Shown piece after piece: positions 1-64,000 of a stretch of 64,000 nucleotides of DNA. The stretch's first letter is position 1, and each line of letters starts with the position of its first letter. The stretch lies in the NCBI RefSeq assembly GCF_023954335.1, contig NZ_JAMLIE010000005.1:30965-94964 (forward strand), read 5' to 3'. This DNA comes from Aquamicrobium sp. Its GTDB lineage: Bacteria; Pseudomonadota; Alphaproteobacteria; Rhizobiales; Rhizobiaceae. Position numbers and translations under genes: made by a program. The notes under the pieces were generated by a model. The model was not told the origin of the DNA. It was given only the letters and a program-made list of their open reading frames with translations, and did no database searches.

Positions 1-714
1 GAAGCCGTCCGACTTGCCCGGTTCGAGATGCCGCAGATAACCGGCCGACACGGTCACGGAGACGGGGCCGGCAAGCGCGATGTCGCCGACGAAGACGCCA
101 TAGCGCAGCGTCGGGCGGCTCCAGGCGTCGTCCGACAGGGTGAACTCGCCGCCGAAGCGCAGGCGCTGCGTCCTGCGGCCGGCCTTCAGGTAAAAATAGA
201 CCTGGTCGGCGACGGTGGACCAGGCGCCGTAGGAGTGGAGGTAGAGCGCGTCGACGGCGCTGGTGTCGAAGCCGTACTGGACGGTGACGCCGACATCGCT
301 GCCGTCGGTCGGGCTGCCGGACGGACGCTCCCTGTTGTTGCGGTAGTGCAGGCCGGCCGAGAGCGAGAAGTAATAGCCCGGCAGCGTCCACTGATGCCCG
401 ACGAGCAGCGACGAGTAGAAGGATTTCGTCCGGCTCAGCGGCGCGTTCGTCTGGCCGAGGCCGACGCTCGAGGTGATTGTCCAGCCGGAGCGGCCGATGT
501 CGCCGTTGAGCGCGGTGACGAAGCCGATATTGGCGCTGGAATCGGCGCTGTCCGTGCCCGGCGCGCCGGTGCTCGCGCCCCAGAACAGCACGGTGTCGAA
601 GCGCGCCGCCTCTCTCTCCGGCGCGGCGTCGCCGGCGCGCGCGTCCGCCGCGGCGAAAGCCGCCGCCGCCACGCACGCGGCAAGGTTGCGACTGGCGCCC
701 CTTCCGCCTCCCAT
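1..714 (-). CDS. BcsS-like outer-membrane beta-barrel protein (cellulose biosynthesis BcsS family), 3'-partial
   Basis: Not in the ORF track because it runs off the window edge. Manual translation from ATG 714 (GGAGGAAGG upstream): MGGGRGASRNLAACVAAAAFAAADARAG (signal-like) ... FVTALNGDIGRSGW ... LLVGHQW ... SVTVSAGY. Alternating beta-strand pattern resembles BcsS. Confidence 0.6.
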   Translation of the reverse strand, partial: MGGGRGASRNLAACVAAAAFAAADARAGDAAPEREAARFDTVLFWGASTGAPGTDSADSSANIGFVTALNGDIGRSGWTITSSVGLGQTNAPLSRTKSFYSSLLVGHQWTLPGYYFSLSAGLHYRNNRERPSGSPTDGSDVGVTVQYGFDTSAVDALYLHSYGAWSTVADQVYFYLKAGRRTQRLRFGGEFTLSDDAWSRPTLRYGVFVGDIALAGPVSVTVSAGYLRHLEPGKSDGF

Positions 715-992
715 GCCTTCCTCCCCGCCGCCGCCCCGACGTTGCGGAGCGAACGGACCGGCCGATCCGGCCGCGTGGTTTTCCCACTTTCCCTGGCGAG
801 TTCTTCTGTCCCCGTCGCGCGATTTCCGTGGGGGACGGATGCTCGCGGACCGGATGATAGAATCTTCCGCAAGAGTTCCCAAGAGGACCGGACGGCTTTT
901 TCTGCCGGGCCGATGGATGACCGGAGTATTCTTCCGCCGCCGGTCCCGACGCGGGAAGGAGGCGTCGGTTATCGACGCGTCTCTACTTGCTT

Positions 993-1889
993 CTATCCTG
1001 CCTGCCGGCCGTTCAGGTCGAGGATGCCGAGCATCGCCTCGATGGCGCGGGTACGGTGGCGCTCGGGATGGGTCAGCACCGCGAAGTCGCGCACCGGCGG
1101 GTCGCGCCAGACCACCGGGCGCTGGCATATGCCGCGCACGCTGCCGGCCACCCGGCTGGAGACCATGCTGACGCACGAGCCGGCGGCGACCGCGCTCAGC
1201 ACCGCCTCGTTGGATGGGATTTCGAGCGCGACGTCGAGGTCGGCGACGGCAAGGCCCATCTGCGCCAGATGCGCCTCGAATTCCGAGCGGGTGCCGGACC
1301 CCTTCTCGCGCAGGATCCATGCCTGGCCGCGATAGTCCGCCGCCTCCAGCGTCGTCGCGCCGGCCAGCGCGTGGGTCTCGCTCATCACCAGCACCAGCTC
1401 GTCGCGGGCGACCACGCGCCGCTTGAGGTTCTCCTCCGACACGTCGCCCTCGACGAAGCCGAGATCGGCGCTGCCGGCGGCCACCGCGCTCGCCACCTGC
1501 GCCGTGTTGCCGATGGTCAGCGACACCTCGATGTGCGGGAAGCGCTCGTGAAGCCGGATCAGCCGGGCCGGCAGCCAGTAGCTGGCCACGGTCTGGCTGG
1601 CATAAAGGCGCAGGCGCCCCCGCGGCTCGTTGGCGAGGTCGTCGAGCACGGTGCGGGCGAGCCCGGCCTGGGCGATGACCGCGCGCGCGGTGGAGACGAA
1701 CGCCTCGCCGGCGGCGCTGAGCTCGATGCCCCTGCCCACCCGGTTGAACAGCGCCACCCTGCTCTGCCCCTCCAGCGCGGCGATGGCGGCCGACACAGCC
1801 GACTGGCTCATATGAAGCGCCTCGGCGGCGCGCGTCATGTGGCCGCGCTCGGCGACGGCGAGGAAGATGCGGAGCTGGTCGAGAGTCAT
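993..1889 (-). CDS. LysR-family regulator, CysL/YeiE-like
   Basis: HTH MTLDQLRIFLAVAERGHMTRAAEALHMSQSAVS; C-domain QTVASYWLP...GNT...DLGFVEG...REKGSGTR. Start is the ATG at 1889 inside the longer track ORF. Confidence 0.92.
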   Translation of the reverse strand: MTLDQLRIFLAVAERGHMTRAAEALHMSQSAVSAAIAALEGQSRVALFNRVGRGIELSAAGEAFVSTARAVIAQAGLARTVLDDLANEPRGRLRLYASQTVASYWLPARLIRLHERFPHIEVSLTIGNTAQVASAVAAGSADLGFVEGDVSEENLKRRVVARDELVLVMSETHALAGATTLEAADYRGQAWILREKGSGTRSEFEAHLAQMGLAVADLDVALEIPSNEAVLSAVAAGSCVSMVSSRVAGSVRGICQRPVVWRDPPVRDFAVLTHPERHRTRAIEAMLGILDLNGRQAG

Positions 1890-1984
1890 GGCCGAACAAT
1901 AGCTGGAATCGATCGGTCGGAAAGGAAATTCGCCCGTTGCAGATCGATCGAGCGCCGATGCGCTCGCGCCGGCCGACCTGCGGC

Positions 1985-3097
1985 TCAGCCGATCACGGTC
2001 AGGCTGCGATCGAACCCGGTCAGCGCGCGCGCGCCGCCTTCCGTCACCAGCATATCGTCCTCGATGCGCACGCCGATGTCGCCGGGGCGGTAGAGGCCGG
2101 GTTCGAGGGTGAAGACGATGCCCGGCTCCATCGCCTGCCCGTTGCCGATCATCACTTGCGGCGCCTCGTGGACCTCGAGCCCGAGGCCGTGGCCGGTCTT
2201 GTGGACGACGAGGTCGGCGAAGCCGGCGTCCCTCATCGCCTGCGTCACGCGGCGGTCGTACTCGTCCATGGTCATGCCCGGCCGGGCGATCTGGTGGCCG
2301 AGCGCGTTGGCGCCGCGCACCGCCTCGTAGATGTCGCGGTGTTCCGCCTGCGCGTGGCCGACGAAGACAGTGCGGGTGATGTCCGCGGCATAGCCGGCGA
2401 AGGCCGCGCCGTAGTCGACAAGCAGCGGCTGGCCCTTCTCCAGCCTGCGTTCCGGCGAGGGCGTGCCGTGCGGATCGGCCGAGGCCGGACCGCTGAGCAC
2501 GATCGGCTCGAAGGACGGGCCGTCGGCGCCGTGCTCCAGCATGGCGGCGAGCAGTATTTTCCGGAACTCGGTCTCGCTCATCCCCGCCCCGGCGCGGGCC
2601 AGCGTATCGGCGAGCGCCGCCTCGCTGATGGCGATCGCCTTCGACAGCGCGGCGATCTCCGCCGCGTCCTTGTGCAGGCGCATGCGCGAGATCGCGGCAT
2701 GGGCGTCGATGATCGCCGCGCCGGCAAACGCCTCGCGCAGCGCCTGTGCCTCGAAGAAGCGCATGCGCTGGCCCTCGACGCCGATCCGCGCCGGTCCGAC
2801 CAGCTCCGCGACCGTGCGGAACGCGTCCCGATAGCCGTCGGAATCCTGCCAGTAGACGGTCTCGACATCCGGCGCGGCAGCCTGCCAGCGCGATCTTTCG
2901 AGCAGGGGAATGACCGCGTGCCCCGTCCCTGAGCGCGAGACGAGGAGGACGGTCGGCCGCTCCATCAGTCCGAACTGAACCCCGGTGAGGAAATAGAAGT
3001 TCGGCCCCGGAACGATCGCGGCGACGTCGATGCCCGCCTCGTCCATGGCAGCGAACAGGCGGGACTGGCGTTGGCTGGCGAGCGTCGGGTCGATCAT
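1985..3097 (-). CDS. M24 Xaa-Pro peptidase
   Basis: Creatinase-N domain plus M24 motifs VDYGA, ADITRT, HKTGHGLGLEVHEAP, TLEPG, GVRIEDD. Confidence 0.92.
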   Translation of the reverse strand: MIDPTLASQRQSRLFAAMDEAGIDVAAIVPGPNFYFLTGVQFGLMERPTVLLVSRSGTGHAVIPLLERSRWQAAAPDVETVYWQDSDGYRDAFRTVAELVGPARIGVEGQRMRFFEAQALREAFAGAAIIDAHAAISRMRLHKDAAEIAALSKAIAISEAALADTLARAGAGMSETEFRKILLAAMLEHGADGPSFEPIVLSGPASADPHGTPSPERRLEKGQPLLVDYGAAFAGYAADITRTVFVGHAQAEHRDIYEAVRGANALGHQIARPGMTMDEYDRRVTQAMRDAGFADLVVHKTGHGLGLEVHEAPQVMIGNGQAMEPGIVFTLEPGLYRPGDIGVRIEDDMLVTEGGARALTGFDRSLTVIG

Positions 3098-3120
3098 GGC
3101 GGGCTCCGGGAGGGGAAAGG

Positions 3121-3873
3121 TCAGGGGTCGAGCGAGAAGCGCAGCCCGGCATCGGGCTCGAACCCGCGCTGGATGATCCGCAGCTCGGCCATCACATGGC
3201 GGCTCGCCGCGGCCTCGGCCGCCGGCCCGTCGCCGGCGGCGATGGCCCCGGCCATGGCGCGGTGGTCGGCGCCGCGCGCCGCCCGCTCGGCCGCGTCGAA
3301 ATGCGGGTAGTAGTAGAGCAGCAGCATGCGGCGGCCGTAGTCGAGCGTCAGGCTGTAGAAATTGGCGAGGAAGCCGTTGCCGCTCGCCTCGGCGATGGCA
3401 CGGTGGAAGGCGAGGTCGGCGGCGACGACGGCGTCGGTTTCGTTCCCTGCGACGGCAGCCTCGTACTGCGCCCGCGCCGCCGCGATCCGGGCGATGTCGC
3501 CCTCGCCGCGCACTTCCGCCGCAAGGCGCGTCACGGCGCGCGACAGCAGCGCCAGCGTGTCGAAATACTCATGCGCGTTGCCCATCGAGTGCGGGGCGAC
3601 GATGGCGCTGCGGCTCGGCAGGAACTGCACCAGCGCCTCGCGCGACAGCATCAGCAGCGCCTCGCGCACCGGCGTGCGCGACAGGCCGAACCGCGCCGCC
3701 AGCCCGACCTCGTCGATGGCGCTGCCGGGCTCGATCCTCAGCGTCAGGATGTCCTCGCGCATCTCCTCGTAGACGGCAGCGAAGCCGCGCTCGCGCCGGC
3801 GCGCCGTTCCCGTCGCCGCGTCCCCGTTGCCCACCCTGTTGCCGATGTCCTGCCCGTCCTGCGGCCGTTTCAT
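3121..3873 (-). CDS. GntR/FCD-family regulator
   Basis: wHTH (LAARFGLSRTPVREAL) and FCD motifs (DLAFH...ASGN, DHRAM). ATG at 3873 chosen. Confidence 0.9.
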   Translation of the reverse strand: MKRPQDGQDIGNRVGNGDAATGTARRRERGFAAVYEEMREDILTLRIEPGSAIDEVGLAARFGLSRTPVREALLMLSREALVQFLPSRSAIVAPHSMGNAHEYFDTLALLSRAVTRLAAEVRGEGDIARIAAARAQYEAAVAGNETDAVVAADLAFHRAIAEASGNGFLANFYSLTLDYGRRMLLLYYYPHFDAAERAARGADHRAMAGAIAAGDGPAAEAAASRHVMAELRIIQRGFEPDAGLRFSLDP

Positions 3874-3909
3874 GCCGGCTCCCGTTTCCCGCAGCCTCGA
3901 AAATCTCCA

Positions 3910-3929
3910 TTGCATAATGTTTGCATTAT
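3910..3929. promoter_or_regulatory. Putative operator in the gntR-dppA divergent region
   Basis: ATAATG-TTTG-CATTAT inverted repeat (3914-3929) and TTGCAT direct repeat at 11-bp spacing, in an AT-rich patch. Confidence 0.45.
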
Positions 3930-4120
3930 AGTCTAGCTTCAAGTCTCCGGACAGGCCGCGCGCACCCGGCCCGTGAGAAAAGAGGCAGGTGGCGAACGGG
4001 CCGGTCGTGGCGCGTCGTGCGCCGGCTCGCGAGAAGCCGGAAAGACGTGGATGGGAGCGCTGTCTTCGGAACGGACCTGGCACGACGCCGGCCGAGGGGA
4101 GTCACAAGAGGAGAACGACC

Positions 4121-5716
4121 ATGAAACTGATGAAGGCGCTTTTGACCGCCACCGCGATGACCTTCGCCATCGCCGGCGCGGCCGAGGCCAAGACGCTGGT
4201 CTATTGCAGCGAAGGCTCGCCCGAAGGCTTCGACCCGGCCCCGTGGACGGCCGGAACGAGCTTCGACGCGTCCTCGCGCGCGATCTACAACCGGCTGATC
4301 GAGTTCGCCCCCGGCAGCACCGAGACCCAGCCCGGCCTCGCCGAGAGCTGGGAGACCTCGGACGACGGGATGGAGATCACCTTCCACCTGCGCCAGGGCG
4401 TCAAGTTCCACACCACGCCCTGGTTCACGCCGACGCGCGAGTTCAACGCCGACGACGTGATCTTCTCGTTCCAGCGCCAGCAGGACAAGTCCAGCCCCTG
4501 GTACGAATACACCGCCGGCATCGCCTGGGAGTATTTCGACTCCACCGGCATGGCCAGCGCCATCAAGGAGATCGTCCGCGTCGACGACCACACGGTCAAG
4601 TTCGTGCTGACCCGCGCCGACGCCACCATCCTCGCCACCTTCCCGATGGACTTCGCCTCCATCATGTCGAAGGAATATGCCGACCAGCTCGACGCCGCCG
4701 GCACGCGCGAGCGGCTGAACACGCAACCCGTCGGCACCGGCGCCTTCACCTTCGTCGACTACCAGCAGGACGCGGTGATCCGCTACCAGGCCTTCGCCGA
4801 CTACTGGGACGGCAAGCAGCCGATCGACGACCTGATCTTCGCCATCACCGTCGATCCGGGCGTGCGCCAGCAGAAGCTGGTGGCCGGCGAGTGCGACATC
4901 ATCCCCTACCCCAACCCGGCCGACATCGAGGGCCTGAAGGGCAATTCCAACCTGACGGTGATGCAGCAGGAAGGCTTCAACATCGGCTATCTGGCCTACA
5001 ACACCCGCCAGGCGCCGTTCGACAAGCCCGAGGTGCGCCGCGCGCTGAACAAGGCGATCAACAAGCAGGCGATCATCGACGCCGTGTTCCAGGGCACCGG
5101 CCAGGCGGCCGTCGCGCCGATCCCGCCGACCTCGTGGGGCTATAACGATGCGCTCGTCGACGATCCCTACGACCCCGAGGCGGCCAAGGCCGAGCTCGAG
5201 GCGGCGGGCGTCACCGGCCTCAAGATGAAGGTGTGGGCGATGCCGGTGCAGCGCCCCTACAACCCCAACGCGCGCCGCATGGCCGAGCTGATCCAGGCCG
5301 ATTTCGCCGCGGTCGGCGTCGAGGTCGAGATCGTGTCGATGGAATGGGGCGAGTATCTGGCCCAGTCCTCGTCGGTCGACCGCGACGGCGCGGTGCTGCT
5401 CGGCTGGACCGGCGACAACGCCGACCCGGACAACTTCCTTTCCGTGCTGCTCGGCTGCGACGGCGTCGGCGCCAACAACCGCGCCCAGTGGTGCCACCAG
5501 CCCTATGAGGACCTGATCCAGAAGGCCAAGGTCACCTTCGACGAGGCCGAGCGCAAGGCGCTCTACGACGAGGCGCAGGTCATCTTCAAAGAGGAGGCGC
5601 CGTGGGCGACCATCGCCCATTCGATCGTCACCATGCCGATGCGCAACACGGTCCAGAACTTCAAGCAGGACCCGCTCGGCATCCATCGCTTCGTCGGCGT
5701 GGACAAGTCCGAGTAA
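4121..5716 (+). CDS. dppA: Dipeptide ABC transporter substrate-binding protein
   Basis: Signal peptide, KTLVYCSEGSPEGFDP, WAMPVQRPYNPNARRMAELIQ, GWTGDNADPDNF; GAGGAG RBS before ATG 4121. Confidence 0.95.
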   Translation: MKLMKALLTATAMTFAIAGAAEAKTLVYCSEGSPEGFDPAPWTAGTSFDASSRAIYNRLIEFAPGSTETQPGLAESWETSDDGMEITFHLRQGVKFHTTPWFTPTREFNADDVIFSFQRQQDKSSPWYEYTAGIAWEYFDSTGMASAIKEIVRVDDHTVKFVLTRADATILATFPMDFASIMSKEYADQLDAAGTRERLNTQPVGTGAFTFVDYQQDAVIRYQAFADYWDGKQPIDDLIFAITVDPGVRQQKLVAGECDIIPYPNPADIEGLKGNSNLTVMQQEGFNIGYLAYNTRQAPFDKPEVRRALNKAINKQAIIDAVFQGTGQAAVAPIPPTSWGYNDALVDDPYDPEAAKAELEAAGVTGLKMKVWAMPVQRPYNPNARRMAELIQADFAAVGVEVEIVSMEWGEYLAQSSSVDRDGAVLLGWTGDNADPDNFLSVLLGCDGVGANNRAQWCHQPYEDLIQKAKVTFDEAERKALYDEAQVIFKEEAPWATIAHSIVTMPMRNTVQNFKQDPLGIHRFVGVDKSE

Positions 5717-5732
5717 CCGGACGATGATGCAT

Positions 5733-5761
5733 GGCGGGCGGGCCCTCTCGGCCCGCCCGCC
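5733..5761 (+). other. Intercistronic stem-loop after dppA
   Basis: GGCGGGCGGGCC-CTCTC-GGCCCGCCCGCC, 12-bp stem with no U-tract; typical mRNA-stabilising hairpin. Confidence 0.6.
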
Positions 5762-5779
5762 GTCGCCTGCGGGGTCGCG

Positions 5780-6787
5780 ATGCTGCGTTTCACTCTTAGC
5801 CGCCTCATCCTGGTCGTCCCGACCTTCATCGGCATCACGCTGATCGCCTTCATCTTCATCCGCATGCTGCCCGGCGACCCGGTGCTGCTGATGGCCGGCG
5901 AGCGCGGCGTCTCGCCCGAGCGCCATGCCGAGCTGATGGCGCAGTTCGGCTTCGACAAGCCGATGTGGCGGCAATATGTCGACTATATCGGCCAGCTGCT
6001 CAAGGGCGACTTCGGCTCGTCCATCTCGACCAAGCGGCCGGTGCTCGATGACTTCATGCTGCTCTTCCCGGCAACGCTGGAGCTTTCGCTCTGCGCCATC
6101 ATCGTCGCCGTCGTGCTCGGCATTCCCGCCGGCGTCTTCGCCGCGGTGAAACGCGGGACCTGGCTCGACCAGTCGATCATGGGCGTTGCCCTCGTCGGCT
6201 ATTCGATGCCGATCTTCTGGTGGGGCCTGCTGCTCATCATCTTCTTCTCCGGTTATCTCGGCTGGACACCGGTCTCGGGGCGCATCTCGCTGATGTACTT
6301 CTTCCCGCAGGTCACCGGTTTCATGCTGATCGACAGCCTGATCTCCGGGCAGGCGGGGGCGTTCAAATCGGCGCTGACCTACCTGATCCTGCCGACGGTC
6401 GTCCTTGCGACGATCCCGCTCGCCGTCATCGCCCGCCAGACCCGTTCGGCCATGCTCGAAGTGCTCGGCGAGGACTATGTCCGCACCGCCCGCGCCAAGG
6501 GCCTGCCGCCGTTCCGGGTCATCGGCGTGCATGCGCTGCGCAACGCGATGATCCCCGTCATCACCACGATCGGCCTTCAGGTCGGCGTGCTGCTCGCGGG
6601 CGCCATCCTTACCGAGACGATCTTCTCCTGGCCGGGCATCGGCAAGTGGATGGTCGACAGTGTCTTCAAGCGCGACTATGCCGTGGTGCAGGGTGGCTTG
6701 ATGCTGATCGCTGCCGTCATCATGATCGTCAACCTCGTGGTCGACCTGCTTTACGGCTGGGTCAACCCGCGCGTGCGGCACAAGTGA
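5780..6787 (+). CDS. dppB: Dipeptide ABC permease
   Basis: LPGDPV, EDYVRTARAKGL EAA loop, ETIFSWPGIG. Confidence 0.95.
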   Translation: MLRFTLSRLILVVPTFIGITLIAFIFIRMLPGDPVLLMAGERGVSPERHAELMAQFGFDKPMWRQYVDYIGQLLKGDFGSSISTKRPVLDDFMLLFPATLELSLCAIIVAVVLGIPAGVFAAVKRGTWLDQSIMGVALVGYSMPIFWWGLLLIIFFSGYLGWTPVSGRISLMYFFPQVTGFMLIDSLISGQAGAFKSALTYLILPTVVLATIPLAVIARQTRSAMLEVLGEDYVRTARAKGLPPFRVIGVHALRNAMIPVITTIGLQVGVLLAGAILTETIFSWPGIGKWMVDSVFKRDYAVVQGGLMLIAAVIMIVNLVVDLLYGWVNPRVRHK

Positions 6788-6798
6788 AGGAGCGGACG

Positions 6799-7737
6799 AT
6801 GACGATGACCCCGCCCCCCGCCGCGCCCGAACCCGATGCCGCCATCAAGCTCGACGCCGGCCCGGCCATGCAGCCGGTCTCGCCCTTCTTCGAGAACTGG
6901 CACTATTTCACCCGGAGCCGCGGCGCCGTCGTCGGCCTCGGCGTGTTCATGGCCATGGTCGCCATCGCCGTGCTGGCGCCGTGGATCGCGCCGCACGACC
7001 CGGCGGCTCAGTTTCGCGACGCGCTGCTGGTGCCGCCGGCCTGGACCGAGAACGGCCGCGCCGCGTTCCTGCTCGGCACAGACGCGGTCGGCCGCGACAT
7101 CCTCTCGCGCCTCATCTACGGCGCGCGCTTCTCGCTCTTCATCGGTCTCGTCGTCGTGACGCTTTCGGTGGTCTCGGGTGTGCTGATCGGTCTTATCGCC
7201 GGCTATTTCCGCGGCAAGGTCGATACGTTCATCATGCGCATCATGGACATCATCCTGGCGTTCCCCTCGCTGCTGCTTGCCCTCGTGCTGGTGGCGGTTC
7301 TGGGGCCGGGCCTCTTGAACGCCATGATCGCCATCTCGCTCGTCAACCAGCCGCACTTCGTGCGCCTGACGCGCGCGGCCGTGATGACCGAGAAGTCGAA
7401 GGACTATGTCGTCGGCTCGAAGGTCGCGGGCGCCGGCACGCTGCGCCTGATGTTCCTCACCATCCTGCCGAATTGCCTCGCTCCACTCATCGTCCAGGCG
7501 ACGCTCGCCTTCTCGGCGGCGATCCTCGACGCGGCGGCGCTCGGCTTCCTCGGCATGGGCGCGCAGCCGCCGACGCCGGAATGGGGCACGATGCTCGCCG
7601 AAGCGCGCGAATTCATCCAGCGCGCCTGGTGGGTCGTCACCTTCCCCGGCCTTGCCATCCTCATCACCGTGCTGGCCATCAACCTCATGGGTGACGGCCT
7701 GCGCGACGCCCTCGATCCCAAGCTGAAGCGGAGCTGA
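6799..7737 (+). CDS. dppC: Dipeptide ABC permease
   Basis: LLGTDAVGRDILSRLIYGARFSL, QPPTPEWG, LRDALDPK. Confidence 0.95.
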   Translation: MTMTPPPAAPEPDAAIKLDAGPAMQPVSPFFENWHYFTRSRGAVVGLGVFMAMVAIAVLAPWIAPHDPAAQFRDALLVPPAWTENGRAAFLLGTDAVGRDILSRLIYGARFSLFIGLVVVTLSVVSGVLIGLIAGYFRGKVDTFIMRIMDIILAFPSLLLALVLVAVLGPGLLNAMIAISLVNQPHFVRLTRAAVMTEKSKDYVVGSKVAGAGTLRLMFLTILPNCLAPLIVQATLAFSAAILDAAALGFLGMGAQPPTPEWGTMLAEAREFIQRAWWVVTFPGLAILITVLAINLMGDGLRDALDPKLKRS

Positions 7738-7742
7738 CGATC

Positions 7743-8578
7743 ATGGCGCTGCTCGAAATCCGCAACCTCACCGTGTCGTTCGAGACCGCTGCCGGCCGCT
7801 TCCACGCCGTGAAAGGGCTCGACATCTCGGTCGATGCCGGCGAGGTGCTGGCCATCGTCGGCGAATCCGGCTCCGGCAAGTCGGTGGCGATGCTGGCGGT
7901 GATGGGCCTGCTGCCGCCGACGGCGGACGTCAGCGCCGACGCGATGCTGTTCGAGGGCCGCGATATCCTGAAACTGTCGCCGGCCGAGCGCCGCCGCCTC
8001 TCCGGCCGCGACATGGCGATGATCTTCCAGGAGCCGATCGCCAGCCTCAATCCCTGCTTCACCGTCGGCTTCCAGATCATGGAGACGCTGGCGCGCCACA
8101 CGCCCCTCGACGCCGCCGCGCGCAAGCGCCGGGCGATCGAGCTGCTCGACGCCGTCGGCATCCCCGCCCCCGAGGCGCGGCTTTCCTCCTTCCCGCACCA
8201 GATGTCGGGCGGCCAGTGCCAGCGCGTCATGATCGCCATCGCCACCGCCTGCAACCCGCGCCTGCTGATCGCCGACGAGCCGACCACCGCGCTCGACGTC
8301 ACCATCCAGAAGCAGATCCTCGACCTGCTGCTGCGGCTCCAGATCGAGAACGGCATGGCGCTCGTCCTCATCACCCACGACATGGGCGTGGTCGCCGAGA
8401 CCGCCGACCGCGTGGTCGTCCAGTATCGCGGCAGCAAGATGGAGGACGCGGACGTGCTCTCGCTGTTCGAAAACCCGCAGAACCCCTATACGAGCGCGCT
8501 GCTCGCCGCCCTGCCAGAGAATGCCGGAGACGGGCGGCTGCCCACCGTCGCCGCCACCGCGAGCTGGGAGACGCCGGC

Positions 8579-8582
<4 letters not shown>
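7743..8582 (+). CDS. dppD: Dipeptide ABC ATPase
   Basis: Walker A GESGSGKS, signature MSGGQ, ADEPTTALD. Confidence 0.95.
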
Positions 8583-9421
<839 letters not shown>

Positions 9422-9461
9422 GCGCTGGCGGCGACGAAGCCGCAAATCTCTCCGTCCCTGC

Positions 9462-9489
9462 GTCATGCCCGGGCCTGTCCCGAAGCATC
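9462..9489. repeat. Degenerate Rhizobiales REP-like arm
   Basis: GTCATGCCCGGGCCTGTCCCGAAGCATC resembles the GTCATG(G/C)CCGGGCTTGTCCCGG(C/G)CATC palindromic repeat I recall from this group; single copy here. Confidence 0.4.
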
Positions 9490-9520
9490 TGCAATCTGCG
9501 GACCGAGGCATCGTTGTCGA

Positions 9521-9553
9521 CGGCGAAGGCCCCCGGCGAGGAGGCCTTCGCCG
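9521..9553. terminator. Hairpin between convergent dppF and livK-like gene
   Basis: CGGCGAAGGCC ... GGCCTTCGCCG, 11-bp stem. Confidence 0.55.
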
Positions 9554-9562
9554 GTCCGGAAG

Positions 9563-10663
9563 CTAGTTCTCCAGATAGTCGTACTTGCCGGCCTTCCACT
9601 CGTAGATGACGTAGCCGGGCAGCTTGACGTCGCCCTTGTCGTCGAAGCCCGACTCGCCGAGCACGGTCTTGAAGGTGCCTTCGTTCAGCGCCTTGACCAC
9701 CGCGTCGAACTCGGTCGTGCCGGCGGTGTTGGCCGCCTCGGCCCAGGCCTGCACCGAGGCGTAGGTGTAGAGCACGTAGCCTTCCGGCTCGACGCCCTTG
9801 GCACGGAACTGCTCGACCAGCGGCGCGGCGTCCGGGTTCTTGCGCGGGTCGGGCGAGAAGGTCATCAGCGTGCCTTCGCCGGACTCGCCGGTGATCGCCC
9901 AGTATTCCTCCGTCGTCAGGCCGTCGCCGGACATCAGCACCGTGTCCATGCCCTGCTCGCGCATCTGGCGGGCGATCAGCCCGGCCTCGGTGTGGTATCC
10001 GCCGACATGCAGCACGCCGACGCCCTCGGCCTTCAGCTTGGAGACGAGCGCGGTGTAGTCCTTCTCGCCGGCGGTGTAGGCCTCGTAGAGCGCCGGCTTG
10101 CCGCCCGCCGCCTCATAGGCCGCCATGGTCGCGTCGGCGAGGCCCTGGCCGTAGGCGGTCTTGTCGTGGATGAACGCCACCTTCTTGTCCGGGAACCGCT
10201 CGTGGATGAACTGGCCGGCGATCTCGCCCTGCTGGTCGTCGCGGCCGCACATGCGGAAGATGCCGGGGCCGGGGCGCTCGTCGGTATAGACCGGGTTGGT
10301 CGAGGCCGGCGAGATCTGGATGATGCCTTCCTCGGCATAGACGGCCGAGGCCGGGATCGACGAGCCCGAGCAGAAATGGCCGGCGACGAGGACGACGCCG
10401 GAGCCCGCGAACTGGTTGGCGACCGCGACAGCCTGCTTCGGGTCGCAGGCGTCGTCGCCGATCTCGAGCTTCAACTGCTCGCCATTGACGCCGCCGGCGG
10501 CGTTGATGTGCTCGACCGCGAGCTCGGCGCCCGCCTTCATCTGCGCGCCGAACGAGGCGTACTGCCCGGTCATCGGACCGGCGGTGGCGATCTTGATCTC
10601 GGCCCAGGCCGGACCGGCGACGACGACGCCCAGCATGGTGCTGGCTGCAAGAATCCGTTTCAT
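9563..10663 (-). CDS. Branched-chain amino acid ABC substrate-binding protein (LivJ/LivK type), without permeases in window
   Basis: Signal peptide, AGPMTGQYASFG, DDACDPKQAVAVA, GHFCSGSSIPAS, DKTAYGQGLA. Confidence 0.93.
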   Translation of the reverse strand: MKRILAASTMLGVVVAGPAWAEIKIATAGPMTGQYASFGAQMKAGAELAVEHINAAGGVNGEQLKLEIGDDACDPKQAVAVANQFAGSGVVLVAGHFCSGSSIPASAVYAEEGIIQISPASTNPVYTDERPGPGIFRMCGRDDQQGEIAGQFIHERFPDKKVAFIHDKTAYGQGLADATMAAYEAAGGKPALYEAYTAGEKDYTALVSKLKAEGVGVLHVGGYHTEAGLIARQMREQGMDTVLMSGDGLTTEEYWAITGESGEGTLMTFSPDPRKNPDAAPLVEQFRAKGVEPEGYVLYTYASVQAWAEAANTAGTTEFDAVVKALNEGTFKTVLGESGFDDKGDVKLPGYVIYEWKAGKYDYLEN

Positions 10664-10739
10664 GTCCACTCCCATTGGCACCTTCTCCTGAGGTGCGGCG
10701 CCGGCGGGTGCCTTCTCCCGGCGGCCGCAATCCATTGCG

Positions 10740-12371
10740 CTACCGCTCGCCCCGGTCGAAGGTGCCGGGGCCGGGCCCCTTCTTCTTCAGCTCGGTGCGG
10801 GCGATCTTCTCGGTCGGGGTCCGCGGCAGCGGCGCATCGACGATCTCGATGTAGCGCGGCACCATGTGCCGCGGCGCGTGGGCGCGGAAATGGGCGAGGA
10901 GGCCGGCGGCATCGACGGCCGAGCCCTCGCGCCGCATCGCCACGACCATGATGTCCTCCTCGGTGAACTCGGACGGCACGCCGAACGCCGCGCTCTCGAC
11001 GATGTCGGCATGGGCCTCGGCGACGTGCTCGACCTCGTAGGCCGAGATGTTCTCGCCGCGCCGGCGGATCGCCTCGTTGAGGCGGTGGCGGAAATGGAGC
11101 CAGCCGTCCTCGTCCATGAAGCCGGCATCGCCCGAGTGATACCAGAGGTTGCGCAGGGTCTGCACGGTGCGCGCCTCGTCGCCGTAATAGCCGGAGAACA
11201 TGGTCCAGCTCTTCCTCGGCCGGGCGACGATCTCGCCGACCGTGCCGGGCGGCAGCGGATTGTCGGCCTCGTCGACGACCGCCACCTCCCAGTCGGGATG
11301 GGGCCGCCCGCACGCGCCCGGCTTCGTCTCGTCGACGGTGTCGAGGGTGACAAAGCTGGTCTCGGTCTGGCCGTAGCCGGTGACGAGCCGCATGGCGAAG
11401 CGGCGCTCGAACGCCGCCTTGTCCGGCACCATGGGGATGCACTGGGCGACGCGCACGGGATTGCCGGCGTCGTCGGCGCACTCGGGCATCTTCATCAGGA
11501 TGGCGGCCATCGCGCCGAGGAGGTTGGTCGCCGTCGCGCCGCTGGCGCGGACCTCGCCCCAGAACCGGCTGGCGCTGAAGCGCTCGACCAGCGTCGCCCG
11601 CGTGCCGTGGATCAGCGGCAGGTAGACGCCGAACATCTGCGCGTCGGTGTGGAACAGCGGCAGCGGCGAGAAATAGCTGTCCGCGCCGGTGTAGCCGAGA
11701 TTCATCGCCATCGCCGCCGCCCAGGAATAGCAATGGTGATGCGACATCAGCGCGCCCTTGGCCGGCCCGGTCGTGCCCGAGGTGTAGAGGATCGCGATCG
11801 GGTGCGAGTAATGGACGTCGACCGGGTCGAGATCGGCGCGCGGCGACAGGCATTCGCCGAAGGCGACGACCCGGCCGACCCTCACGCCCGCCGCGCGCGC
11901 GTCGGCCGCATCGCCGTCGACCACGACGAGGGTGCGAAAAGAGGGAAGGCGCGCCTCGACCTTCGCGATCTCGTCCAGCACGCTCGCATGGGCGATGACG
12001 AGACCGGCGCCGCACTTGCCGATGTTATGGCAGAGGAAATCGCCCTTCAGCTCCGGGTTGATCGGCACCTCGATGGCGCCGAGCGCCGACAGCGCGAACC
12101 ACGACAGGACGCAATCCATGCCGTTGGGCAGGACCATCGCCACGCGGTCGAACTGGGCGACGCCGAGCGCGCGCAAGCCGTTGGCCAGACGGCTGGAGAG
12201 GGTGAACATCTCCTCGAAGCTCGCCGTGCGGCCGCATATGTCGATGAACGGCGCCGCGCCCAGCCGCTCGGCCTGAAGGCGCAGGATCTTCGGCAGAACC
12301 CGGTTGTCGATGTCGTCGTGCCCGCCGGGGACGAGCGGCACGGAGGGGATGTCGGCGAGGTCGATCCGCAC
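10740..12371 (-). CDS. ATP-dependent acyl-CoA ligase (CaiC-like)
   Basis: AMP-binding YTSGTTGPAKG, GYGQTE, WYHSGD, RRRGENISAYEVE, TPTEKI; GTG start 2 bp after the crotonase stop. Confidence 0.9.
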   Translation of the reverse strand: MRIDLADIPSVPLVPGGHDDIDNRVLPKILRLQAERLGAAPFIDICGRTASFEEMFTLSSRLANGLRALGVAQFDRVAMVLPNGMDCVLSWFALSALGAIEVPINPELKGDFLCHNIGKCGAGLVIAHASVLDEIAKVEARLPSFRTLVVVDGDAADARAAGVRVGRVVAFGECLSPRADLDPVDVHYSHPIAILYTSGTTGPAKGALMSHHHCYSWAAAMAMNLGYTGADSYFSPLPLFHTDAQMFGVYLPLIHGTRATLVERFSASRFWGEVRASGATATNLLGAMAAILMKMPECADDAGNPVRVAQCIPMVPDKAAFERRFAMRLVTGYGQTETSFVTLDTVDETKPGACGRPHPDWEVAVVDEADNPLPPGTVGEIVARPRKSWTMFSGYYGDEARTVQTLRNLWYHSGDAGFMDEDGWLHFRHRLNEAIRRRGENISAYEVEHVAEAHADIVESAAFGVPSEFTEEDIMVVAMRREGSAVDAAGLLAHFRAHAPRHMVPRYIEIVDAPLPRTPTEKIARTELKKKGPGPGTFDRGER

Positions 12372-12373
12372 GG

Positions 12374-13123
12374 TCAGAACTCTTTCGCCCGCGCCTGCGC
12401 CTCGGCCGAGAGGAAGCCGCGCACGGTCTGCGCCGTCTCGCGTTCCATCGCCTCGGCGAGGGAGGAGTGGAAGCCTTCGTTGATGGCGTGCTTGGCGGCG
12501 GCGACCGCCTCGGCGGGGCGCGTCGCGACGGCCTGTGCCAGCGCGCGGGCGCGCGCCAGCAACTCGCCCTCGGGAACCAGCTTCCAGGCGATGCCGAGCT
12601 CGAGCGCCCGTTGGGCATCCTGGCGCTCGCCGAGGATCAGCAGCTCCTTGGTCGTCTGCGGCCCGGCCTGCTTGGTCAGCAGCGCGGTGACGCCGCCGGT
12701 GACGAAGAAGCCGTAGCCGACCTCGGGGAAGAACCAGCGGGTAGTGTCGGCGAACAGCCGGAAATCGCAGTTGACGACCCATTCGAGCGCGCCGCCGACG
12801 CACCAGCCATGCACCGCGGCGATGACGATCTTGCGCGAGCCCATGATCTGGCGGGTGATGCCCTGGATGGCCTCGACCCAGTCCTGCGTCGCCGCCTCGG
12901 ATCCGGTTTGGGCGTCGAGGTCCTTCAGGTCGTCGCCGGAGCAGAACGCCCTGCCCTCGCCGTGCAGGACGATGGCGCGCACCGCCTCGTCCGCCTCGGC
13001 CGCGGCCAGCGCCGCGGAAAGATCGTCGACGAGCGCCCGGTTCATGGCGTTGAGCCGGTCCGGCCGGTTGAGCCTGAGCCAGGCGACGGCTCCCTCGGTC
13101 GTCGCGACGACTGTCCCGTTCAT
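12374..13123 (-). CDS. Enoyl-CoA hydratase/isomerase (crotonase)
   Basis: LNRPDRLNAMN, AFCSGDDL, GGALE and PE catalytic glutamates. Confidence 0.92.
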   Translation of the reverse strand: MNGTVVATTEGAVAWLRLNRPDRLNAMNRALVDDLSAALAAAEADEAVRAIVLHGEGRAFCSGDDLKDLDAQTGSEAATQDWVEAIQGITRQIMGSRKIVIAAVHGWCVGGALEWVVNCDFRLFADTTRWFFPEVGYGFFVTGGVTALLTKQAGPQTTKELLILGERQDAQRALELGIAWKLVPEGELLARARALAQAVATRPAEAVAAAKHAINEGFHSSLAEAMERETAQTVRGFLSAEAQARAKEF

Positions 13124-13133
13124 GAATGTCTCC

Positions 13134-14852
13134 TCATACGATCAGCGGTTCGCTGTAGCTGCCCCAGACCTCGCGCAGCGCGCCGCAGATCTCGCCGAGC
13201 GTCGCCCTCGCCTTGACCAGCTCGATGGTCTTGGGGACGAGGTTGACGTCCTCGGTGCGGGCCTGCGCCGCCAGCTCCTGCAAAAGTGCCTCGACGCGGG
13301 CGTTGTCGCGGGCAGCGCGCAGCGCGGCGAGCCGGTCGACCTGCAACTGGGTGCAGCTCTCGTCATAGGGGTGGATGTCGACCTCGGCCGCGCTGCTCGC
13401 GGCGTCGACATGGTGGTTGACGCCGACCGAGATCTTCTCGCCGCTGTCGAACTTCCTGAAGGTGTCGTAGGCGGAATCGGCCAGCTTCTGCTGGAACCAG
13501 CCCTCCTCGACCAGCTTGACCGCGCCGCCGCGCTCCTCGACCTCGTTGAGCACCTTCCACATCTCGGCCTCCATGTCCGAGGTCAGGCGCTCGACGAAAT
13601 AGGAGCCGCCGAGCGGGTCGACCACGGAGGTGACGTTGATCTCGTCGCGGATGATCTGCTGGGTGCGGATGGCGAGCTTCATCGCCTCCTCGGTCGGGAT
13701 GGCGAAGGCCTCGTCGAGGCCGTTGGTGTGCATGCTCTGGCAGCCGCCGAGCACGGCGCCCAGCGCCTGGATCGCTGTGCGCATCAGGTTGTTGTGCGGC
13801 TCGATCTTGGTCAGGCTCATCGCGGCGGTCTGGACGTGGACGCGCAGCCGCATCGATTCCGGCTTCTTCGCCCCGAAGCGCTCGGCCATGATCTTCGCGT
13901 AGATGCGCCGCGCCGCACGGAACTTGCAGATCTGCTCGAAGAAGTCCTGATGGCTGATGAAGAAGAAGGAGAGGCGCGGCGCGAAGTCGTCGATATCCAT
14001 CCCGGCGGCGACGACCTCCTCGCAATAGGCGATGGTGAAGGCCATGATGAAGGCGACTTCCTGGATGGCGTTGCCGCCGACGTCCGACAGGTGGTAGCCG
14101 CTCAGGCTGATCGGGTTCATCTTCGGCGTCGCCGCCGCGCTGTGGACGATGAGGTCGCGTAAGAGGCGCACCGCCGGCCGCACCGGATAGATCCACTCCT
14201 TCTGGGCGACATATTCCTTCAGCGGGTCGGCCTGGAGCGTACCCGTCAGCTTGGCGAGATCGTAGCCGCGCTGCTCGGCGACGGCGACGAACATCGAATA
14301 GACGACCCAGGCGGAGGGGTTGATGGTCAGCGACACCGAGATCTTCTCGAGGTCGATGCCGTCGAACAGCCGGTCGACATCGTCGATGGTGTCGATGGCG
14401 ACGCCGCAGCGCCCGACCTCGCCGAAGGCCATCGGGTCGTCGGAATCGAAGCCGAGCAGGGTCGGCAGGTCGAAATCGGTCGAAAGCCCGGTCTGGCCGG
14501 TGGCGATCATGTATTTGTAGCGCTGGTTGGTGGCCTCCGGGTTGCCGAAGCCGGCGACCTGTCGGATCGTCCACGGCCGGCCGCGATACATCGTCGGATA
14601 GGCCCCGCGCGTGAACGGGTAGGCGCCGGGAAAGCCGAGGTCCTCGCCCGGGATGTCGGCGACATCGGCGGCGGTGTAGACGCGCTTCAAGGGGATGCCG
14701 CTCTCGGTCTCGTAGACGGGCTTCTCCTCGGGCCGCGCCTTCAGCGTCGCGGCGAGCTCGCGCTCCTCCCACTCGGCCTGCCGGGCGCGGATGTCCGCGA
14801 TGGCCTCGTCGCGGTAAAGTTTCATCGTTGTGGCCTCCGCCTCGTCCGTCAT
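13134..14852 (-). CDS. B12-dependent acyl-CoA mutase, large subunit, 2-hydroxyisobutyryl-CoA mutase (HcmA)-like
   Basis: YPTMYRGRPWTIRQVAGFG, GQTGLSTDFDLPT, TINPSAW, QADPLKEYVAQKEW, SGYH, HTNGLDEA. Lacks the MCM Tyr/Arg specificity pair. Confidence 0.88.
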   Translation of the reverse strand: MTDEAEATTMKLYRDEAIADIRARQAEWEERELAATLKARPEEKPVYETESGIPLKRVYTAADVADIPGEDLGFPGAYPFTRGAYPTMYRGRPWTIRQVAGFGNPEATNQRYKYMIATGQTGLSTDFDLPTLLGFDSDDPMAFGEVGRCGVAIDTIDDVDRLFDGIDLEKISVSLTINPSAWVVYSMFVAVAEQRGYDLAKLTGTLQADPLKEYVAQKEWIYPVRPAVRLLRDLIVHSAAATPKMNPISLSGYHLSDVGGNAIQEVAFIMAFTIAYCEEVVAAGMDIDDFAPRLSFFFISHQDFFEQICKFRAARRIYAKIMAERFGAKKPESMRLRVHVQTAAMSLTKIEPHNNLMRTAIQALGAVLGGCQSMHTNGLDEAFAIPTEEAMKLAIRTQQIIRDEINVTSVVDPLGGSYFVERLTSDMEAEMWKVLNEVEERGGAVKLVEEGWFQQKLADSAYDTFRKFDSGEKISVGVNHHVDAASSAAEVDIHPYDESCTQLQVDRLAALRAARDNARVEALLQELAAQARTEDVNLVPKTIELVKARATLGEICGALREVWGSYSEPLIV

Positions 14853-15313
14853 CGGTTGCCGCGATCCGCGATCAGATTGGTGATCGTCTCGACGATCAGC
14901 TCCGAGCGCGCCTCCTGCGGCACGATGACGTCGACGCCGGCATCGTAGAGCGCCTCGTAGTCCTGCTCGGGGATGACGCCGCCGGCGACGACGAAGATGT
15001 GGCCCGCATCCTTCTCCTGGAGGGCCTTGCCCAGCTCCTGGAACAACGGCACATGCGAGCCCGACAGGAGGCTGACGCCGATCACGTCGACATTCTCATC
15101 GAGCGCGGCATCGACCACCTGCGCCGGCGTCTTGTAGAGGCCGGTATAGAGCACGCTCATGCCGGCATCGCGCAGCACGCGGGCCACCACCTTGGCGCCG
15201 CGATCGTGGCCGTCCAGCCCCATCTTGGCGACCAGAACCTTGACCGTGCCCTCCGGCTTTCCTTCCCTCACCGCCGCGACGGCGGCCTCTCCCTGCGTTC
15301 CAGTGTCGCTCAT
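14849..15313 (-). CDS. Cobalamin-binding small subunit of acyl-CoA mutase
   Basis: AKMGLDGHDRG (DxHxxG), IGVSLLSGSH, AGGVIP; ATGA overlap with the large subunit. Confidence 0.92.
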   Translation of the reverse strand: MSDTGTQGEAAVAAVREGKPEGTVKVLVAKMGLDGHDRGAKVVARVLRDAGMSVLYTGLYKTPAQVVDAALDENVDVIGVSLLSGSHVPLFQELGKALQEKDAGHIFVVAGGVIPEQDYEALYDAGVDVIVPQEARSELIVETITNLIADRGNR

Positions 15314-15351
15314 CTACGCTCGCACCCTGAAAGTCGTGGCTTACGCCGCCG

Positions 15352-16680
<1,329 letters not shown>

Positions 16681-16748
16681 TCACATCTTTCGCAGAAGCG
16701 TAGGGCTTGATGCGAAGTTAGTAAAATTGATAATGTTCGGCTCAAGGT

Positions 16749-16763
16749 ATCAATGGAACTGAT
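16749..16763. promoter_or_regulatory. LTTR recognition box
   Basis: ATCA-ATGGAAC-TGAT (T-N11-A with dyad symmetry) directly before the LysR ATG, in the dgdA divergent region. Confidence 0.6.
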
Positions 16764-17621
16764 ATGAAGACGCCCCTCGACCTGCGCCTGCTGGCGACTT
16801 TCGTGCAGGTGGCCCGCTCCGGCTCGATCAGCGCGGCGGCGCTTCAGGTCGGCCGCACCCAGTCGGCGGTGACGATGCAGATGCAGAAGCTGGAGCAGCT
16901 GTGCGGCCAGGGCCTGCTGCACCGCGGCGGCACCGGCGTGCGGCTGACCAGCGGCGGCGAGCGGCTGCTCGACTATGCCGAGCGCATGCTGAGCATCCAC
17001 GACGAGGCTGTCTCGGCCTTCTCCAGCGACGGCCTGCGCGGCACCATCGTCTACGGCAGCCCCGAGGACTACCTGATCGCCTTCTTCCCGACCCTCCTGA
17101 AGAGCTTCGGCCGCATGCACCCCGATGTCGAGATCAGGGTTGTCGCCGCGCCGACCGACCAGTTGCGCAAGCTGCTGCACCTGAAGCAGATCGACGTCGG
17201 GCTGGTCTCGGTCCCCACCTGGACCGAGGCCGACGACATCGTCCGCACCGAGCCGCTGGTGTGGGTCGGCTGGCAGCCGACGCTGGCGCTGCACAATTTC
17301 GGCGCTGTGCTGCCGCTGGCGCTGTCGGCCTCCAACACCATGGACCACAAGGCCGCCTGCGACGCGATGGCCCGCGCCGGGCTGCGCTACCGGATCTCGC
17401 AGGCCAGCAACAGCCTCGCCGGGCTGATCGGCGTCACCCGCTCGGGCCTCGCCATCTCGGTGATGACGGAAAAGGCGGTGCCGCCGGACCTGCACATCCT
17501 CGGCGCGCCCCTGCCGCCGCTGCCCAGCCTCGGCGTCGAGATCGCCTATCCCGAGGTCGAGCCCTCGGCCGCGACGCGCGCCTTCGGCAACCATATCCGC
17601 CAGCTCCTGCCCTCGCTCTAA
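16764..17621 (+). CDS. LysR regulator divergent from dgdA (DgdR-like)
   Basis: HTH LDLRLLATFV...GRTQSAVTMQMQKLE; the arrangement matches the known dgdR/dgdA pair. Confidence 0.88.
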   Translation: MKTPLDLRLLATFVQVARSGSISAAALQVGRTQSAVTMQMQKLEQLCGQGLLHRGGTGVRLTSGGERLLDYAERMLSIHDEAVSAFSSDGLRGTIVYGSPEDYLIAFFPTLLKSFGRMHPDVEIRVVAAPTDQLRKLLHLKQIDVGLVSVPTWTEADDIVRTEPLVWVGWQPTLALHNFGAVLPLALSASNTMDHKAACDAMARAGLRYRISQASNSLAGLIGVTRSGLAISVMTEKAVPPDLHILGAPLPPLPSLGVEIAYPEVEPSAATRAFGNHIRQLLPSL

Positions 17622-17714
17622 GGCAGCCGCGTCGTATTTGCGGACGCAAACGCGCAACGGTGCTATGCTGGCGGGATGCATCGCGGCCGGTGTGGCCGAC
17701 GGAGGGCAGCGCGG

Positions 17715-18320
17715 ATGGCGGTTCGGGGCCGATGGAATGCCGTATCGGGGCTTGCCGCGCTGCTGTGCCTCGCCCCCGTCGCGGCCGCCGCCGCCGAGAT
17801 CGAGGCCTGCACGATCTCCGCCTGGTCGACCGATCCCGACCCCAACGGGCTCAACGTCCGCGCCGCGCCGACGGCCGACGCGCCGGTCATCGGCAACCTT
17901 CCGGCGGCGCGGGAGGTCGGCGGCGAGCGCTTCGCCACCGAGGTGTCGATCACCGGCTCGCACGACGGCTGGCTGCGCATCTCGGAAGGCTGGGTGCTCG
18001 ACTATATCTTCGACGAGCCGATCGACTTCGTCTTCCGGGGCGAGGGCTGGGTGTCGGGCCGCCATATCGGGCTGCGGCTCAACCACCGGCACCTGCATGC
18101 CGGCCCCTCGAACGACGACGCCGTGGTGGCGACGCTCATCGGCAGCCTCGACCGCGGCCGCTACGGGCCGGATTCGATCCTCGTCGAGCGCATCCACGCC
18201 TGCCGGGGCGACTGGGTCGAGGTCGAGGGGGTGCTGACGATCGACGGGGTTTCGACCGGCCCCCGTCTGCGTGGCTGGACCGCCGGCACCTGCTCCAACC
18301 AGGTGACGACCTGCCCCTGA
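17715..18320 (+). CDS. Exported protein with two SH3-like domains
   Basis: GGAGGG RBS, signal peptide, DPNGLNVRAAPT...GWLRI...GWV; second repeat ending LRGWTAGTCSNQVTTCP; four Cys in the mature part. Confidence 0.75.
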   Translation: MAVRGRWNAVSGLAALLCLAPVAAAAAEIEACTISAWSTDPDPNGLNVRAAPTADAPVIGNLPAAREVGGERFATEVSITGSHDGWLRISEGWVLDYIFDEPIDFVFRGEGWVSGRHIGLRLNHRHLHAGPSNDDAVVATLIGSLDRGRYGPDSILVERIHACRGDWVEVEGVLTIDGVSTGPRLRGWTAGTCSNQVTTCP

Positions 18321-18351
18321 GGCGGCAGGCAGCGCGAAACTGAGGAGTTGC

Positions 18352-19173
18352 ATGATGGCCATTCCGGTGCGCGCGGCCGCGGCCGCCCTTGCATTGCTGC
18401 TCGCCGCCGCCGGCGGCAGCCTCGGCGAGCCGGTCTCCCGTCCCGAACCCGCCGATCCGCTGCCATGGGCAGCCGAGCGCACCTATGCCGACCTCGTCCG
18501 GCTCGTCCTGCCCGGGGACGGGACAGCGGATTTCCGGCATATCGGCGGCGAGGACATGGCCAACCCCCTGCCCGCGCCCGTCGGGCCGGTGCGGATCGCG
18601 GCCGTGCCGCTGGGGCCCGGCGGTGCGCAGCGGCTGGCGCTGCTGCTCGACCCCGGCCCAGTGGAGGACGCGGCCATGGCCCCCGCCATCCTCGCCCTCT
18701 TCGACATGGCGGGCGAGCCGCGGCTCGTCGATGCCGCCGATGTCGGCTTCGACCGGTTCACCGGCTTCGCCGAACCGGCCCGGCTGCCGCTCGGCGGCAA
18801 CGATCTCCTGATCACCAGCAGCGTCCACTGGAACTCCGGCCAGAGCTACGCGGCGACGGCGCTGATCCTCGTGCGCGGCGACCGGCTCGAGCTGGTCGAC
18901 ACCATCTTCACGCTCGACGAGCGCACCTGTGCCTACGAGCGGACGCAGCGGCTCGCGGTCCGGTCCGGCGCGGAAGGCCCCTTCCCCGACATCGCGGCGA
19001 GCGTGACCGAGCTGACCGCCGCGACCGGCGCGGACTGCGGCGATGCCGCCGTCCCGGAACCGGGAACGCGCACCATCGCCGCGACGTGGCGCTGGGACGA
19101 CGACGCCCGGCGCTACATCCCCGATTCCGACGCGTTCGACGCGCTGGCGCGGGAAAACGAGACGCGGTTCTGA
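18352..19173 (+). CDS. Exported hypothetical protein
   Basis: GAGGAG RBS, signal peptide, host-like codon usage, no family recognised. Confidence 0.75.
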   Translation: MMAIPVRAAAAALALLLAAAGGSLGEPVSRPEPADPLPWAAERTYADLVRLVLPGDGTADFRHIGGEDMANPLPAPVGPVRIAAVPLGPGGAQRLALLLDPGPVEDAAMAPAILALFDMAGEPRLVDAADVGFDRFTGFAEPARLPLGGNDLLITSSVHWNSGQSYAATALILVRGDRLELVDTIFTLDERTCAYERTQRLAVRSGAEGPFPDIAASVTELTAATGADCGDAAVPEPGTRTIAATWRWDDDARRYIPDSDAFDALARENETRF

Positions 19174-19477
19174 CGGCAGGCGAGGCGGCATCCGGCCGCC
19201 GGGCGGGCCATCAATGCGATGTGCTGTGCTGGATTCGACATCGCTGTCGCAAATAGGCTTTCAGCGGCGCGGGAAAAATCGGAAAGTACCCTCAGGGGCT
19301 TTCCGGGGACGCGTCCGGAAGCCGGAACCTTCGGTGCCCGCAGGCACGGACGAGACCGGGAGGAAAAACGAGGACGACGCTGCGCACTTCAATGCACGAC
19401 CGCATGCCGGTCCCGGCATGCGGCAAAGGAGCCACAAACGGCTTCCAGAACAACAGCGAAGAAGAGGGAAACGAACA

Positions 19478-20479
19478 ATGAAGACATATCTCGCATCGAC
19501 CTGCCTGGCCGCGGGGCTTCTGGCGGCGCTTGGCACGGCCGCGCATGCCGAGTGCGGCGACGTCACCATTGCCAGCATGAACTGGCAGAGCGCCGAGGTG
19601 CTGGCGAGCCTCGACCAGTTCATCCTCAACAACGGCTATGGCTGCAACGCCTCGATCATCAGCGGCGACACGGTGCCGACCATCACCTCGATGGTCGAGC
19701 GCGGCGACCCCGATCTCGCGCCCGAGGGCTGGGTCGACCTCGTGCCCGAGGTCGTCGGCCGCGGCATCGAGGAAGGCCGCATCGTCGGCGCTGCCGTCGC
19801 GATCTCGGACGGCGCGGTGCAGGGCTGGTGGATCCCCAAATACGTCGCCGACGCCAACCCCGACATCAAGACCATCGACGACGCGCTGAAGCGGCCCGAC
19901 CTGTTCCCCGACCCGGAGGACCCGAGCAAGGGCGCGGTCCACAACGGCCCGGCCGGCTGGGGCGGCACGGTCGTCACCGGCCAGCTCTACAAGGCCTACG
20001 GGGCCGAGGCGGCGGGCTTCCGCCTCGTCGACACCGGCTCGGCGGCCGGCCTCGACGGCTCGATCGCCCGCGCCTACGAGCGCAAGGAAGGCTGGGTCGG
20101 CTACTACTGGTCGCCGACCGCGCTGCTCGGCCGCTACGAGATGGTCAAGCTCGAGCACGGCGTGCCGCTCAACGAGGAGGAATGGCACCGCTGCAACACG
20201 GTGGCCGACTGCCCGGACCCGCAGAAGAACGACTGGCCGGCCGACACGGTGCAGACGCTGGTGACGGCGAGCTTCGCCGAGCGCGCCGGCGAGGACGTGA
20301 TGGCCTATCTCAACAAGCGGGCCTGGGAGAGCGGCACCGTCAACGCGCTGATGGCGTGGATGACCGACAGCCAGGCCACTGGCGAGGACGGCGCGAAGCA
20401 CTTCCTCCAGAACAACGAGGACATCTGGAAGGAGTGGGTCTCGCCCGAGGCGGCCGAGAAGATCAAGGCGGCGCTCTGA
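19478..20479 (+). CDS. Glycine betaine/proline-betaine-type ABC substrate-binding protein (ProX/OpuAC family)
   Basis: Signal peptide, ASMNWQSAE, PEGW, GWWIP, PAGWG, GYYWSPT. Confidence 0.88.
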   Translation: MKTYLASTCLAAGLLAALGTAAHAECGDVTIASMNWQSAEVLASLDQFILNNGYGCNASIISGDTVPTITSMVERGDPDLAPEGWVDLVPEVVGRGIEEGRIVGAAVAISDGAVQGWWIPKYVADANPDIKTIDDALKRPDLFPDPEDPSKGAVHNGPAGWGGTVVTGQLYKAYGAEAAGFRLVDTGSAAGLDGSIARAYERKEGWVGYYWSPTALLGRYEMVKLEHGVPLNEEEWHRCNTVADCPDPQKNDWPADTVQTLVTASFAERAGEDVMAYLNKRAWESGTVNALMAWMTDSQATGEDGAKHFLQNNEDIWKEWVSPEAAEKIKAAL

Positions 20480-20634
20480 CGTCCGCCTTTCGGCAGGGGG
20501 CATCGAGGTGTCCGGGGCCGGTCTGAACGACCGGCCTTCCGGGCGCTTCGTCTTGCGCCGATCCGGACGCGCCGGCCGCGCGGGCCGGCGGCAAACGACA
20601 AGAAGCCGCATCGAGGCGGAACAAGGGGATCGCT

Positions 20635-21522
20635 ATGGACTGGTTCTGGTCATTTCCGCACATGGACGACGCCACGCTGCGCGAACTGAGGCGGGCGATC
20701 GACGACGGCTTCCGCACCTTCACGCGCGCCTGGGGCGGCACGATCGAGGGCTTCTTCGAGCCGCTGCGCCAGTTCCTGATCCATGCCGAGCGGCTGATGC
20801 TCAACACGCCGTGGCCGGTCGTCATCCTCGCCATCGCCGCCATCGCCTGGTTCGCCAGCCGCAGCTGGAAGATCGTTCTCGGCAGCGTGCTGACGCTGCT
20901 GGTCATCGGCTATTTCGACATGTGGGAAGACACGATGCGCACCGTGTCGATGATCTTCGTCTGCACCGTTGTCGCCATCGCGCTCGGCATCCCCATCGGC
21001 ATCCTGATGTCGCGCTCGGACCGGGCGCAGGGCATCGTCAACCCGGTGCTCGACGTGATGCAGACCATGCCGAGCTTCGTCTACCTCATCCCCGTGGTGA
21101 TGCTGCTCGGCATCGGCCGCGTGCCGGGCGTGATCGCGGTCGTCATCTACGCCATCCCCCCGATCATCCGGCTGACCAACCTCGGCATAAGGCTGGTCGA
21201 CAAGGACGTCCTGGAGGCGGCCGACGCCTTCGGCTCGTCGGGCTGGCAGAAGCTGAAGAACGTCCAGATGCCGCTGGCGCTGCCGACCATCATGGCCGGC
21301 ATCAACCAGACGATCATGATGGCGCTTGCCATGGTGGTCATCGCCTCGATGATCGGCGTGCAGGGGCTGGGCCAGCCGGTGCTGCGCGCCATCAACAACC
21401 AGTACTTCACCATGGGTGTCTTCAACGGCCTCGCCATCGTCGGCATCGCCATCATCTTCGACCGCGTCAGCCAGGCCTACGGCCGGCGCCTGCAGAAGCA
21501 TCTGGAGATCGTCCATGGCTAA
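20635..21522 (+). CDS. proW: Glycine betaine-type ABC permease
   Basis: LDVMQTMPSFVYLIP, EAADAFG, GINQTIMMALAMVVIASMIG. Confidence 0.9.
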   Translation: MDWFWSFPHMDDATLRELRRAIDDGFRTFTRAWGGTIEGFFEPLRQFLIHAERLMLNTPWPVVILAIAAIAWFASRSWKIVLGSVLTLLVIGYFDMWEDTMRTVSMIFVCTVVAIALGIPIGILMSRSDRAQGIVNPVLDVMQTMPSFVYLIPVVMLLGIGRVPGVIAVVIYAIPPIIRLTNLGIRLVDKDVLEAADAFGSSGWQKLKNVQMPLALPTIMAGINQTIMMALAMVVIASMIGVQGLGQPVLRAINNQYFTMGVFNGLAIVGIAIIFDRVSQAYGRRLQKHLEIVHG

Positions 21523-22579
21523 GGAGAGCGCCGCGCAATACGGCATCGAGATCAGGAAGCTGTCGAAGATCTTCGGCGCGGACGCCGCCGCCATGGTGCC
21601 GCTGGTCGAGGAGGGCATCACCAAGGCCGAGCTGAACGAGCGCCACGGCCATGTGCTCGGGCTGCGCAACATCGACATCTCGATGCCCGCCGGCCGCATC
21701 CAGGTCATCATGGGCCTGTCGGGCTCCGGCAAGTCGACGCTGATCCGCCACATCAACCGGCTGATCGACCCGACCGCGGGCGAGATCCTCGTCGGCGGCG
21801 AGGACGTGGTGAAGATGAGCCCGAAGGAGCTGCGCGAATTCCGCCGCCACAAGACGGCGATGGTGTTCCAGAAATTCGCGCTGCTGCCGCATCGCGACGT
21901 GCTGGAGAACACCGTCTACGGGCTGGAGATACAGGGCGTGCCGCGCGGCGCCCAAGTCGAGGCTGCGATGCGCTGGATCGAGCGCGTCGGCCTTTCCGGC
22001 TTCGAGAAGCACTACCCCAACCAGCTCTCGGGCGGCATGCAGCAGCGCGTCGGCCTCGCCCGCGCCCTGACCAACGACGCGCCGATCCTCCTGATGGACG
22101 AGGCCTTCTCGGCGCTCGACCCGCTGATCCGCACCGACATGCAGACGGTGCTGCTCGACATCCAGAAGGAAATCCGCAAGACCATCGTCTTCATCACCCA
22201 CGACCTCGACGAGGCGCTCCGGCTCGGCGACCGCATCGCCATCCTGCGCGACGGCGAGGTGGTGCAGCAGGGCACCAGCCAGGACATCGTCCTGCGGCCC
22301 GCCGACGACTATGTCGAGAACTTCGTGCGCGAGGTCAATCGCGGCCGCGTCGTCCAGGTCGAGGCGGTGATGACCCCGCTTTCCCCCGGCGCCGCGCCCG
22401 GCGGCCCCACCGTCGCCGCCGGCACCACCGTCGAGGAGGCGATGCGCCTGATCGTCCACGGCGCGCAGGCCGGGCTCGTCGTCACCGGGCCCGACGGCAC
22501 GGCGCTCGGCACCGTCAATCTCAACCAGCTCGCCGCCGCCGCCGTCAGCCCCCGCGAACCGGCGGCCCCGCCCGCCTGA
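21515..22579 (+). CDS. proV: Glycine betaine-type ABC ATPase
   Basis: GLSGSGKS, LSGGMQQRVGLARAL, MDEAFSALDPLIR. Confidence 0.9.
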   Translation: MAKESAAQYGIEIRKLSKIFGADAAAMVPLVEEGITKAELNERHGHVLGLRNIDISMPAGRIQVIMGLSGSGKSTLIRHINRLIDPTAGEILVGGEDVVKMSPKELREFRRHKTAMVFQKFALLPHRDVLENTVYGLEIQGVPRGAQVEAAMRWIERVGLSGFEKHYPNQLSGGMQQRVGLARALTNDAPILLMDEAFSALDPLIRTDMQTVLLDIQKEIRKTIVFITHDLDEALRLGDRIAILRDGEVVQQGTSQDIVLRPADDYVENFVREVNRGRVVQVEAVMTPLSPGAAPGGPTVAAGTTVEEAMRLIVHGAQAGLVVTGPDGTALGTVNLNQLAAAAVSPREPAAPPA

Positions 22580-22670
22580 CGCCGGGCTGCGGCCTCGCCA
22601 ACGGCGAAGCGCCAGCCCTGACCTGAACCGAACGGCACCCCGACTTTGGGATCATTCCGGAACCTCCGGA

Positions 22671-22841
22671 GCCGCCCCTCATCCGGCTGCCGCCACCTTC
22701 TCCCCGCAAGCGGGGAGAAGAGAGCCGTCGTCCTTGCTTCGCCAATCGCAGGCATGGCGAGAGAAACTGCGAGGATTGCGGTCGGCATTCCTTCTCCCCG
22801 CTTGCGGGGAGAAGGTGCCCGAAGGGCGGATGAGGGGCGGC
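22671..22841. repeat. Bipartite REP/RIME-like palindromic element
   Basis: Two roughly 50-bp inverted units (22671-22720 and 22790-22841). Each has CTTCTCCCCGC-AA/TT-GCGGGGAGAAG plus GCCGCCCCTCATCCG or its complement. Confidence 0.8.
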
Positions 22842-22900
22842 GCCTACCGATCCCGGATGATCCCGGATTGCTCCGGATTATAGGCGCATCATTTTAGAGA

Positions 22901-22928
22901 TTGTATTCTAGAATAAATATTCTAATAT
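22901..22928 (+). promoter_or_regulatory. Sigma70-like promoter with overlapping palindromic operator
   Basis: TTGTAT (22901-06), 16 nt, TAATAT (22923-28); perfect palindrome TATTCTAGAATA at 22904-22915; ATG 7 nt downstream with no RBS. Confidence 0.6.
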
Positions 22929-22935
22929 CCCTTCC

Positions 22936-23559
22936 ATGGGACGACGCAGAACATTCGATCGCGACACCGTGCTGATGGCGGCGGCCAACGCCTTCCGCAT
23001 GCATGGCTACCGCGACATCTCCATCGCCGCGCTGGAGAAGGCGACCGGGCTGGTCTCGGGCAGCATCTACAACGCCTTCGGCGACAAGGCCGGTCTGTTC
23101 CGGGCGGCGCTCGAGCGTTACGTGCATGGTTTCGTTGCCGAAAGGATCCGTCATTTCGCCGGCGGCGAGGCGACGCTCGATGACCTCGAAGGCCTGTTTC
23201 TGTCGGTGCTTGAGCCGCCGCTGGCCGACGGCTTCGGCTGCCTCGTCACCAACTCGATCGTCGAGTTCGGCCGCGAGGACAGCCCGGCGCGCGAAAGCAT
23301 CGATGCCACCATGGCCCTGCTGCGCGACGCGTTCAGCGACGTCTTGACGCGCGAGTTGGGCGCCGAGGTCGCCGCCGGAGCGATGATGCAGCTCCTCACC
23401 CTCTATCACGGCATCCTGACGCTTTCGCGCAGCGGGCTGCCGATGGACGAGCTCGCCCGTTCCGTCCGGCTCACCTTCGCGCAGCTCAGGACGCAGCGGA
23501 CGACCCCGCCTTCTTCCCTCAACCCCGAAAGCCCCAGCCCCGAAAGGACAACGACATGA
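22936..23559 (+). CDS. TetR-family regulator
   Basis: MGRRRTFDRD...FRMHGY...SIYNAFGDK.GLF; GC(L)VTNS motif of the NemR/ComR-like group. Confidence 0.9.
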   Translation: MGRRRTFDRDTVLMAAANAFRMHGYRDISIAALEKATGLVSGSIYNAFGDKAGLFRAALERYVHGFVAERIRHFAGGEATLDDLEGLFLSVLEPPLADGFGCLVTNSIVEFGREDSPARESIDATMALLRDAFSDVLTRELGAEVAAGAMMQLLTLYHGILTLSRSGLPMDELARSVRLTFAQLRTQRTTPPSSLNPESPSPERTTT

Positions 23560-23936
23560 TCGAGATGGTCACACCTGAAGGCTTCCCCAGCCTTCCCTAT
23601 CTAAGCCCCGGCGCGCTCGTTACGGCTCCGCAACGGACGCTCTACATCTCCGGCCAAGTCGGCGTCGATGCGACCGGGCAGGCCGGAGCCGGCATCGCCG
23701 AGCAGGCGCGGCTCGCCACGGCGAACGTCAACGCCGTCCTCGCCGCCGCCGGCATGGGGCCGGGCAACCTCGCCAAGGTCACGATCTACCTGACCGACGA
23801 GGCCGACGTGCCGGCGTTCATGGAAGCGGCCGCCGGCGCCCTGCCCTCGCCGCCGCCGGCGACGACGCTGCTGATCGTCAAGGGGCTGGCCGGGCCGAAC
23901 CTGCTGGTCGAGATCGAGGCCATCGCCGTCGACTAG
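23556..23936 (+). CDS. RidA/YjgF family protein
   Basis: LYISGQV, KVTIYL, PATT, LVEIEAIA; ATGA overlap with tetR. Confidence 0.88.
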   Translation: MIEMVTPEGFPSLPYLSPGALVTAPQRTLYISGQVGVDATGQAGAGIAEQARLATANVNAVLAAAGMGPGNLAKVTIYLTDEADVPAFMEAAAGALPSPPPATTLLIVKGLAGPNLLVEIEAIAVD

Positions 23937-24889
23937 CTGTGGAGCCTCAAGAGGTTGTCGCCGGTTAGATGGAGGCGACTGATTGGTGGTTTGGACTTTA
24001 GGCTGCCATGCGGGCGATGCCAATTGTAGCGGTGGAGCCAGATCGGCAGTTCAGCGGCACGGTGGCGTGATGTCGGATAGGCCACGGCATAGGCCCACTC
24101 GCGCAAGGCGGTCTGGATGAAGCGCTCGGCCTTGCCGTTTGTGCGCGGCGTGTAGGGCCTGGTTCGGATGTGCTTGAGGCCGAATTCGCGGCAAGCGCGC
24201 GCGAAAGCCTTCGAGCGATAGCACGAGCCGTTGTCGGTCATGACGCGAGTGACGGTGATTCCGAGGCTGGCGTAGTAGGCGACTGCCGCCGTGAGGAAGG
24301 CGACGGCGCTTTGCTTCTTCTCGTCGGGCAGGATCTGGCTGAAGGCGATGCGCGAGGCATCGTCGATGGCGACATGGACGAACTCCCAGCCGATGCCGCG
24401 ACTGTTGGACTGGCCGCGCCGATCGCCGGTGATGCGATGGCCGACGCGGTCGAACCGGCCGAGTTTCTTGATGTCGATATGGATCATCTCGCCGGGATGG
24501 GCACGTTCGTAGCGCCTGACCGGCGCGGCCGGCTCGATGTCCTTGAGCCGCGACAGCTCGGCGCGCCTGAGCACCCGGCTGACGGTGGCCGGCGAGACGC
24601 CAACCTCATGGGCAATGTGCTTGCCGGTCCAGCGCAGCCGACGCAGCACCACAATACGCTCGGCGATCGACGCCGCGGTGGCCTGCGGCATATGGGCGGG
24701 CCGCGAGGATCGGTCGCCCATGCCGGACCGCCCTTCCGCCTTGTAGCGCTCCACCCAGCGCGCCACGATCTTCGCCGACACGCCATAGGTCCGTGCCGCA
24801 TGGGCTTGGGAAAGACGCCCCTCAATCACCGACAGCGCCATCTCCTCTCGACGCAACGGCGTCAGGCGGGCATTCTTGTGGATGTTCAT
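23933..24889 (-). CDS. IS481-family DDE transposase
   Basis: MNIHKNARLTP, HIDIKKLG, AIDDASR, TDNGSCY, TNGKAERFIQT, YNWHRPH; the stop lies in the flanking CTAG. Confidence 0.95.
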   Translation of the reverse strand: MNIHKNARLTPLRREEMALSVIEGRLSQAHAARTYGVSAKIVARWVERYKAEGRSGMGDRSSRPAHMPQATAASIAERIVVLRRLRWTGKHIAHEVGVSPATVSRVLRRAELSRLKDIEPAAPVRRYERAHPGEMIHIDIKKLGRFDRVGHRITGDRRGQSNSRGIGWEFVHVAIDDASRIAFSQILPDEKKQSAVAFLTAAVAYYASLGITVTRVMTDNGSCYRSKAFARACREFGLKHIRTRPYTPRTNGKAERFIQTALREWAYAVAYPTSRHRAAELPIWLHRYNWHRPHGSLKSKPPISRLHLTGDNLLRLHS

Positions 24890-24972
24890 TCGGACCCTCC
24901 GGTGGATGCTGAAGCTTGGTAACTCCAGTCTCCCCGGTCCGGTCCGAATGGACAACCTCCCGAAAGCTCACA
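23938..24972 (-). mobile_element. IS481-family insertion sequence
   Basis: TGT...ACA ends with imperfect IRs (TGTGGAGCCTCAAGAGGTTGTC vs rc TGTGAGCTTTCGGGAGGTTGTC); ACTAG(C/A) on both flanks. Confidence 0.92.
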
Positions 24973-24973
24973 A

Positions 24974-25079
24974 CTAGAGCGGCGGACGCCCGGATAAATC
25001 CGGGCTGCCGCTCTAGCGGTTTGCTTTAGCCGCATTTATGCGACGCCAGACGGTCCCGTCTGGCTGCAAAATGCTCTGA
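24974..25079. repeat. RIME-like double-hairpin element
   Basis: CTAGAGCGGC...GCCGCTCTAG hairpin (24974-25016) followed by GCATTT..GCCAGACGG/CCGTCTGGC..AAATGCTCT. Confidence 0.7.
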
Positions 25080-25099
25080 CGGCACGAGAAAATTCCGCC

Positions 25100-26296
25100 C
25101 TATTCGCCGCGCGGCAGTTCGAGCGCGCCGAGCGCGCTGGCGATCAGCGTTTCCGCGCCGGGGATGAGCGCGTTCTCGTCGACGTTCATCCGCGGATGGT
25201 GCAGCGGATACGCCTCCGTTGCGGCCGGGTCGCGCACGCCGAGCCGGAAATAGACCGACGGGACGCGCTCGCTGTAGAAGCCGAAATCGTCGGCCGCCTC
25301 CCAGCCGGAGGCGACGACCAGCGCGCTATCGCCGAGGCAGGCGGTCGCGGCCTCGGCGACGACCCGGACCATCGCCGCGTCGTTGACCACCGGCGGCTCG
25401 CCGCGGACGATCCGCACGTCGGCGGAGGCGCCGTGCGCGGCGGCGATGCCGGTGGCGATCTCCTCGATGCGCCGGAGGCCCCGCGCGCGCGTCGCCTCGC
25501 CGCCGCTGCGGAACGTGCCGCTGATCGCCGCCCTGTCGGCCAGCACGTTGTAGGACTGGCCGGCGAGGAAGCGCGTAACCGACAGCGCCGACGCCTCGAA
25601 CGGCCCGGTCTCGCGCCCGGCGATGCGGTTGAGCGCGGCGACGATGGCGCAGCCGATCTCCAGCGCGTCGGTTCCCTCATGCGGCTTGGCCGCGTGGGCG
25701 GCGACGCCGCTGACCGTGATGTCGAAGCTGTCGGCGGCGAGCGTGAACGGGCCCTCGCCGACCGCGACCTTGCCGGTCTCCATATAGGGATCGACATGGA
25801 TGCCGATGGCGGCCTCGACGCCGTTCAGCCAGCCTTCCTCGACGATGCGCCGCCCGCCCAGCGGCTCGGCCTCCTCGGCCGGCTGGAACACGAACCGCAC
25901 CGTGCCGGAGAAGCTGTCGCGCAGGCGATGGAGCGAGCGCATGGCGGCGAAGGCCATCGCCGTGTGGGCGTCGTGGCCGCAGGCATGCATGACGCCCGGC
26001 GTGCGCGAGGCGAAATCGAGCCCGGTATCCTCGTGGAGCGGCAGCGCGTCGATGTCGGCCCGCACCAGCACGCAGCGGTTGGACGGCCGCTGCCGTCCCT
26101 CGATGTCGACGACGACTCCGGTGCCGGCGGCGGGCTTCGCGCCCTCTATGCCGGCAAGGCCGATGCGCTCGAGGATATAGGCCTGCGTGGCGCGCTCCTC
26201 GTTGGAAAGTTCCGGGTTGGCGTGGAGGTGACGCCGCATCGCGACGAGGTCGGCGGCGACGTCGGGCGCGAGGGCCGTCGGGCGGTCGTTCGGCAT
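25100..26296 (-). CDS. M20D amidohydrolase (hippurate hydrolase/DoeB2-like)
   Basis: HANPELSNEE, RADIDALP, MHACGHDAH, FQPAEE, HHP. Confidence 0.9.
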   Translation of the reverse strand: MPNDRPTALAPDVAADLVAMRRHLHANPELSNEERATQAYILERIGLAGIEGAKPAAGTGVVVDIEGRQRPSNRCVLVRADIDALPLHEDTGLDFASRTPGVMHACGHDAHTAMAFAAMRSLHRLRDSFSGTVRFVFQPAEEAEPLGGRRIVEEGWLNGVEAAIGIHVDPYMETGKVAVGEGPFTLAADSFDITVSGVAAHAAKPHEGTDALEIGCAIVAALNRIAGRETGPFEASALSVTRFLAGQSYNVLADRAAISGTFRSGGEATRARGLRRIEEIATGIAAAHGASADVRIVRGEPPVVNDAAMVRVVAEAATACLGDSALVVASGWEAADDFGFYSERVPSVYFRLGVRDPAATEAYPLHHPRMNVDENALIPGAETLIASALGALELPRGE

Positions 26297-26315
26297 GGTT
26301 CCTCCCCGCGCCGGC

Positions 26316-27503
26316 CTATTTGACGAAGATGGCGCGCGGGAAGTCGGTCAGCGTCTCCGAGCCCGTCCCTGTGACAAGGATGGTCTCGCTGACCTCGATG
26401 CCCCAGCCGTCCATCCACATGCCGAGGATGGAATGGACGACGTTGCCCGGTTGCAGCACCGTTTTGTCGCCGGCGCGCAGGCTGATCGTGTGCTCGCCCC
26501 AGTCGGGCGGATAGGCGACGCCGATCGAATAGCCGATGCGCGATTCCTTCTTCAGCCCGTAGCGGCCGATGACCGCGCGCCACGCCGCCTCGACCGCCTC
26601 GGCGGGGGCGCCCGGGCGGACGGCGTCGAGCACCGCCTCCATGCCTTCAAGGACCGCCTTGCTTGTGTCCTCGACCTTCTTCGGCATCGCGCCGAGCTGC
26701 ATGGTGCGGGCGAGGCCCGCCGCATAGCGCCGGCACACGCCGGCGAGCTCCAGCGCGACGGTCTCGTCGGCGCCGAAGCGCCGCTCGCTCCACATCATAT
26801 GCGGCGCCGAGGCGTTCTCGCCGCCGAGGATGGTCGGCGGCAGCGCGGTGATGTCGCCGGCGAAGTCGGGATGGCCGGCGACCTGCGCCGCCTGGATGCG
26901 GGCGATGGCGTCGCATTCGCGCACGCCGGGCGCGATGGCCTCGTAGGCCGCCTCGACGGCGCGGCCGGCGATCAGCGCCGCGTGGCGCAGATAGGCGATC
27001 TCGGCCGGCGACTTGACCGCCCGGACCCAGTTGACCAGCAGGTCGGCGTCGACGAAGGTCGCGTTCGGCATCCCCGCGGTCAGCCGCGCATGCGCCTTCG
27101 GCGAATAGTAGTAGGCTTCCAGCTCGATGCCGATGCGGCGCTTGCCCCAGCCCCTCGCGACCAGCCATTGCGCGATCCAGTCCATCGGATGGCGGTCAGT
27201 CTGCTGGACGTGGTCCTCGGGGAACCCGACCACGTTTTCCGGCTTCATCCATGCCGTCAGCCTGCCGCCGGCCGCATCCATCATCCGCCCGATCCAGACC
27301 GGCTCCTCCTCCGCCTCGACCGGCACGGCGACGATCTGCGGCGTATAGAACGACCAGCCGTCATAGGCGGTGAGGTAGTGCTGGTTGGCGACGTCGTTGA
27401 CGATCAGCAGCTCGAGGCCGCGCCGCGCCATCTCCGCGCGCACGAGCGCAAGACGGCGGGCATATTCGGCGCGGTCGAAGGGCAGAGGGATCATGCTTTG
27501 CAC
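26316..27503 (-). CDS. M24-family hydrolase, ectoine hydrolase DoeA/EutD-like
   Basis: YDGWSFY, HVQQTDRHPMD, LVNWVRAVKS, RIGYSIG..YPPDWGEHT.SLR, HSILGMWMDGWG.E.SE. Start is GTG 27503 or ATG 27494. Confidence 0.8.
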   Translation of the reverse strand: MQSMIPLPFDRAEYARRLALVRAEMARRGLELLIVNDVANQHYLTAYDGWSFYTPQIVAVPVEAEEEPVWIGRMMDAAGGRLTAWMKPENVVGFPEDHVQQTDRHPMDWIAQWLVARGWGKRRIGIELEAYYYSPKAHARLTAGMPNATFVDADLLVNWVRAVKSPAEIAYLRHAALIAGRAVEAAYEAIAPGVRECDAIARIQAAQVAGHPDFAGDITALPPTILGGENASAPHMMWSERRFGADETVALELAGVCRRYAAGLARTMQLGAMPKKVEDTSKAVLEGMEAVLDAVRPGAPAEAVEAAWRAVIGRYGLKKESRIGYSIGVAYPPDWGEHTISLRAGDKTVLQPGNVVHSILGMWMDGWGIEVSETILVTGTGSETLTDFPRAIFVK

Positions 27504-27565
27504 TTTTCCTTGTATCGGGTCGAGGCGATCCTTGCAGATCGCCCGGCGATTGGCCAGCGACGGCC

Positions 27566-28795
27566 CTACCCCGCCTGGCGCGGCGGGGCGCGGTCCTCGT
27601 CGATGCGCGGCAGCAGCCAGGCCAGCAGGCCGGCGAGCGGCAGGAAGGAGCAGATGCGGTAGACCTCCTCGATGCCGATGCTGTCGGCGAGGCCGCCGAG
27701 GATGGCGGCGGCGATGCCGCCGAGGCCGAAATTCAGGCCGTAGAACAGCCCGCCGATCAGCCCGATGCGGTTGGGAACCAGCTCCATCGCGTAGATCATG
27801 ATCGAGGCGAAGGCGCTCGCCATGATCAGGTTGATGAGGATCGTCAGCACGCCCGTCCAGAAGAAATCGGCATAGGGCAGGATGAGCGTCAGCGGCAGCG
27901 GGCCGAGAACGGAAATCCAGATGATGCGGTAGCGCCCGATCCTGTCGCCGACGATGCCGCCGATCAGCGCGCCTGCGGCCGCGGCGACCAGGAAGACGAA
28001 CAGCATCACCTGCGAGGTCTGGATCGAGACGCCGAAGCGGTCGATCAGGTAGAAGGTGTAGAACGAGCGGAAGCTCTCGCCATAGGCGTTCTTGGAGAAC
28101 ATCAGCAGCGTGAGCACGGTCAGGCCGAGCGCGATGGTCGCGCCCGAATGGCGCGCATGCGTCTTCGCCGCGCCCGACAGCGCCGCGCGCGCCGCCTCGA
28201 TCTCCCTGCGGATCTCAGTATGCTTGCCCGCGGTCCAGACCATCAGCGTCATCGCCAGCAGCGCGAGGACCGAGAACCAGGCGAGGCTTTCCTGCCCGCG
28301 CGGCACGATGATGATCGCCGCCAGCAGCGGGCCGATCGCGCCGCCGGCCTGGCCGCCGACCTGGAACAGCCCCTGCGCCAGACCCTGCCGGCCGCCCGAG
28401 GCGTAGCGCGCCATGCGCGTCGCTTCCGGATGGAAGATCGACGAGCCCACGCCGATGCACGCCACCGAGACGAGGATGAGCGTGTAGCTCGACGCGTAGG
28501 CGAGGCCGACGAGCCCGGCGAGCGTGAACATCATCCCCACCACGGTGGAATAGGGCATGGGATGCTTGTCGGTGACGTAGCCGACGACGGGCTGCAGCAG
28601 CGAGCCGGCGATCTGGAACGTCAGCGTGATCATGCCGATCTGCACGAAATCGAGCGCGTAGCTGTCCTTGATGATCGGATAGATCGCCGGGATCAGCGAC
28701 TGCATCAGGTCGTTGAGCAGATGCGTCGCGCTCAGGATCAGGAGGACGGCGAGATGGGTCTTGGGGCGGGCGGCAGTGGAGGCGGGCGCGTTCAT
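27566..28795 (-). CDS. MFS transporter, Fsr-like
   Basis: HLLNDLMQS, GSLLQP..G..TDK, FHPE, GDRIGR, 12 predicted TM segments. Confidence 0.88.
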   Translation of the reverse strand: MNAPASTAARPKTHLAVLLILSATHLLNDLMQSLIPAIYPIIKDSYALDFVQIGMITLTFQIAGSLLQPVVGYVTDKHPMPYSTVVGMMFTLAGLVGLAYASSYTLILVSVACIGVGSSIFHPEATRMARYASGGRQGLAQGLFQVGGQAGGAIGPLLAAIIIVPRGQESLAWFSVLALLAMTLMVWTAGKHTEIRREIEAARAALSGAAKTHARHSGATIALGLTVLTLLMFSKNAYGESFRSFYTFYLIDRFGVSIQTSQVMLFVFLVAAAAGALIGGIVGDRIGRYRIIWISVLGPLPLTLILPYADFFWTGVLTILINLIMASAFASIMIYAMELVPNRIGLIGGLFYGLNFGLGGIAAAILGGLADSIGIEEVYRICSFLPLAGLLAWLLPRIDEDRAPPRQAG

Positions 28796-28899
28796 GTCTG
28801 GCTCTTCAGGGGATTACGACCCCCTATACAGCCAGACACGGCGCAGCGCGAGCTTCCAGAACGGGCGGCTGATTGTGTCAGCCGCCCGGCCGGCCCGGT

Positions 28900-30491
28900 T
28901 TACTGGAGCCGGCTCTCGCGCCGCAGCGCGACGAAGGCGGAGACCGTCATCAGAAGCAGCAGCAGCGCGAAGGGGAAGCCGGTGGCGATGGCCCCGGCCT
29001 GCAGCGCGGCCAGCCCGCCGCCGAGCAGCAGCACGATGGCCACCAGCCCCTCGAAGACCGCCCAGAACACGCGCTGCGCCACCGGCGCGTCGATCTTGCC
29101 GCCGGCGGTGATCGTGTCGATCACCAGCGAGCCGGAATCCGACGAGGTGACGAAGAACATCACCACCAGCACGATGCCGAGTGGGGCGAGCACGCTCGAC
29201 AGAGGCAGCGGCTCCAGCATGCGGAACAGCGACATCTCCGGGACGTAGGCGACGACGGTTTCCTGCACGCCGGTATAGCCGTCGGCGAGGAACTGCTCGA
29301 TGGCGCCGCCGCCGAAGGCCGACATCCAGATCACCGAGACGATGGTCGGGATGATCAGCACACAGGTCACGAACTCGCGCACCGTGCGGCCGCGCGAGAT
29401 GCGGGCGATGAACATGCCGACGAAGGGCGACCAGGAGATCCACCACGCCCAGTAGAAAGTCGTCCAGCCGTGGATGAAGTCGGTGTCCTCGCGGCCGATC
29501 CAGTTCGACAGCGCCGGCAGGGCCGCGACATAGTCGACGGCGCTGGCGGCGGCGGTCGACAGGATCGCCAGCGTCGGCCCGAGCACGATCACCGCCAGCA
29601 GCAGCAGGACCGCGAGCAGCATGTTCAGCTCCGACAGCCGCCGCACGCCCTTGTCCATCCCCGAGACCACCGAGCCGAGCGCGACGGCGGTGATGCCGAC
29701 GATCAGCAGCACGGCCATGTTGACCGTGTTGGGCACGCCGTAGAGATGGTTGAGACCCGCCAGCGCCTGCGACGCGCCAAAGCCCAGCGAGGTGGCCAGC
29801 CCGAACAGCGTCGCGAACACGGCGAGGATGTCGATGATGTGGCCGGTCCAGCCGCGGATGCGCTCGCCGAAGATCGGGTAGAAGGCCGAGCGGATCGACA
29901 GCGGCAGGCCGAGATTGTAGGCGGCCAGCGCCAGCGACAGCGACACGACCGCATAGATCGCCCACGGATGCAGGCCCCAATGGTAGATCGTCGCCGCCAT
30001 GCCCATGGCGCGCGCGGCCTCGACCGCCTCCGGCACCAGCGCGCCGTCGACCACCGGCGGCGCGAGGCCGAGCGGCGGATGGTTGAAGTGGTACATCGGC
30101 TCCAGCACGCCGAAGAACATCAGGCCGATGCCCATGCCGGCGGCGAACAGCATGGCGAACCACGTCGCGTAGGAATAGTCGGGCCGGGCCGCCGCGCCGC
30201 CGATCCGCACCTTGCCGAGCGGGGTGACGATGAGCACGAGGCAGAACAGCACGAAGATATTGGCCGCGGCCATGAACACCCAGTCGAAGGTGGTGGTCAG
30301 CCACACGCGCAGACCGCCCAGCACCTCGCCCGCGCTCTCGCGGAAGATCAGCGTGACGACGACGAAGACCACCGCGCCGAGGCCGGAGATGGCGAAGACC
30401 GGATTGTGGATGTCGAGCCCATGAACAGGATGTTGTCCTGTCCAGGCTCGATTCCGTGCTCCTCCTGCTTCGGTGCCTGCACGTCGCTCAT
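28900..30491 (-). pseudogene. BCCT (betaine/carnitine/choline) transporter with a frameshift near codon 25
   Basis: GAGGAGG RBS and ATG 30491 give MSDVQ...GQDNILFMG. The conserved LDIHNPVF continues in another frame, and one G is missing at 30418-30420. The rest has WFAMLFAAGMGIG, HWGLHPW, WAWWISWSPFVG. Confidence 0.8.
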
Positions 30492-30816
30492 GGGTGTCCT
30501 CCTCGGTGTTCCTGCCTGCCCTCCAGCCGGGTCAGGTCGCCTCTCCTCATGCGTTCCCCCACGAAAAGGATACAGGCGGCCGGGACGGCGCGGGAGGCCT
30601 GATAGCGACGCGCAAGCGACGCAAAGGAAGCGAATGCCGGCTTGCGCCGCCGCATTCCGCCCTCGACGGGACTCGGGCATGGAAATCGGCGTCCCGCCTA
30701 CGGCTGCCGCAAAACCGATGGAATCGCCCGGTTGAAATCGGCGAGGCGGTCGCGCACGATGCGATCGGGTTTGGACGACCGGGTTTCCGGGCGACCGGGT
30801 TTCGGGCGGGTTGGCG

Positions 30817-33800
30817 ATGGCGGCACGGTTTTCTTTCACGGCGGGCGTGTTGCTCGCGCGTTCCCTCGGGGCGGCGATGCTGGCGGCCGGCGCGGCGATC
30901 CTGCCGGCGCAGGCGCAGGACGGCTTCCGCTGGGTGGCCGAGCCCCGCTTCGAGGACGCCGGCGCGGCCTTCGGCGGCGTGGTGCCGCTGCGCGAGGGCG
31001 AGCGCTGGGGCCTGATGGGCGCGGACGGCGCATGGGCGGCGCAGCCGATGTTCGAGGCGGTGGGCCGCAGCGGAGGCGAGCGCATCGCCGTGCGCCTCGC
31101 CGGCAAGTGGGGCGTCGCCGACGCCGCCGGCCGGCTGGTCGTGCCGCCGCTCTACGACGAGATCGGCACGCCCTCCGAGGTGACGCCCGTGCGGCTGGAC
31201 GGGCGCTGGATCGCGCTCGACGGCGCCGGCGCGCAGCTTCAGGGCGACATCCCCATCGACACGCTCGCCGGCAATGACGGCACCTGCATCGCCGGCCTGA
31301 AGGACGGCGTGCCGGTGGTGGACGAGCGCGGCGGCACGCCGCGCGTCACCGTCGGCGACAGGCCGGCCGCCATCCGCCGCCCGTCCGAGGGGCGCGTCGC
31401 GGTCGAGCAGGGCGACGGCTGGGGTGACGTCTATTGCGGCGCGCCGAGCCTTCAGGCCCATCCGACCTTCGAGGAATTGCGGCCGTTCTCCAACGATTTC
31501 GCCGCCGCGCGGCGCGACGGCGTCTGGGGCTACATCTCGCGCTACAGCACCTCGTGGGAGTTCACGCCGCGCTTCACCGCCGCGCGGGAGTTCGCCGACG
31601 GCCTCGCCCCCGTCCAGATCGAGGGCGGCCTGTGGGGCTACGTCAACCCGTTCGGCGACATGGCGATCGAGGCGCGCTTCACCGAGGCCTACAGCTTCTC
31701 CGACGGGCTCGCCGGCATCCGCGACGGCGAGCTGCGCGGCTTCGTCGCTACCGACGGCACGGTCGCGGTCGCGCCGCAGTTCGAGGATTTCTGGCGTCAC
31801 GCGCGGGGCCTCGCCCCGGTCAAGCTCGGCGGCCTGTGGGGCGTCATCGCGCCGGACGCCACCGCCGCGCCCGGCCATCTCGACCTGCCGCTGGCCGCCC
31901 TGCGCGCCGAGGGGCCGGCGCAGGCGGAATTCTCCGTCCTCCCCTCGGTGCCGCATCTTTACTTCACGCAGGACTACGCCTCGTTCCACAGCCTGTGGGC
32001 CGACCCGGCGGGCGAGTTGCTCGTCACCACGCTGAACGAGCCGCAGGGCGAGATCGAGGTTGGCGTCTGGGACCTGCGCAGCGGCCGGCTGGTGCGCAAG
32101 GTCGCCGCGCCCGAGGCGAGCCAGTCGCTGATGCTGCCCGGCAACGACCTCCTCGCCATCGGCCTGCGCACCGGGCATCTGGCGCTCACCGACCCGGTGA
32201 GCGGGCGCGAGCGCCACCGGCTGAAGCCGTTCGACGGCGCCGTCATCGCGCTCGCCTCGTCGGCCGACGGCAGGCTCCTTGCCGGCACGGACGGCGCCCG
32301 CATCGCGATCTGGTCGCAGGAAAGCGGCGCGCTCCTTCACCGCTTCGACGGCAAGGCCGTGGCGCTCAGTTTCTCCGCCGACGGCAGCCAGCTCTTCGGC
32401 GGCACCCGCTATGGCGGCATGACGATATGGCAGACCGATACCGGCGCGCCGTTCCTCGCCTTGCCCGACCAGCCGCTGGAGGGCGAGACCGTCTGGGATT
32501 CCGAGGGTCTCAGCGCGGCGGTCCCCACCGTCGCCGTCTCGCAGGACGGCGCGGTCGCCGCGCTGCGCACCGTCTCGCTTCAGGGCGCGGACGGCTTCTT
32601 CGCCACCTCCCACTCGGTCACGCTGACGCGGCCGACCGCGCGGCGGACGATCCCGATCGACCCGCCGCTGCGCGACATTCTCGGCCTTTCCCTCTCCGGC
32701 GACGGCGCGCTGCTCGCCTTGTCGGGCCTCACCCCCGACGGCGACGAGACCACGGTGCTCGATCTCTACGACGCGGCAAGCGGCGAGCGGATCGCCCGCC
32801 ATTCGCTGTGGGAGGCGGCGGACGCCGAGGGCCGCGCCATCGACAGACTGATTGTCTCGGCCGACCGGCTGGGCTTCCTGCCCGACGGCGACCTGATGAT
32901 CGTCGGCGAGGGCGGGCAGGACATCCTGCGCATCGAGCCGCGCTCCGGCCGCGTCGAGGCGGTGATCGGCGAGCCGCTCGCCTTCCTCGCCACGCCCCAG
33001 AACGGCGGCGGGCAGAAGCTCTTCCTGTTCGAGGGGGACGAAGGCACGGTCGCGCTGTTCGACCTCGCCACCGGTGAGCTGCGCCGTCTTGCGCAATTCG
33101 GCGGCTTTTCCACTGAGACCCTGTTCTACGAGATCGACGACATGCTGGTCATCCACGACGTCGTCTTCGACAGGCTGGTGGCGCTCGACGCCGCCACCTT
33201 CGCGGAGCGCGCCCTGACGCCCGAGGAGCATGCCGCGCTGCTGCCGCGGCTCGACGCGCTATGGAACGTAGAGATCACGCCCGAGCTCACCGCGCGCTTC
33301 CAGTCGCCTCCGGGCGTGCGCGAGGCCGGGCACGTCGTCGACGGCGGGCGCATCGGCGTGGTCCGCGACGAGGACAACAGCCTGCGCGTCTTCGACCTCG
33401 AGCGGCAGGAGCTGCTGGTGCGGCTGATGATGACCCGCGCCGGCGAATGGGTGGCGCTGACGCCCGAGGGCTTCTTCGCCGGCACGGCCGAGGGCGCGAA
33501 GATGGTGTCCGTCGCCCACGGGCTCGGCGCGTTCTCCATCGACCAGGTCTATCAGGCGCTCTACCGGCCCGACCTCGTGCGCGAGAAGCTGGCCGGCGAC
33601 CCGGACGGCCTCGTCGCCGCGGCGGCGGGGCAGCTCAACCTTGCCGTGGTGCTCGATTCCGGCCCCGCGCCGCGCATCCGCTTCGACGGCCTGCCGCAGC
33701 GCGGCGAGGCGGCCGACGAGGTGATCGAGATGCGCGCCTCGCTGTTCGACGCCGGCGGCGGCATCGGCCGCGTCGAGTGGCGCGTCAACGGCCGCACGGT

Positions 33801-35007
33801 CGACGTGCGCGCCCGCGGGGCGGCGCCGATCGCGCCGTCCGGCGGCCATGAGGTCGCGGCACGGCTGGTGCTCGACCCCGGCGACAACCTGGTCGAGCTC
33901 GTCGCCTACAACGCCGCCGACCTGATCGCCTCGCCGCCGGCGACGGCGCTGGTGCGGTGGGACGGCGTCGCCAGCAGCGAGCCGCCGCGGCTGCACGTCC
34001 TCACCGTCGGCGTCAACGACTATGCGGACGGGCGGCTGAAGCTCAACTTCGCCGCCGCCGACGCCAGGGCCCTCGCCGCGGCGATGACGCAGACGGGCGA
34101 GGCCATCTACGCCTCGGTCGAGGTGACGACGCTGCTCGATAACGAGGTGACGGCGGCGGGGCTGGAGGCCGCGTTCGCGGGCCTGTCGCAGGCCGTGCAG
34201 CCGCAGGACGTGTTCGTCTTCTTCCTCGCCGGCCACGGCAAGACGCTGGAGGGCGAGTATTTCTACCTGCCGCAGGATTTCCGCTTCGCCGGCGGCGATC
34301 CGGTGCGCGAGTTCGGGCTGGGCCAGGACCGGCTCCAGGAATGGGTGGCGCGGATCGCGGCGCGCAAGTCGGTGCTGATCTTCGACACCTGCGAGAGCGG
34401 GTCGCTGACGCTCGCCGGCCTGCGCGGCGTCGACGCGGCGCTGGCGCAGTCGGCGGCGGTGGCGCGGCTGACCCGGGCGACCGGCCGCACCATCCTGTCG
34501 GCCGCCACCGACACCGAGCCGGCGCTGGAGGGCTATCGCGGCCACGGCGTGCTCACCTACGCGCTGCTCGACGGCTTCGACGCCGCCGACGCAAACGCCA
34601 ACGGCACCATCGAGGTGACGGAGCTCGCCGCCTTCGTCGACGCGCAGGTGCCCGACATCAGCACCCGCGCCTTCGGCTTCCGGCAGGTGCCGCAGATGTC
34701 GATCCGCGGCAGCGACTTCCCCGTGGTGCGCCAGTCGAGGGTGCTGGCCGGCGGCGAGCCCGCCGCGCCGCGCTATCCCGAGACGATCACCCATGTCGCG
34801 ACCGGCGGCACGGTCGTCCACGACGCACCGGGCGGCAACCCGGTGATGGAGGTGCCGGCCGGCGTCTTCTTCGGCGTCCACCTGATCGCCGAGGAAGGCG
34901 GCTGGGCGCATGTCGCCCGCGAGGGGCTGGCGCTCGGCTATGTCCGCTCCGAGGCGCTGATGCGCCTGCAATACGCGTCCGCCCCGGCGTGGCGGGCTAC
35001 AGCCTGA
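30817..35007 (+). CDS. Secreted WG-repeat + WD40 + Ig-like + peptidase C14 (caspase-like) + SH3-like protein
   Basis: Signal peptide; repeated WG[YLV] motifs; beta-propeller repeats; ALTPEGFF...YRPDLV linker; caspase dyad LAGHG and FDTCESG; C-terminal GW.HV...GYV. Confidence 0.85.
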   Translation: MAARFSFTAGVLLARSLGAAMLAAGAAILPAQAQDGFRWVAEPRFEDAGAAFGGVVPLREGERWGLMGADGAWAAQPMFEAVGRSGGERIAVRLAGKWGVADAAGRLVVPPLYDEIGTPSEVTPVRLDGRWIALDGAGAQLQGDIPIDTLAGNDGTCIAGLKDGVPVVDERGGTPRVTVGDRPAAIRRPSEGRVAVEQGDGWGDVYCGAPSLQAHPTFEELRPFSNDFAAARRDGVWGYISRYSTSWEFTPRFTAAREFADGLAPVQIEGGLWGYVNPFGDMAIEARFTEAYSFSDGLAGIRDGELRGFVATDGTVAVAPQFEDFWRHARGLAPVKLGGLWGVIAPDATAAPGHLDLPLAALRAEGPAQAEFSVLPSVPHLYFTQDYASFHSLWADPAGELLVTTLNEPQGEIEVGVWDLRSGRLVRKVAAPEASQSLMLPGNDLLAIGLRTGHLALTDPVSGRERHRLKPFDGAVIALASSADGRLLAGTDGARIAIWSQESGALLHRFDGKAVALSFSADGSQLFGGTRYGGMTIWQTDTGAPFLALPDQPLEGETVWDSEGLSAAVPTVAVSQDGAVAALRTVSLQGADGFFATSHSVTLTRPTARRTIPIDPPLRDILGLSLSGDGALLALSGLTPDGDETTVLDLYDAASGERIARHSLWEAADAEGRAIDRLIVSADRLGFLPDGDLMIVGEGGQDILRIEPRSGRVEAVIGEPLAFLATPQNGGGQKLFLFEGDEGTVALFDLATGELRRLAQFGGFSTETLFYEIDDMLVIHDVVFDRLVALDAATFAERALTPEEHAALLPRLDALWNVEITPELTARFQSPPGVREAGHVVDGGRIGVVRDEDNSLRVFDLERQELLVRLMMTRAGEWVALTPEGFFAGTAEGAKMVSVAHGLGAFSIDQVYQALYRPDLVREKLAGDPDGLVAAAAGQLNLAVVLDSGPAPRIRFDGLPQRGEAADEVIEMRASLFDAGGGIGRVEWRVNGRTVDVRARGAAPIAPSGGHEVAARLVLDPGDNLVELVAYNAADLIASPPATALVRWDGVASSEPPRLHVLTVGVNDYADGRLKLNFAAADARALAAAMTQTGEAIYASVEVTTLLDNEVTAAGLEAAFAGLSQAVQPQDVFVFFLAGHGKTLEGEYFYLPQDFRFAGGDPVREFGLGQDRLQEWVARIAARKSVLIFDTCESGSLTLAGLRGVDAALAQSAAVARLTRATGRTILSAATDTEPALEGYRGHGVLTYALLDGFDAADANANGTIEVTELAAFVDAQVPDISTRAFGFRQVPQMSIRGSDFPVVRQSRVLAGGEPAAPRYPETITHVATGGTVVHDAPGGNPVMEVPAGVFFGVHLIAEEGGWAHVAREGLALGYVRSEALMRLQYASAPAWRATA

Positions 35008-35992
35008 CGAGCGACTGGTGGGCGCAGCGGAACGAGCCGCCGACGCGATAGACCGCCTCGTAGGGCGTGCGGATCACCTCGATGCCGCGCCGCTTCAATT
35101 CGCCGGCCACGAAATCGTGCGGCTCCTCCGAGGGCATCATCACCGTGCGCTCGTCGAGGACGAGGTTGTTGCAGGCGAGATGGCGCTTGGCCGCCTCCTT
35201 GCCGACGACGATGCGGTCCCAGTCGCGGATATGCGCCGGCAGTCCCTCGACGAACGCCTCCTCGCAGGCCACGACCAACCCCTCGCGCGGCGTCATCAGC
35301 ACGCAGTCGAGATGCGGGAACAGCCCGTCGAGCCGCACCATCTCGACGTCGTACTCGCCGCCGAGCGCGTGCTGGAGCCAGCGCGCGCCTTCCGGGTTGG
35401 AGCAGTTGCCCGAGTGGCCGACGAGGATCTTCCTGCCGAGGACGAAGATGTCACCGCCCTCGAGATAGCCCCAGCCGGGGCCCTCGGCGCTGTCGTCCGC
35501 CCCCGAATCCGGCTGGGCGAAATAGCGCGCCCCGCGCTCCATGGTCGAGGCGAGGATGTGGCGGACGGAAAAGCGCTGGCGGCGGTGGAACAGCGAGCGC
35601 GGCGCCAGCTCGATGACGTTGTTGCCGATGGTGACGAACGGGTCGCGCAGCCACGGGGTCATGCAGCCGTGATGCTCGCCGCGGGGGAAGGAAAGGTTCG
35701 CCTCGCTGACCATGGCCGGCTGCTGCACGACGACGCCGAGGCTCTTCAGAATATCGACCGCGCCGTCGACCTGCGCCTTGAAGGCGGCGAAGTAGTCGGC
35801 GTCGGCCTCGGCGACGTGACGCCCCTGGTTGGCGACCCAGAAGCGCTCGAAGTCGCCATAGGCGCGCGCCTTGGAGTCGGCGAGGAACTTCGGGATGATG
35901 AACTGCTCGGCCCAGCCGTAGACGCATTCCTTCAACGCGCCCCACTCGGCGCTGACGCCGACGGGAAGCTGGCCACTCGCGGTGTTGTGCAT
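34997..35992 (-). CDS. Pentein amidinotransferase-like enzyme, copy 1
   Basis: SAEWGALKECVYG, WLRDP, EGGD, PHLDC, GGSFRC (Asp/His/Cys triad). Confidence 0.88.
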   Translation of the reverse strand: MHNTASGQLPVGVSAEWGALKECVYGWAEQFIIPKFLADSKARAYGDFERFWVANQGRHVAEADADYFAAFKAQVDGAVDILKSLGVVVQQPAMVSEANLSFPRGEHHGCMTPWLRDPFVTIGNNVIELAPRSLFHRRQRFSVRHILASTMERGARYFAQPDSGADDSAEGPGWGYLEGGDIFVLGRKILVGHSGNCSNPEGARWLQHALGGEYDVEMVRLDGLFPHLDCVLMTPREGLVVACEEAFVEGLPAHIRDWDRIVVGKEAAKRHLACNNLVLDERTVMMPSEEPHDFVAGELKRRGIEVIRTPYEAVYRVGGSFRCAHQSLVRL

Positions 35993-36023
35993 TCCATTCT
36001 CCTGCTTGGGCATCGCGCGCGGC

Positions 36024-36971
36024 TCACCGCATCTCGCGATCGTAGGGTTTTCCCGCCGCGGCGGGCGGGCGGGCCTGACCGATCAGCCCGACGAGGGCGA
36101 GGATGGCGATCAGATAGGGGAGCGCGGCGAAGATCTGGTACGGCACCTCGGGGTGCTGGAACTGCATGCGCAGCTGCAACGCGTCGAGAAGGCCGAACAG
36201 CAGGCAGGCGAGCAGCGCCAGCACAGGATTCCAGCGCCCGAGCACGATGGCGGCGAGGCCGATGAAGCCCTTGCCCGCGCTCATGTTGTCGGAGAACAGG
36301 AAGATCTGCGACAGGACGAGATAGGCCCCGCCCAGCGCGCAGATCGTCGACCCGGCGATGACGCACAGATAGCGCAGGGTGAAGACCGGCACGCCCGCCG
36401 CGTCGGCCGCGCCGGGGTTCTCGCCGATGGCGCGGATGTTCAGCCCGAGCTGGGTGCGGAACAGCACCACCTGCGTCACCACGACGACGGCGAGCATCAG
36501 GTAGAACAGGAGGTCCTGGTTGAACAGCACCCGCCCGACGACGGGGATGTCGGCAAGATAAGGAATCGCGACCGGCATGAAGCCTTCGAGCATCAGGCTG
36601 TTGCCGCCGCCCTCGAAGGCGATGCGCGACATGAACGAGGTGAAGCCGATCGAGAACAGGATGATGGCGATGCCGACGACGATCTGGTTGACGCGCAGGG
36701 TGATCGAGACATAGGCGAGCAGCACGCCCGACGCCGCGCCGACGAACAGGGTCGCGGCGAGGCCGCCGAAGGCGTTGCCGGTCAGGTGGGCGCCGAGCGC
36801 GGCGGCGAACGCGCCGAGCAGGAGCTGGCCTTCGAGCGCGATGTTGAAGACGCCGGCGCGCTCGCAGATCAGTCCGCCGATGGCGGCGAAGACGAGCGGC
36901 ACCGACAGGCGCAGCCCCGTCGCCAGAAACTCGCCGAGCTGGAAGGCGTTGAAGAGGAAATCGAACATCAT
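36024..36971 (-). CDS. Nucleoside/sugar-type ABC permease
   Basis: ERAGVFNIALEG, RAIGENP, GKGFIGLAAIVLGRWNP, LPY. Confidence 0.9.
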   Translation of the reverse strand: MMFDFLFNAFQLGEFLATGLRLSVPLVFAAIGGLICERAGVFNIALEGQLLLGAFAAALGAHLTGNAFGGLAATLFVGAASGVLLAYVSITLRVNQIVVGIAIILFSIGFTSFMSRIAFEGGGNSLMLEGFMPVAIPYLADIPVVGRVLFNQDLLFYLMLAVVVVTQVVLFRTQLGLNIRAIGENPGAADAAGVPVFTLRYLCVIAGSTICALGGAYLVLSQIFLFSDNMSAGKGFIGLAAIVLGRWNPVLALLACLLFGLLDALQLRMQFQHPEVPYQIFAALPYLIAILALVGLIGQARPPAAAGKPYDREMR

Positions 36972-38083
36972 GCCTTCTCCGCTTGGGCCGCGACGGCGGG
37001 CGCCTTGGCCGCGCGCCGGCCGGGCCGGTAGCGGAAGGCGAGTCCGACGGCGACGAACAGGACGATCAGCCCCTGCAGCGCCTCGACCATGGTGGTGTCG
37101 ACCCCGACCGCGCGCTGCATGATGCCGGCGCCGGATTGCAGGCCGGCGAGGAACAGCGCCGCCAGCACGGCAAAGAGCGGGCTGAGGCCGGCGAGGAAGG
37201 CGACGATGATGCCCTGCAGCCCGTAGCCGGGGCTGAAATGGTCGAACAGGCGGTATTTCAGGCCGATGACCTCGAACGTGCCGGCAAGGCCGGCCATCGC
37301 CCCGCCGATCAGGAACGAGGTGACGATCAGCCGGCGCACCCCGAGCCCGGAATAGGTGGCGACCGTTGGGTTGTGGCCGACGATCTCGATCGACTGGCCG
37401 AGCGTCGAGCGCTTCATGACGAGCGCGAGCACGAGCGCGGCGGCGACGGACAGGAGGATGCCGAGATGGGCCTGCGTCTGCGGCATGAACACCGGCAGCG
37501 CCCGCTCGGCCGCGATCTCGCGCGAGTAGGGATAGGGCGCGCCCGGCTCCATCAGCCACGAATGGATGATGACGCCGACGGCGTAGATGGCGACATGAGA
37601 CATCAGCAGCGAGGTGATGATCTCGTTGACGCCGCGATAGGCGCGCAGCAGCGCCGGGATCAGCGCCCACAGCGCGCCGCCGAGCGCGCCGGCGAGGATG
37701 GTGAGGACGATGGCGAGCGGGGCCGGGATGAAGTCAGGCAGATAGAGTGCAGCGACGGTGCCGAACAGCGCGCCGATATAGATCTGGCCCTCGCCGCCGA
37801 TGTTGAACAGGCCCGCGCGCAACGGCACGATGACCGCGAGTCCGGCGAGCAGAAGCGGCGACATGCGCACCAGCGTGCTGCCGAGGCCGTAATAGTCGAG
37901 GAAGGCGCCGGAGAAGAGCGCCGCATAGGTGTCGATCGGGTTGGCGCCCGCCAGCAGCACCAGCCCCGCGCCGACGACGAGCGCGGCGAGGATCGCCCAA
38001 ACGCTCTTCAGCATGTAGGCCAGCCGCAGGACGGTCCCGGACACGGAATTCCCGGACATGGAGTTCCCGGACGTGGAATTCAT
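36968..38083 (-). CDS. Nucleoside/sugar-type ABC permease
   Basis: GLFNIGGEGQ, VNEIITSL, GYGLQGIIVAFLA. Confidence 0.9.
   Translation of the reverse strand: MNSTSGNSMSGNSVSGTVLRLAYMLKSVWAILAALVVGAGLVLLAGANPIDTYAALFSGAFLDYYGLGSTLVRMSPLLLAGLAVIVPLRAGLFNIGGEGQIYIGALFGTVAALYLPDFIPAPLAIVLTILAGALGGALWALIPALLRAYRGVNEIITSLLMSHVAIYAVGVIIHSWLMEPGAPYPYSREIAAERALPVFMPQTQAHLGILLSVAAALVLALVMKRSTLGQSIEIVGHNPTVATYSGLGVRRLIVTSFLIGGAMAGLAGTFEVIGLKYRLFDHFSPGYGLQGIIVAFLAGLSPLFAVLAALFLAGLQSGAGIMQRAVGVDTTMVEALQGLIVLFVAVGLAFRYRPGRRAAKAPAVAAQAEKA
38035..38079. repeat. 3 x 15-bp tandem repeat at the permease 5' end
   Basis: TCCCGGACACGGAAT / TCCCGGACATGGAGT / TCCCGGACGTGGAAT, encoding NSTSG-NSMSG-NSVSG. Confidence 0.8.
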
Positions 38084-39603
38084 TGGGCTACCCCCGCCAT
38101 CATGAGGCCGAGCCGCTGCGAGGTGGCCTCGCCGCGCGCGATGTTGCCGACCACCTTGCCCTTGGAGATCACCGCGACCCGGTCGGCGACCTGGAGCAGG
38201 TCCTCCAGCTCCGTCGAGATGTAGAGGATGGCGCAGCCGCGCTCGCGCTGGGCGAGCAGCGTCTTCTGCACGAACTCTATCGCCCCGATGTCGAGGCCCT
38301 TGGTCGGCTGCGAGACGACGAGGACGTCGGGCTCGTCCTCGATCTCGCGCGCGAGGATGATCTTCTGCTGGTTGCCGCCGGAAAGGTCGCGCACGGCCTG
38401 CGCGATGCCGCGCATGCGCACGTCGTAGCGCCGGGCGAGGTCCTTCGCATGGCTGTCGATGGCGGCGAAGTTCATCCAGCCCGCGCGCGAGAACGGCCTG
38501 GAGCGGAAGCTCCGCAGCACCATGTTCAGCGCGACGCTACTGTCGAGGTCGAGGCCCATGCGCTGCCGGTCCTCCGGCACGAAGCCCATGCGCAGCCTGT
38601 TCTTGCGCGCGGCGGGGCCGAAGCCGCGCACGTCGGTGCCGTCGATCTCGATCGAGCCGCCGGCGATCGCGCACACGCCGCCGATGGCCTCGGCGAGCTC
38701 CTTCTGGCCGTTACCGTCGACGCCGGCGAGGCCGAGTATCTCACCCTGGCGCACCTCGAGCGAGAGGCCGTCGACGGCGGCAAGGCCGCGCTCGCCCATG
38801 ACGGTGAGGTCGCTGATCCTCAGCATGGTCCTGCCGGGATTGGCCGGCGACTTGGTCAGCTCCGAGGTGATGTCGCGGCCGACCATCAGCCGCGCCAGCT
38901 CGCGCGCGTCGGTGTCGGCGGTCCGCATCGTCGCCACCACCTTGCCGGCGCGCATCACGGTGATGTCGTCCGACATGCTCAGCACCTCGTCGAACTTGTG
39001 GGTGATGAGGATGATGGTGCGGCCGCTCTCCTTCAGCCGGCGCAGGAGGGCGAAGAACGGGCCGACCTCGCTCGGCGTCAGCACGCTGGTCGGCTCGTCG
39101 AGGATGAGCAGGTCGGCGTTGCGGTAGAGCAGCTTCAGGATCTCGACCCGCTGCTGCATGCCGACCGGCAGCCGCCAGACCGGCTCGTCGGGATCGATCT
39201 CGAAGCCCAGCTCGGCGGCGAGCTCGACGATGCGGGCGCGGTGGCGCTGAAGGTCGAGAAAGCCGCTTCCCGGCAGGCCGATGACGATGTTCTCGACCAC
39301 GGTCATGGTGTCGACCTGCTTGAAATGCTGGTGGACCATGCCGATGCCGAGGGCCAGCGCATGGCGCGGGCTGGCAATCCCGGCCTCCCGGCCGCGGACG
39401 AGGATCGTTCCCGCGTCGGGCTGGTAGAGGCCGTAGATGATGTTCATCAGCGTCGACTTGCCGGCGCCGTTCTCGCCGAGGATGGCATGCACCGACCCTT
39501 CGGCGACGGAGACGTCGACCGCGTCGTTGGCGCAGAACGTCCCGAAGCGCTTGACGACGCCGCGCAGCGCCAGGCGATAGTGCTTGTCGTTCGGCAGGGT
39601 CAT
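38080..39603 (-). CDS. Double-domain ABC ATPase (CUT2/nucleoside type)
   Basis: GENGAGKS, GIGMVHQHF, DEPT, LSGGNQQK. Confidence 0.93.
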   Translation of the reverse strand: MTLPNDKHYRLALRGVVKRFGTFCANDAVDVSVAEGSVHAILGENGAGKSTLMNIIYGLYQPDAGTILVRGREAGIASPRHALALGIGMVHQHFKQVDTMTVVENIVIGLPGSGFLDLQRHRARIVELAAELGFEIDPDEPVWRLPVGMQQRVEILKLLYRNADLLILDEPTSVLTPSEVGPFFALLRRLKESGRTIILITHKFDEVLSMSDDITVMRAGKVVATMRTADTDARELARLMVGRDITSELTKSPANPGRTMLRISDLTVMGERGLAAVDGLSLEVRQGEILGLAGVDGNGQKELAEAIGGVCAIAGGSIEIDGTDVRGFGPAARKNRLRMGFVPEDRQRMGLDLDSSVALNMVLRSFRSRPFSRAGWMNFAAIDSHAKDLARRYDVRMRGIAQAVRDLSGGNQQKIILAREIEDEPDVLVVSQPTKGLDIGAIEFVQKTLLAQRERGCAILYISTELEDLLQVADRVAVISKGKVVGNIARGEATSQRLGLMMAGVAQ

Positions 39604-39682
39604 GGTCCTTCCTTCACGCGAAGGGCGAGCGAAAGGGCGGCCGTCCTCGCGAAAGGCCGCCCCTTGCGTCTTCCGGCGGTGG

Positions 39683-40657
39683 CTACTGCGCCGCGCCGGG
39701 CTTGAGCGAGCCGTCCTTCATCGCGGCGATGGCCGCCTCGACCTGCGCCTTGACCTCGTCGGACACGCCGGCGTTGAAGCCGCCGAGCTTGCCGGCGTCG
39801 GTGCCGATGCCGAAGCGGTAGTCGTGCGCCTCGAGCTCGCCCTTCTTGGCGAGGTCGATCGCCATGTAGAGCGCGCCGCCGAAATCGAGGATGGTCGAGA
39901 CGAGGTTCTCGTCCGGGTACGGGATCGACAGGTCGGAGACGACGCCGACGACATGGACGGAGCGCTGCTTGGCCGCCTGCACCACGCCGAGGAAGCCGCC
40001 GTCGAGATAGGGCAGCATCACGTCCGCGCCCTGCGAGACCATGTTGAGGCTCGCCTCCTTGGCCTTGGCGATGTCGGCCCAGTCGTTGGTGTAGGCGATC
40101 AGCACCTTGCCGTCGGGATTGGCCGCCTCGACGCCGGCGCGGTAGCCGGCGACGATCTGGTCGAAGGCCGGCACCTGCTGGGCCGACAGCGCGCCGACGA
40201 TGCCGCTCTTGCTCATGTGGCCGGCGGTGAGGCCGAGGACGTAGCCGAACTGCTCGTTCTCGAAATTGATGGTCGCGACGCCCTCGGTCGGCGCGCCGTT
40301 CAGCACCAGCACCTTGGCGTCCGGGAACTGCGCGGCGACGCGCTTGGCGGCGTCGGTGTACTCGGCGCCGGCGCCGACGATGACGTTGTAGCCGCGCCGG
40401 GCGTAGTCGGACATCACCTCGACCTGCGAAGGCTGCGGCACCTTCTCGGTATAGGCGGTCTCGACGCCGAGCTCGCCCTTGATCCGCTCGATGCCCTCGA
40501 AGACGTTCTGGTTGAACGCCTTGTCGTTGACGAGGCCCGGCAGGATGACCGCGACCTTGAGGTCGTCGGCCTGGACGGCGGTGGCCATGACGGAGGCAGC
40601 GCCCAGGACGAGCCCTGCCAGCATTCCAGCTATCTTTCGAGACATTTCGTTCCTCAT
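39683..40657 (-). CDS. BMP-family ABC substrate-binding protein
   Basis: Signal peptide, DKAFNQ, FENEQFGY..G, GADV. Confidence 0.9.
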   Translation of the reverse strand: MRNEMSRKIAGMLAGLVLGAASVMATAVQADDLKVAVILPGLVNDKAFNQNVFEGIERIKGELGVETAYTEKVPQPSQVEVMSDYARRGYNVIVGAGAEYTDAAKRVAAQFPDAKVLVLNGAPTEGVATINFENEQFGYVLGLTAGHMSKSGIVGALSAQQVPAFDQIVAGYRAGVEAANPDGKVLIAYTNDWADIAKAKEASLNMVSQGADVMLPYLDGGFLGVVQAAKQRSVHVVGVVSDLSIPYPDENLVSTILDFGGALYMAIDLAKKGELEAHDYRFGIGTDAGKLGGFNAGVSDEVKAQVEAAIAAMKDGSLKPGAAQ

Positions 40658-40694
40658 TGTTTTGCGTGTGACGCGTTCGATTGGGGCATGATCG

Positions 40695-41471
40695 TCATCT
40701 GAATTCCGCGCTCACCGCGGTGCTGACGAGATCGACGAACTCTTCGACCAGGAGCTTGCCGATCTCGGCGGTGGCCGGCTTGCCCGACGAGAGGCAGCCG
40801 GAGGCGGGAACCCAGTCCGGCCTGACCGGGAACAGGTCGTAGGGCGGGAAGTCGGGCAGCGCCTCGTCGGGGATCTTCGAGACGTCGACGAGGTCCGGGT
40901 AGCAGTAGAGCATCATCGCGGTCTCGAGGATGCCGCCATGCTCGAGGTCGAGGCCGGGGAAGCTGACGCCGGCATAGGCCTTTTCCATCGTCTCGGGACT
41001 GATGCGCTCGGCATAGAGCATCTTGAGGATGCGCAGGTCGCGAACGCCGCGCGCCTCGAGGTCGCGCTGGGCGCGGTAGCAGGCCTCGTCGAGGAAGAAG
41101 CGGTTCTCGAAATGCCCGTCGATGACGGCGATCTTGCGCGCGCCGTGGCGGCCGAGCTCGCACAGCACATCGTAGGTCATGGCGATCAGCGTCTCGGCGT
41201 TGAGGCTGGTGGTGCCGCAGCGGTGCGGGCCGCCGCCGGTGCGCACCTGCGAGCGCGCCGCATACATCACCGGCGGGGCGACGACGCCGCCGACGCGCTC
41301 GGCGGCGCGGCGCGCCATGTAGGTCGCCATCATCCAGTCGGTTCCCAGCGGCAGGTGATAGCCGTGCTGCTCGACCGCGCCGACCGGGACGAAGACGATG
41401 GCGTCCTCCTCGGCGATGCGGCGCTGGTACTCGTTCCACGGGATTTCCGACATCATGACGCTGGCGGACAT
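40695..41471 (-). CDS. Creatininase-family cyclic amidohydrolase
   Basis: PVGAVEQHGYHLPLGTD, DGHFEN, EHGGILET; AAGGAG RBS before ATG 41471. Confidence 0.9.
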   Translation of the reverse strand: MSASVMMSEIPWNEYQRRIAEEDAIVFVPVGAVEQHGYHLPLGTDWMMATYMARRAAERVGGVVAPPVMYAARSQVRTGGGPHRCGTTSLNAETLIAMTYDVLCELGRHGARKIAVIDGHFENRFFLDEACYRAQRDLEARGVRDLRILKMLYAERISPETMEKAYAGVSFPGLDLEHGGILETAMMLYCYPDLVDVSKIPDEALPDFPPYDLFPVRPDWVPASGCLSSGKPATAEIGKLLVEEFVDLVSTAVSAEFR

Positions 41472-41482
41472 TGCGCTCTCCT

Positions 41483-42304
41483 TCACGAACGGGCGGCGCG
41501 GGCGTCGAGCGCCGCCACCGCTTTCTGGTGATCCTCGATGGCGAGGTCGAAAATGCGCCCGTACCCGCCGACCCGGTCGGGAAGGCCGGCAAGGCGCAGG
41601 CAGTCCCATACCATCGCCTGGTTGCTGGCGATGACGGGCTTGCCCAGCTCGTCCTCTATTTCCTGGATCACGTCCACCGCGCGCAACGCGCCGCAGCAGA
41701 TGACCACCGCGTCCGCGTCGGGCCTGTCGACGGAGCGGGCATAGGATTTGATGAAGGCCGGGTCGACGAGGTCGATGTCGGTGTTGGACCTCAAGTTCAT
41801 GCCCTGGAACTCGACGATCTCGAAGCCGGCATTGCCGAGGAAGCGGTGAACGACCGTGTTGATCTCGTCGATATAGGGCGTGGCGACCGCGATCCTGCGC
41901 GCGCCGAGCGCCTCGACGGCCCGCACGACGCCGGTGATGACGGTGGTGGGCGCGGCCGCCGCGTGCGCATCGCGCAGCATGCGCATGCATTCCTTCTCGC
42001 CGATGACCATCGCCCCGCTGTTGCAGGTGTAGCAGAGCACGTCCGGCTTGTCGTAGGGCAGGAGAAGCCGCGCCGTGTCGCCGATGGCCGGCGCCATCGT
42101 CACCAGCGTCTCGAGCGTGGCGTCGTTCGACATGGCGATGCGGGCGAAATGGATGCCGACCCCGTCGGGCACCATGCGGAACACGTCGCCCTCGACGGTC
42201 TGCTCCATGGCGAGGACGACGAAGCCGAGCTTCGCGCGCCAGTGGCGGCCCCGGTCGAAGCTGACCTCGACAGGGCGTGACCGGACTTGCCCGGCTTGGT
42301 TCAT
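41483..42304 (-). CDS. Asp/Glu/hydantoin racemase - maleate isomerase family (EutA-like)
   Basis: LGFVVLAMEQTVE, YTCNSG and CCGALR (two cysteines), ATPY, SNQAMVW. Confidence 0.85.
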   Translation of the reverse strand: MNQAGQVRSRPVEVSFDRGRHWRAKLGFVVLAMEQTVEGDVFRMVPDGVGIHFARIAMSNDATLETLVTMAPAIGDTARLLLPYDKPDVLCYTCNSGAMVIGEKECMRMLRDAHAAAAPTTVITGVVRAVEALGARRIAVATPYIDEINTVVHRFLGNAGFEIVEFQGMNLRSNTDIDLVDPAFIKSYARSVDRPDADAVVICCGALRAVDVIQEIEDELGKPVIASNQAMVWDCLRLAGLPDRVGGYGRIFDLAIEDHQKAVAALDARAARS

Positions 42305-42373
42305 CGTCTTCCTCCCAGACTGTCGCCCGTCGCGTCCTCGCGCGGCGGGCGGGAATGCGGCTTGCCCCGTTCG

Positions 42374-43384
42374 TCAGTTGCGGATCAGGGGCTGGTGAGC
42401 GCAGCGGAACGAGCCTCCCGCCATGCTCGGCACCCGGTACGGAATGCGGATCACCTCGAACGTGCGGGCGGTGAGCGCCTGCGCGATCGGGTCGAGCGCC
42501 TCCTCGGCCGCGACCACCACGGTCCTGTCGTCGAGGACGAGGTTGTTGCAGGCCATGTGCGCCTTGGCCAGCGCCTTCGGCACGGGGACGACGTCCCAGT
42601 CGCGCATGAAGCCGGGCAAGCCCTCGGGCAGCGCCTCGACGCAGGCCACGGCGACGCCCTCGCGCGGGGTCATCAGCACGCAGTCGAGATGCGGGAACAT
42701 CGGGTCGATCTTGACCGTGCGGACGCGATAGTCGCCGCCGAGCGCATGCTGGAGCCAGCGCGCGCCCTCGGGATTGCTGCACCCGCCCGAATTGCCGACG
42801 AGGACGTCGCGGCCGAGCACGAAGACGTCGCCGCCCTCGAGATAGCCCCAGCCCGGCGCGTCGACGTAATCGTCGGCGCCGCTGTCCGGCTGGGCGAAAT
42901 AGCGCGCGCCGCGCTCCATGGTCGCGGCGAGGATGTGGCGGACGGAAAAGCGCTGGCGGCGATGGAAGAGCGAGCGCGGCGCAAGCTCGATCACGTTGTT
43001 GCCGATGGTGGCGAAGGGGTCGCGCAGCCACGGGGTGACGACGCCGTGGTCCTCGCCGCGCGGGAATTTCCGGTTCTGCGCGCTGATCTTGCCGGCGACA
43101 TGGACACGCACGCCGAGGCTTTCGAGCAGCGCGATCGCGCCGCGGATCTGGCCGCTCATCTCGGCGAACAGCTCCGGCCATGCGTCCTTGAGGTCGCGGC
43201 CCTGGTTCTTCGCCCAGAATTGGCCGAACTCGCCCTGCGCGCGCAGCTTGCTGTCGTCGAGGAACACCGGCAGGACGAAGGTGTCGGGCGAGCCGTAGAC
43301 GCACTCCCTCAGGGTCGCCCATTCCGATTCGACGCAGATCGGCGCGTCATGCGCTGCGAGCGGCGGCCACGCGGCTTCGCCCAT
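42374..43384 (-). CDS. Pentein amidinotransferase-like enzyme, copy 2
   Basis: ESEWATLRECVYG, WLRDP, EGGD, PHLDC, GGSFRC; clear paralog of 34997-35992. Confidence 0.88.
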   Translation of the reverse strand: MGEAAWPPLAAHDAPICVESEWATLRECVYGSPDTFVLPVFLDDSKLRAQGEFGQFWAKNQGRDLKDAWPELFAEMSGQIRGAIALLESLGVRVHVAGKISAQNRKFPRGEDHGVVTPWLRDPFATIGNNVIELAPRSLFHRRQRFSVRHILAATMERGARYFAQPDSGADDYVDAPGWGYLEGGDVFVLGRDVLVGNSGGCSNPEGARWLQHALGGDYRVRTVKIDPMFPHLDCVLMTPREGVAVACVEALPEGLPGFMRDWDVVPVPKALAKAHMACNNLVLDDRTVVVAAEEALDPIAQALTARTFEVIRIPYRVPSMAGGSFRCAHQPLIRN

Positions 43385-43522
43385 AAAGGTCTCCTTCCCG
43401 GCTTGACGGACCGGCGGGATGTTAGCCAGCGCCACGAAGGGCAACAGAACAAATCTTGCAATCACATTTGCGCAAACGGGAAAGCTAGGGCCGCCGGCCG
43501 GAACCGCCGGGCCGGAAGCCGG

Positions 43523-44431
43523 TCAGGTCTTGCGCAGCCGCGTCAGCAGGGCGCTGATCACCCGCTTGTCGGCGGCGTCGCGCCGGTAGACCAGGTGGAA
43601 CTGGGCGATCACCGGCGTGTCGGGGGTGACGATCTCGATCAGGTCGCCCGAGCCGACGCGCTCGACGAAATGCGAGGGAAGCAGCGCGCAGCCCACCCCG
43701 GCCAGCACCGAGGCGAGCACCGATTCCAGCGTGCTGCCGCGCGCCGCGACATGCAGCGGGTACTTGTGCTCGAAGGAGCTGAACACGTCCGTCCGATAGG
43801 CGCGGGAGATGTAGGGCACCGTCGGCGTTTCCGAGCCCCAGCTGCTGCGCACCATGTCGTGCGCCGCCTCCAGATGCGGCGAGTGCCGCGACATGTAGAG
43901 CCGCTGCTCCTCGACGAAGGCGGGCTCGTAGATCAGCGGCTCCAGCTTCTCCGGCTGGCCGGTGATGGCGAAATCGAGCTTGCGCTCGCGCACCTGCACG
44001 TCGATCAGCGAGACGGTGTGGACGCTGACATTGATCAGCATGTCGGGAAAGAGCCGGTGCATCTCGGACAGCGCGTCGACGACGCCGGCCTGCGGATTGG
44101 TGATCACGTTGTCGATGACGCCGAGGCTGAACGTGCCGCCGAGCGTCTGGCGCGTACTCTGGATGCGCTGCTCGAAGGAATGCAGGTCCGACAGGAGCTG
44201 CGTCGCGGCGCTGTGGACGTCCTCGCCCTGCGGCGTCAGCGCAAAGCCCGAGCGGCCGCGCCGGCACAGCTCGATCCCCAGCCGCGTCTCCAGCGCGGAA
44301 AGATCGCGGCTGACGCTCGAAAGGCTCGACCCGGTGCGGTAGGCGGCGGCCGAGACGCCGCCATATTCGACCACGGCGAGGAACGTCCGCAATTGCTTGA
44401 TGTCGAAATTCGAGACGGCGAAACGGCTCAT
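43523..44431 (-). CDS. LysR-family regulator
   Basis: FDIKQLRTF...LSALETRLG.ELC.RGRSGF.LT..G. Start is ATG 44431 or GTG 44443. Confidence 0.88.
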   Translation of the reverse strand: MSRFAVSNFDIKQLRTFLAVVEYGGVSAAAYRTGSSLSSVSRDLSALETRLGIELCRRGRSGFALTPQGEDVHSAATQLLSDLHSFEQRIQSTRQTLGGTFSLGVIDNVITNPQAGVVDALSEMHRLFPDMLINVSVHTVSLIDVQVRERKLDFAITGQPEKLEPLIYEPAFVEEQRLYMSRHSPHLEAAHDMVRSSWGSETPTVPYISRAYRTDVFSSFEHKYPLHVAARGSTLESVLASVLAGVGCALLPSHFVERVGSGDLIEIVTPDTPVIAQFHLVYRRDAADKRVISALLTRLRKT

Positions 44432-44437
44432 GGCGGC

Positions 44438-44465
44438 GCTCACTTGCGGGAAATTGCAAGTGAGC
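44438..44465. promoter_or_regulatory. Perfect 10-bp inverted repeat upstream of lysR
   Basis: GCTCACTTGC-GGGAAATT-GCAAGTGAGC in the divergent lysR/hydrolase region. Confidence 0.5.
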
Positions 44466-44708
44466 TAAGCATCTTCATCCTTCTTCCGCAACCGGGCCGG
44501 CCCTATCGTCGCGCAGGACGCAGCGGGCGTCGACGCGGCGGGCCTTCTGGGCCATGAATGGCCGCGCCGGCACCGGAAAGGCGCTCCGGCGGGACGGGGC
44601 GGGAGGACGACACTTGCGATTTTCGGCATCTTTTCCACCGGCGACGGCCCTGCCCCGGAACCACTCTGCCCGCTCCATCCTCCCTCCGGCCGGCCGAGGA
44701 TATGCCCG

Positions 44709-45944
44709 ATGAAGAACGACCAGCGCAGGATCCCCATCCACACCGAACGCATGATGAACGACCTCGACACGATGCGCGGCTTCGGGGCCTGCGGCACCGG
44801 CGTCGTGCGCCCGGCCTTCAGCGAGGTCGACATCCGCTCGCGCGGCTGGCTGGTCGAGCGGATGGAGGCCGCCGGCCTCGAGGTCCATGTCGACGAGATC
44901 GGCAACGTCTTCGGCCTCCCGCCCGGCGACGGCCCGTGCTTCCTCGTCGGCTCGCATTCCGACACGCAGCCGGAAGGCGGCTGGCTCGACGGCGTCTACG
45001 GCGTCGTCGCCGGCCTCGAGATCGCGCGCGCCAGCCTTGAGGCCGGCGGGCCGCGCATCGCCTGCGTGTCGTTCCAGGACGAGGAAGGCCGCTTCACGCC
45101 GTTGACCGGCAGCCGGGTGTGGACCGGCCGGCTGGCGCCGGAGACCGCCGACGCCCTCGCCGACAGCGCCGGTGTCACCCTTGCCGAGGCGCGGCGAAAC
45201 CGGGACGGGTTGCCGCCGGCCTCTGCGGTCTCGCCCGACCGGTTCAGCGGCTTTCTCGAGATCCATATCGAGCAGGGGCCGGTGCTCGACATCGCCGGCG
45301 AGCGCATCGGCGTGGTCGAGAGCATCGTCGGCATCCGCAGCCAGCGCATGAGCTTCGTCGGCGAGCAGAATCACGCCGGCACCACGCCGATGGCGATGCG
45401 CCGCGACGCCTTCCAGGCGCTGGTCGCGTTCACGGCCGAGATCGGGCGGCGCTTCGCCGGCATGATCGGGCCGGCGACGGTGTGGACTATCGGCCAGGTG
45501 GCGCTGCACCCCAACGCCACCTCGATCGTGCCCGGCCGCGCCGATTTCTGGCTGCAATGGCGCGACGGCGACGACGCGCTCCTCGACCGGATGCGCGACG
45601 TGATCGACGCGACCGCCGGGGAGGTCGCGCGCGACCGCGGCCTGTCGTGGAGCAAGTCCGACTACTCGCAGATCGCCGCCACGCGCAGCGATCCGGCGCT
45701 GGTCGAGGCCCTCGCCGGCGCGGCAGAGCAGCTGGCCCCCGGCGCATGGAGGCGCATGCCCTCGGGCGCGCTGCACGACGCGGCCAACGCCTCGACGCGC
45801 ATGCCGATGGCGATGCTGTTCCTGCCCTCCATCGGCGGCCGCAGCCACTGCTTCGACGAGGACACGCGCCGCGAGGACCTCGTCCTCGGCGCCGAGGTCC
45901 TCGCCGCCGCCATCGGGACCTTCCTCGCCCCGCCGGCGCGGTGA
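44709..45944 (+). CDS. M20 Zn hydrolase, allantoate amidohydrolase/N-carbamoyl-amino acid hydrolase family
   Basis: GSHSDTQPEGGWLDG, DEEGRF, EIHIEQGP, NHAGTTPM, SGALHDA, SH. Confidence 0.9.
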   Translation: MKNDQRRIPIHTERMMNDLDTMRGFGACGTGVVRPAFSEVDIRSRGWLVERMEAAGLEVHVDEIGNVFGLPPGDGPCFLVGSHSDTQPEGGWLDGVYGVVAGLEIARASLEAGGPRIACVSFQDEEGRFTPLTGSRVWTGRLAPETADALADSAGVTLAEARRNRDGLPPASAVSPDRFSGFLEIHIEQGPVLDIAGERIGVVESIVGIRSQRMSFVGEQNHAGTTPMAMRRDAFQALVAFTAEIGRRFAGMIGPATVWTIGQVALHPNATSIVPGRADFWLQWRDGDDALLDRMRDVIDATAGEVARDRGLSWSKSDYSQIAATRSDPALVEALAGAAEQLAPGAWRRMPSGALHDAANASTRMPMAMLFLPSIGGRSHCFDEDTRREDLVLGAEVLAAAIGTFLAPPAR

Positions 45945-46022
45945 TGGAGGAACGGGAGATCGCCCGGCCGGCCGCCGGGCTGCCCGATCATGTGCCGCTG
46001 CATCTCGACGAGGCCTTCCTCA
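45944..46022 (+). pseudogene. 5' remnant of a gene coupled to the M20 hydrolase
   Basis: TGATG overlap; 26 codons with host-like GC3 (MEEREIARPAAGLPDHVPLHLDEAFL), then codon usage breaks where the antisense gntR end begins. Confidence 0.4.
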
Positions 46023-46694
46023 GTCGGCCATCGTTCTTTCCACGAGCTGTTCCTTGTAGTGCCGCAGGACCGTCGGCAGGCTCACCATGACATGCTCGTG
46101 CATCGTTTGAGCCGCCGCATCGATCTGTCCCGCTTCCAGCTCTTCCGTTATCTGCTCGTGAAACCGCAGGGTCAGATTGTTCGACACGCGGCCGCGAAGC
46201 GCGTTGTGCCTGAGCGGCATCGCTATGGTGTTCAGGTGCAGAAGCGTGGACTTGAGCGGCAGGTTGCCCGAGCAATCCAGGATCGCCATGTGGAACGCGA
46301 TGTTCTGGTTGAGATGCGACCAGGCGTCGTTGTTCTCGATCGCCTCGCGCATGGCCTCGTTGGATTGCTTGAGGCGGGCCACCACGGCGGACAGGTCGCC
46401 GACCGAACGCAGGTGCCTCACCGACATGGCCTCGAGCTCGGCCCGCAGCTCGTAAAGGTCGTGAATCTCGCGCGGGGTCATCTCCCTCACGCGAAAGCCG
46501 CGCCGCGGAAGGTGGACGACCAGACCTTGCATTTCGAGCAGCCGGAGCGCCTCGCGGATAGGGCTGCGGGACGACGAGAACCGCGCCTCGAGCTCCTGCT
46601 CTCCCAGTCTTTCACCCGGCTTGTAGGTGCCGTCCACGATGAGTTCGCGTATCTGCTCCATCATGTGGTACGGAAGGGTCGTTGGCAGGGTCAT
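46020..46694 (-). CDS. GntR/FCD-family regulator
   Basis: YKPGERL.E..L..RF..SRSPIREAL; FCD NIAFH...SGN, FHEQI. Confidence 0.9.
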   Translation of the reverse strand: MTLPTTLPYHMMEQIRELIVDGTYKPGERLGEQELEARFSSSRSPIREALRLLEMQGLVVHLPRRGFRVREMTPREIHDLYELRAELEAMSVRHLRSVGDLSAVVARLKQSNEAMREAIENNDAWSHLNQNIAFHMAILDCSGNLPLKSTLLHLNTIAMPLRHNALRGRVSNNLTLRFHEQITEELEAGQIDAAAQTMHEHVMVSLPTVLRHYKEQLVERTMAD

Positions 46695-46803
46695 CCATCA
46701 ACCTTTTTGCCTGCACGGGGTCCAGTCTGCCGAAGCACTTATCGTATAGCACCGGAGTCGAGAACCCGGCAAAAGGCAGAAAAGGATGTCTTGCGGACGC
46801 GGC

Positions 46804-47385
46804 TCAACGTCCTTTTGCGAAGAACGGCGGCAGATCGCTGGTGAACAGCGCATAATCCGCGCAGAACATGTCCGCATAGTGCAGGATGAATTCTTCGGGA
46901 TGGACGCCCCTGAAAGGCGCGTTCGCCGCATGCGTCGACACGGCGGCCACGATGGCCTCGTCCGCGCCGAGCTCGGCCAGGAGAAGCGCCCCGAGGACGC
47001 CGTGCTGGATCCGGCCATGAACCTCCGACGCGACGATCTCAGTGCCCGTGCGGGTGTAAAGCAGCAGCTTGTCGATGTCGTGGAGAAGCAGGATGGCCAG
47101 AAGCCGGTCCATGTCCACCTTCATGCCCCACATCGCCTCCGCCCGGGCGGCAAGGACGAGACCGGCCTCCGCGACCTCGCCGACATGCTTGACCAGCGGA
47201 TAGGTCGATCCGAGACAGAACGGCGCCTCGGCGAGCCGCGTGTGCGTGGAGGATTTCCACATCGTCGTCCATGCGACGCATACCAGCTCCCCGAGCGCTT
47301 CGGAAAGGTCGGCGATGCGGGGAAGAGCTTCGAGAAGCTCTTCCCTTTCGGCCGCGTCCGGCCGGGCGATGGCGTAGCTCTTCAT
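46804..47385 (-). CDS. Stand-alone HD-domain metalloenzyme
   Basis: KHV, LLHDIDK, HGVLGA, STHA, ILHYAD. Confidence 0.8.
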   Translation of the reverse strand: MKSYAIARPDAAEREELLEALPRIADLSEALGELVCVAWTTMWKSSTHTRLAEAPFCLGSTYPLVKHVGEVAEAGLVLAARAEAMWGMKVDMDRLLAILLLHDIDKLLLYTRTGTEIVASEVHGRIQHGVLGALLLAELGADEAIVAAVSTHAANAPFRGVHPEEFILHYADMFCADYALFTSDLPPFFAKGR

Positions 47386-47394
47386 ACCGGGTCC

Positions 47395-48663
47395 TTACAG
47401 TCCGGGGATCAGTCCGGGCGCGAACAGCGGCACGTAGGTGACGACGACCAGCACCACGAACATGGCCACCAGATACCAGATCATATAGGGCACGGTATCG
47501 CGCATCTTCGTCTTTGTGATGCTGCACACAGCCATCAGCACGGTCGCCACCGGCGGCGTCTGCTGGCCGATCGCCAGGTTGACGCAGGTGACGATGCCGA
47601 AATGCACCGGGTCGATCCCGAACGTGGTCACGATCGGCATCAGGATCGGGATGATGACGATGATCGCCGCAGGCGCCTGCAGGAACATGCCGCAGATCAG
47701 GAGCAGCACGTTTATGAGCAGGAGCAGCATGGCTTGCGAGCTGGCCGCTTCGCCCAGCAGGGCCGCCAGCTTCTGCGGGATCAGCTCGTTGGCGAGGACC
47801 TGTCCCAGTATCGCCGACGCGGCGACGATGAGCAGGACCGCCCCGGTCTGGTGCGTGGTGGCGACGAGCAGCGGATAGAGCTTCCTCAGCGTCATCTCGC
47901 GCATGAAGAAACCGAACAGCAGCGCGACGACCACGCCGATGGCGGCCGCCTCGGTCGGGGTGAATATGCCGCCGATCAGCCCGCCGATGACGACGACCGG
48001 GATCAGCAACGGCACGAACGCGCGCCGGAACGCGGTCTTGAGCAGGGCGCGCGAAAAGGCCAGATCCCGCGGATGATCCTCCTTCACCGCGAAATAATGG
48101 TTGGTGACGATGAACACGAGGCCGAGCGCGATGCCGGGCGCGAACCCCGCCAGGAACAGGTCCCGAATGGAAGTGTTGGTGACGGCGCCGAACAGGACCA
48201 TGGGGATGGAAGGCGGAATGATGATGCCGATGATCGCCGCGGAGGCGGTGACCGAGGCGGAAAAGGGCAGCGGATAGCCCGCGCGCGTCATCTGCGGCAC
48301 GAACACCTTGCTGGTGACGGCCGCATCCGCGACGGCCGAGCCGCTCATTTCCGCCATCAGCATGGACGAGACGACATTCACATGCGCCAGCCCGCCGCGC
48401 ATCCAGCCGACTGTCGCGCGGGCGAGGTCGATCAGCCGTTCCGCGATCGAGGTCGTGCTCATCACCTCGCCCATGAGGATGAAGAGAGGAACGGCCAGGA
48501 TGACGAAGCTGGCGGAACCGCCGAACATGGTGATCGGAAGCGTCGGCATCGCGATGCCGGTCATGGCCATGAAGCCGGCCGCCGAGACCATCATGGCAAA
48601 GGCCACGGGCATGCCGATCGCGATCAGCGCGAACATGGACAGGACGAGGAGAGTGGCTGTCAT
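47395..48663 (-). CDS. TRAP large permease (DctM)
   Basis: LAVPLFILMG, SGSAVAD, IIPPSIP, FTPTEA, GQQTPP. Confidence 0.92.
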   Translation of the reverse strand: MTATLLVLSMFALIAIGMPVAFAMMVSAAGFMAMTGIAMPTLPITMFGGSASFVILAVPLFILMGEVMSTTSIAERLIDLARATVGWMRGGLAHVNVVSSMLMAEMSGSAVADAAVTSKVFVPQMTRAGYPLPFSASVTASAAIIGIIIPPSIPMVLFGAVTNTSIRDLFLAGFAPGIALGLVFIVTNHYFAVKEDHPRDLAFSRALLKTAFRRAFVPLLIPVVVIGGLIGGIFTPTEAAAIGVVVALLFGFFMREMTLRKLYPLLVATTHQTGAVLLIVAASAILGQVLANELIPQKLAALLGEAASSQAMLLLLINVLLLICGMFLQAPAAIIVIIPILMPIVTTFGIDPVHFGIVTCVNLAIGQQTPPVATVLMAVCSITKTKMRDTVPYMIWYLVAMFVVLVVVTYVPLFAPGLIPGL

Positions 48664-49133
48664 GAGGAGGTTCCGGGCTCTTTTCCACGCAGCGCATTGA
48701 GGGCCAGCGCAAGAGACATCAAGGCGAAGGAGATCGGCATTGAGGCCAGGAAGAGGCCGCGCGGAATGTCCAGCGAGCTGATGCGGGCGCCGCCGATCAT
48801 GCTGGTCACCTTCCAGGACTGCCAGGCGACGAAGGCACAGAAAACCGCGAGGAGCGCGGCCACCGCGCGTCCCAGCCAGTGCTGGGCGGTCGGGTTCAGC
48901 ATCCCCACAATCATCGGGAAGTCGAGATGCAGCCCCTTGCGGAAGCAGGGATACCCGCCGAGGAAGGTGATCCACACCAGCAGATAGCTTCCCACCTCGT
49001 CGGTCCAGCCGAGGGAGCTGTTCAGGACGTAGCGGTACCACACCGCGGCAGTCAGGATGACCACCGTGCCGGCCAGGATGGCGGCCAGCACGGCGTCAAC
49101 GATGGTGTCGACGAAATGAATCGCCCGGTTCAT
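48660..49133 (-). CDS. TRAP small permease (DctQ)
   Basis: RYVLNSSLGWTDEV, four TM segments. Confidence 0.9.
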   Translation of the reverse strand: MNRAIHFVDTIVDAVLAAILAGTVVILTAAVWYRYVLNSSLGWTDEVGSYLLVWITFLGGYPCFRKGLHLDFPMIVGMLNPTAQHWLGRAVAALLAVFCAFVAWQSWKVTSMIGGARISSLDIPRGLFLASMPISFALMSLALALNALRGKEPGTSS

Positions 49134-50122
49134 TCCAGGCCGGCCCTGATCGTATCGATCCAGTCGGTGCCGAACTGGCCGATATATTTGTCGTAGGCCG
49201 GGGCTGCCGCTTCCTGGAACTTGGCGAAGTCGACCTCGTTCACCTGGGCCGAGACGCGCATTTCCTCAAGGGCCTTGTTCTCTTCCGCCTCGGCGGCCTC
49301 GAACGTCGCCTGCGTGATCGACTGCCCGACCTCGATGAAGACGCGCTGCTGCTCCTCGGTCAGCTGGCTCCAGAACGCGTTCGAGGCGACGAGGAAGCTA
49401 GGGGCGTAGTTGTGAGAGGTCAGCGAAAGCTTGTTCGCGACCTGATAGAGCTTGGCCTCGTAGAAGCCGTAGATCGCGGCCTCGGCCCCGTCGACGACGC
49501 CCGTCTCCAGCGCGGTGTAGACTTCCGTCCAGTTGATCGGGGTCGGGTTGGCGCCGAGCATGCGGAACACGTCCTGACGCAGCTGCCCGCCGGGCAGCCG
49601 GATCTTCAGCCCCTTCATATCCGCCGGCTCCCTGATCTCGACCGGAGACAGGACGTGGCGGAAGCCGTTCTCATAGACGCCCAGCACCTTGACCTGGGTG
49701 GCGGCCTCGGCGGTCTCGATGATCTCGTCGCGGAAATCCCCGTCGATCACCTTCTGGACGTGCGCGCGGTCGGAGAACAGCCAGGGCAGGTCGAACACGC
49801 CGAGCTTCGGATGCGCCTCGACGACCGGCGTGACGATGTTGGCGAGCTCGAGGGAGCCGAGCTGGAGCAGCTCCAGCGTCGTCTGCTCGTTCCCGAGCTG
49901 ACCGAACGGAAAGAAGCGGAACTCGAACTGGCCCGGCAGCGCTTCCTCGATCGCCTTGACGAAGAGCTGCGACTGCTGCGCCTGCGGCGAGATTTCCGAT
50001 GTGACGTAGGCGACGCGGACGACCTTCTGGGCCTGGGCCGGCGCCGCCCATGCGACGACGGCGAGGCCGGCAACCGCCAGCGCACCGGCGCGGATAACCT
50101 TCATCATGCGTATGTCTCCCAT
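49130..50122 (-). CDS. TRAP substrate-binding protein (DctP)
   Basis: GQLGNE, DLPWLF, NGFRH, GLKIR, EVYTALETGVVDGAE. Confidence 0.92.
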   Translation of the reverse strand: MGDIRMMKVIRAGALAVAGLAVVAWAAPAQAQKVVRVAYVTSEISPQAQQSQLFVKAIEEALPGQFEFRFFPFGQLGNEQTTLELLQLGSLELANIVTPVVEAHPKLGVFDLPWLFSDRAHVQKVIDGDFRDEIIETAEAATQVKVLGVYENGFRHVLSPVEIREPADMKGLKIRLPGGQLRQDVFRMLGANPTPINWTEVYTALETGVVDGAEAAIYGFYEAKLYQVANKLSLTSHNYAPSFLVASNAFWSQLTEEQQRVFIEVGQSITQATFEAAEAEENKALEEMRVSAQVNEVDFAKFQEAAAPAYDKYIGQFGTDWIDTIRAGLE

Positions 50123-50404
50123 TGCAGTGTTTACGATTTAATCGACAAAATTTTGCCGAGTGAAGGACGCTTGTCAAGCGCCATTGATCGGATCGAACGG
50201 ACGAACGCACAAGGGGCATATTGCGGATGCGATTAATTTCATATGCCTATATGATTGAAAAATATTGATAATTTTCCTTCTAAAAATCGCCGCCTTACGC
50301 ATGTTGCCCGGCGATAAAGCACGGCGTACCGCTAAATTCAGCCCCTTGCGCTGTTGACACTCAGACGCTGTTTTGTATTTTGTATCGAAAAATTTGAGAG
50401 TGCC

Positions 50405-51250
50405 ATGCGAAGCAAGCTTTTCGTTCCCGGCTCGCGCCCGGAACTGTTCTCGAAGGCGTTGGCGTCGGACGCCGATGCGGTATCGTTCGATCTTGAGGAC
50501 TCCGTCGTCGAGGAGCGGAAAGAAGCGGCCCGGGCCAGCGTCGCCCGGCTCCTCGCACAGCAGCCGGGGGATGGCGGCAAGGCGCTTGTCGTGCGCATCA
50601 ACGGCCTGGATAGCCCTCATTTCGCGGCGGACCTGCACGCCCTGGCCCCGCTGCCGAACATCATTCTCAACCTGCCGAAGATCGATTCGGCCGAACAGCT
50701 CAAGGCGGCGCTGGCCCGGGCGCCGCGCCGCGAGGACGGTCAGCCGCATCGGGTGCTCGCCAACATCGAGAGCCCCGCGGGCCTGCGCAATGCGGCGGCC
50801 ATCGCCGCCGTCGACGGCGTCATGGGTCTCCAGATCGGTTTCGGCGACCTGTTCATAACGCTGGGCGCCAGGCACATGCCGGAGCTTGTCCGGCATGTGC
50901 GCATCGCCGTCCGGCTCGCCGCGGCCGAGGCCTCGATCCCCTGCTTCGACGGGGCGTTCGTGAACGTGGCCGACGAAGCCGGCTTCGTCGCCGAGGCCGA
51001 GGCGGCCCGCGCGCTGGGCTTTTCCGGCAAGAGCTGCATTCATCCCCGCCAGATAGCGGCGGCCAATCGGGCCTTCCTGCCCACCGACGAGGAGCTCGCC
51101 GCGGCGCGCGCGATTGTCGAGGCAGCCGAGGCAAGGGCCGGCATCGGCGCCTTCATGTTGGACGGGCGGATGATCGACTTCCCCTTTATCGAGCAGGCCC
51201 GCCGCCAATTGAGGATGGCCACGGCCTATGCGCATTCAGAAGGCATGTGA
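50405..51250 (+). CDS. CitE/HpcH-family acyl-CoA lyase
   Basis: RSKLFVPG, DLEDSV, VRIN, PK, IESP.G, GKSCIHPRQI. Confidence 0.9.
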   Translation: MRSKLFVPGSRPELFSKALASDADAVSFDLEDSVVEERKEAARASVARLLAQQPGDGGKALVVRINGLDSPHFAADLHALAPLPNIILNLPKIDSAEQLKAALARAPRREDGQPHRVLANIESPAGLRNAAAIAAVDGVMGLQIGFGDLFITLGARHMPELVRHVRIAVRLAAAEASIPCFDGAFVNVADEAGFVAEAEAARALGFSGKSCIHPRQIAAANRAFLPTDEELAAARAIVEAAEARAGIGAFMLDGRMIDFPFIEQARRQLRMATAYAHSEGM

Positions 51251-51254
51251 TTGA

Positions 51255-52490
51255 ATGAAGACGACCCGGACTGACCATGTATCCGCCCATGCGGACCCAC
51301 TGCCGGACCCACTGCCGGGCCCGCTGTCGGGCCTGAAGGTCGTCGACTGCGCGACGTTGTTCGCCGGCCCCCTGTGCGCCTCGATGCTGGGAGATTTCGG
51401 CGCGGACGTCATCAAGATCGAGCACCCGACCGGAGACCCGCTTCGCCGGATGGGCTACGAGAAGGACGGCCACGGCCTGTGGTGGAAGGTCGTCTCGCGC
51501 AACAAGAGGACGATCGCGCTGAATCTGAAGGAGCCGGAAGACAAGGAAATCTTCAAGGCGCTGATCTCGGAGGCCGACGTCCTGGTCGAGAACTTCCGCA
51601 CCGGAACGCTCGAAAGCTGGGGACTGGGCTGGGAGGACCTCCAGGCGATCAATCCGAAGCTGGTCATGCTGCGGGTCACGGGCTTCGGCCAGACCGGCCC
51701 CTATGCCCGCCGGGCCGGATTCGGCACGCTCGCCGAGGCCATGAGCGGTTTCGCGCATGTGACCGGAGAGCCGGACGGCGCCCCCACCCTGCCGCCGTTC
51801 GGCCTGGCCGACGGCGTCGCCGCCTACTGGGGCACGTTCGCCGTGATGTTCGCGCTCTACGAGCGGGACGCCAAAGGCTCGGGCCTCGGGCAGTATATCG
51901 ACCTCGCGATCTACGAGCCGCTGTTCTCGCTACTGGGCGCTCAGGCCACCGTTTTCGACCAGCTCGGCATCATCCAGAACCGCACGGGCAACCGCTCCGT
52001 GAACAACGCGCCGCGCAACGCCTATCGCACGCGCGAGGGACGCTGGGTCGCTCTGTCGGCCGCGGCGCCTTCCATCGTCCAGCGTGTCCTGACATTGACC
52101 GGCGGCAGCGAATGGGCGGCCGACCCGCGCTTCGCGACGACCGAGGGGCGGCTGGCCGCGGTCGACGAGATCGACGAGGTGATCGGCGGATGGATCGGCG
52201 AACGCAGCCTCGCCGAGGTGATCAGCGCGTTCGAGAAGGCCAATGCCGCCATCGCCCCAATCTACGATATCGAGCAGGCGATGAGCGACCCGCAGTTCAT
52301 CGCGAGGCAGACGGTCACGCATATCGATGACGAGGATCTGGGACTCATGGCGATGCAGAACGTGTTTCCCCGCATGTCGCGGACGCCGGGCAGGATTCGC
52401 TGGGGCGGGCCGCGGGTCGACCAGCACCGCGCCGAGATTCTCGACGAGCTGAAGGCCGGCAAGCGGCAGGGCGCGGAGTCCGGACGATGA
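51255..52490 (+). CDS. CaiB/BaiF class III CoA-transferase
   Basis: GP...MLGDFGADVIKIEHP.GD, ENFR.G, GFGQTGP, LADG. Confidence 0.92.
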   Translation: MKTTRTDHVSAHADPLPDPLPGPLSGLKVVDCATLFAGPLCASMLGDFGADVIKIEHPTGDPLRRMGYEKDGHGLWWKVVSRNKRTIALNLKEPEDKEIFKALISEADVLVENFRTGTLESWGLGWEDLQAINPKLVMLRVTGFGQTGPYARRAGFGTLAEAMSGFAHVTGEPDGAPTLPPFGLADGVAAYWGTFAVMFALYERDAKGSGLGQYIDLAIYEPLFSLLGAQATVFDQLGIIQNRTGNRSVNNAPRNAYRTREGRWVALSAAAPSIVQRVLTLTGGSEWAADPRFATTEGRLAAVDEIDEVIGGWIGERSLAEVISAFEKANAAIAPIYDIEQAMSDPQFIARQTVTHIDDEDLGLMAMQNVFPRMSRTPGRIRWGGPRVDQHRAEILDELKAGKRQGAESGR

Positions 52491-53197
52491 GGCCCTGGGA
52501 CCGGTATCTGGACGACGAGGTGCGCGGCGTCATTGCCAAGGCAAGGTTCTCGCGCCGCATCGGGCTCGGGAAGAAGCCGTGCATCGTCGCGATCGACTGC
52601 CAGAAATACATGGTCGGCGAAGAGGGCGCGGACGAATTGTGGCCTTCCAGCTGCGGCGCCTTCGGCCGCGCGAATCTGGAGCGCGGCGCCCATCTCGTCA
52701 GGTCGGCCCAGCAGATGGGCATTCCGGTGTTCTTCACGCTGTTCGAGGTCGATCCGAACGGCGCCGACATCGGGGTCTACGGCCGCAAGCGCGACCTGCT
52801 CCGCTCCGACAAATGGTGCCTGGCAGGCACGGAAGGCGCCGAGCTGGCCGAAAGCTTCCGGCCGTCCGCGCGCGACATCGTCTTCGTCAAGAAGAAGCCT
52901 TCCGGCTTCCACGGCACGCCTCTGCTCGGCTACCTGATCGATCGGGCCATCGACACGGTGATCATCATCGGCGGCGCGACGTCGAATTGCGTCAGGGCGA
53001 CCGTGTTCGACAGCGCGTCCTACAATTTCAGGACCATCGTCGCCGAGGATGCGGTGTTCGACCGGATACCCATCTCCCACGCCATCAGCCTGTTCGACAT
53101 GGACCGTCAGTTTGCCGACGTCCTGCCCGTCGACGACATTCTCGACGCCCTCCGCAAGGATCATGCGGAGAGCGGGACGGTCGCGCGGCAAGCCTGA
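52487..53197 (+). CDS. Isochorismatase-family cysteine amidohydrolase (NicF-like)
   Basis: IDCQ, KKKPSGF.GT, GATSNCVRAT triad. Confidence 0.88.
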   Translation: MRPWDRYLDDEVRGVIAKARFSRRIGLGKKPCIVAIDCQKYMVGEEGADELWPSSCGAFGRANLERGAHLVRSAQQMGIPVFFTLFEVDPNGADIGVYGRKRDLLRSDKWCLAGTEGAELAESFRPSARDIVFVKKKPSGFHGTPLLGYLIDRAIDTVIIIGGATSNCVRATVFDSASYNFRTIVAEDAVFDRIPISHAISLFDMDRQFADVLPVDDILDALRKDHAESGTVARQA

Positions 53198-53229
53198 CGG
53201 CGCCTTGCGGCAAGGCGGGAAAGGCAGGC

Positions 53230-53415
53230 TCAGGCGGCCAGGATCGCGTCTATCGCGTCTTCGAGTTGCTTGTCTGCGGCGGCCAGCCTGGTCTCGATGG
53301 CCTTGAGCGTTTCCTCGTCGTCGTGGCGGCGAACTTGTGCCCTTGCAATGTCCTCCTCGACACGCTCGGGGGCCGGACCGAGGCTATACGCGCCTGCTGC
53401 TCGCCTCTGTGCCAA
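53230..53415 (-). CDS. Possible small helical protein or gene remnant
   Basis: ...EEDIARAQVRRHDDEETLKAIETRLAAADKQLEDAIDAILAA*; start uncertain and overlaps the GGDEF tail. Confidence 0.25.
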   Translation of the reverse strand: MAQRRAAGAYSLGPAPERVEEDIARAQVRRHDDEETLKAIETRLAAADKQLEDAIDAILAA

Positions 53416-54790
53416 AGCTCGGCACCGGCTGGCTCGGCGGGCTGGAGAACGACCCCGCCTTCTCGCGCGTCGGCCGGGCATCGCTGCTCGGCAACGGCTG
53501 ACGGCCGGCGGGCCCGGCTACGGCAGCAGGCACCAGCGGCGGGGGCGTCTTTATCCGCCCGCGCCCGGCGCTGGCGGCTCTTCCGGTGCGGGGGCCGGCG
53601 ACGGAATGTACCTCGTCGGCGTGGCAAAGGCGGTCGCGGCCGCTCGCCTTGGCCCGGTAGAGCGCGTCGTCGGCGCGCTTGAGGACATCGTCCATCGCCA
53701 TGCCCGGATGCGCGGCGGCGCTGCCTATGCTGACCGTCATCGGGGCGAGCGCCCGGCCGGTATCGAGCGGGTTGTCCCTGACCGCCTGCATGATCGTCTC
53801 CGCCACGGTGGCCGCGGCTGCGTTTGCGCTCGCCGGCAGCAGGACGGCGAACTCCTCGCCGCCGAGCCGGCCGAGGCTGGCCCGCGGCGGCAGGACTGTC
53901 GAGGCGACCTCGACGAAATGCCGGAGCGCCTTGTCGCCGACGGCGTGGCCGTGGCGGTCGTTGAGCTGCTTGAAATGGTCGAGGTCGAGGAACAGCAGCG
54001 TCCCCGCGCCGCCGTCGCGGCCCTGCGCGAAATGGCGCGAGCAGGCGTCGATGAACGCGCGCCGCGACAGCGCGCCGGTCAGGTCGTCATAGGCCAGCGC
54101 CCGCTCCAGCCTCGCGACGGTCCGTCCCTGAACGAGCAGGATCGCCGACAGGTAGACCAGCGGGAACACGAGGATGCGGATGGACGAGACGGCGAGGTTC
54201 CACGCCGTCGGGTCGGCGAAGTAGCTCGAGCCGTCGATGCCCGACGCGATCGTCACGAACCTCGCCAGGAAGAAGGCCGAGACCGTGGAGGCCGAGACGA
54301 TCGCGAACACGACGAACGCGGCCGGCGCGTCGGCGTTTCCCCGGCCGCGCCAGATCGTGCGGGCGATGGCGGCGAAGATGACGGAGGCCGTCCCGGCGCC
54401 GATGACGCTGGTGACGCCGCCCTGGATAAGTGCGAAGGCGACGTGGAAAACGGTGAACGCCGCGACGACGGCCGCGATGGTGAGCGGGCGCAGCGCCGGC
54501 ATCGACAGGAACTGCCGGAAGCTCGACAGCAAAAGCAGGCAGGCGAGAATGACCAGCGGCGATTCCGGCAGGCCGATCAGGTTGGGCGGCAGGACCAGCT
54601 TTCCGGCGGCGCCGAGCCCGATGGCGAACGAGCCCAGCATGGCCGAGGCGGCGAAGCTCGACAGGCCCGCCACCCGCGACGCGCGCAGGCAAAGGAAGAT
54701 GATCGCCATGATGGCGATGGCGATGGCCGAGGCGATGAGGATGAAAGTCACGTGATATGCCGCCCTGCGCTCGCCCCCGATCCGCCGCAC
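53384..54790 (-). CDS. Membrane-bound diguanylate cyclase
   Basis: About 7 TM segments, DDLTG.LSRRAF, DLDHFK.LND..GH..GD, RLGGEEF, ADDALY.AK..GR; start uncertain. Confidence 0.88.
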   Translation of the reverse strand: MRRIGGERRAAYHVTFILIASAIAIAIMAIIFLCLRASRVAGLSSFAASAMLGSFAIGLGAAGKLVLPPNLIGLPESPLVILACLLLLSSFRQFLSMPALRPLTIAAVVAAFTVFHVAFALIQGGVTSVIGAGTASVIFAAIARTIWRGRGNADAPAAFVVFAIVSASTVSAFFLARFVTIASGIDGSSYFADPTAWNLAVSSIRILVFPLVYLSAILLVQGRTVARLERALAYDDLTGALSRRAFIDACSRHFAQGRDGGAGTLLFLDLDHFKQLNDRHGHAVGDKALRHFVEVASTVLPPRASLGRLGGEEFAVLLPASANAAAATVAETIMQAVRDNPLDTGRALAPMTVSIGSAAAHPGMAMDDVLKRADDALYRAKASGRDRLCHADEVHSVAGPRTGRAASAGRGRIKTPPPLVPAAVAGPAGRQPLPSSDARPTREKAGSFSSPPSQPVPSFGTEASSRRV

Positions 54791-54884
54791 CGAAACCCAT
54801 GCCCTAGGGATAGGCGATCTTCCTCAACGTCAGGTTAGGCGGTCGAGGAAAATCTTAGCGATCGGCGCGCGGCCCTGTGGATAT

Positions 54885-55823
54885 TCACTCCAGCTCGACG
54901 GCGATGTCCTCGACAGCCGGCGCCTTGCCGATCAGCCCGCGCCCGGCCATGAAGGCGCCGAAGCGGGCGTAGCGGGCGCGGTCGAGGGCGAAGGGCCGCT
55001 TGGCGAAGCGCGGCAGCGTGTCGGTCCAGGCCTGACGGTTGAGCGCGTTGTCGAGGTCGGGATAGGCGCGCACGAACAGCGCCCAGCTCTCCTGCGGATG
55101 GTTGGTCAGGTGCACCGCGCCCTGCTCGACCGCCTCGAGGAAGCGCTTGAGGCGCGCGTCGCCGGCGAGGTCGGGCCGGGTGACGAAGATCAGCTCGTCA
55201 TAGGCCGGAACGCCGTTCTCCTCGGGAAAGAAGGCGCGGCCTTCATGGCCTTCGAGCCGGATCTGGGTCAGCTCGAAATTGCGGAAGCCGCCGATGGTGG
55301 CGTCGACCTGCCCGGAGATCAGCGAGGCGGTCAGCGCGAAATTGACGTTGACCAGCTCGACGCTCTTCGGGTCGACGCCGGCCGTTTCCAGCATCTGCCC
55401 GAGCATCGCGTCCTCGAAGCCAGAGACGGAGAAGCCGATGCGCTTGCCGGCGAGGTCGCCGATCTCCTTGATCGGGCCGTCGGCGAGGACGGTCAGCGTG
55501 TTGAGCGGCGTCTCGACCAGCGTGCCGAACCGGACGAGCGGCACGCCGGCCGCGTGGTCGAGATAAAGGTTCGGCTGGTAGTGGATGCCGATATCGGCCT
55601 GGCCGGAGGCGACGGCGCGCGGCACGATCGACGGGTCGGACGGCGGCAGCAGCTCGACCTCGAGCCCGGCCTTCTCGAACAGGCCGAGCTCGCGCGCCAC
55701 CACCAGCGGCGCGTGGTCGGGATTGACGAACCATTCGAGCAGGACGGTGAGCCTGTCGGCGGCTTGCGCCGCGCCGCCCATGGCGAGGCCGAGGAGAAGG
55801 GCGAGGGCCGTCTTGCGTATCAT
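54885..55823 (-). CDS. thiY: NMT1/THI5-like ABC substrate-binding protein (ThiY-like)
   Basis: Signal peptide, LEWFVNPDHAP, YQP, NFE, YDEL; downstream of a TPP riboswitch. Confidence 0.85.
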   Translation of the reverse strand: MIRKTALALLLGLAMGGAAQAADRLTVLLEWFVNPDHAPLVVARELGLFEKAGLEVELLPPSDPSIVPRAVASGQADIGIHYQPNLYLDHAAGVPLVRFGTLVETPLNTLTVLADGPIKEIGDLAGKRIGFSVSGFEDAMLGQMLETAGVDPKSVELVNVNFALTASLISGQVDATIGGFRNFELTQIRLEGHEGRAFFPEENGVPAYDELIFVTRPDLAGDARLKRFLEAVEQGAVHLTNHPQESWALFVRAYPDLDNALNRQAWTDTLPRFAKRPFALDRARYARFGAFMAGRGLIGKAPAVEDIAVELE

Positions 55824-55858
55824 CTTCGGTTTCCTTTTGTCGGGTTGGTGAAGGGGGA

Positions 55859-56602
55859 TCATCGTTCCTGCGCCCAGGGCGTGAGGCGCGGCGCCAGCGC
55901 GTCGACCGCCCGGCGCAGGGCGAGCGTCAGCACGGCGAGGATCGCCATCGCCGCGAACACCGTGTCGGTCTGCATGCGGGCATTGGCCTGGATCATGACG
56001 AAGCCGAGCCCCGCCGAGGCGCCGACCCATTCGCCGACCACCGCGCCGAGCGGCGCCAGCGGCGCGGCGACGCGCAGGCCGGAGATCAGCGCCGGCAGCG
56101 CCAGCGGCGCGCGCACGTGGACGAGCGCCTGCCAGCGGCTCGCCGATGTCAGCGCCGTCGCGTCGAGGATCTCGGGGTCGATGCGGCGCAGGCCGTCGGC
56201 GAAGGCCGAGGCGACCGGAAAGAAGATGATGAGCGTCGTCATCACCACCTTCGAGGCCATGCCGAAGCCGAACCACAGGACGAGGACGGGCGCGAGGACG
56301 AAGACGGGAAAGGCCTGCAATACCAGCACCAGCGGCCAGACCATGCGGCCGAACCGCGGCAGCGCCGCGACGGCGAGCGCGGTCGCGATGCCGAGCAGCG
56401 TCCCCGCCGCGAAGCCGGCGGCGATCTCGCCCGTCGTCACCAGCGTGTGGTCGAGGAGGTGGCGCCACTGGCGCGGGAAAACCGCGATGACGTCGAGGGG
56501 CGCGGGCAGGATGTAGCGCGGCGGCGCGACCAGCCACACGATGGCCTGCCACGCCGCGACCAGCGTCAGCATCGTCCGCACCGCCCCCGACAAGGCGCGC
56601 AT
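55859..56602 (-). CDS. thiX: ABC permease (ThiX-like)
   Basis: LPAPLDV, APVLVLWFGFG, FFPV, GAVVGEW; TPP riboswitch context. Confidence 0.82.
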   Translation of the reverse strand: MRALSGAVRTMLTLVAAWQAIVWLVAPPRYILPAPLDVIAVFPRQWRHLLDHTLVTTGEIAAGFAAGTLLGIATALAVAALPRFGRMVWPLVLVLQAFPVFVLAPVLVLWFGFGMASKVVMTTLIIFFPVASAFADGLRRIDPEILDATALTSASRWQALVHVRAPLALPALISGLRVAAPLAPLGAVVGEWVGASAGLGFVMIQANARMQTDTVFAAMAILAVLTLALRRAVDALAPRLTPWAQER

Positions 56603-56728
56603 CGCTTTTCTCCTACCGGCGGGAAGCGGGTGGCTCGGGCAGGGATAGAAGAAGCATGGGCGATCTCCCGACTTTCATCACGGAGATCCGGTTGAGCGAA
56701 GAAGAGGAAATCGGCCTTGGCCCTTGTT

Positions 56729-56815
56729 CCGTTCCTACGCCGGCATGATCCGGATCAGGTTCAAGGGTCCGGCTCACCGCCGTCTCAGCGCCGTTCGGCG
56801 CTCCCCTCGGAATGG
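56729..56815 (-). promoter_or_regulatory. TPP (THI-box) riboswitch
   Basis: Minus strand: CCATTCC-GAGGGG...GCTGAGA...CCCTTGAACCTGATCCGGATCATGCCGGCGTAGGAACGG. Confidence 0.95.
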
Positions 56816-56882
56816 ATCATCTCTAGAGCGCCGGCCGCCGCGCCGTCAAGCCTTTCGATCGAAGGCGGTGCGGCGCGGAACG

Positions 56883-57323
56883 CTATTGCGCCGGATCGCC
56901 GGTGTCGCCCTGCAATCCGGCCGCCTCGATGCCGTGGAGGGCGCAGATCTCGTCGTTCGGCGAGGTGTCGCCGCTGATGCCCACCGCGCCGACGATGCCG
57001 CCCGCCGCGTCGCGCACGAGCACGCCGCCCGGCACGGGCACCATGCGGCCCTGCGACATGTCGGACAGCGCGTTGAAGAAGTGCGGCAGGGCCTCGGCGC
57101 GGCGGGCGAGCTCGCGTCCGCCGAAGCCCATGCCGAGCGTGCCCCACGCCTTGCCGGTCGCGATCTGCGGCCGCAGGAGCGAGGAGCCGTCCTCGCGCAT
57201 CATGCAGACGGTGACGCCGCCGGCATCGAGGACGACGACGGTCAGCGGCGCCAGCCCGAGTTCGCGGCCTTTCGCCAGGGACTGCGTGCAGATCGTCTGC
57301 GCCTGCGCCAGTGTCACGGTCAT
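56883..57323 (-). CDS. GlcG/HbpS-like heme-binding protein
   Basis: VVVLDAGG, ATGKAW, GGVLV...G.IVGAVGISG, DE.CA..G. Confidence 0.88.
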   Translation of the reverse strand: MTVTLAQAQTICTQSLAKGRELGLAPLTVVVLDAGGVTVCMMREDGSSLLRPQIATGKAWGTLGMGFGGRELARRAEALPHFFNALSDMSQGRMVPVPGGVLVRDAAGGIVGAVGISGDTSPNDEICALHGIEAAGLQGDTGDPAQ

Positions 57324-57349
57324 CGTCTTGCCCTTCCCTGTCGTCGTGT

Positions 57350-58021
57350 TCACACGCCCTGCGGCGCGACCGGCTCCCCGGCGAGGCCGCGCGCGTCGAA
57401 GATGCGCCTTATCGCCGCCGCGGCTTTCGCGTTCTCCAGGAACTCCGCGACAAGCGCCGACGCCTGCGGCCTGTCCTTCGGGACGGCGATGGAGATGCTG
57501 GTCTCCTGGAACGCGTCCTCCATGACGACGGAGCCGGGGAACCGCGGCTGAACGGCGCGCAGATAGTCCTCCGAAAGCGCGATCGCGTCCACCGCGCCGT
57601 GACCGAACCGGGCGACGGCCTCGTCGACGTCGCGCGCCTCGCTGGCGCGTTCGCCGCCGAAGGTGCGGATCGCGGCGCGCAGCGTCGTGGTGCCGGCGAT
57701 GCCGACGAAGGCCATTCCGCGCGCCCGGTACTCGGCGATGGTGCGGCTCGCCGCGCTGCCCGCGATCAGGAACGTGCTGCGCAGCAGGTAATAGGCCGGG
57801 CCGAACGCGACCTTGGCGCGGCGTATGTCGTCCACCGGCATGAAGGCGACGTCGATCTCGCCGCGCGCCAGCGCGTCGGTGCATTCCCCCGAATTGGGAA
57901 AGACGCCGAAGTCGACGGCGAGGCCGAGCGTCCCGCCCAGCGCAAGGAAGATATCGGCGGTGACGCCGTGCGGCGCGCCGTCCTCGCCGACGGCGACGAA
58001 GAAGACGCCGGCTTCCGGCGC
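57350..58021 (-). pseudogene. 5'-truncated family-3 solute-binding protein
   Basis: The frame reads APEAGVFFV...PHGVTADIF...GEIDVAFMPVDD...AFQETSISIAVPK. No start codon upstream, and an in-frame TGA at 58040-58042. Confidence 0.7.
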
Positions 58022-58041
58022 GCGTCGCCGGGTCGACCGTC

Positions 58042-59151
58042 ATGCCCGGCCTCATCGACACCCATATCCATTTCGCGATGTGGGGAATGGACCTGATCGG
58101 GCATCAGGGCAGCAGCCTCGCCTATCTCGCGTCCGAGACGGTCTTCAACATGGACTACGTGCTGCGCGGCGGGTGCACGGCCGCCCGCGATCTCGGCGGA
58201 CTGGACGCCGGCTTTCGCGACGCGGTCGCCCAGGGCCTCGTTTCGGGGCCGGAGATACAGACGAGCATCACGTTCCTGACGCCGACCAGCAGCGTCCTGG
58301 ACCGCACCACCAGGCACGGCATCAAGTCGCCGCCGTTTCCGGGCACGCCCTATCCGGTCTGCGACGGCCCCGACGAGGTCCGCCAGCGCGTGCGCGAATG
58401 CGCCCGGGCCGGCGCCGACGTGATCAAGATCGGCTCGACCGGCGCGGTGAGCTCCGCCAAGTGCCCGCCCTGGAAGCCGGCTTTCAACCGCGCGGAGGTG
58501 GAGGCGGCCGTCGACGAGGCGCACGCGCTCGACCTGCCGATCGCCTGCCACGCGGTCTCCGGGCCGGGCGTCGGCGTCGCCATCGAAGCCGGCGTCGACA
58601 CGCTGGAGCACGGCGCGGAGCTGACGCCGCGCCTCGCCGACATGCTTGCGGAGAAGGGCATCTGGTATATCCCCACCCTCGCCGCCTACAGGCTGCATGC
58701 GGAAAACGGCCCCGACTGGAAAAAGGAACGCGCGCGGCAGGTGGAGGCCCAGCACCGCGAAAGCGTGAAGATGGTGCTGAAGGCCGGCGCGCCGATCGCG
58801 ATGGGCTCGGACGCGGGCGGCTACGGCCTCGACTTCGCGCTCGAGCTGCAGATGCTGGTCGAGGCCGGCCTGACGCCGCATCAGGCGCTGGTCTCCGGAA
58901 CCGGGGATGCGGCGCGCTGCATCAACATCGCCGACCGCACCGGCACGTTGAGGAAGGGCATGCAGGCCGACATTCTCGTCGTCGACGGCAACCCGTTCGA
59001 CGATGTCGGCATCCTGCGCCGGCGCGAAAGGCTCGGGCTCGTCATGAAGGCGGGCAGGGCCGTCTGCGGCCGTCTGGCAGGGTCCATTTCTGAAAAGGGC
59101 GGCGCGGGCGGTGCGCGCACCGGCGACCTCGGCCGCCGCTTCTTCAGCTGA
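58042..59151 (+). pseudogene. Metal-dependent amidohydrolase (subgroup A) missing its N-terminal strands
   Basis: Begins VAGSTV-MPGLIDTHIH; ADVIKI, ACHA, LEHG, MGSDAGG, ADILVVDGNP intact; no RBS or N-terminal beta domain. Confidence 0.7.
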
Positions 59152-59173
59152 CGAACGCATGAGGCATGACGCG

Positions 59174-60514
59174 ATGGCTCTCTCGAAGGAAGAACTCAAG
59201 CAGCGGGTCTGCGCCGAGATAGACAGGCGGGCGGACGAGATCGTGGCGCTCAGTTCCGGCATCCTCGCAGACCCCGAAACCGGCTTCTTCGAGGAGCGCA
59301 CGTCGAGGATCGTGCAGGAGAAGTTCCGCGACATGGGCCTCGCCTTCGAAAGCGGTCTGGCGCGCACCGGCGTCAAGGCCAGGATGCGCGGCGGCTCCGA
59401 CGGGCCGACCGTCGGGATCCTCGGCGAGCTCGATGCGATCCTCACGCCCGACAGCCCGGTGGCAAACCCGGCGACGGGCGCCGCGCATGGCTGCGGCCAC
59501 AACGCCCAGATCGCGTCGATGATCGGCGCGGGCATCGGCTTGCAGACGGTCATGGAGCATCTCGACGGCGACGTCGTGCTGTTCGCCGTGCCGGCGGAGG
59601 AATGCATCCAGATCGAGGAGCGCCTGGAACTGCGCAAGGCCGGCGCGCTGGAATTCGTCATCGGCAAGCCGGAACTCGTCCGCATCGGCGCGTTCGACGA
59701 CATCGACATGGTCACCATCACGCACACGCCGCACGGGCTGGACGACAGCCATGCGAGCGTCGGCGACACGCACAACGGAGCGCTCGTCAAGCGCATCCGG
59801 TTCAGGGGCGTCGCCGCTCACGCGGGCAGCTTCGCCCACAAGGGCGTCAACGCCCTGAAAGCGGCGCTCCTGTCGATCTCGGCCATCGACGCCCAGCGCG
59901 AACGCTTCGCGGAGAGCGATCTCGTCCGCATCAGCCCCGTCATCACCAAGGGCGGCGACGGCACCAGCTCGGTGCCTTCGGATGTGCGGATCGAGACGAT
60001 GGTGCGCGCGCGCACGGTCGAGGCGATGCGCGAGGCGAGCCAACTCGTCGATCGCTGCATGAGGGCGGGCGCGCTGGCGATCGGCGCAGCCGTCGAGATC
60101 GAGACCGTCTCCGGCTACATGCCCAACAACCCCGACAAGCGCCTGATCGAGCTGCAATATCAGAACTGCGCGCAGGTCGTCGGCAGCGCGCGCATGGGCG
60201 TGGCCCGCCACCAGACGGGTTCCACCGATGTCGGGGACCTGAGCATGCTGATGCCGGTCGTGCATCCGCGCAGCGGCGGCACGGTGGGCGCGCCGCACAG
60301 CCGCGACTATTACGTGCGCGACCATGTGCTCGCCGCGGTCAACCCCGCGAAATCGATGGCGATGCTTGCGATCGACCTTTTGTATGACGGCGCCGCCGAG
60401 GGCCGGTCCGTCCTGCGCGGCGCGCAGCCGAAGCTGACGAAGGAGGAATACCTCGCGCTTCGTCGCGGGTTCGACGCCGGCGAGGTCTTCGACGGAACGG
60501 CGAATCTTGGCTGA
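59174..60514 (+). CDS. M20 amidohydrolase (Acy1-like/AbgB-like)
   Basis: PETGFFEE, GELDA, HGCGHNAQ, VPAEE, AHAG, GSTDVGD. Confidence 0.88.
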   Translation: MALSKEELKQRVCAEIDRRADEIVALSSGILADPETGFFEERTSRIVQEKFRDMGLAFESGLARTGVKARMRGGSDGPTVGILGELDAILTPDSPVANPATGAAHGCGHNAQIASMIGAGIGLQTVMEHLDGDVVLFAVPAEECIQIEERLELRKAGALEFVIGKPELVRIGAFDDIDMVTITHTPHGLDDSHASVGDTHNGALVKRIRFRGVAAHAGSFAHKGVNALKAALLSISAIDAQRERFAESDLVRISPVITKGGDGTSSVPSDVRIETMVRARTVEAMREASQLVDRCMRAGALAIGAAVEIETVSGYMPNNPDKRLIELQYQNCAQVVGSARMGVARHQTGSTDVGDLSMLMPVVHPRSGGTVGAPHSRDYYVRDHVLAAVNPAKSMAMLAIDLLYDGAAEGRSVLRGAQPKLTKEEYLALRRGFDAGEVFDGTANLG

Positions 60515-60527
60515 CGGGGGCACCGGC

Positions 60528-61316
60528 ATGATCGCGGAACAGTTCGCGGGGTCGGCCTTCATCGTCACGGGCGCGGCGTCCGGCATCGGCAAGGCGGTCG
60601 CGACCGCGCTTGTCGATCGCGGCGCGGCCGTGCTCGCCGTGGACGCGTCCGGGGACGGGCTGGAGCGCTTGTGCCGATCGTCCCTCGCCCGGGAACGCAT
60701 CGTGCCTGTCGAGCTCGATCTCGCGGACCCGGATACGTACCGGAAGCTCGGATCGGCCGTCGACGATTTCCACGCGGCCAGGCTCGCCGGCGCGGTCAAC
60801 TGCGCCGCCATCGTCGGCGTTTCAGGCGTCATGGCACAGGACATCCCGTCCTGGGACCGGCTTTTCGCGATCAACCTCCGCGCGCCCATGCTGATCACGC
60901 AGCTCGTCGCGCAGCGATCGTCGCCACGCGCGCCGGCCAGCATCGTCCACATCTCCTCCACCGCCGCCAGGATCGCGCGCGCCGGCCTCGCCGCCTACGC
61001 GTCGTCCAAGGCCGCCCTCGAGCAACTCACGAGGGTTCAGGCGATCGAGCTCGCGGCGCAGGGCGTCAGGGTGAACGCGATCCGCGTCGGGCTGGTCGAC
61101 ACCGAAGGCGTGCGCGCCGCCCTGAAGGACGACGAGAGCGAAAGAGCGCATCGACGCAAGATCGGGCGCATCCCGATGAAGCGGACCGGCCTGCCCGCGG
61201 AGGTGGCGGAGCTGGCATGTTTTCTGCTGGGGCCCGCAAGCAGCTTCTGCACGGGATCGGTATATCCGATAGACGGCGGCTATTCCGCCGGGATAGCGGA
61301 ACAGGAGTGCGGCTGA
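60528..61316 (+). CDS. Short-chain dehydrogenase/reductase
   Basis: TGAASGIG, NCA, YASSK, RVNAI, DGG. Confidence 0.9.
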   Translation: MIAEQFAGSAFIVTGAASGIGKAVATALVDRGAAVLAVDASGDGLERLCRSSLARERIVPVELDLADPDTYRKLGSAVDDFHAARLAGAVNCAAIVGVSGVMAQDIPSWDRLFAINLRAPMLITQLVAQRSSPRAPASIVHISSTAARIARAGLAAYASSKAALEQLTRVQAIELAAQGVRVNAIRVGLVDTEGVRAALKDDESERAHRRKIGRIPMKRTGLPAEVAELACFLLGPASSFCTGSVYPIDGGYSAGIAEQECG

Positions 61317-61326
61317 AGCCCGTTCT

Positions 61327-62487
61327 TCAGCGGCATATCGCTCCGACGCAGGAGAGGATGTACTGCCGTGATCTGGCGAGCTGCTCCACGGTGACGAACT
61401 CGTCCGGCTTGTGAGCCTGCGCGATATCGCCGGGGCCGCAGACGATCACGGGTATGTTCATCGCCTGGGTGAAACAGCCCGCTTCCGTCCCGAACGAGAG
61501 CTTCACGTCGGCGTTCTTGCCGCCGCAGCGCTTCGCCAGCAGAACGGCCGGGTCGTCCGCCGGCATGCGGAAGGCCGGATAGGAATAGACGTCGGCCACC
61601 GTCACGCCGCACCCGGCGCCGCGCGCCGCCATCTCCTCGTTCAGCCTGCTTGCCGGCCCGAAGACGAACCGCTCGGCCAGCGCGTCCGCATCCTCTCCCG
61701 GAAGGTAGCGGATCTCCATGTCGACGACGCAAAGGTCGGGCACGATATTGACCTGCGTGCCGCCGTTCATCACCCCGACATGCACGGTCGTGTGGGGCAC
61801 GTCGAACCCGTCCTGAAACGGCCCCGCCGTCGCGAAGCCCGCCGCTTCCTCCGTCACGGCGGACACGAACCGGGCGGCATAGGCCACGGCGTTGACGACG
61901 GTCGGCGCGCGGCTCGAATGGGCGGCCTCGCCGGTGAAGGCGAGGCGATAGGTGCGGTTGCCCTTGTGCGCCAGGCCGACCTCCATGCCGGTCGGCTCGC
62001 CAACGATGCACAGGTCGGGGTCGATGCCGCGTTCCTTCAGGTGGTCGATGAGGCCGTGAACGCCGAGGCACCCCAGCTCCTCGTCGTAGGAAAGGCAGAA
62101 ATAGACCGGCTTCGCGAGCGGGAGCCGGACGAGCTCGGGCACGCATGCCAGCGCGCCGGCGATGAACCCCTTCATGTCGGCGGCGCCGCGCCCGTAGAGC
62201 CTGTCGCCGACGCGCGTCAGGCTGAAGGGGTCCGTATCCCACGTCTGGCCCTCGACCGGAACGACATCCGTATGCCCCGACAGGATCAGTCCGCCCGGCG
62301 CGTCCGGGCCGATCCGCGCGACGAGGTTGGCCTTGTCGCCGTCCGGGGAGGCAAGGCGCCGGGTCTCGGCCCCGTGGCCGGCCAGATATGCCTCGATGTA
62401 ATCGATGATATCGAGATTGGATCGGTCGCTCACGGACGGGCAGGCGACGAGATCCGAGAGGATCCGGATGTCGTTTTCCAGATTCAT
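61327..62487 (-). CDS. argE: Acetylornithine deacetylase-like M20
   Basis: LSGHTDVVP, GRGAADMKGF, YDEELGC, GEPT, AHSS, GTEAG, QAHKPDE. The symbol marks the family; the substrate may differ. Confidence 0.8.
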   Translation of the reverse strand: MNLENDIRILSDLVACPSVSDRSNLDIIDYIEAYLAGHGAETRRLASPDGDKANLVARIGPDAPGGLILSGHTDVVPVEGQTWDTDPFSLTRVGDRLYGRGAADMKGFIAGALACVPELVRLPLAKPVYFCLSYDEELGCLGVHGLIDHLKERGIDPDLCIVGEPTGMEVGLAHKGNRTYRLAFTGEAAHSSRAPTVVNAVAYAARFVSAVTEEAAGFATAGPFQDGFDVPHTTVHVGVMNGGTQVNIVPDLCVVDMEIRYLPGEDADALAERFVFGPASRLNEEMAARGAGCGVTVADVYSYPAFRMPADDPAVLLAKRCGGKNADVKLSFGTEAGCFTQAMNIPVIVCGPGDIAQAHKPDEFVTVEQLARSRQYILSCVGAICR

Positions 62488-62513
62488 GGACTGTTTTCCG
62501 ATGCTTGTTGCGG

Positions 62514-63587
62514 TCAGAACGCGATGTGGGCCCTGCCGTCCTCGATGCGGATCGCGGTGCCGTAGCGTGCCGAGAGCCGGGCCACGCGCTCCAGGATGGC
62601 CTTCGAGACCGCCGGGTCCCTGGCGATGACGGGAAGGCCGTCCGGTTGGCATTCCGTGGGAACCAGCGTAATGCGGCGGACGCCGTCGCGGCCGATGTCG
62701 AACTCCGCGACGACGGACCACGGGTCGATGTCCTCGAAGATTTCGAGCTGCCGCGGCGTCGCGTTGATCCTGTCCTGCTGGGCGATGTTGTTGCCGAGGC
62801 TGTAGATGACGGGCTTGCCGTCGATCGTCTCGATGGCCGTCGGGCTGTGCCCGTGATTGCCGAGGATCATGTCCGCGCCGGCGCGGACGATCTGCTGCGC
62901 CAGGGGACGCTGATAGGTCGCGAGTGGCGTCCCGCGGCCGTAGCCCCAATGCATGCTGACGATGGCCACATCCGTCTCCGCCTTCAGCCGGTACACGGCC
63001 TCGACCAGCCGCTCCACGTCCTCCGGCTCGGCGAAGCTCTCCATCTTGATGGGCGCGCCGGGCTCGATCATCATGCCGATCGGGTCCAGCGCCGCGAGCT
63101 GGCGGACGCGCACGGCGGCGATGCCCGGCCGGTCGTCGAGCACCGCGTAATAGGGCGGCACGAGGCACGACGCGGCGAGGATGCCGACGCGGACGCCGCC
63201 GACGTCGCGGATCATCGGCCGCCACGCCTCCTCGGGCGTGCGCCCGCCGCCGACCGGCGTGACGCCCCCGGCCGACAGGTTGTCGAGCGTGTCGAGGAAC
63301 GCGTCCGGGCCGTAGTCCCACGTATGGTTGGTGGCGACCGTCATCACGTTGAACCCCGCCTTGCCGAGGTCCTGCCCCACCCTCGGCGGCACGAGATAGG
63401 CTATGGTGGAATCGGTGCGGAACCCGCGCGTCGAGAACTGCACCTCGCAGGAGCCCCAGACGAGATCGCCGCCGCGCAGGAAGGCCATCAGCTCGTCGAA
63501 GCCGGGCGAACTGACCGCGCCCTCGCCGAAGAGCGGGTGCCTGATGACGATGTCGCCGGCGGCCGTGAGAAGAAATCTGTCTGACAT
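62514..63587 (-). CDS. CapA (PGA_cap) metallophosphoesterase-fold protein, no signal peptide
   Basis: AGDI, ATNHTWDYG, SMHWG, GNHGH, YSLGN. Confidence 0.85.
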   Translation of the reverse strand: MSDRFLLTAAGDIVIRHPLFGEGAVSSPGFDELMAFLRGGDLVWGSCEVQFSTRGFRTDSTIAYLVPPRVGQDLGKAGFNVMTVATNHTWDYGPDAFLDTLDNLSAGGVTPVGGGRTPEEAWRPMIRDVGGVRVGILAASCLVPPYYAVLDDRPGIAAVRVRQLAALDPIGMMIEPGAPIKMESFAEPEDVERLVEAVYRLKAETDVAIVSMHWGYGRGTPLATYQRPLAQQIVRAGADMILGNHGHSPTAIETIDGKPVIYSLGNNIAQQDRINATPRQLEIFEDIDPWSVVAEFDIGRDGVRRITLVPTECQPDGLPVIARDPAVSKAILERVARLSARYGTAIRIEDGRAHIAF

Positions 63588-63611
63588 GATCGGTCGATCC
63601 TGCGGGGCTAT

Positions 63612-64000
63612 CTAGAGAAACACGCGCGTCATCCCGGGGAACAGGATAAGCAGGGCAAGCATGGCGAACATCGCCAGCACGAAGGGCAGCGCGCCGACGA
63701 TGACGTCGCCGATGCCGCCGCTCGTGCGGATGCCCTGGACCACGTAGAGGTTGATGCCGATGGGCGGCGTGATCATCGCCAGCTCGACGAGGATCATCAT
63801 CATCACGCCGAACCAGACCGGGTCGAAGCCGGCCATGAAGACGATCGGCGCGACGATCGGGATGGTCGCGATCATCATGGACAGGGTTTCCATGAAGCAG
63901 CCGAGGACCACGTAGAACGCGATCACCGCCAGCAGGGTCCATAGCGGCGACAGGCCGAGATTGGACATGAGCGCGTTGATCGAGCCCGACAGGCCGACGC
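63612..64000 (-). CDS. TRAP large permease (DctM), 5'-partial
   Basis: FDPVWFG, ELAMITPPIG.NL; the frame stays open to the window edge. Confidence 0.88.
   Translation of the reverse strand, partial: VGLSGSINALMSNLGLSPLWTLLAVIAFYVVLGCFMETLSMMIATIPIVAPIVFMAGFDPVWFGVMMMILVELAMITPPIGINLYVVQGIRTSGGIGDVIVGALPFVLAMFAMLALLILFPGMTRVFL

What the first reader, a model, noticed from the sequence alone, without database searches (positions are those of the whole stretch)
34997..46022. Twin-pentein/creatininase/racemase/carbamoylase cluster: possible pathway for a chiral cyclic guanidine
Seen: pentein-2, racemase, creatininase, BMP-ABC (4 genes) and pentein-1 on one strand, with a LysR and a divergent carbamoylase-like M20; catalytic residues look intact. 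Known: creatininases open 2-imino-imidazolidin-4-one rings, penteins cleave or transfer amidino groups, this racemase family includes hydantoin/allantoin racemases, and these M20s remove N-carbamoyl groups. Inference: creatinine is achiral, so the racemase points to a 5-substituted analogue. Candidates are glycation hydroimidazolones (MG-H1, opened to carboxyethyl-arginine) or the guanine oxidation product 5-guanidinohydantoin. Two penteins could handle two stereoisomers or consecutive steps.
Basis: partly seen in the sequence, partly recalled or inferred. Interest (0 to 1): 0.75.

Follow-up and report, generated by a model that had tools for sequence, protein, structure and literature searches.

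The report
Operon for a creatinine-like cyclic guanidine
This is a real, conserved but uncharacterised bacterial operon that most likely imports a creatinine-like ring compound (probably not creatinine itself), opens the ring and strips off its guanidine nitrogen in steps; the exact substrate cannot be named from sequence alone.

Summary
Window 34997-45944 carries, on the minus strand, LysR, pentein-2, a two-cysteine EutA/AMDase-type racemase-fold protein, a creatininase, a four-gene BMP-type ABC importer and pentein-1. Gaps from pentein-2 to pentein-1 run from -7 to 79 bp. A divergent M20 ureido-hydrolase completes the set. Catalytic residues are intact in all the enzymes.

- Both penteins belong to the amidinotransferase branch (AGAT/HsvA/SxtG/StrB1), not the DDAH/ADI hydrolases.
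- The creatininase keeps its metal ligands and His178. In the window and its 12 close orthologues the creatinine-contacting residues are replaced (S78T, Y121F, W154A, D155E, W174L).
- The cluster fuses two modules that occur separately elsewhere. One is M20-LysR-pentein with an amino-acid ABC importer (about 20 of 37 loci hold all three). The other is creatininase-BMP-ABC-pentein, found in about 18 loci.

The second module often sits with the EutA-like gene, a quinone oxidoreductase, an allantoate-amidohydrolase-type M20, a PuuE-like hydrolase and an 8-oxoguanine-deaminase-type gene.

Best reading: catabolism of a substituted cyclic acylguanidine via ring opening, then guanidino acid, ureido acid and amine. 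An iminoallantoin/guanidinohydantoin-type substrate fits the accessory genes best but is unproven. I found no published function.

The parts
34997..36013 (-). pentein-1 (338 aa): an amidinotransferase-branch pentein of the clade linked to creatininase modules. It is the last gene of the operon.
   Evidence: Weak Pfam ADI/DDAH hits. Best PDB sequence hits are HsvA, AGAT, SxtG and StrB1. The AF2 model (pLDDT 84.6) gives Foldseek TM 0.73-0.81 to amidinotransferases against about 0.6 to DDAH/ADI. D124, E185, D188, H234, D236 and C330 are kept. It is 64% identical to pentein-2. In the tree it groups with creatininase-linked penteins, on a long branch.
36024..36971 (-). ABC permease B (BPD_transp_2)
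   Evidence: Pfam PF02653; start ATG at 36971 with an RBS.
36968..38083 (-). ABC permease A (BPD_transp_2)
   Evidence: Pfam PF02653; overlaps its neighbours by 4 bp.
38080..39603 (-). ABC ATPase with two ATP-binding cassettes (507 aa)
   Evidence: Pfam ABC_tran with two stretches. The best NCBIfam hits are ATPases of BMP-type and sugar-type importers.
39683..40657 (-). BMP/PnrA-family periplasmic binding protein with a signal peptide
   Evidence: Pfam Bmp at 188 bits. Nearest solved structures are Lbp, the Brucella BMP, the atrazine/guanine-binding AtzT and the nucleoside binders PnrA/TmpC.
40695..41471 (-). creatininase-family lactam hydrolase (258 aa) with an altered substrate pocket
   Evidence: PF02633 at 179 bits; TIGR04448 at 286.9 bits, above the 235 cut-off. 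It is 42% identical over its full length to P. putida creatininase. Metal ligands and H178 are kept. S78T, Y121F, W154A, D155E and W174L are present in the window and its 12 close orthologues.
41483..42304 (-). EutA/arylmalonate-decarboxylase-like protein (273 aa) of the two-cysteine racemase/isomerase type
   Evidence: PF17645 at 111 bits. TIGR02990 EutA at 201.6 bits, below the 318 cut-off. Nearest PDB entries are AMDase and maleate isomerase. Cys94 and Cys204 are kept in all 19 homologues.
42374..43384 (-). pentein-2 (336 aa from ATG 43384): an amidinotransferase-branch pentein of the 'triad' clade. It is the first gene of the operon.
   Evidence: It lies in a 39-member clade (support 98/99) that normally sits beside LysR and an M20.
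43523..44431 (-). LysR-type regulator, 62-70% identical to the LysR of the triad loci
   Evidence: Pfam HTH_1 plus LysR_substrate; synteny.
44441..44462 (.). perfect inverted repeat CACTTGC-N8-GCAAGTG, a candidate LysR operator. A half-site ATTGCAAG recurs at 43455-43462, upstream of pentein-2.
   Evidence: For the full repeat, 0 of 100 shuffles gave a match. The 8-mer occurs 3 times in the window against 0.87 expected.
44709..45944 (+). M20 hydantoinase/carbamoylase-family amidase (411 aa), a ureido-group hydrolase, divergent from the LysR
   Evidence: TIGR01879 at 281.6 bits, above the 204 cut-off. NF009529 at 452 bits, below the 508 cut-off. Nearest PDB entries are 6c0d, L-carbamoylases, allantoate amidohydrolase, beta-alanine synthase and ureidoglycolate hydrolase; the metal and catalytic motifs are present.

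Best explanation
This is a LysR-controlled catabolic operon for a cyclic acylguanidine. The substrate would be a creatinine-like lactam, most likely bearing a substituent that makes a ring carbon chiral, and not creatinine itself.

Proposed steps:
1. The BMP-type ABC system imports the heterocycle.
2. The EutA-like two-thiol enzyme interconverts stereoisomers at the carbon next to the carbonyl.
3. The variant creatininase hydrolyses the ring amide to an open-chain guanidino acid.
4. An amidinotransferase-like pentein attacks the guanidino carbon with its Cys. Most likely it converts the group to a ureido group and releases NH3. Alternatively it removes the amidino group as urea or passes it to an acceptor.
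5. The M20 enzyme hydrolyses the ureido (N-carbamoyl) compound to the amine, CO2 and NH3.

The operon arose by inserting the creatininase/BMP module (with pentein-1) into an M20-LysR-pentein-2 unit, in the place where related genomes carry an amino-acid ABC importer. So the open-chain guanidino acid is probably the common intermediate of both modules.

Shown here: gene content, intact catalytic residues, family placement, the altered creatininase pocket and recurrent synteny. Inferred: every chemical step, the direction of pentein chemistry and the nature of the substrate.
For: Gene set and tight spacing.

The binding-protein-dependent ABC system and the LysR point to uptake and catabolism. 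BMP relatives of known structure bind purines, nucleosides and hydroxyatrazine.

Creatininase:
- The catalytic core is kept, but S78T, Y121F, W154A, D155E and W174L are present in the window and its 12 close orthologues.
- More distant BMP-linked creatininases also have T78, E155, L174 and a small residue at 154. Creatininases not linked to BMP mostly keep Trp/Trp.
- One Trp/Trp example sits with an M24 creatinase-like gene and a BCCT transporter.
- One genome (G097) has both types.

Recurrent synteny over 18 loci: BMP 16, ABC genes 15, pentein 15, M20 14, EutA-like 13, quinone oxidoreductase 13.

Pentein and M20 are coupled in both modules, although the M20s are only about 35% identical. They are 10 bp apart in Rhodoligotrophos. 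In two distant loci a BiuH-like amidase sits inside the operon.

Roseovarius and Microvirga loci add a deaminase of the 8-oxoguanine-deaminase type and a PuuE-like ring hydrolase. That would be a second route (deaminate, then open the ring) converging on the same ureido acid. It parallels the two known creatinine pathways (established knowledge).

Aquibium (L015) has the same fused layout with a single, triad-clade pentein.

The candidate LysR operator and a shared half-site lie in front of both transcription units.
Against: No assay, expression or fitness data are available.

NCBI's creatininase equivalog model scores the protein above its cut-off, so plain creatinine is not excluded.

All characterised relatives of the penteins are transferases that release the amine and keep the amidino group. 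A deiminase in this branch would be new.

The EutA-like gene is missing from 5 of 18 loci, so a racemase is not obligatory.

The quinone oxidoreductase found in 13 of 18 loci has no role in this scheme and is absent from the window cluster.

The triad occurs alone in many genomes, sometimes inside canavanine-type loci. Its substrate may therefore be unrelated to the creatininase product.
Confidence: 0.5

Rival explanations
1. Plain creatinine/creatine utilisation by a non-canonical route. Creatinine is imported and opened to creatine. A pentein then either deiminates creatine to N-carbamoylsarcosine, which the M20 hydrolyses to sarcosine, or hydrolyses it to sarcosine plus urea in place of the M24 creatinase.
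For: TIGR04448 'creatininase' scores above its cut-off, and the protein aligns over its full length with the P. putida enzyme. There is no M24 creatinase in the cluster. Creatinine is by far the most abundant natural cyclic acylguanidine (established knowledge). N-carbamoylsarcosine is a known intermediate of the other creatinine pathway.
Against: Both stacking Trp, plus Y121, S78 and D155, are replaced throughout the clade. The window scores lowest of 18 TIGR04448 hits. Trp/Trp enzymes are the ones next to a creatinase-like gene. G097 has both types. Creatinine is achiral, yet a racemase-fold gene is present in 13 of 18 loci. No sarcosine oxidase or dehydrogenase was seen in any locus. The accessory genes (PuuE-like, 8-oxoG-deaminase-type, quinone oxidoreductase) have no role.
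Confidence: 0.15
2. Two unrelated modules merely lie side by side. The M20-LysR-pentein-2 unit handles an amino-acid-type guanidine (for example a canavanine- or arginine-related compound). The EutA-like/creatininase/BMP-ABC/pentein-1 unit handles a different heterocycle.
For: The triad occurs without any creatininase in most of 37 loci, with its own polar amino-acid ABC system. In Agrobacterium pusense, Neorhizobium, Pararhizobium and Shinella curvata it lies with homoserine dehydrogenase. DapA and a Cys/Met-type PLP enzyme join it in some of these, like the published canavanine locus. The two penteins belong to different clades.
Against: In the window and in Aquibium the creatininase module has no LysR of its own, replaces the triad's transporter and follows pentein-2 after 69 bp. 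Aquibium has only the triad-clade pentein. The two modules are also adjacent in a Rhodovibrionaceae MAG, in Microbaculum and in Rhodoligotrophos.
Confidence: 0.15
3. Degradation of free arginine glycation products. MG-H1 or G-H1 is opened to carboxyethyl- or carboxymethyl-arginine. The pentein acts like a DDAH, giving citrulline plus alanine or glycine, and the M20 acts as a citrullinase.
For: The ring is a 5-substituted 2-amino-imidazolone, racemic at C5. AGAT-like enzymes bind arginine-type substrates. The triad uses Lys/Arg/Orn-like binding proteins. Ureohydrolases of the arginase family are frequent neighbours.
Against: A BMP-type binding protein is an unusual choice for an alpha-amino acid. 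Nothing explains the PuuE-like, 8-oxoG-deaminase-type or allantoate-amidohydrolase-type genes. No paper on such a pathway was found.
Confidence: 0.08
4. A biosynthetic or amidino-shuttling function. The amidinotransferase-like proteins would build a guanidine compound, which the creatininase-like enzyme cyclises.
For: All characterised relatives of the penteins are biosynthetic amidinotransferases.
Against: A binding-protein-dependent ABC importer lies inside the operon. There is LysR control and ureido-hydrolase partners. There are no NRPS/PKS or other biosynthetic genes.
Confidence: 0.03

Closest known systems
Creatinine degradation pathway I: creatininase CrnA of Pseudomonas putida, followed by M24 creatinase
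   Same: Same fold and binuclear-metal catalytic set. The alignment is full-length at 42% identity, and the protein scores above the TIGR04448 cut-off. The first chemical step, hydrolysis of a cyclic acylguanidine, is probably the same.
   Different: Five substrate-contact residues are changed, including both stacking Trp. There is no creatinase. The partners are AGAT-like penteins, an M20 ureido-hydrolase, a racemase-fold protein and a BMP-type importer.
Hydantoinase process and allantoin pathway: hydantoin/allantoin racemase, then ring hydrolase, then M20 carbamoylase or allantoate amidohydrolase
   Same: The logic is the same: racemise, open the ring, remove the carbamoyl group. The last enzyme is from the same M20 family (TIGR01879). 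Related loci carry PuuE-like and allantoate-amidohydrolase-type genes.
   Different: The ring hydrolase is a creatininase, which implies a 2-imino ring rather than a 2-oxo ring. An extra pentein step is needed to deal with the guanidine. The racemase-fold protein is EutA/AMDase-like, not HyuE/HpxA-like.
L-arginine:glycine amidinotransferase family (AGAT, StrB1, HsvA, SxtG)
   Same: Fold, Cys-His-Asp/Glu triad and the two acidic guanidinium binders.
   Different: Only 21-24% identity. The proteins fall below the Pfam gathering score and lack the Met302 equivalent. They sit in catabolic operons beside ureido-hydrolases. The subfamily is narrow and separate: one 50%-identity representative, with the next hit at 273 bits.
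Agmatine deiminase pathway: pentein AguA, then N-carbamoylputrescine amidohydrolase
   Same: The proposed two-step removal of a guanidine: guanidino to ureido plus NH3, then ureido to amine plus CO2 and NH3.
   Different: A different pentein branch. The second enzyme there belongs to the nitrilase family, not M20. The pentein activity proposed here is untested.
Ectoine utilisation protein EutA
   Same: Best NCBIfam hit for the racemase-fold protein. EutA is likewise thought, without proof, to act on a cyclic amidine carboxylate (PMC5924519 listed).
   Different: The score is 201.6 bits against a cut-off of 318. There are no eutBCDE/doe genes nearby. Homologues at 50% identity in gammaproteobacterial MAGs sit beside M24 creatinase-like genes.

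Membership tests
Creatininase (PF02633 / TIGR04448) | Profile score above the curated cut-offs | tested here: met
   PF02633 scores 179.1 bits against a cut-off of 31.3. TIGR04448 scores 286.9 bits against 235.
Creatininase (PF02633 / TIGR04448) | Binuclear metal ligands E34, H36, D45, H120 and E122, and catalytic H178 (P. putida numbering) | tested here: met
   All six are conserved in the window and its 12 close orthologues.
Creatininase (PF02633 / TIGR04448) | Creatinine-binding pocket: Trp154 and Trp174, with Ser78, Tyr121 and Asp155. Their roles are recalled from the P. putida structures; these are the positions of the deposited W154/W174 mutants. | tested here: not met
   A154, L174, T78, F121 and E155 are found in the window and its 12 close orthologues. 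Trp/Trp is kept in most creatininases not linked to BMP.
Creatininase (PF02633 / TIGR04448) | Hydrolysis of creatinine to creatine | not testable with these tools
   Needs an enzyme assay.
Canonical creatinine pathway I | M24 creatinase, and sarcosine oxidation, linked to the creatininase | tested here: not met
   None is present in the window cluster or in 18 related loci. The genome's M24 creatinase-like gene lies beside a distant creatininase-family paralogue that lacks E122.
Pentein superfamily, amidinotransferase branch | Pentein fold, closest to AGAT-type structures | tested here: met
   AF2 model with pLDDT 84.6. Foldseek to HsvA, AGAT, SxtG and StrB1 gives E 1e-20 to 1e-25 and TM 0.73-0.81. 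DDAH and ADI give E 1e-12 and TM about 0.6.
Pentein superfamily, amidinotransferase branch | Catalytic Cys, His, Asp/Glu and the two acidic guanidinium binders (AGAT C407, H303, D254, D170, D305) | tested here: met
   C330, H234, E185, D124 and D236 are conserved in all 55 sequences.
Pentein superfamily, amidinotransferase branch | Pfam PF02274 gathering score | tested here: not met
   21.7 and 20.6 bits against a cut-off of 22.8.
Pentein superfamily, amidinotransferase branch | Amidino transfer from a guanidine donor to an amine acceptor | not testable with these tools
   Needs an assay. The genomic context suggests hydrolytic use instead.
Asp/Glu/hydantoin racemase superfamily (EutA / AMDase / maleate isomerase group) | Profile match | tested here: inconclusive
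   PF17645 Amdase scores 111.3 bits against a cut-off of 25.9 (met). PF01177 scores 26.9 against 31 (not met). The TIGR02990 EutA equivalog scores 201.6 against 318 (not met).
Asp/Glu/hydantoin racemase superfamily (EutA / AMDase / maleate isomerase group) | Two catalytic cysteines, the racemase/isomerase type. Decarboxylases have Gly at the first site. | tested here: met
   Cys94 (YTCNSG) and Cys204 (ICCGAL) are kept in all 19 homologues.
M20 hydantoinase/carbamoylase-family amidases (TIGR01879) | Profile score above the cut-off, with metal and catalytic motifs present | tested here: met
   281.6 bits against a cut-off of 204. The motifs align with L-carbamoylase 3n5f and with 6c0d.
M20 hydantoinase/carbamoylase-family amidases (TIGR01879) | Membership of a named specific equivalog (AllC, ErtE, allantoate amidohydrolase) | tested here: not met
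   All are below their cut-offs. The best is NF009529, a generic 'Zn-dependent hydrolase', at 452 bits against 508.
BMP/PnrA-type ABC importer | A Bmp binding protein, a duplicated ATPase and two BPD_transp_2 permeases in one operon | tested here: met

The most novel reading that the evidence does not exclude
The creatininase/BMP/pentein/M20 module would be a guanidine counterpart of the allantoin pathway. It would scavenge deep oxidation products of guanine: iminoallantoin and its isomer 5-guanidinohydantoin.

Proposed steps:
1. The BMP system imports the compound.
2. The EutA-like enzyme racemises C5.
3. The variant creatininase opens the 2-iminohydantoin ring to 2-guanidino-2-ureidoacetate.
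4. The pentein, a new hydrolytic activity in the amidinotransferase branch, turns this into allantoate or ureidoglycine.
5. M20 enzymes finish the breakdown.

In related loci an 8-oxoguanine-deaminase-type enzyme and a PuuE-like enzyme would provide the parallel route through allantoin.
Probability: 0.2. Interest if true: 0.8.

Novelty: new variant of a known kind. Interest (0 to 1): 0.55.

Why it matters
If the scheme is right, it defines a third way for bacteria to take apart creatinine-type rings. The steps would be ring opening, then conversion of guanidino to ureido, then removal of the carbamoyl group.

It would give a first function to a narrow, unstudied subfamily of amidinotransferase-like proteins. 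It would also mark a creatininase subfamily whose database name ('creatininase', above the cut-off) is probably misleading.

If the substrate turns out to be an oxidised-guanine product, it would show that such lesions are a nutrient with a dedicated pathway. That would bear on the open question of where environmental guanidine compounds go.

If the substrate is just creatinine, the value is smaller: a non-orthologous replacement of creatinase.

Tried and rejected
- **Literature.** Eight full-text searches covered creatininase with racemase, amidinotransferase, BMP or Trp154/174; EutA with hydroxyectoine; iminoallantoin catabolism; the canavanine locus; and hydroimidazolone hydrolases. None found a paper on this cluster. 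The guanidine review PMC12623156 only speculates that cyclic-urea enzymes may act on guanidinohydantoin.
- **Riboswitches.** There was no Rfam match in the cluster at E<=1, nor in seven related loci at gathering scores.
- **Promoter and terminator scans.** Nothing above the shuffled expectation.
- **Earlier scan notes.** Look-ups by sequence and by words returned nothing.
- **Flanks of related loci.** I looked for purine-catabolic genes (HIU hydrolase and the like). The small ORFs had no Pfam match, and other flanking genes were unrelated: betaine-type oxidoreductase, GntR, FAA hydrolase, a sigma factor.
- **'Orphan' triad-clade penteins in marine Rhodobacteraceae.** Their contexts are unrelated and uninformative.
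- **Recent duplication of the two penteins.** Rejected: they are 64% identical and sit in separate, well-supported clades.
- **The other two creatininase-family genes of the genome (C1, C5) as backups.** Rejected: both lack E122 and are only 32-34% identical to the P. putida enzyme.
- **Pocket geometry.** This could not be analysed, because model coordinates are not exposed.

Full report
**1. What is there**

The window is about 69% G+C, so mechanical ORF lists are crowded with spurious frames. Family searches give one coherent set on the minus strand:
- pentein-1, 34997-36013
- two BPD_transp_2 permeases, 36024-36971 and 36968-38083
- a duplicated ABC ATPase, 38080-39603
- a BMP/PnrA-family binding protein with a signal peptide, 39683-40657
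- a creatininase, 40695-41471
- an EutA/arylmalonate-decarboxylase-like protein, 41483-42304
- pentein-2, 42374-43384
- a LysR regulator, 43523-44431

On the plus strand, divergent from the LysR, lies an M20 hydantoinase/carbamoylase-family amidase at 44709-45944. The creatininase was missed at first because it lies in the frame of a spurious 875-aa ORF.

Gaps from pentein-2 to pentein-1 are 69, 11, 37, 79, -4, -4 to -7 and 10 bp.

The left neighbour is a convergent 1398-aa caspase/WG-repeat protein. The right neighbours are a GntR regulator, a TRAP transporter, an HpcH aldolase and a CoA-transferase. Neither side belongs to the unit.

**2. The enzymes**

*Creatininase.*
- It scores above both curated cut-offs: PF02633 at 179 bits and TIGR04448 at 286.9 bits against 235.
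- It aligns end to end with the P. putida enzyme at 42% identity.
- The metal ligands E34, H36, D45, H120 and E122, and H178, are kept.
- S78, Y121, W154, D155 and W174 are T, F, A, E and L. This holds in the window and in all 12 close orthologues fetched.
- W154 and W174 are the positions of the deposited P. putida mutants, read off. Their stacking role is recalled from the structural papers, which were not in the searchable library.
- Among 401 sampled alphaproteobacterial genomes, 15 carry a TIGR04448 hit, and the window scores lowest.
- Creatininases next to a BMP gene all have T78, E155, L174 and a small residue at 154. The others mostly keep aromatic residues at 154 and 174.
- A Trp/Trp example (L082) lies with an M24 creatinase-like gene and a BCCT transporter.
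- One genome (G097) has both kinds.
- This is good evidence for a separate specificity class, but it does not prove it.

*Penteins.*
- The two are 64% identical to each other.
- They are weakly related to DDAH/ADI profiles and fall below the Pfam cut-off.
- They are clearly closest to amidinotransferases. Sequence hits to HsvA, AGAT, SxtG and StrB1 reach E about 1e-17. No ADI or DDAH structure scores below E=1.
- An AlphaFold model (pLDDT 84.6) gives Foldseek TM 0.73-0.81 to amidinotransferases, against about 0.6 for DDAH, ADI and ArgZ.
- The equivalents of AGAT D170, D254, H303, D305 and C407 are D124, E185, H234, D236 and C330. They are conserved in all 55 family members collected.
- The subfamily is narrow. 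In a library of 1.84 billion 50%-identity representatives the whole clade collapses to one representative at 622 bits, and the next hit scores 273 bits.
- Database names for it are 'hypothetical protein', 'glycine amidinotransferase' or 'DDAH family'.

*EutA-like protein.* It is nearest to arylmalonate decarboxylase and maleate isomerase structures. It has Cys at both catalytic positions, which is the racemase/isomerase state, in all 19 homologues. It is below the EutA equivalog cut-off and below the Pfam cut-off for Asp/Glu/hydantoin racemase.

*M20.* It has all the metal and catalytic motifs. Every close structural relative is a ureido-group hydrolase: L-carbamoylase, allantoate amidohydrolase, beta-alanine synthase or ureidoglycolate hydrolase.

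*BMP protein.* Its solved relatives bind adenine, guanine, hydroxyatrazine or nucleosides.

**3. Neighbourhoods elsewhere**

*Searching with pentein-2* gave 37 loci, almost all alphaproteobacterial.
- In about 20 of them the pentein lies next to an orthologous LysR (62-70% identity) and a divergent orthologous M20 (60-67%).
- Those loci usually carry a polar-amino-acid ABC system and often an arginase-family ureohydrolase.
- In Agrobacterium pusense (plasmid), Neorhizobium, Pararhizobium and Shinella curvata this 'triad' lies beside homoserine dehydrogenase. DapA and a Cys/Met-type PLP enzyme join it in some of these. That recalls the published canavanine locus of Rhizobiales (PMC9533460).

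*Searching with the creatininase* gave 11 close loci. Genome sampling added three more distant ones, and a look-up of the closest relative of pentein-1 added a further locus.
- The recurring unit is creatininase, BMP binding protein, ATPase, two permeases and a pentein.
- Over 18 loci, some cut by contig ends, the counts are: BMP 16, the ABC genes 15, pentein 15, an M20 14, the EutA-like gene 13, a PIG3-type quinone oxidoreductase 13, a PuuE-like polysaccharide-deacetylase-fold hydrolase 9, agmatinase-family ureohydrolases 8, and an amidohydrolase of the 8-oxoguanine-deaminase type 5.
- The amidohydrolase scores above that equivalog's cut-off in four loci (NF006055, 701 bits against 532). The M20 in six loci is above the allantoate-amidohydrolase subfamily cut-off (NF006769, 542 against 452).
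- Two distant loci carry a BiuH-like isochorismatase-fold amidase between the creatininase and the BMP gene.
- In Rhodoligotrophos ferricapiens the pentein (83% identical to pentein-1) and an M20 are 10 bp apart.
- A gammaproteobacterial MAG has a pentein, an MFS transporter, the EutA-like gene and a creatininase together.

*The pentein tree* splits cleanly. A 39-member triad clade (support 98/99) includes pentein-2. All 16 creatininase-linked penteins, including pentein-1, lie on the other side.

The window, like Aquibium sp. A9E412, is therefore a fusion. The creatininase module sits directly after the triad's pentein, where other genomes have the amino-acid transporter. Aquibium has no second pentein.

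**4. How it most likely works**

The binding-protein-dependent importer and the LysR point to catabolism.
- The variant creatininase should open a cyclic acylguanidine to a guanidino acid.
- The pentein Cys should attack the guanidino carbon.
- The M20 should hydrolyse a ureido group.

Pentein and ureido-hydrolase are paired in both modules, with M20s that are only about 35% identical, and once with an additional amidase of another fold. The simplest reading is guanidino to ureido to amine, as in the agmatine deiminase pathway.

Loci that also carry a ring deaminase and a PuuE-like ring hydrolase would then have a second route to the same ureido acid. This mirrors the two known creatinine pathways (established knowledge). 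I give this direction of pentein chemistry about 55%.

The alternative follows what all characterised relatives do: release the amine and transfer the amidino group, to water or to an acceptor. That stays at about 30%. It would need the substrate to carry its own ureido group in order to explain the M20.

The two-thiol EutA-like enzyme would equilibrate stereoisomers at the carbon next to the carbonyl. It is absent from 5 of 18 loci, so it is helpful rather than essential.

The quinone oxidoreductase, absent from the window cluster, is not explained. It might reduce an unsaturated or 'dehydro' form before ring opening. The genome has an allantoate-amidohydrolase-like gene and a QOR-like gene adjacent elsewhere.

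A perfect inverted repeat, CACTTGC-N8-GCAAGTG, sits just upstream of the LysR start. A half-site recurs upstream of pentein-2. These are candidate operators and only weak evidence for co-regulation.

**5. Which substrate**

This cannot be settled here.
- *Creatinine itself* (about 15%) is favoured by abundance and by the equivalog score. It is disfavoured by the pocket changes, the racemase, the lack of any sarcosine genes and the accessory genes.
- *An iminoallantoin/5-guanidinohydantoin-type compound* (about 20%) has the widest explanatory reach. The purine-type binding protein, the 8-oxoguanine-deaminase-type gene, the PuuE-like gene, the allantoate-amidohydrolase-type M20 and a C5 racemase are the allantoin pathway with a guanidine added. 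However, no core purine-catabolic genes were found in the flanks, and the window itself lacks those accessory genes.
- *Glycation hydroimidazolones* (about 8%) fit the arginine flavour of the triad but not the accessory genes.
- *Other options* remain open, such as glycocyamidines of other amino acids, or reduced 2-aminopyrimidinones handled like the reductive pyrimidine pathway.

No paper describing this cluster or either subfamily was found.

**6. Verdict**

The finding is a real, conserved and uncharacterised catabolic operon.

The main corrections are:
- the amidinotransferase affiliation of the penteins;
- the modular origin of the two copies;
- the EutA/AMDase affiliation of the 'racemase'.

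It is a new variant of known ring-opening and decarbamoylation pathways, not a new kind of system. Interest is moderate (0.55). It would rise sharply if the oxidised-guanine reading, or a hydrolytic activity in the amidinotransferase branch, were shown.

Noticed in passing
own genome C1:822686-824630 (outside the window): A distant creatininase-family paralogue, lacking E122 and both Trp, sits directly upstream of an M24 creatinase-like gene and downstream of a Liv-type ABC system. A third paralogue lies at C5:30133-31203.
   Followed up: partly
window 44441-44462 and 43455-43462: A perfect inverted repeat CACTTGC-N8-GCAAGTG lies at the LysR start. The half-site ATTGCAAG recurs upstream of pentein-2. 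These are candidate LysR operators.
   Followed up: partly
L093 (Agrobacterium pusense plasmid NC_022536, 325705-333385): The M20-LysR-pentein triad is embedded with homoserine dehydrogenase and an amino-acid ABC system. Related chromosomal loci (L006, L010, L013, L038) add, in various combinations, DapA and a Cys/Met-type PLP enzyme. This resembles the published canavanine-degradation locus, so the triad may process a guanidine by-product or canavanine itself.
   Followed up: partly
L042, L044, L046 (gammaproteobacterial MAGs): Homologues of the EutA-like protein at 50% identity sit next to an M24 creatinase/ectoine-hydrolase-like gene; L044 and L046 also carry a BCCT transporter. This is a different pairing of the same racemase-fold subfamily.
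   Followed up: partly
L094 (Rhodoligotrophos ferricapiens CP133319) 8340-8945: A DUF1989 gene, the family of the carboxyguanidine deiminase subunits (from memory), lies between the BMP-ABC/QOR operon and the LysR-pentein-M20 operon.
   Followed up: no
own genome C1:2120308-2122571: An allantoate-amidohydrolase-like M20 (52% to the accessory M20 of related loci) and a PIG3-type quinone oxidoreductase (42%) are adjacent, next to a sugar-type ABC system and IS elements. They may supply the accessory steps missing from the window cluster.
   Followed up: no
window 23933-24967: An IS481-family transposase gene (rve, HTH, LZ_Tnp_IS481 domains) lies about 10 kb from the cluster.
   Followed up: no
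window 52331-53197 and 25100-26347: An isochorismatase-family hydrolase lies beside the HpcH/CoA-transferase genes, and a second M20 peptidase lies further left. Neither is syntenic with the cluster in other genomes.
   Followed up: no
window 34997-36013: Pentein-1 sits on an unusually long terminal branch (0.56 against a median of 0.058), although all its catalytic residues are kept.
   Followed up: partly
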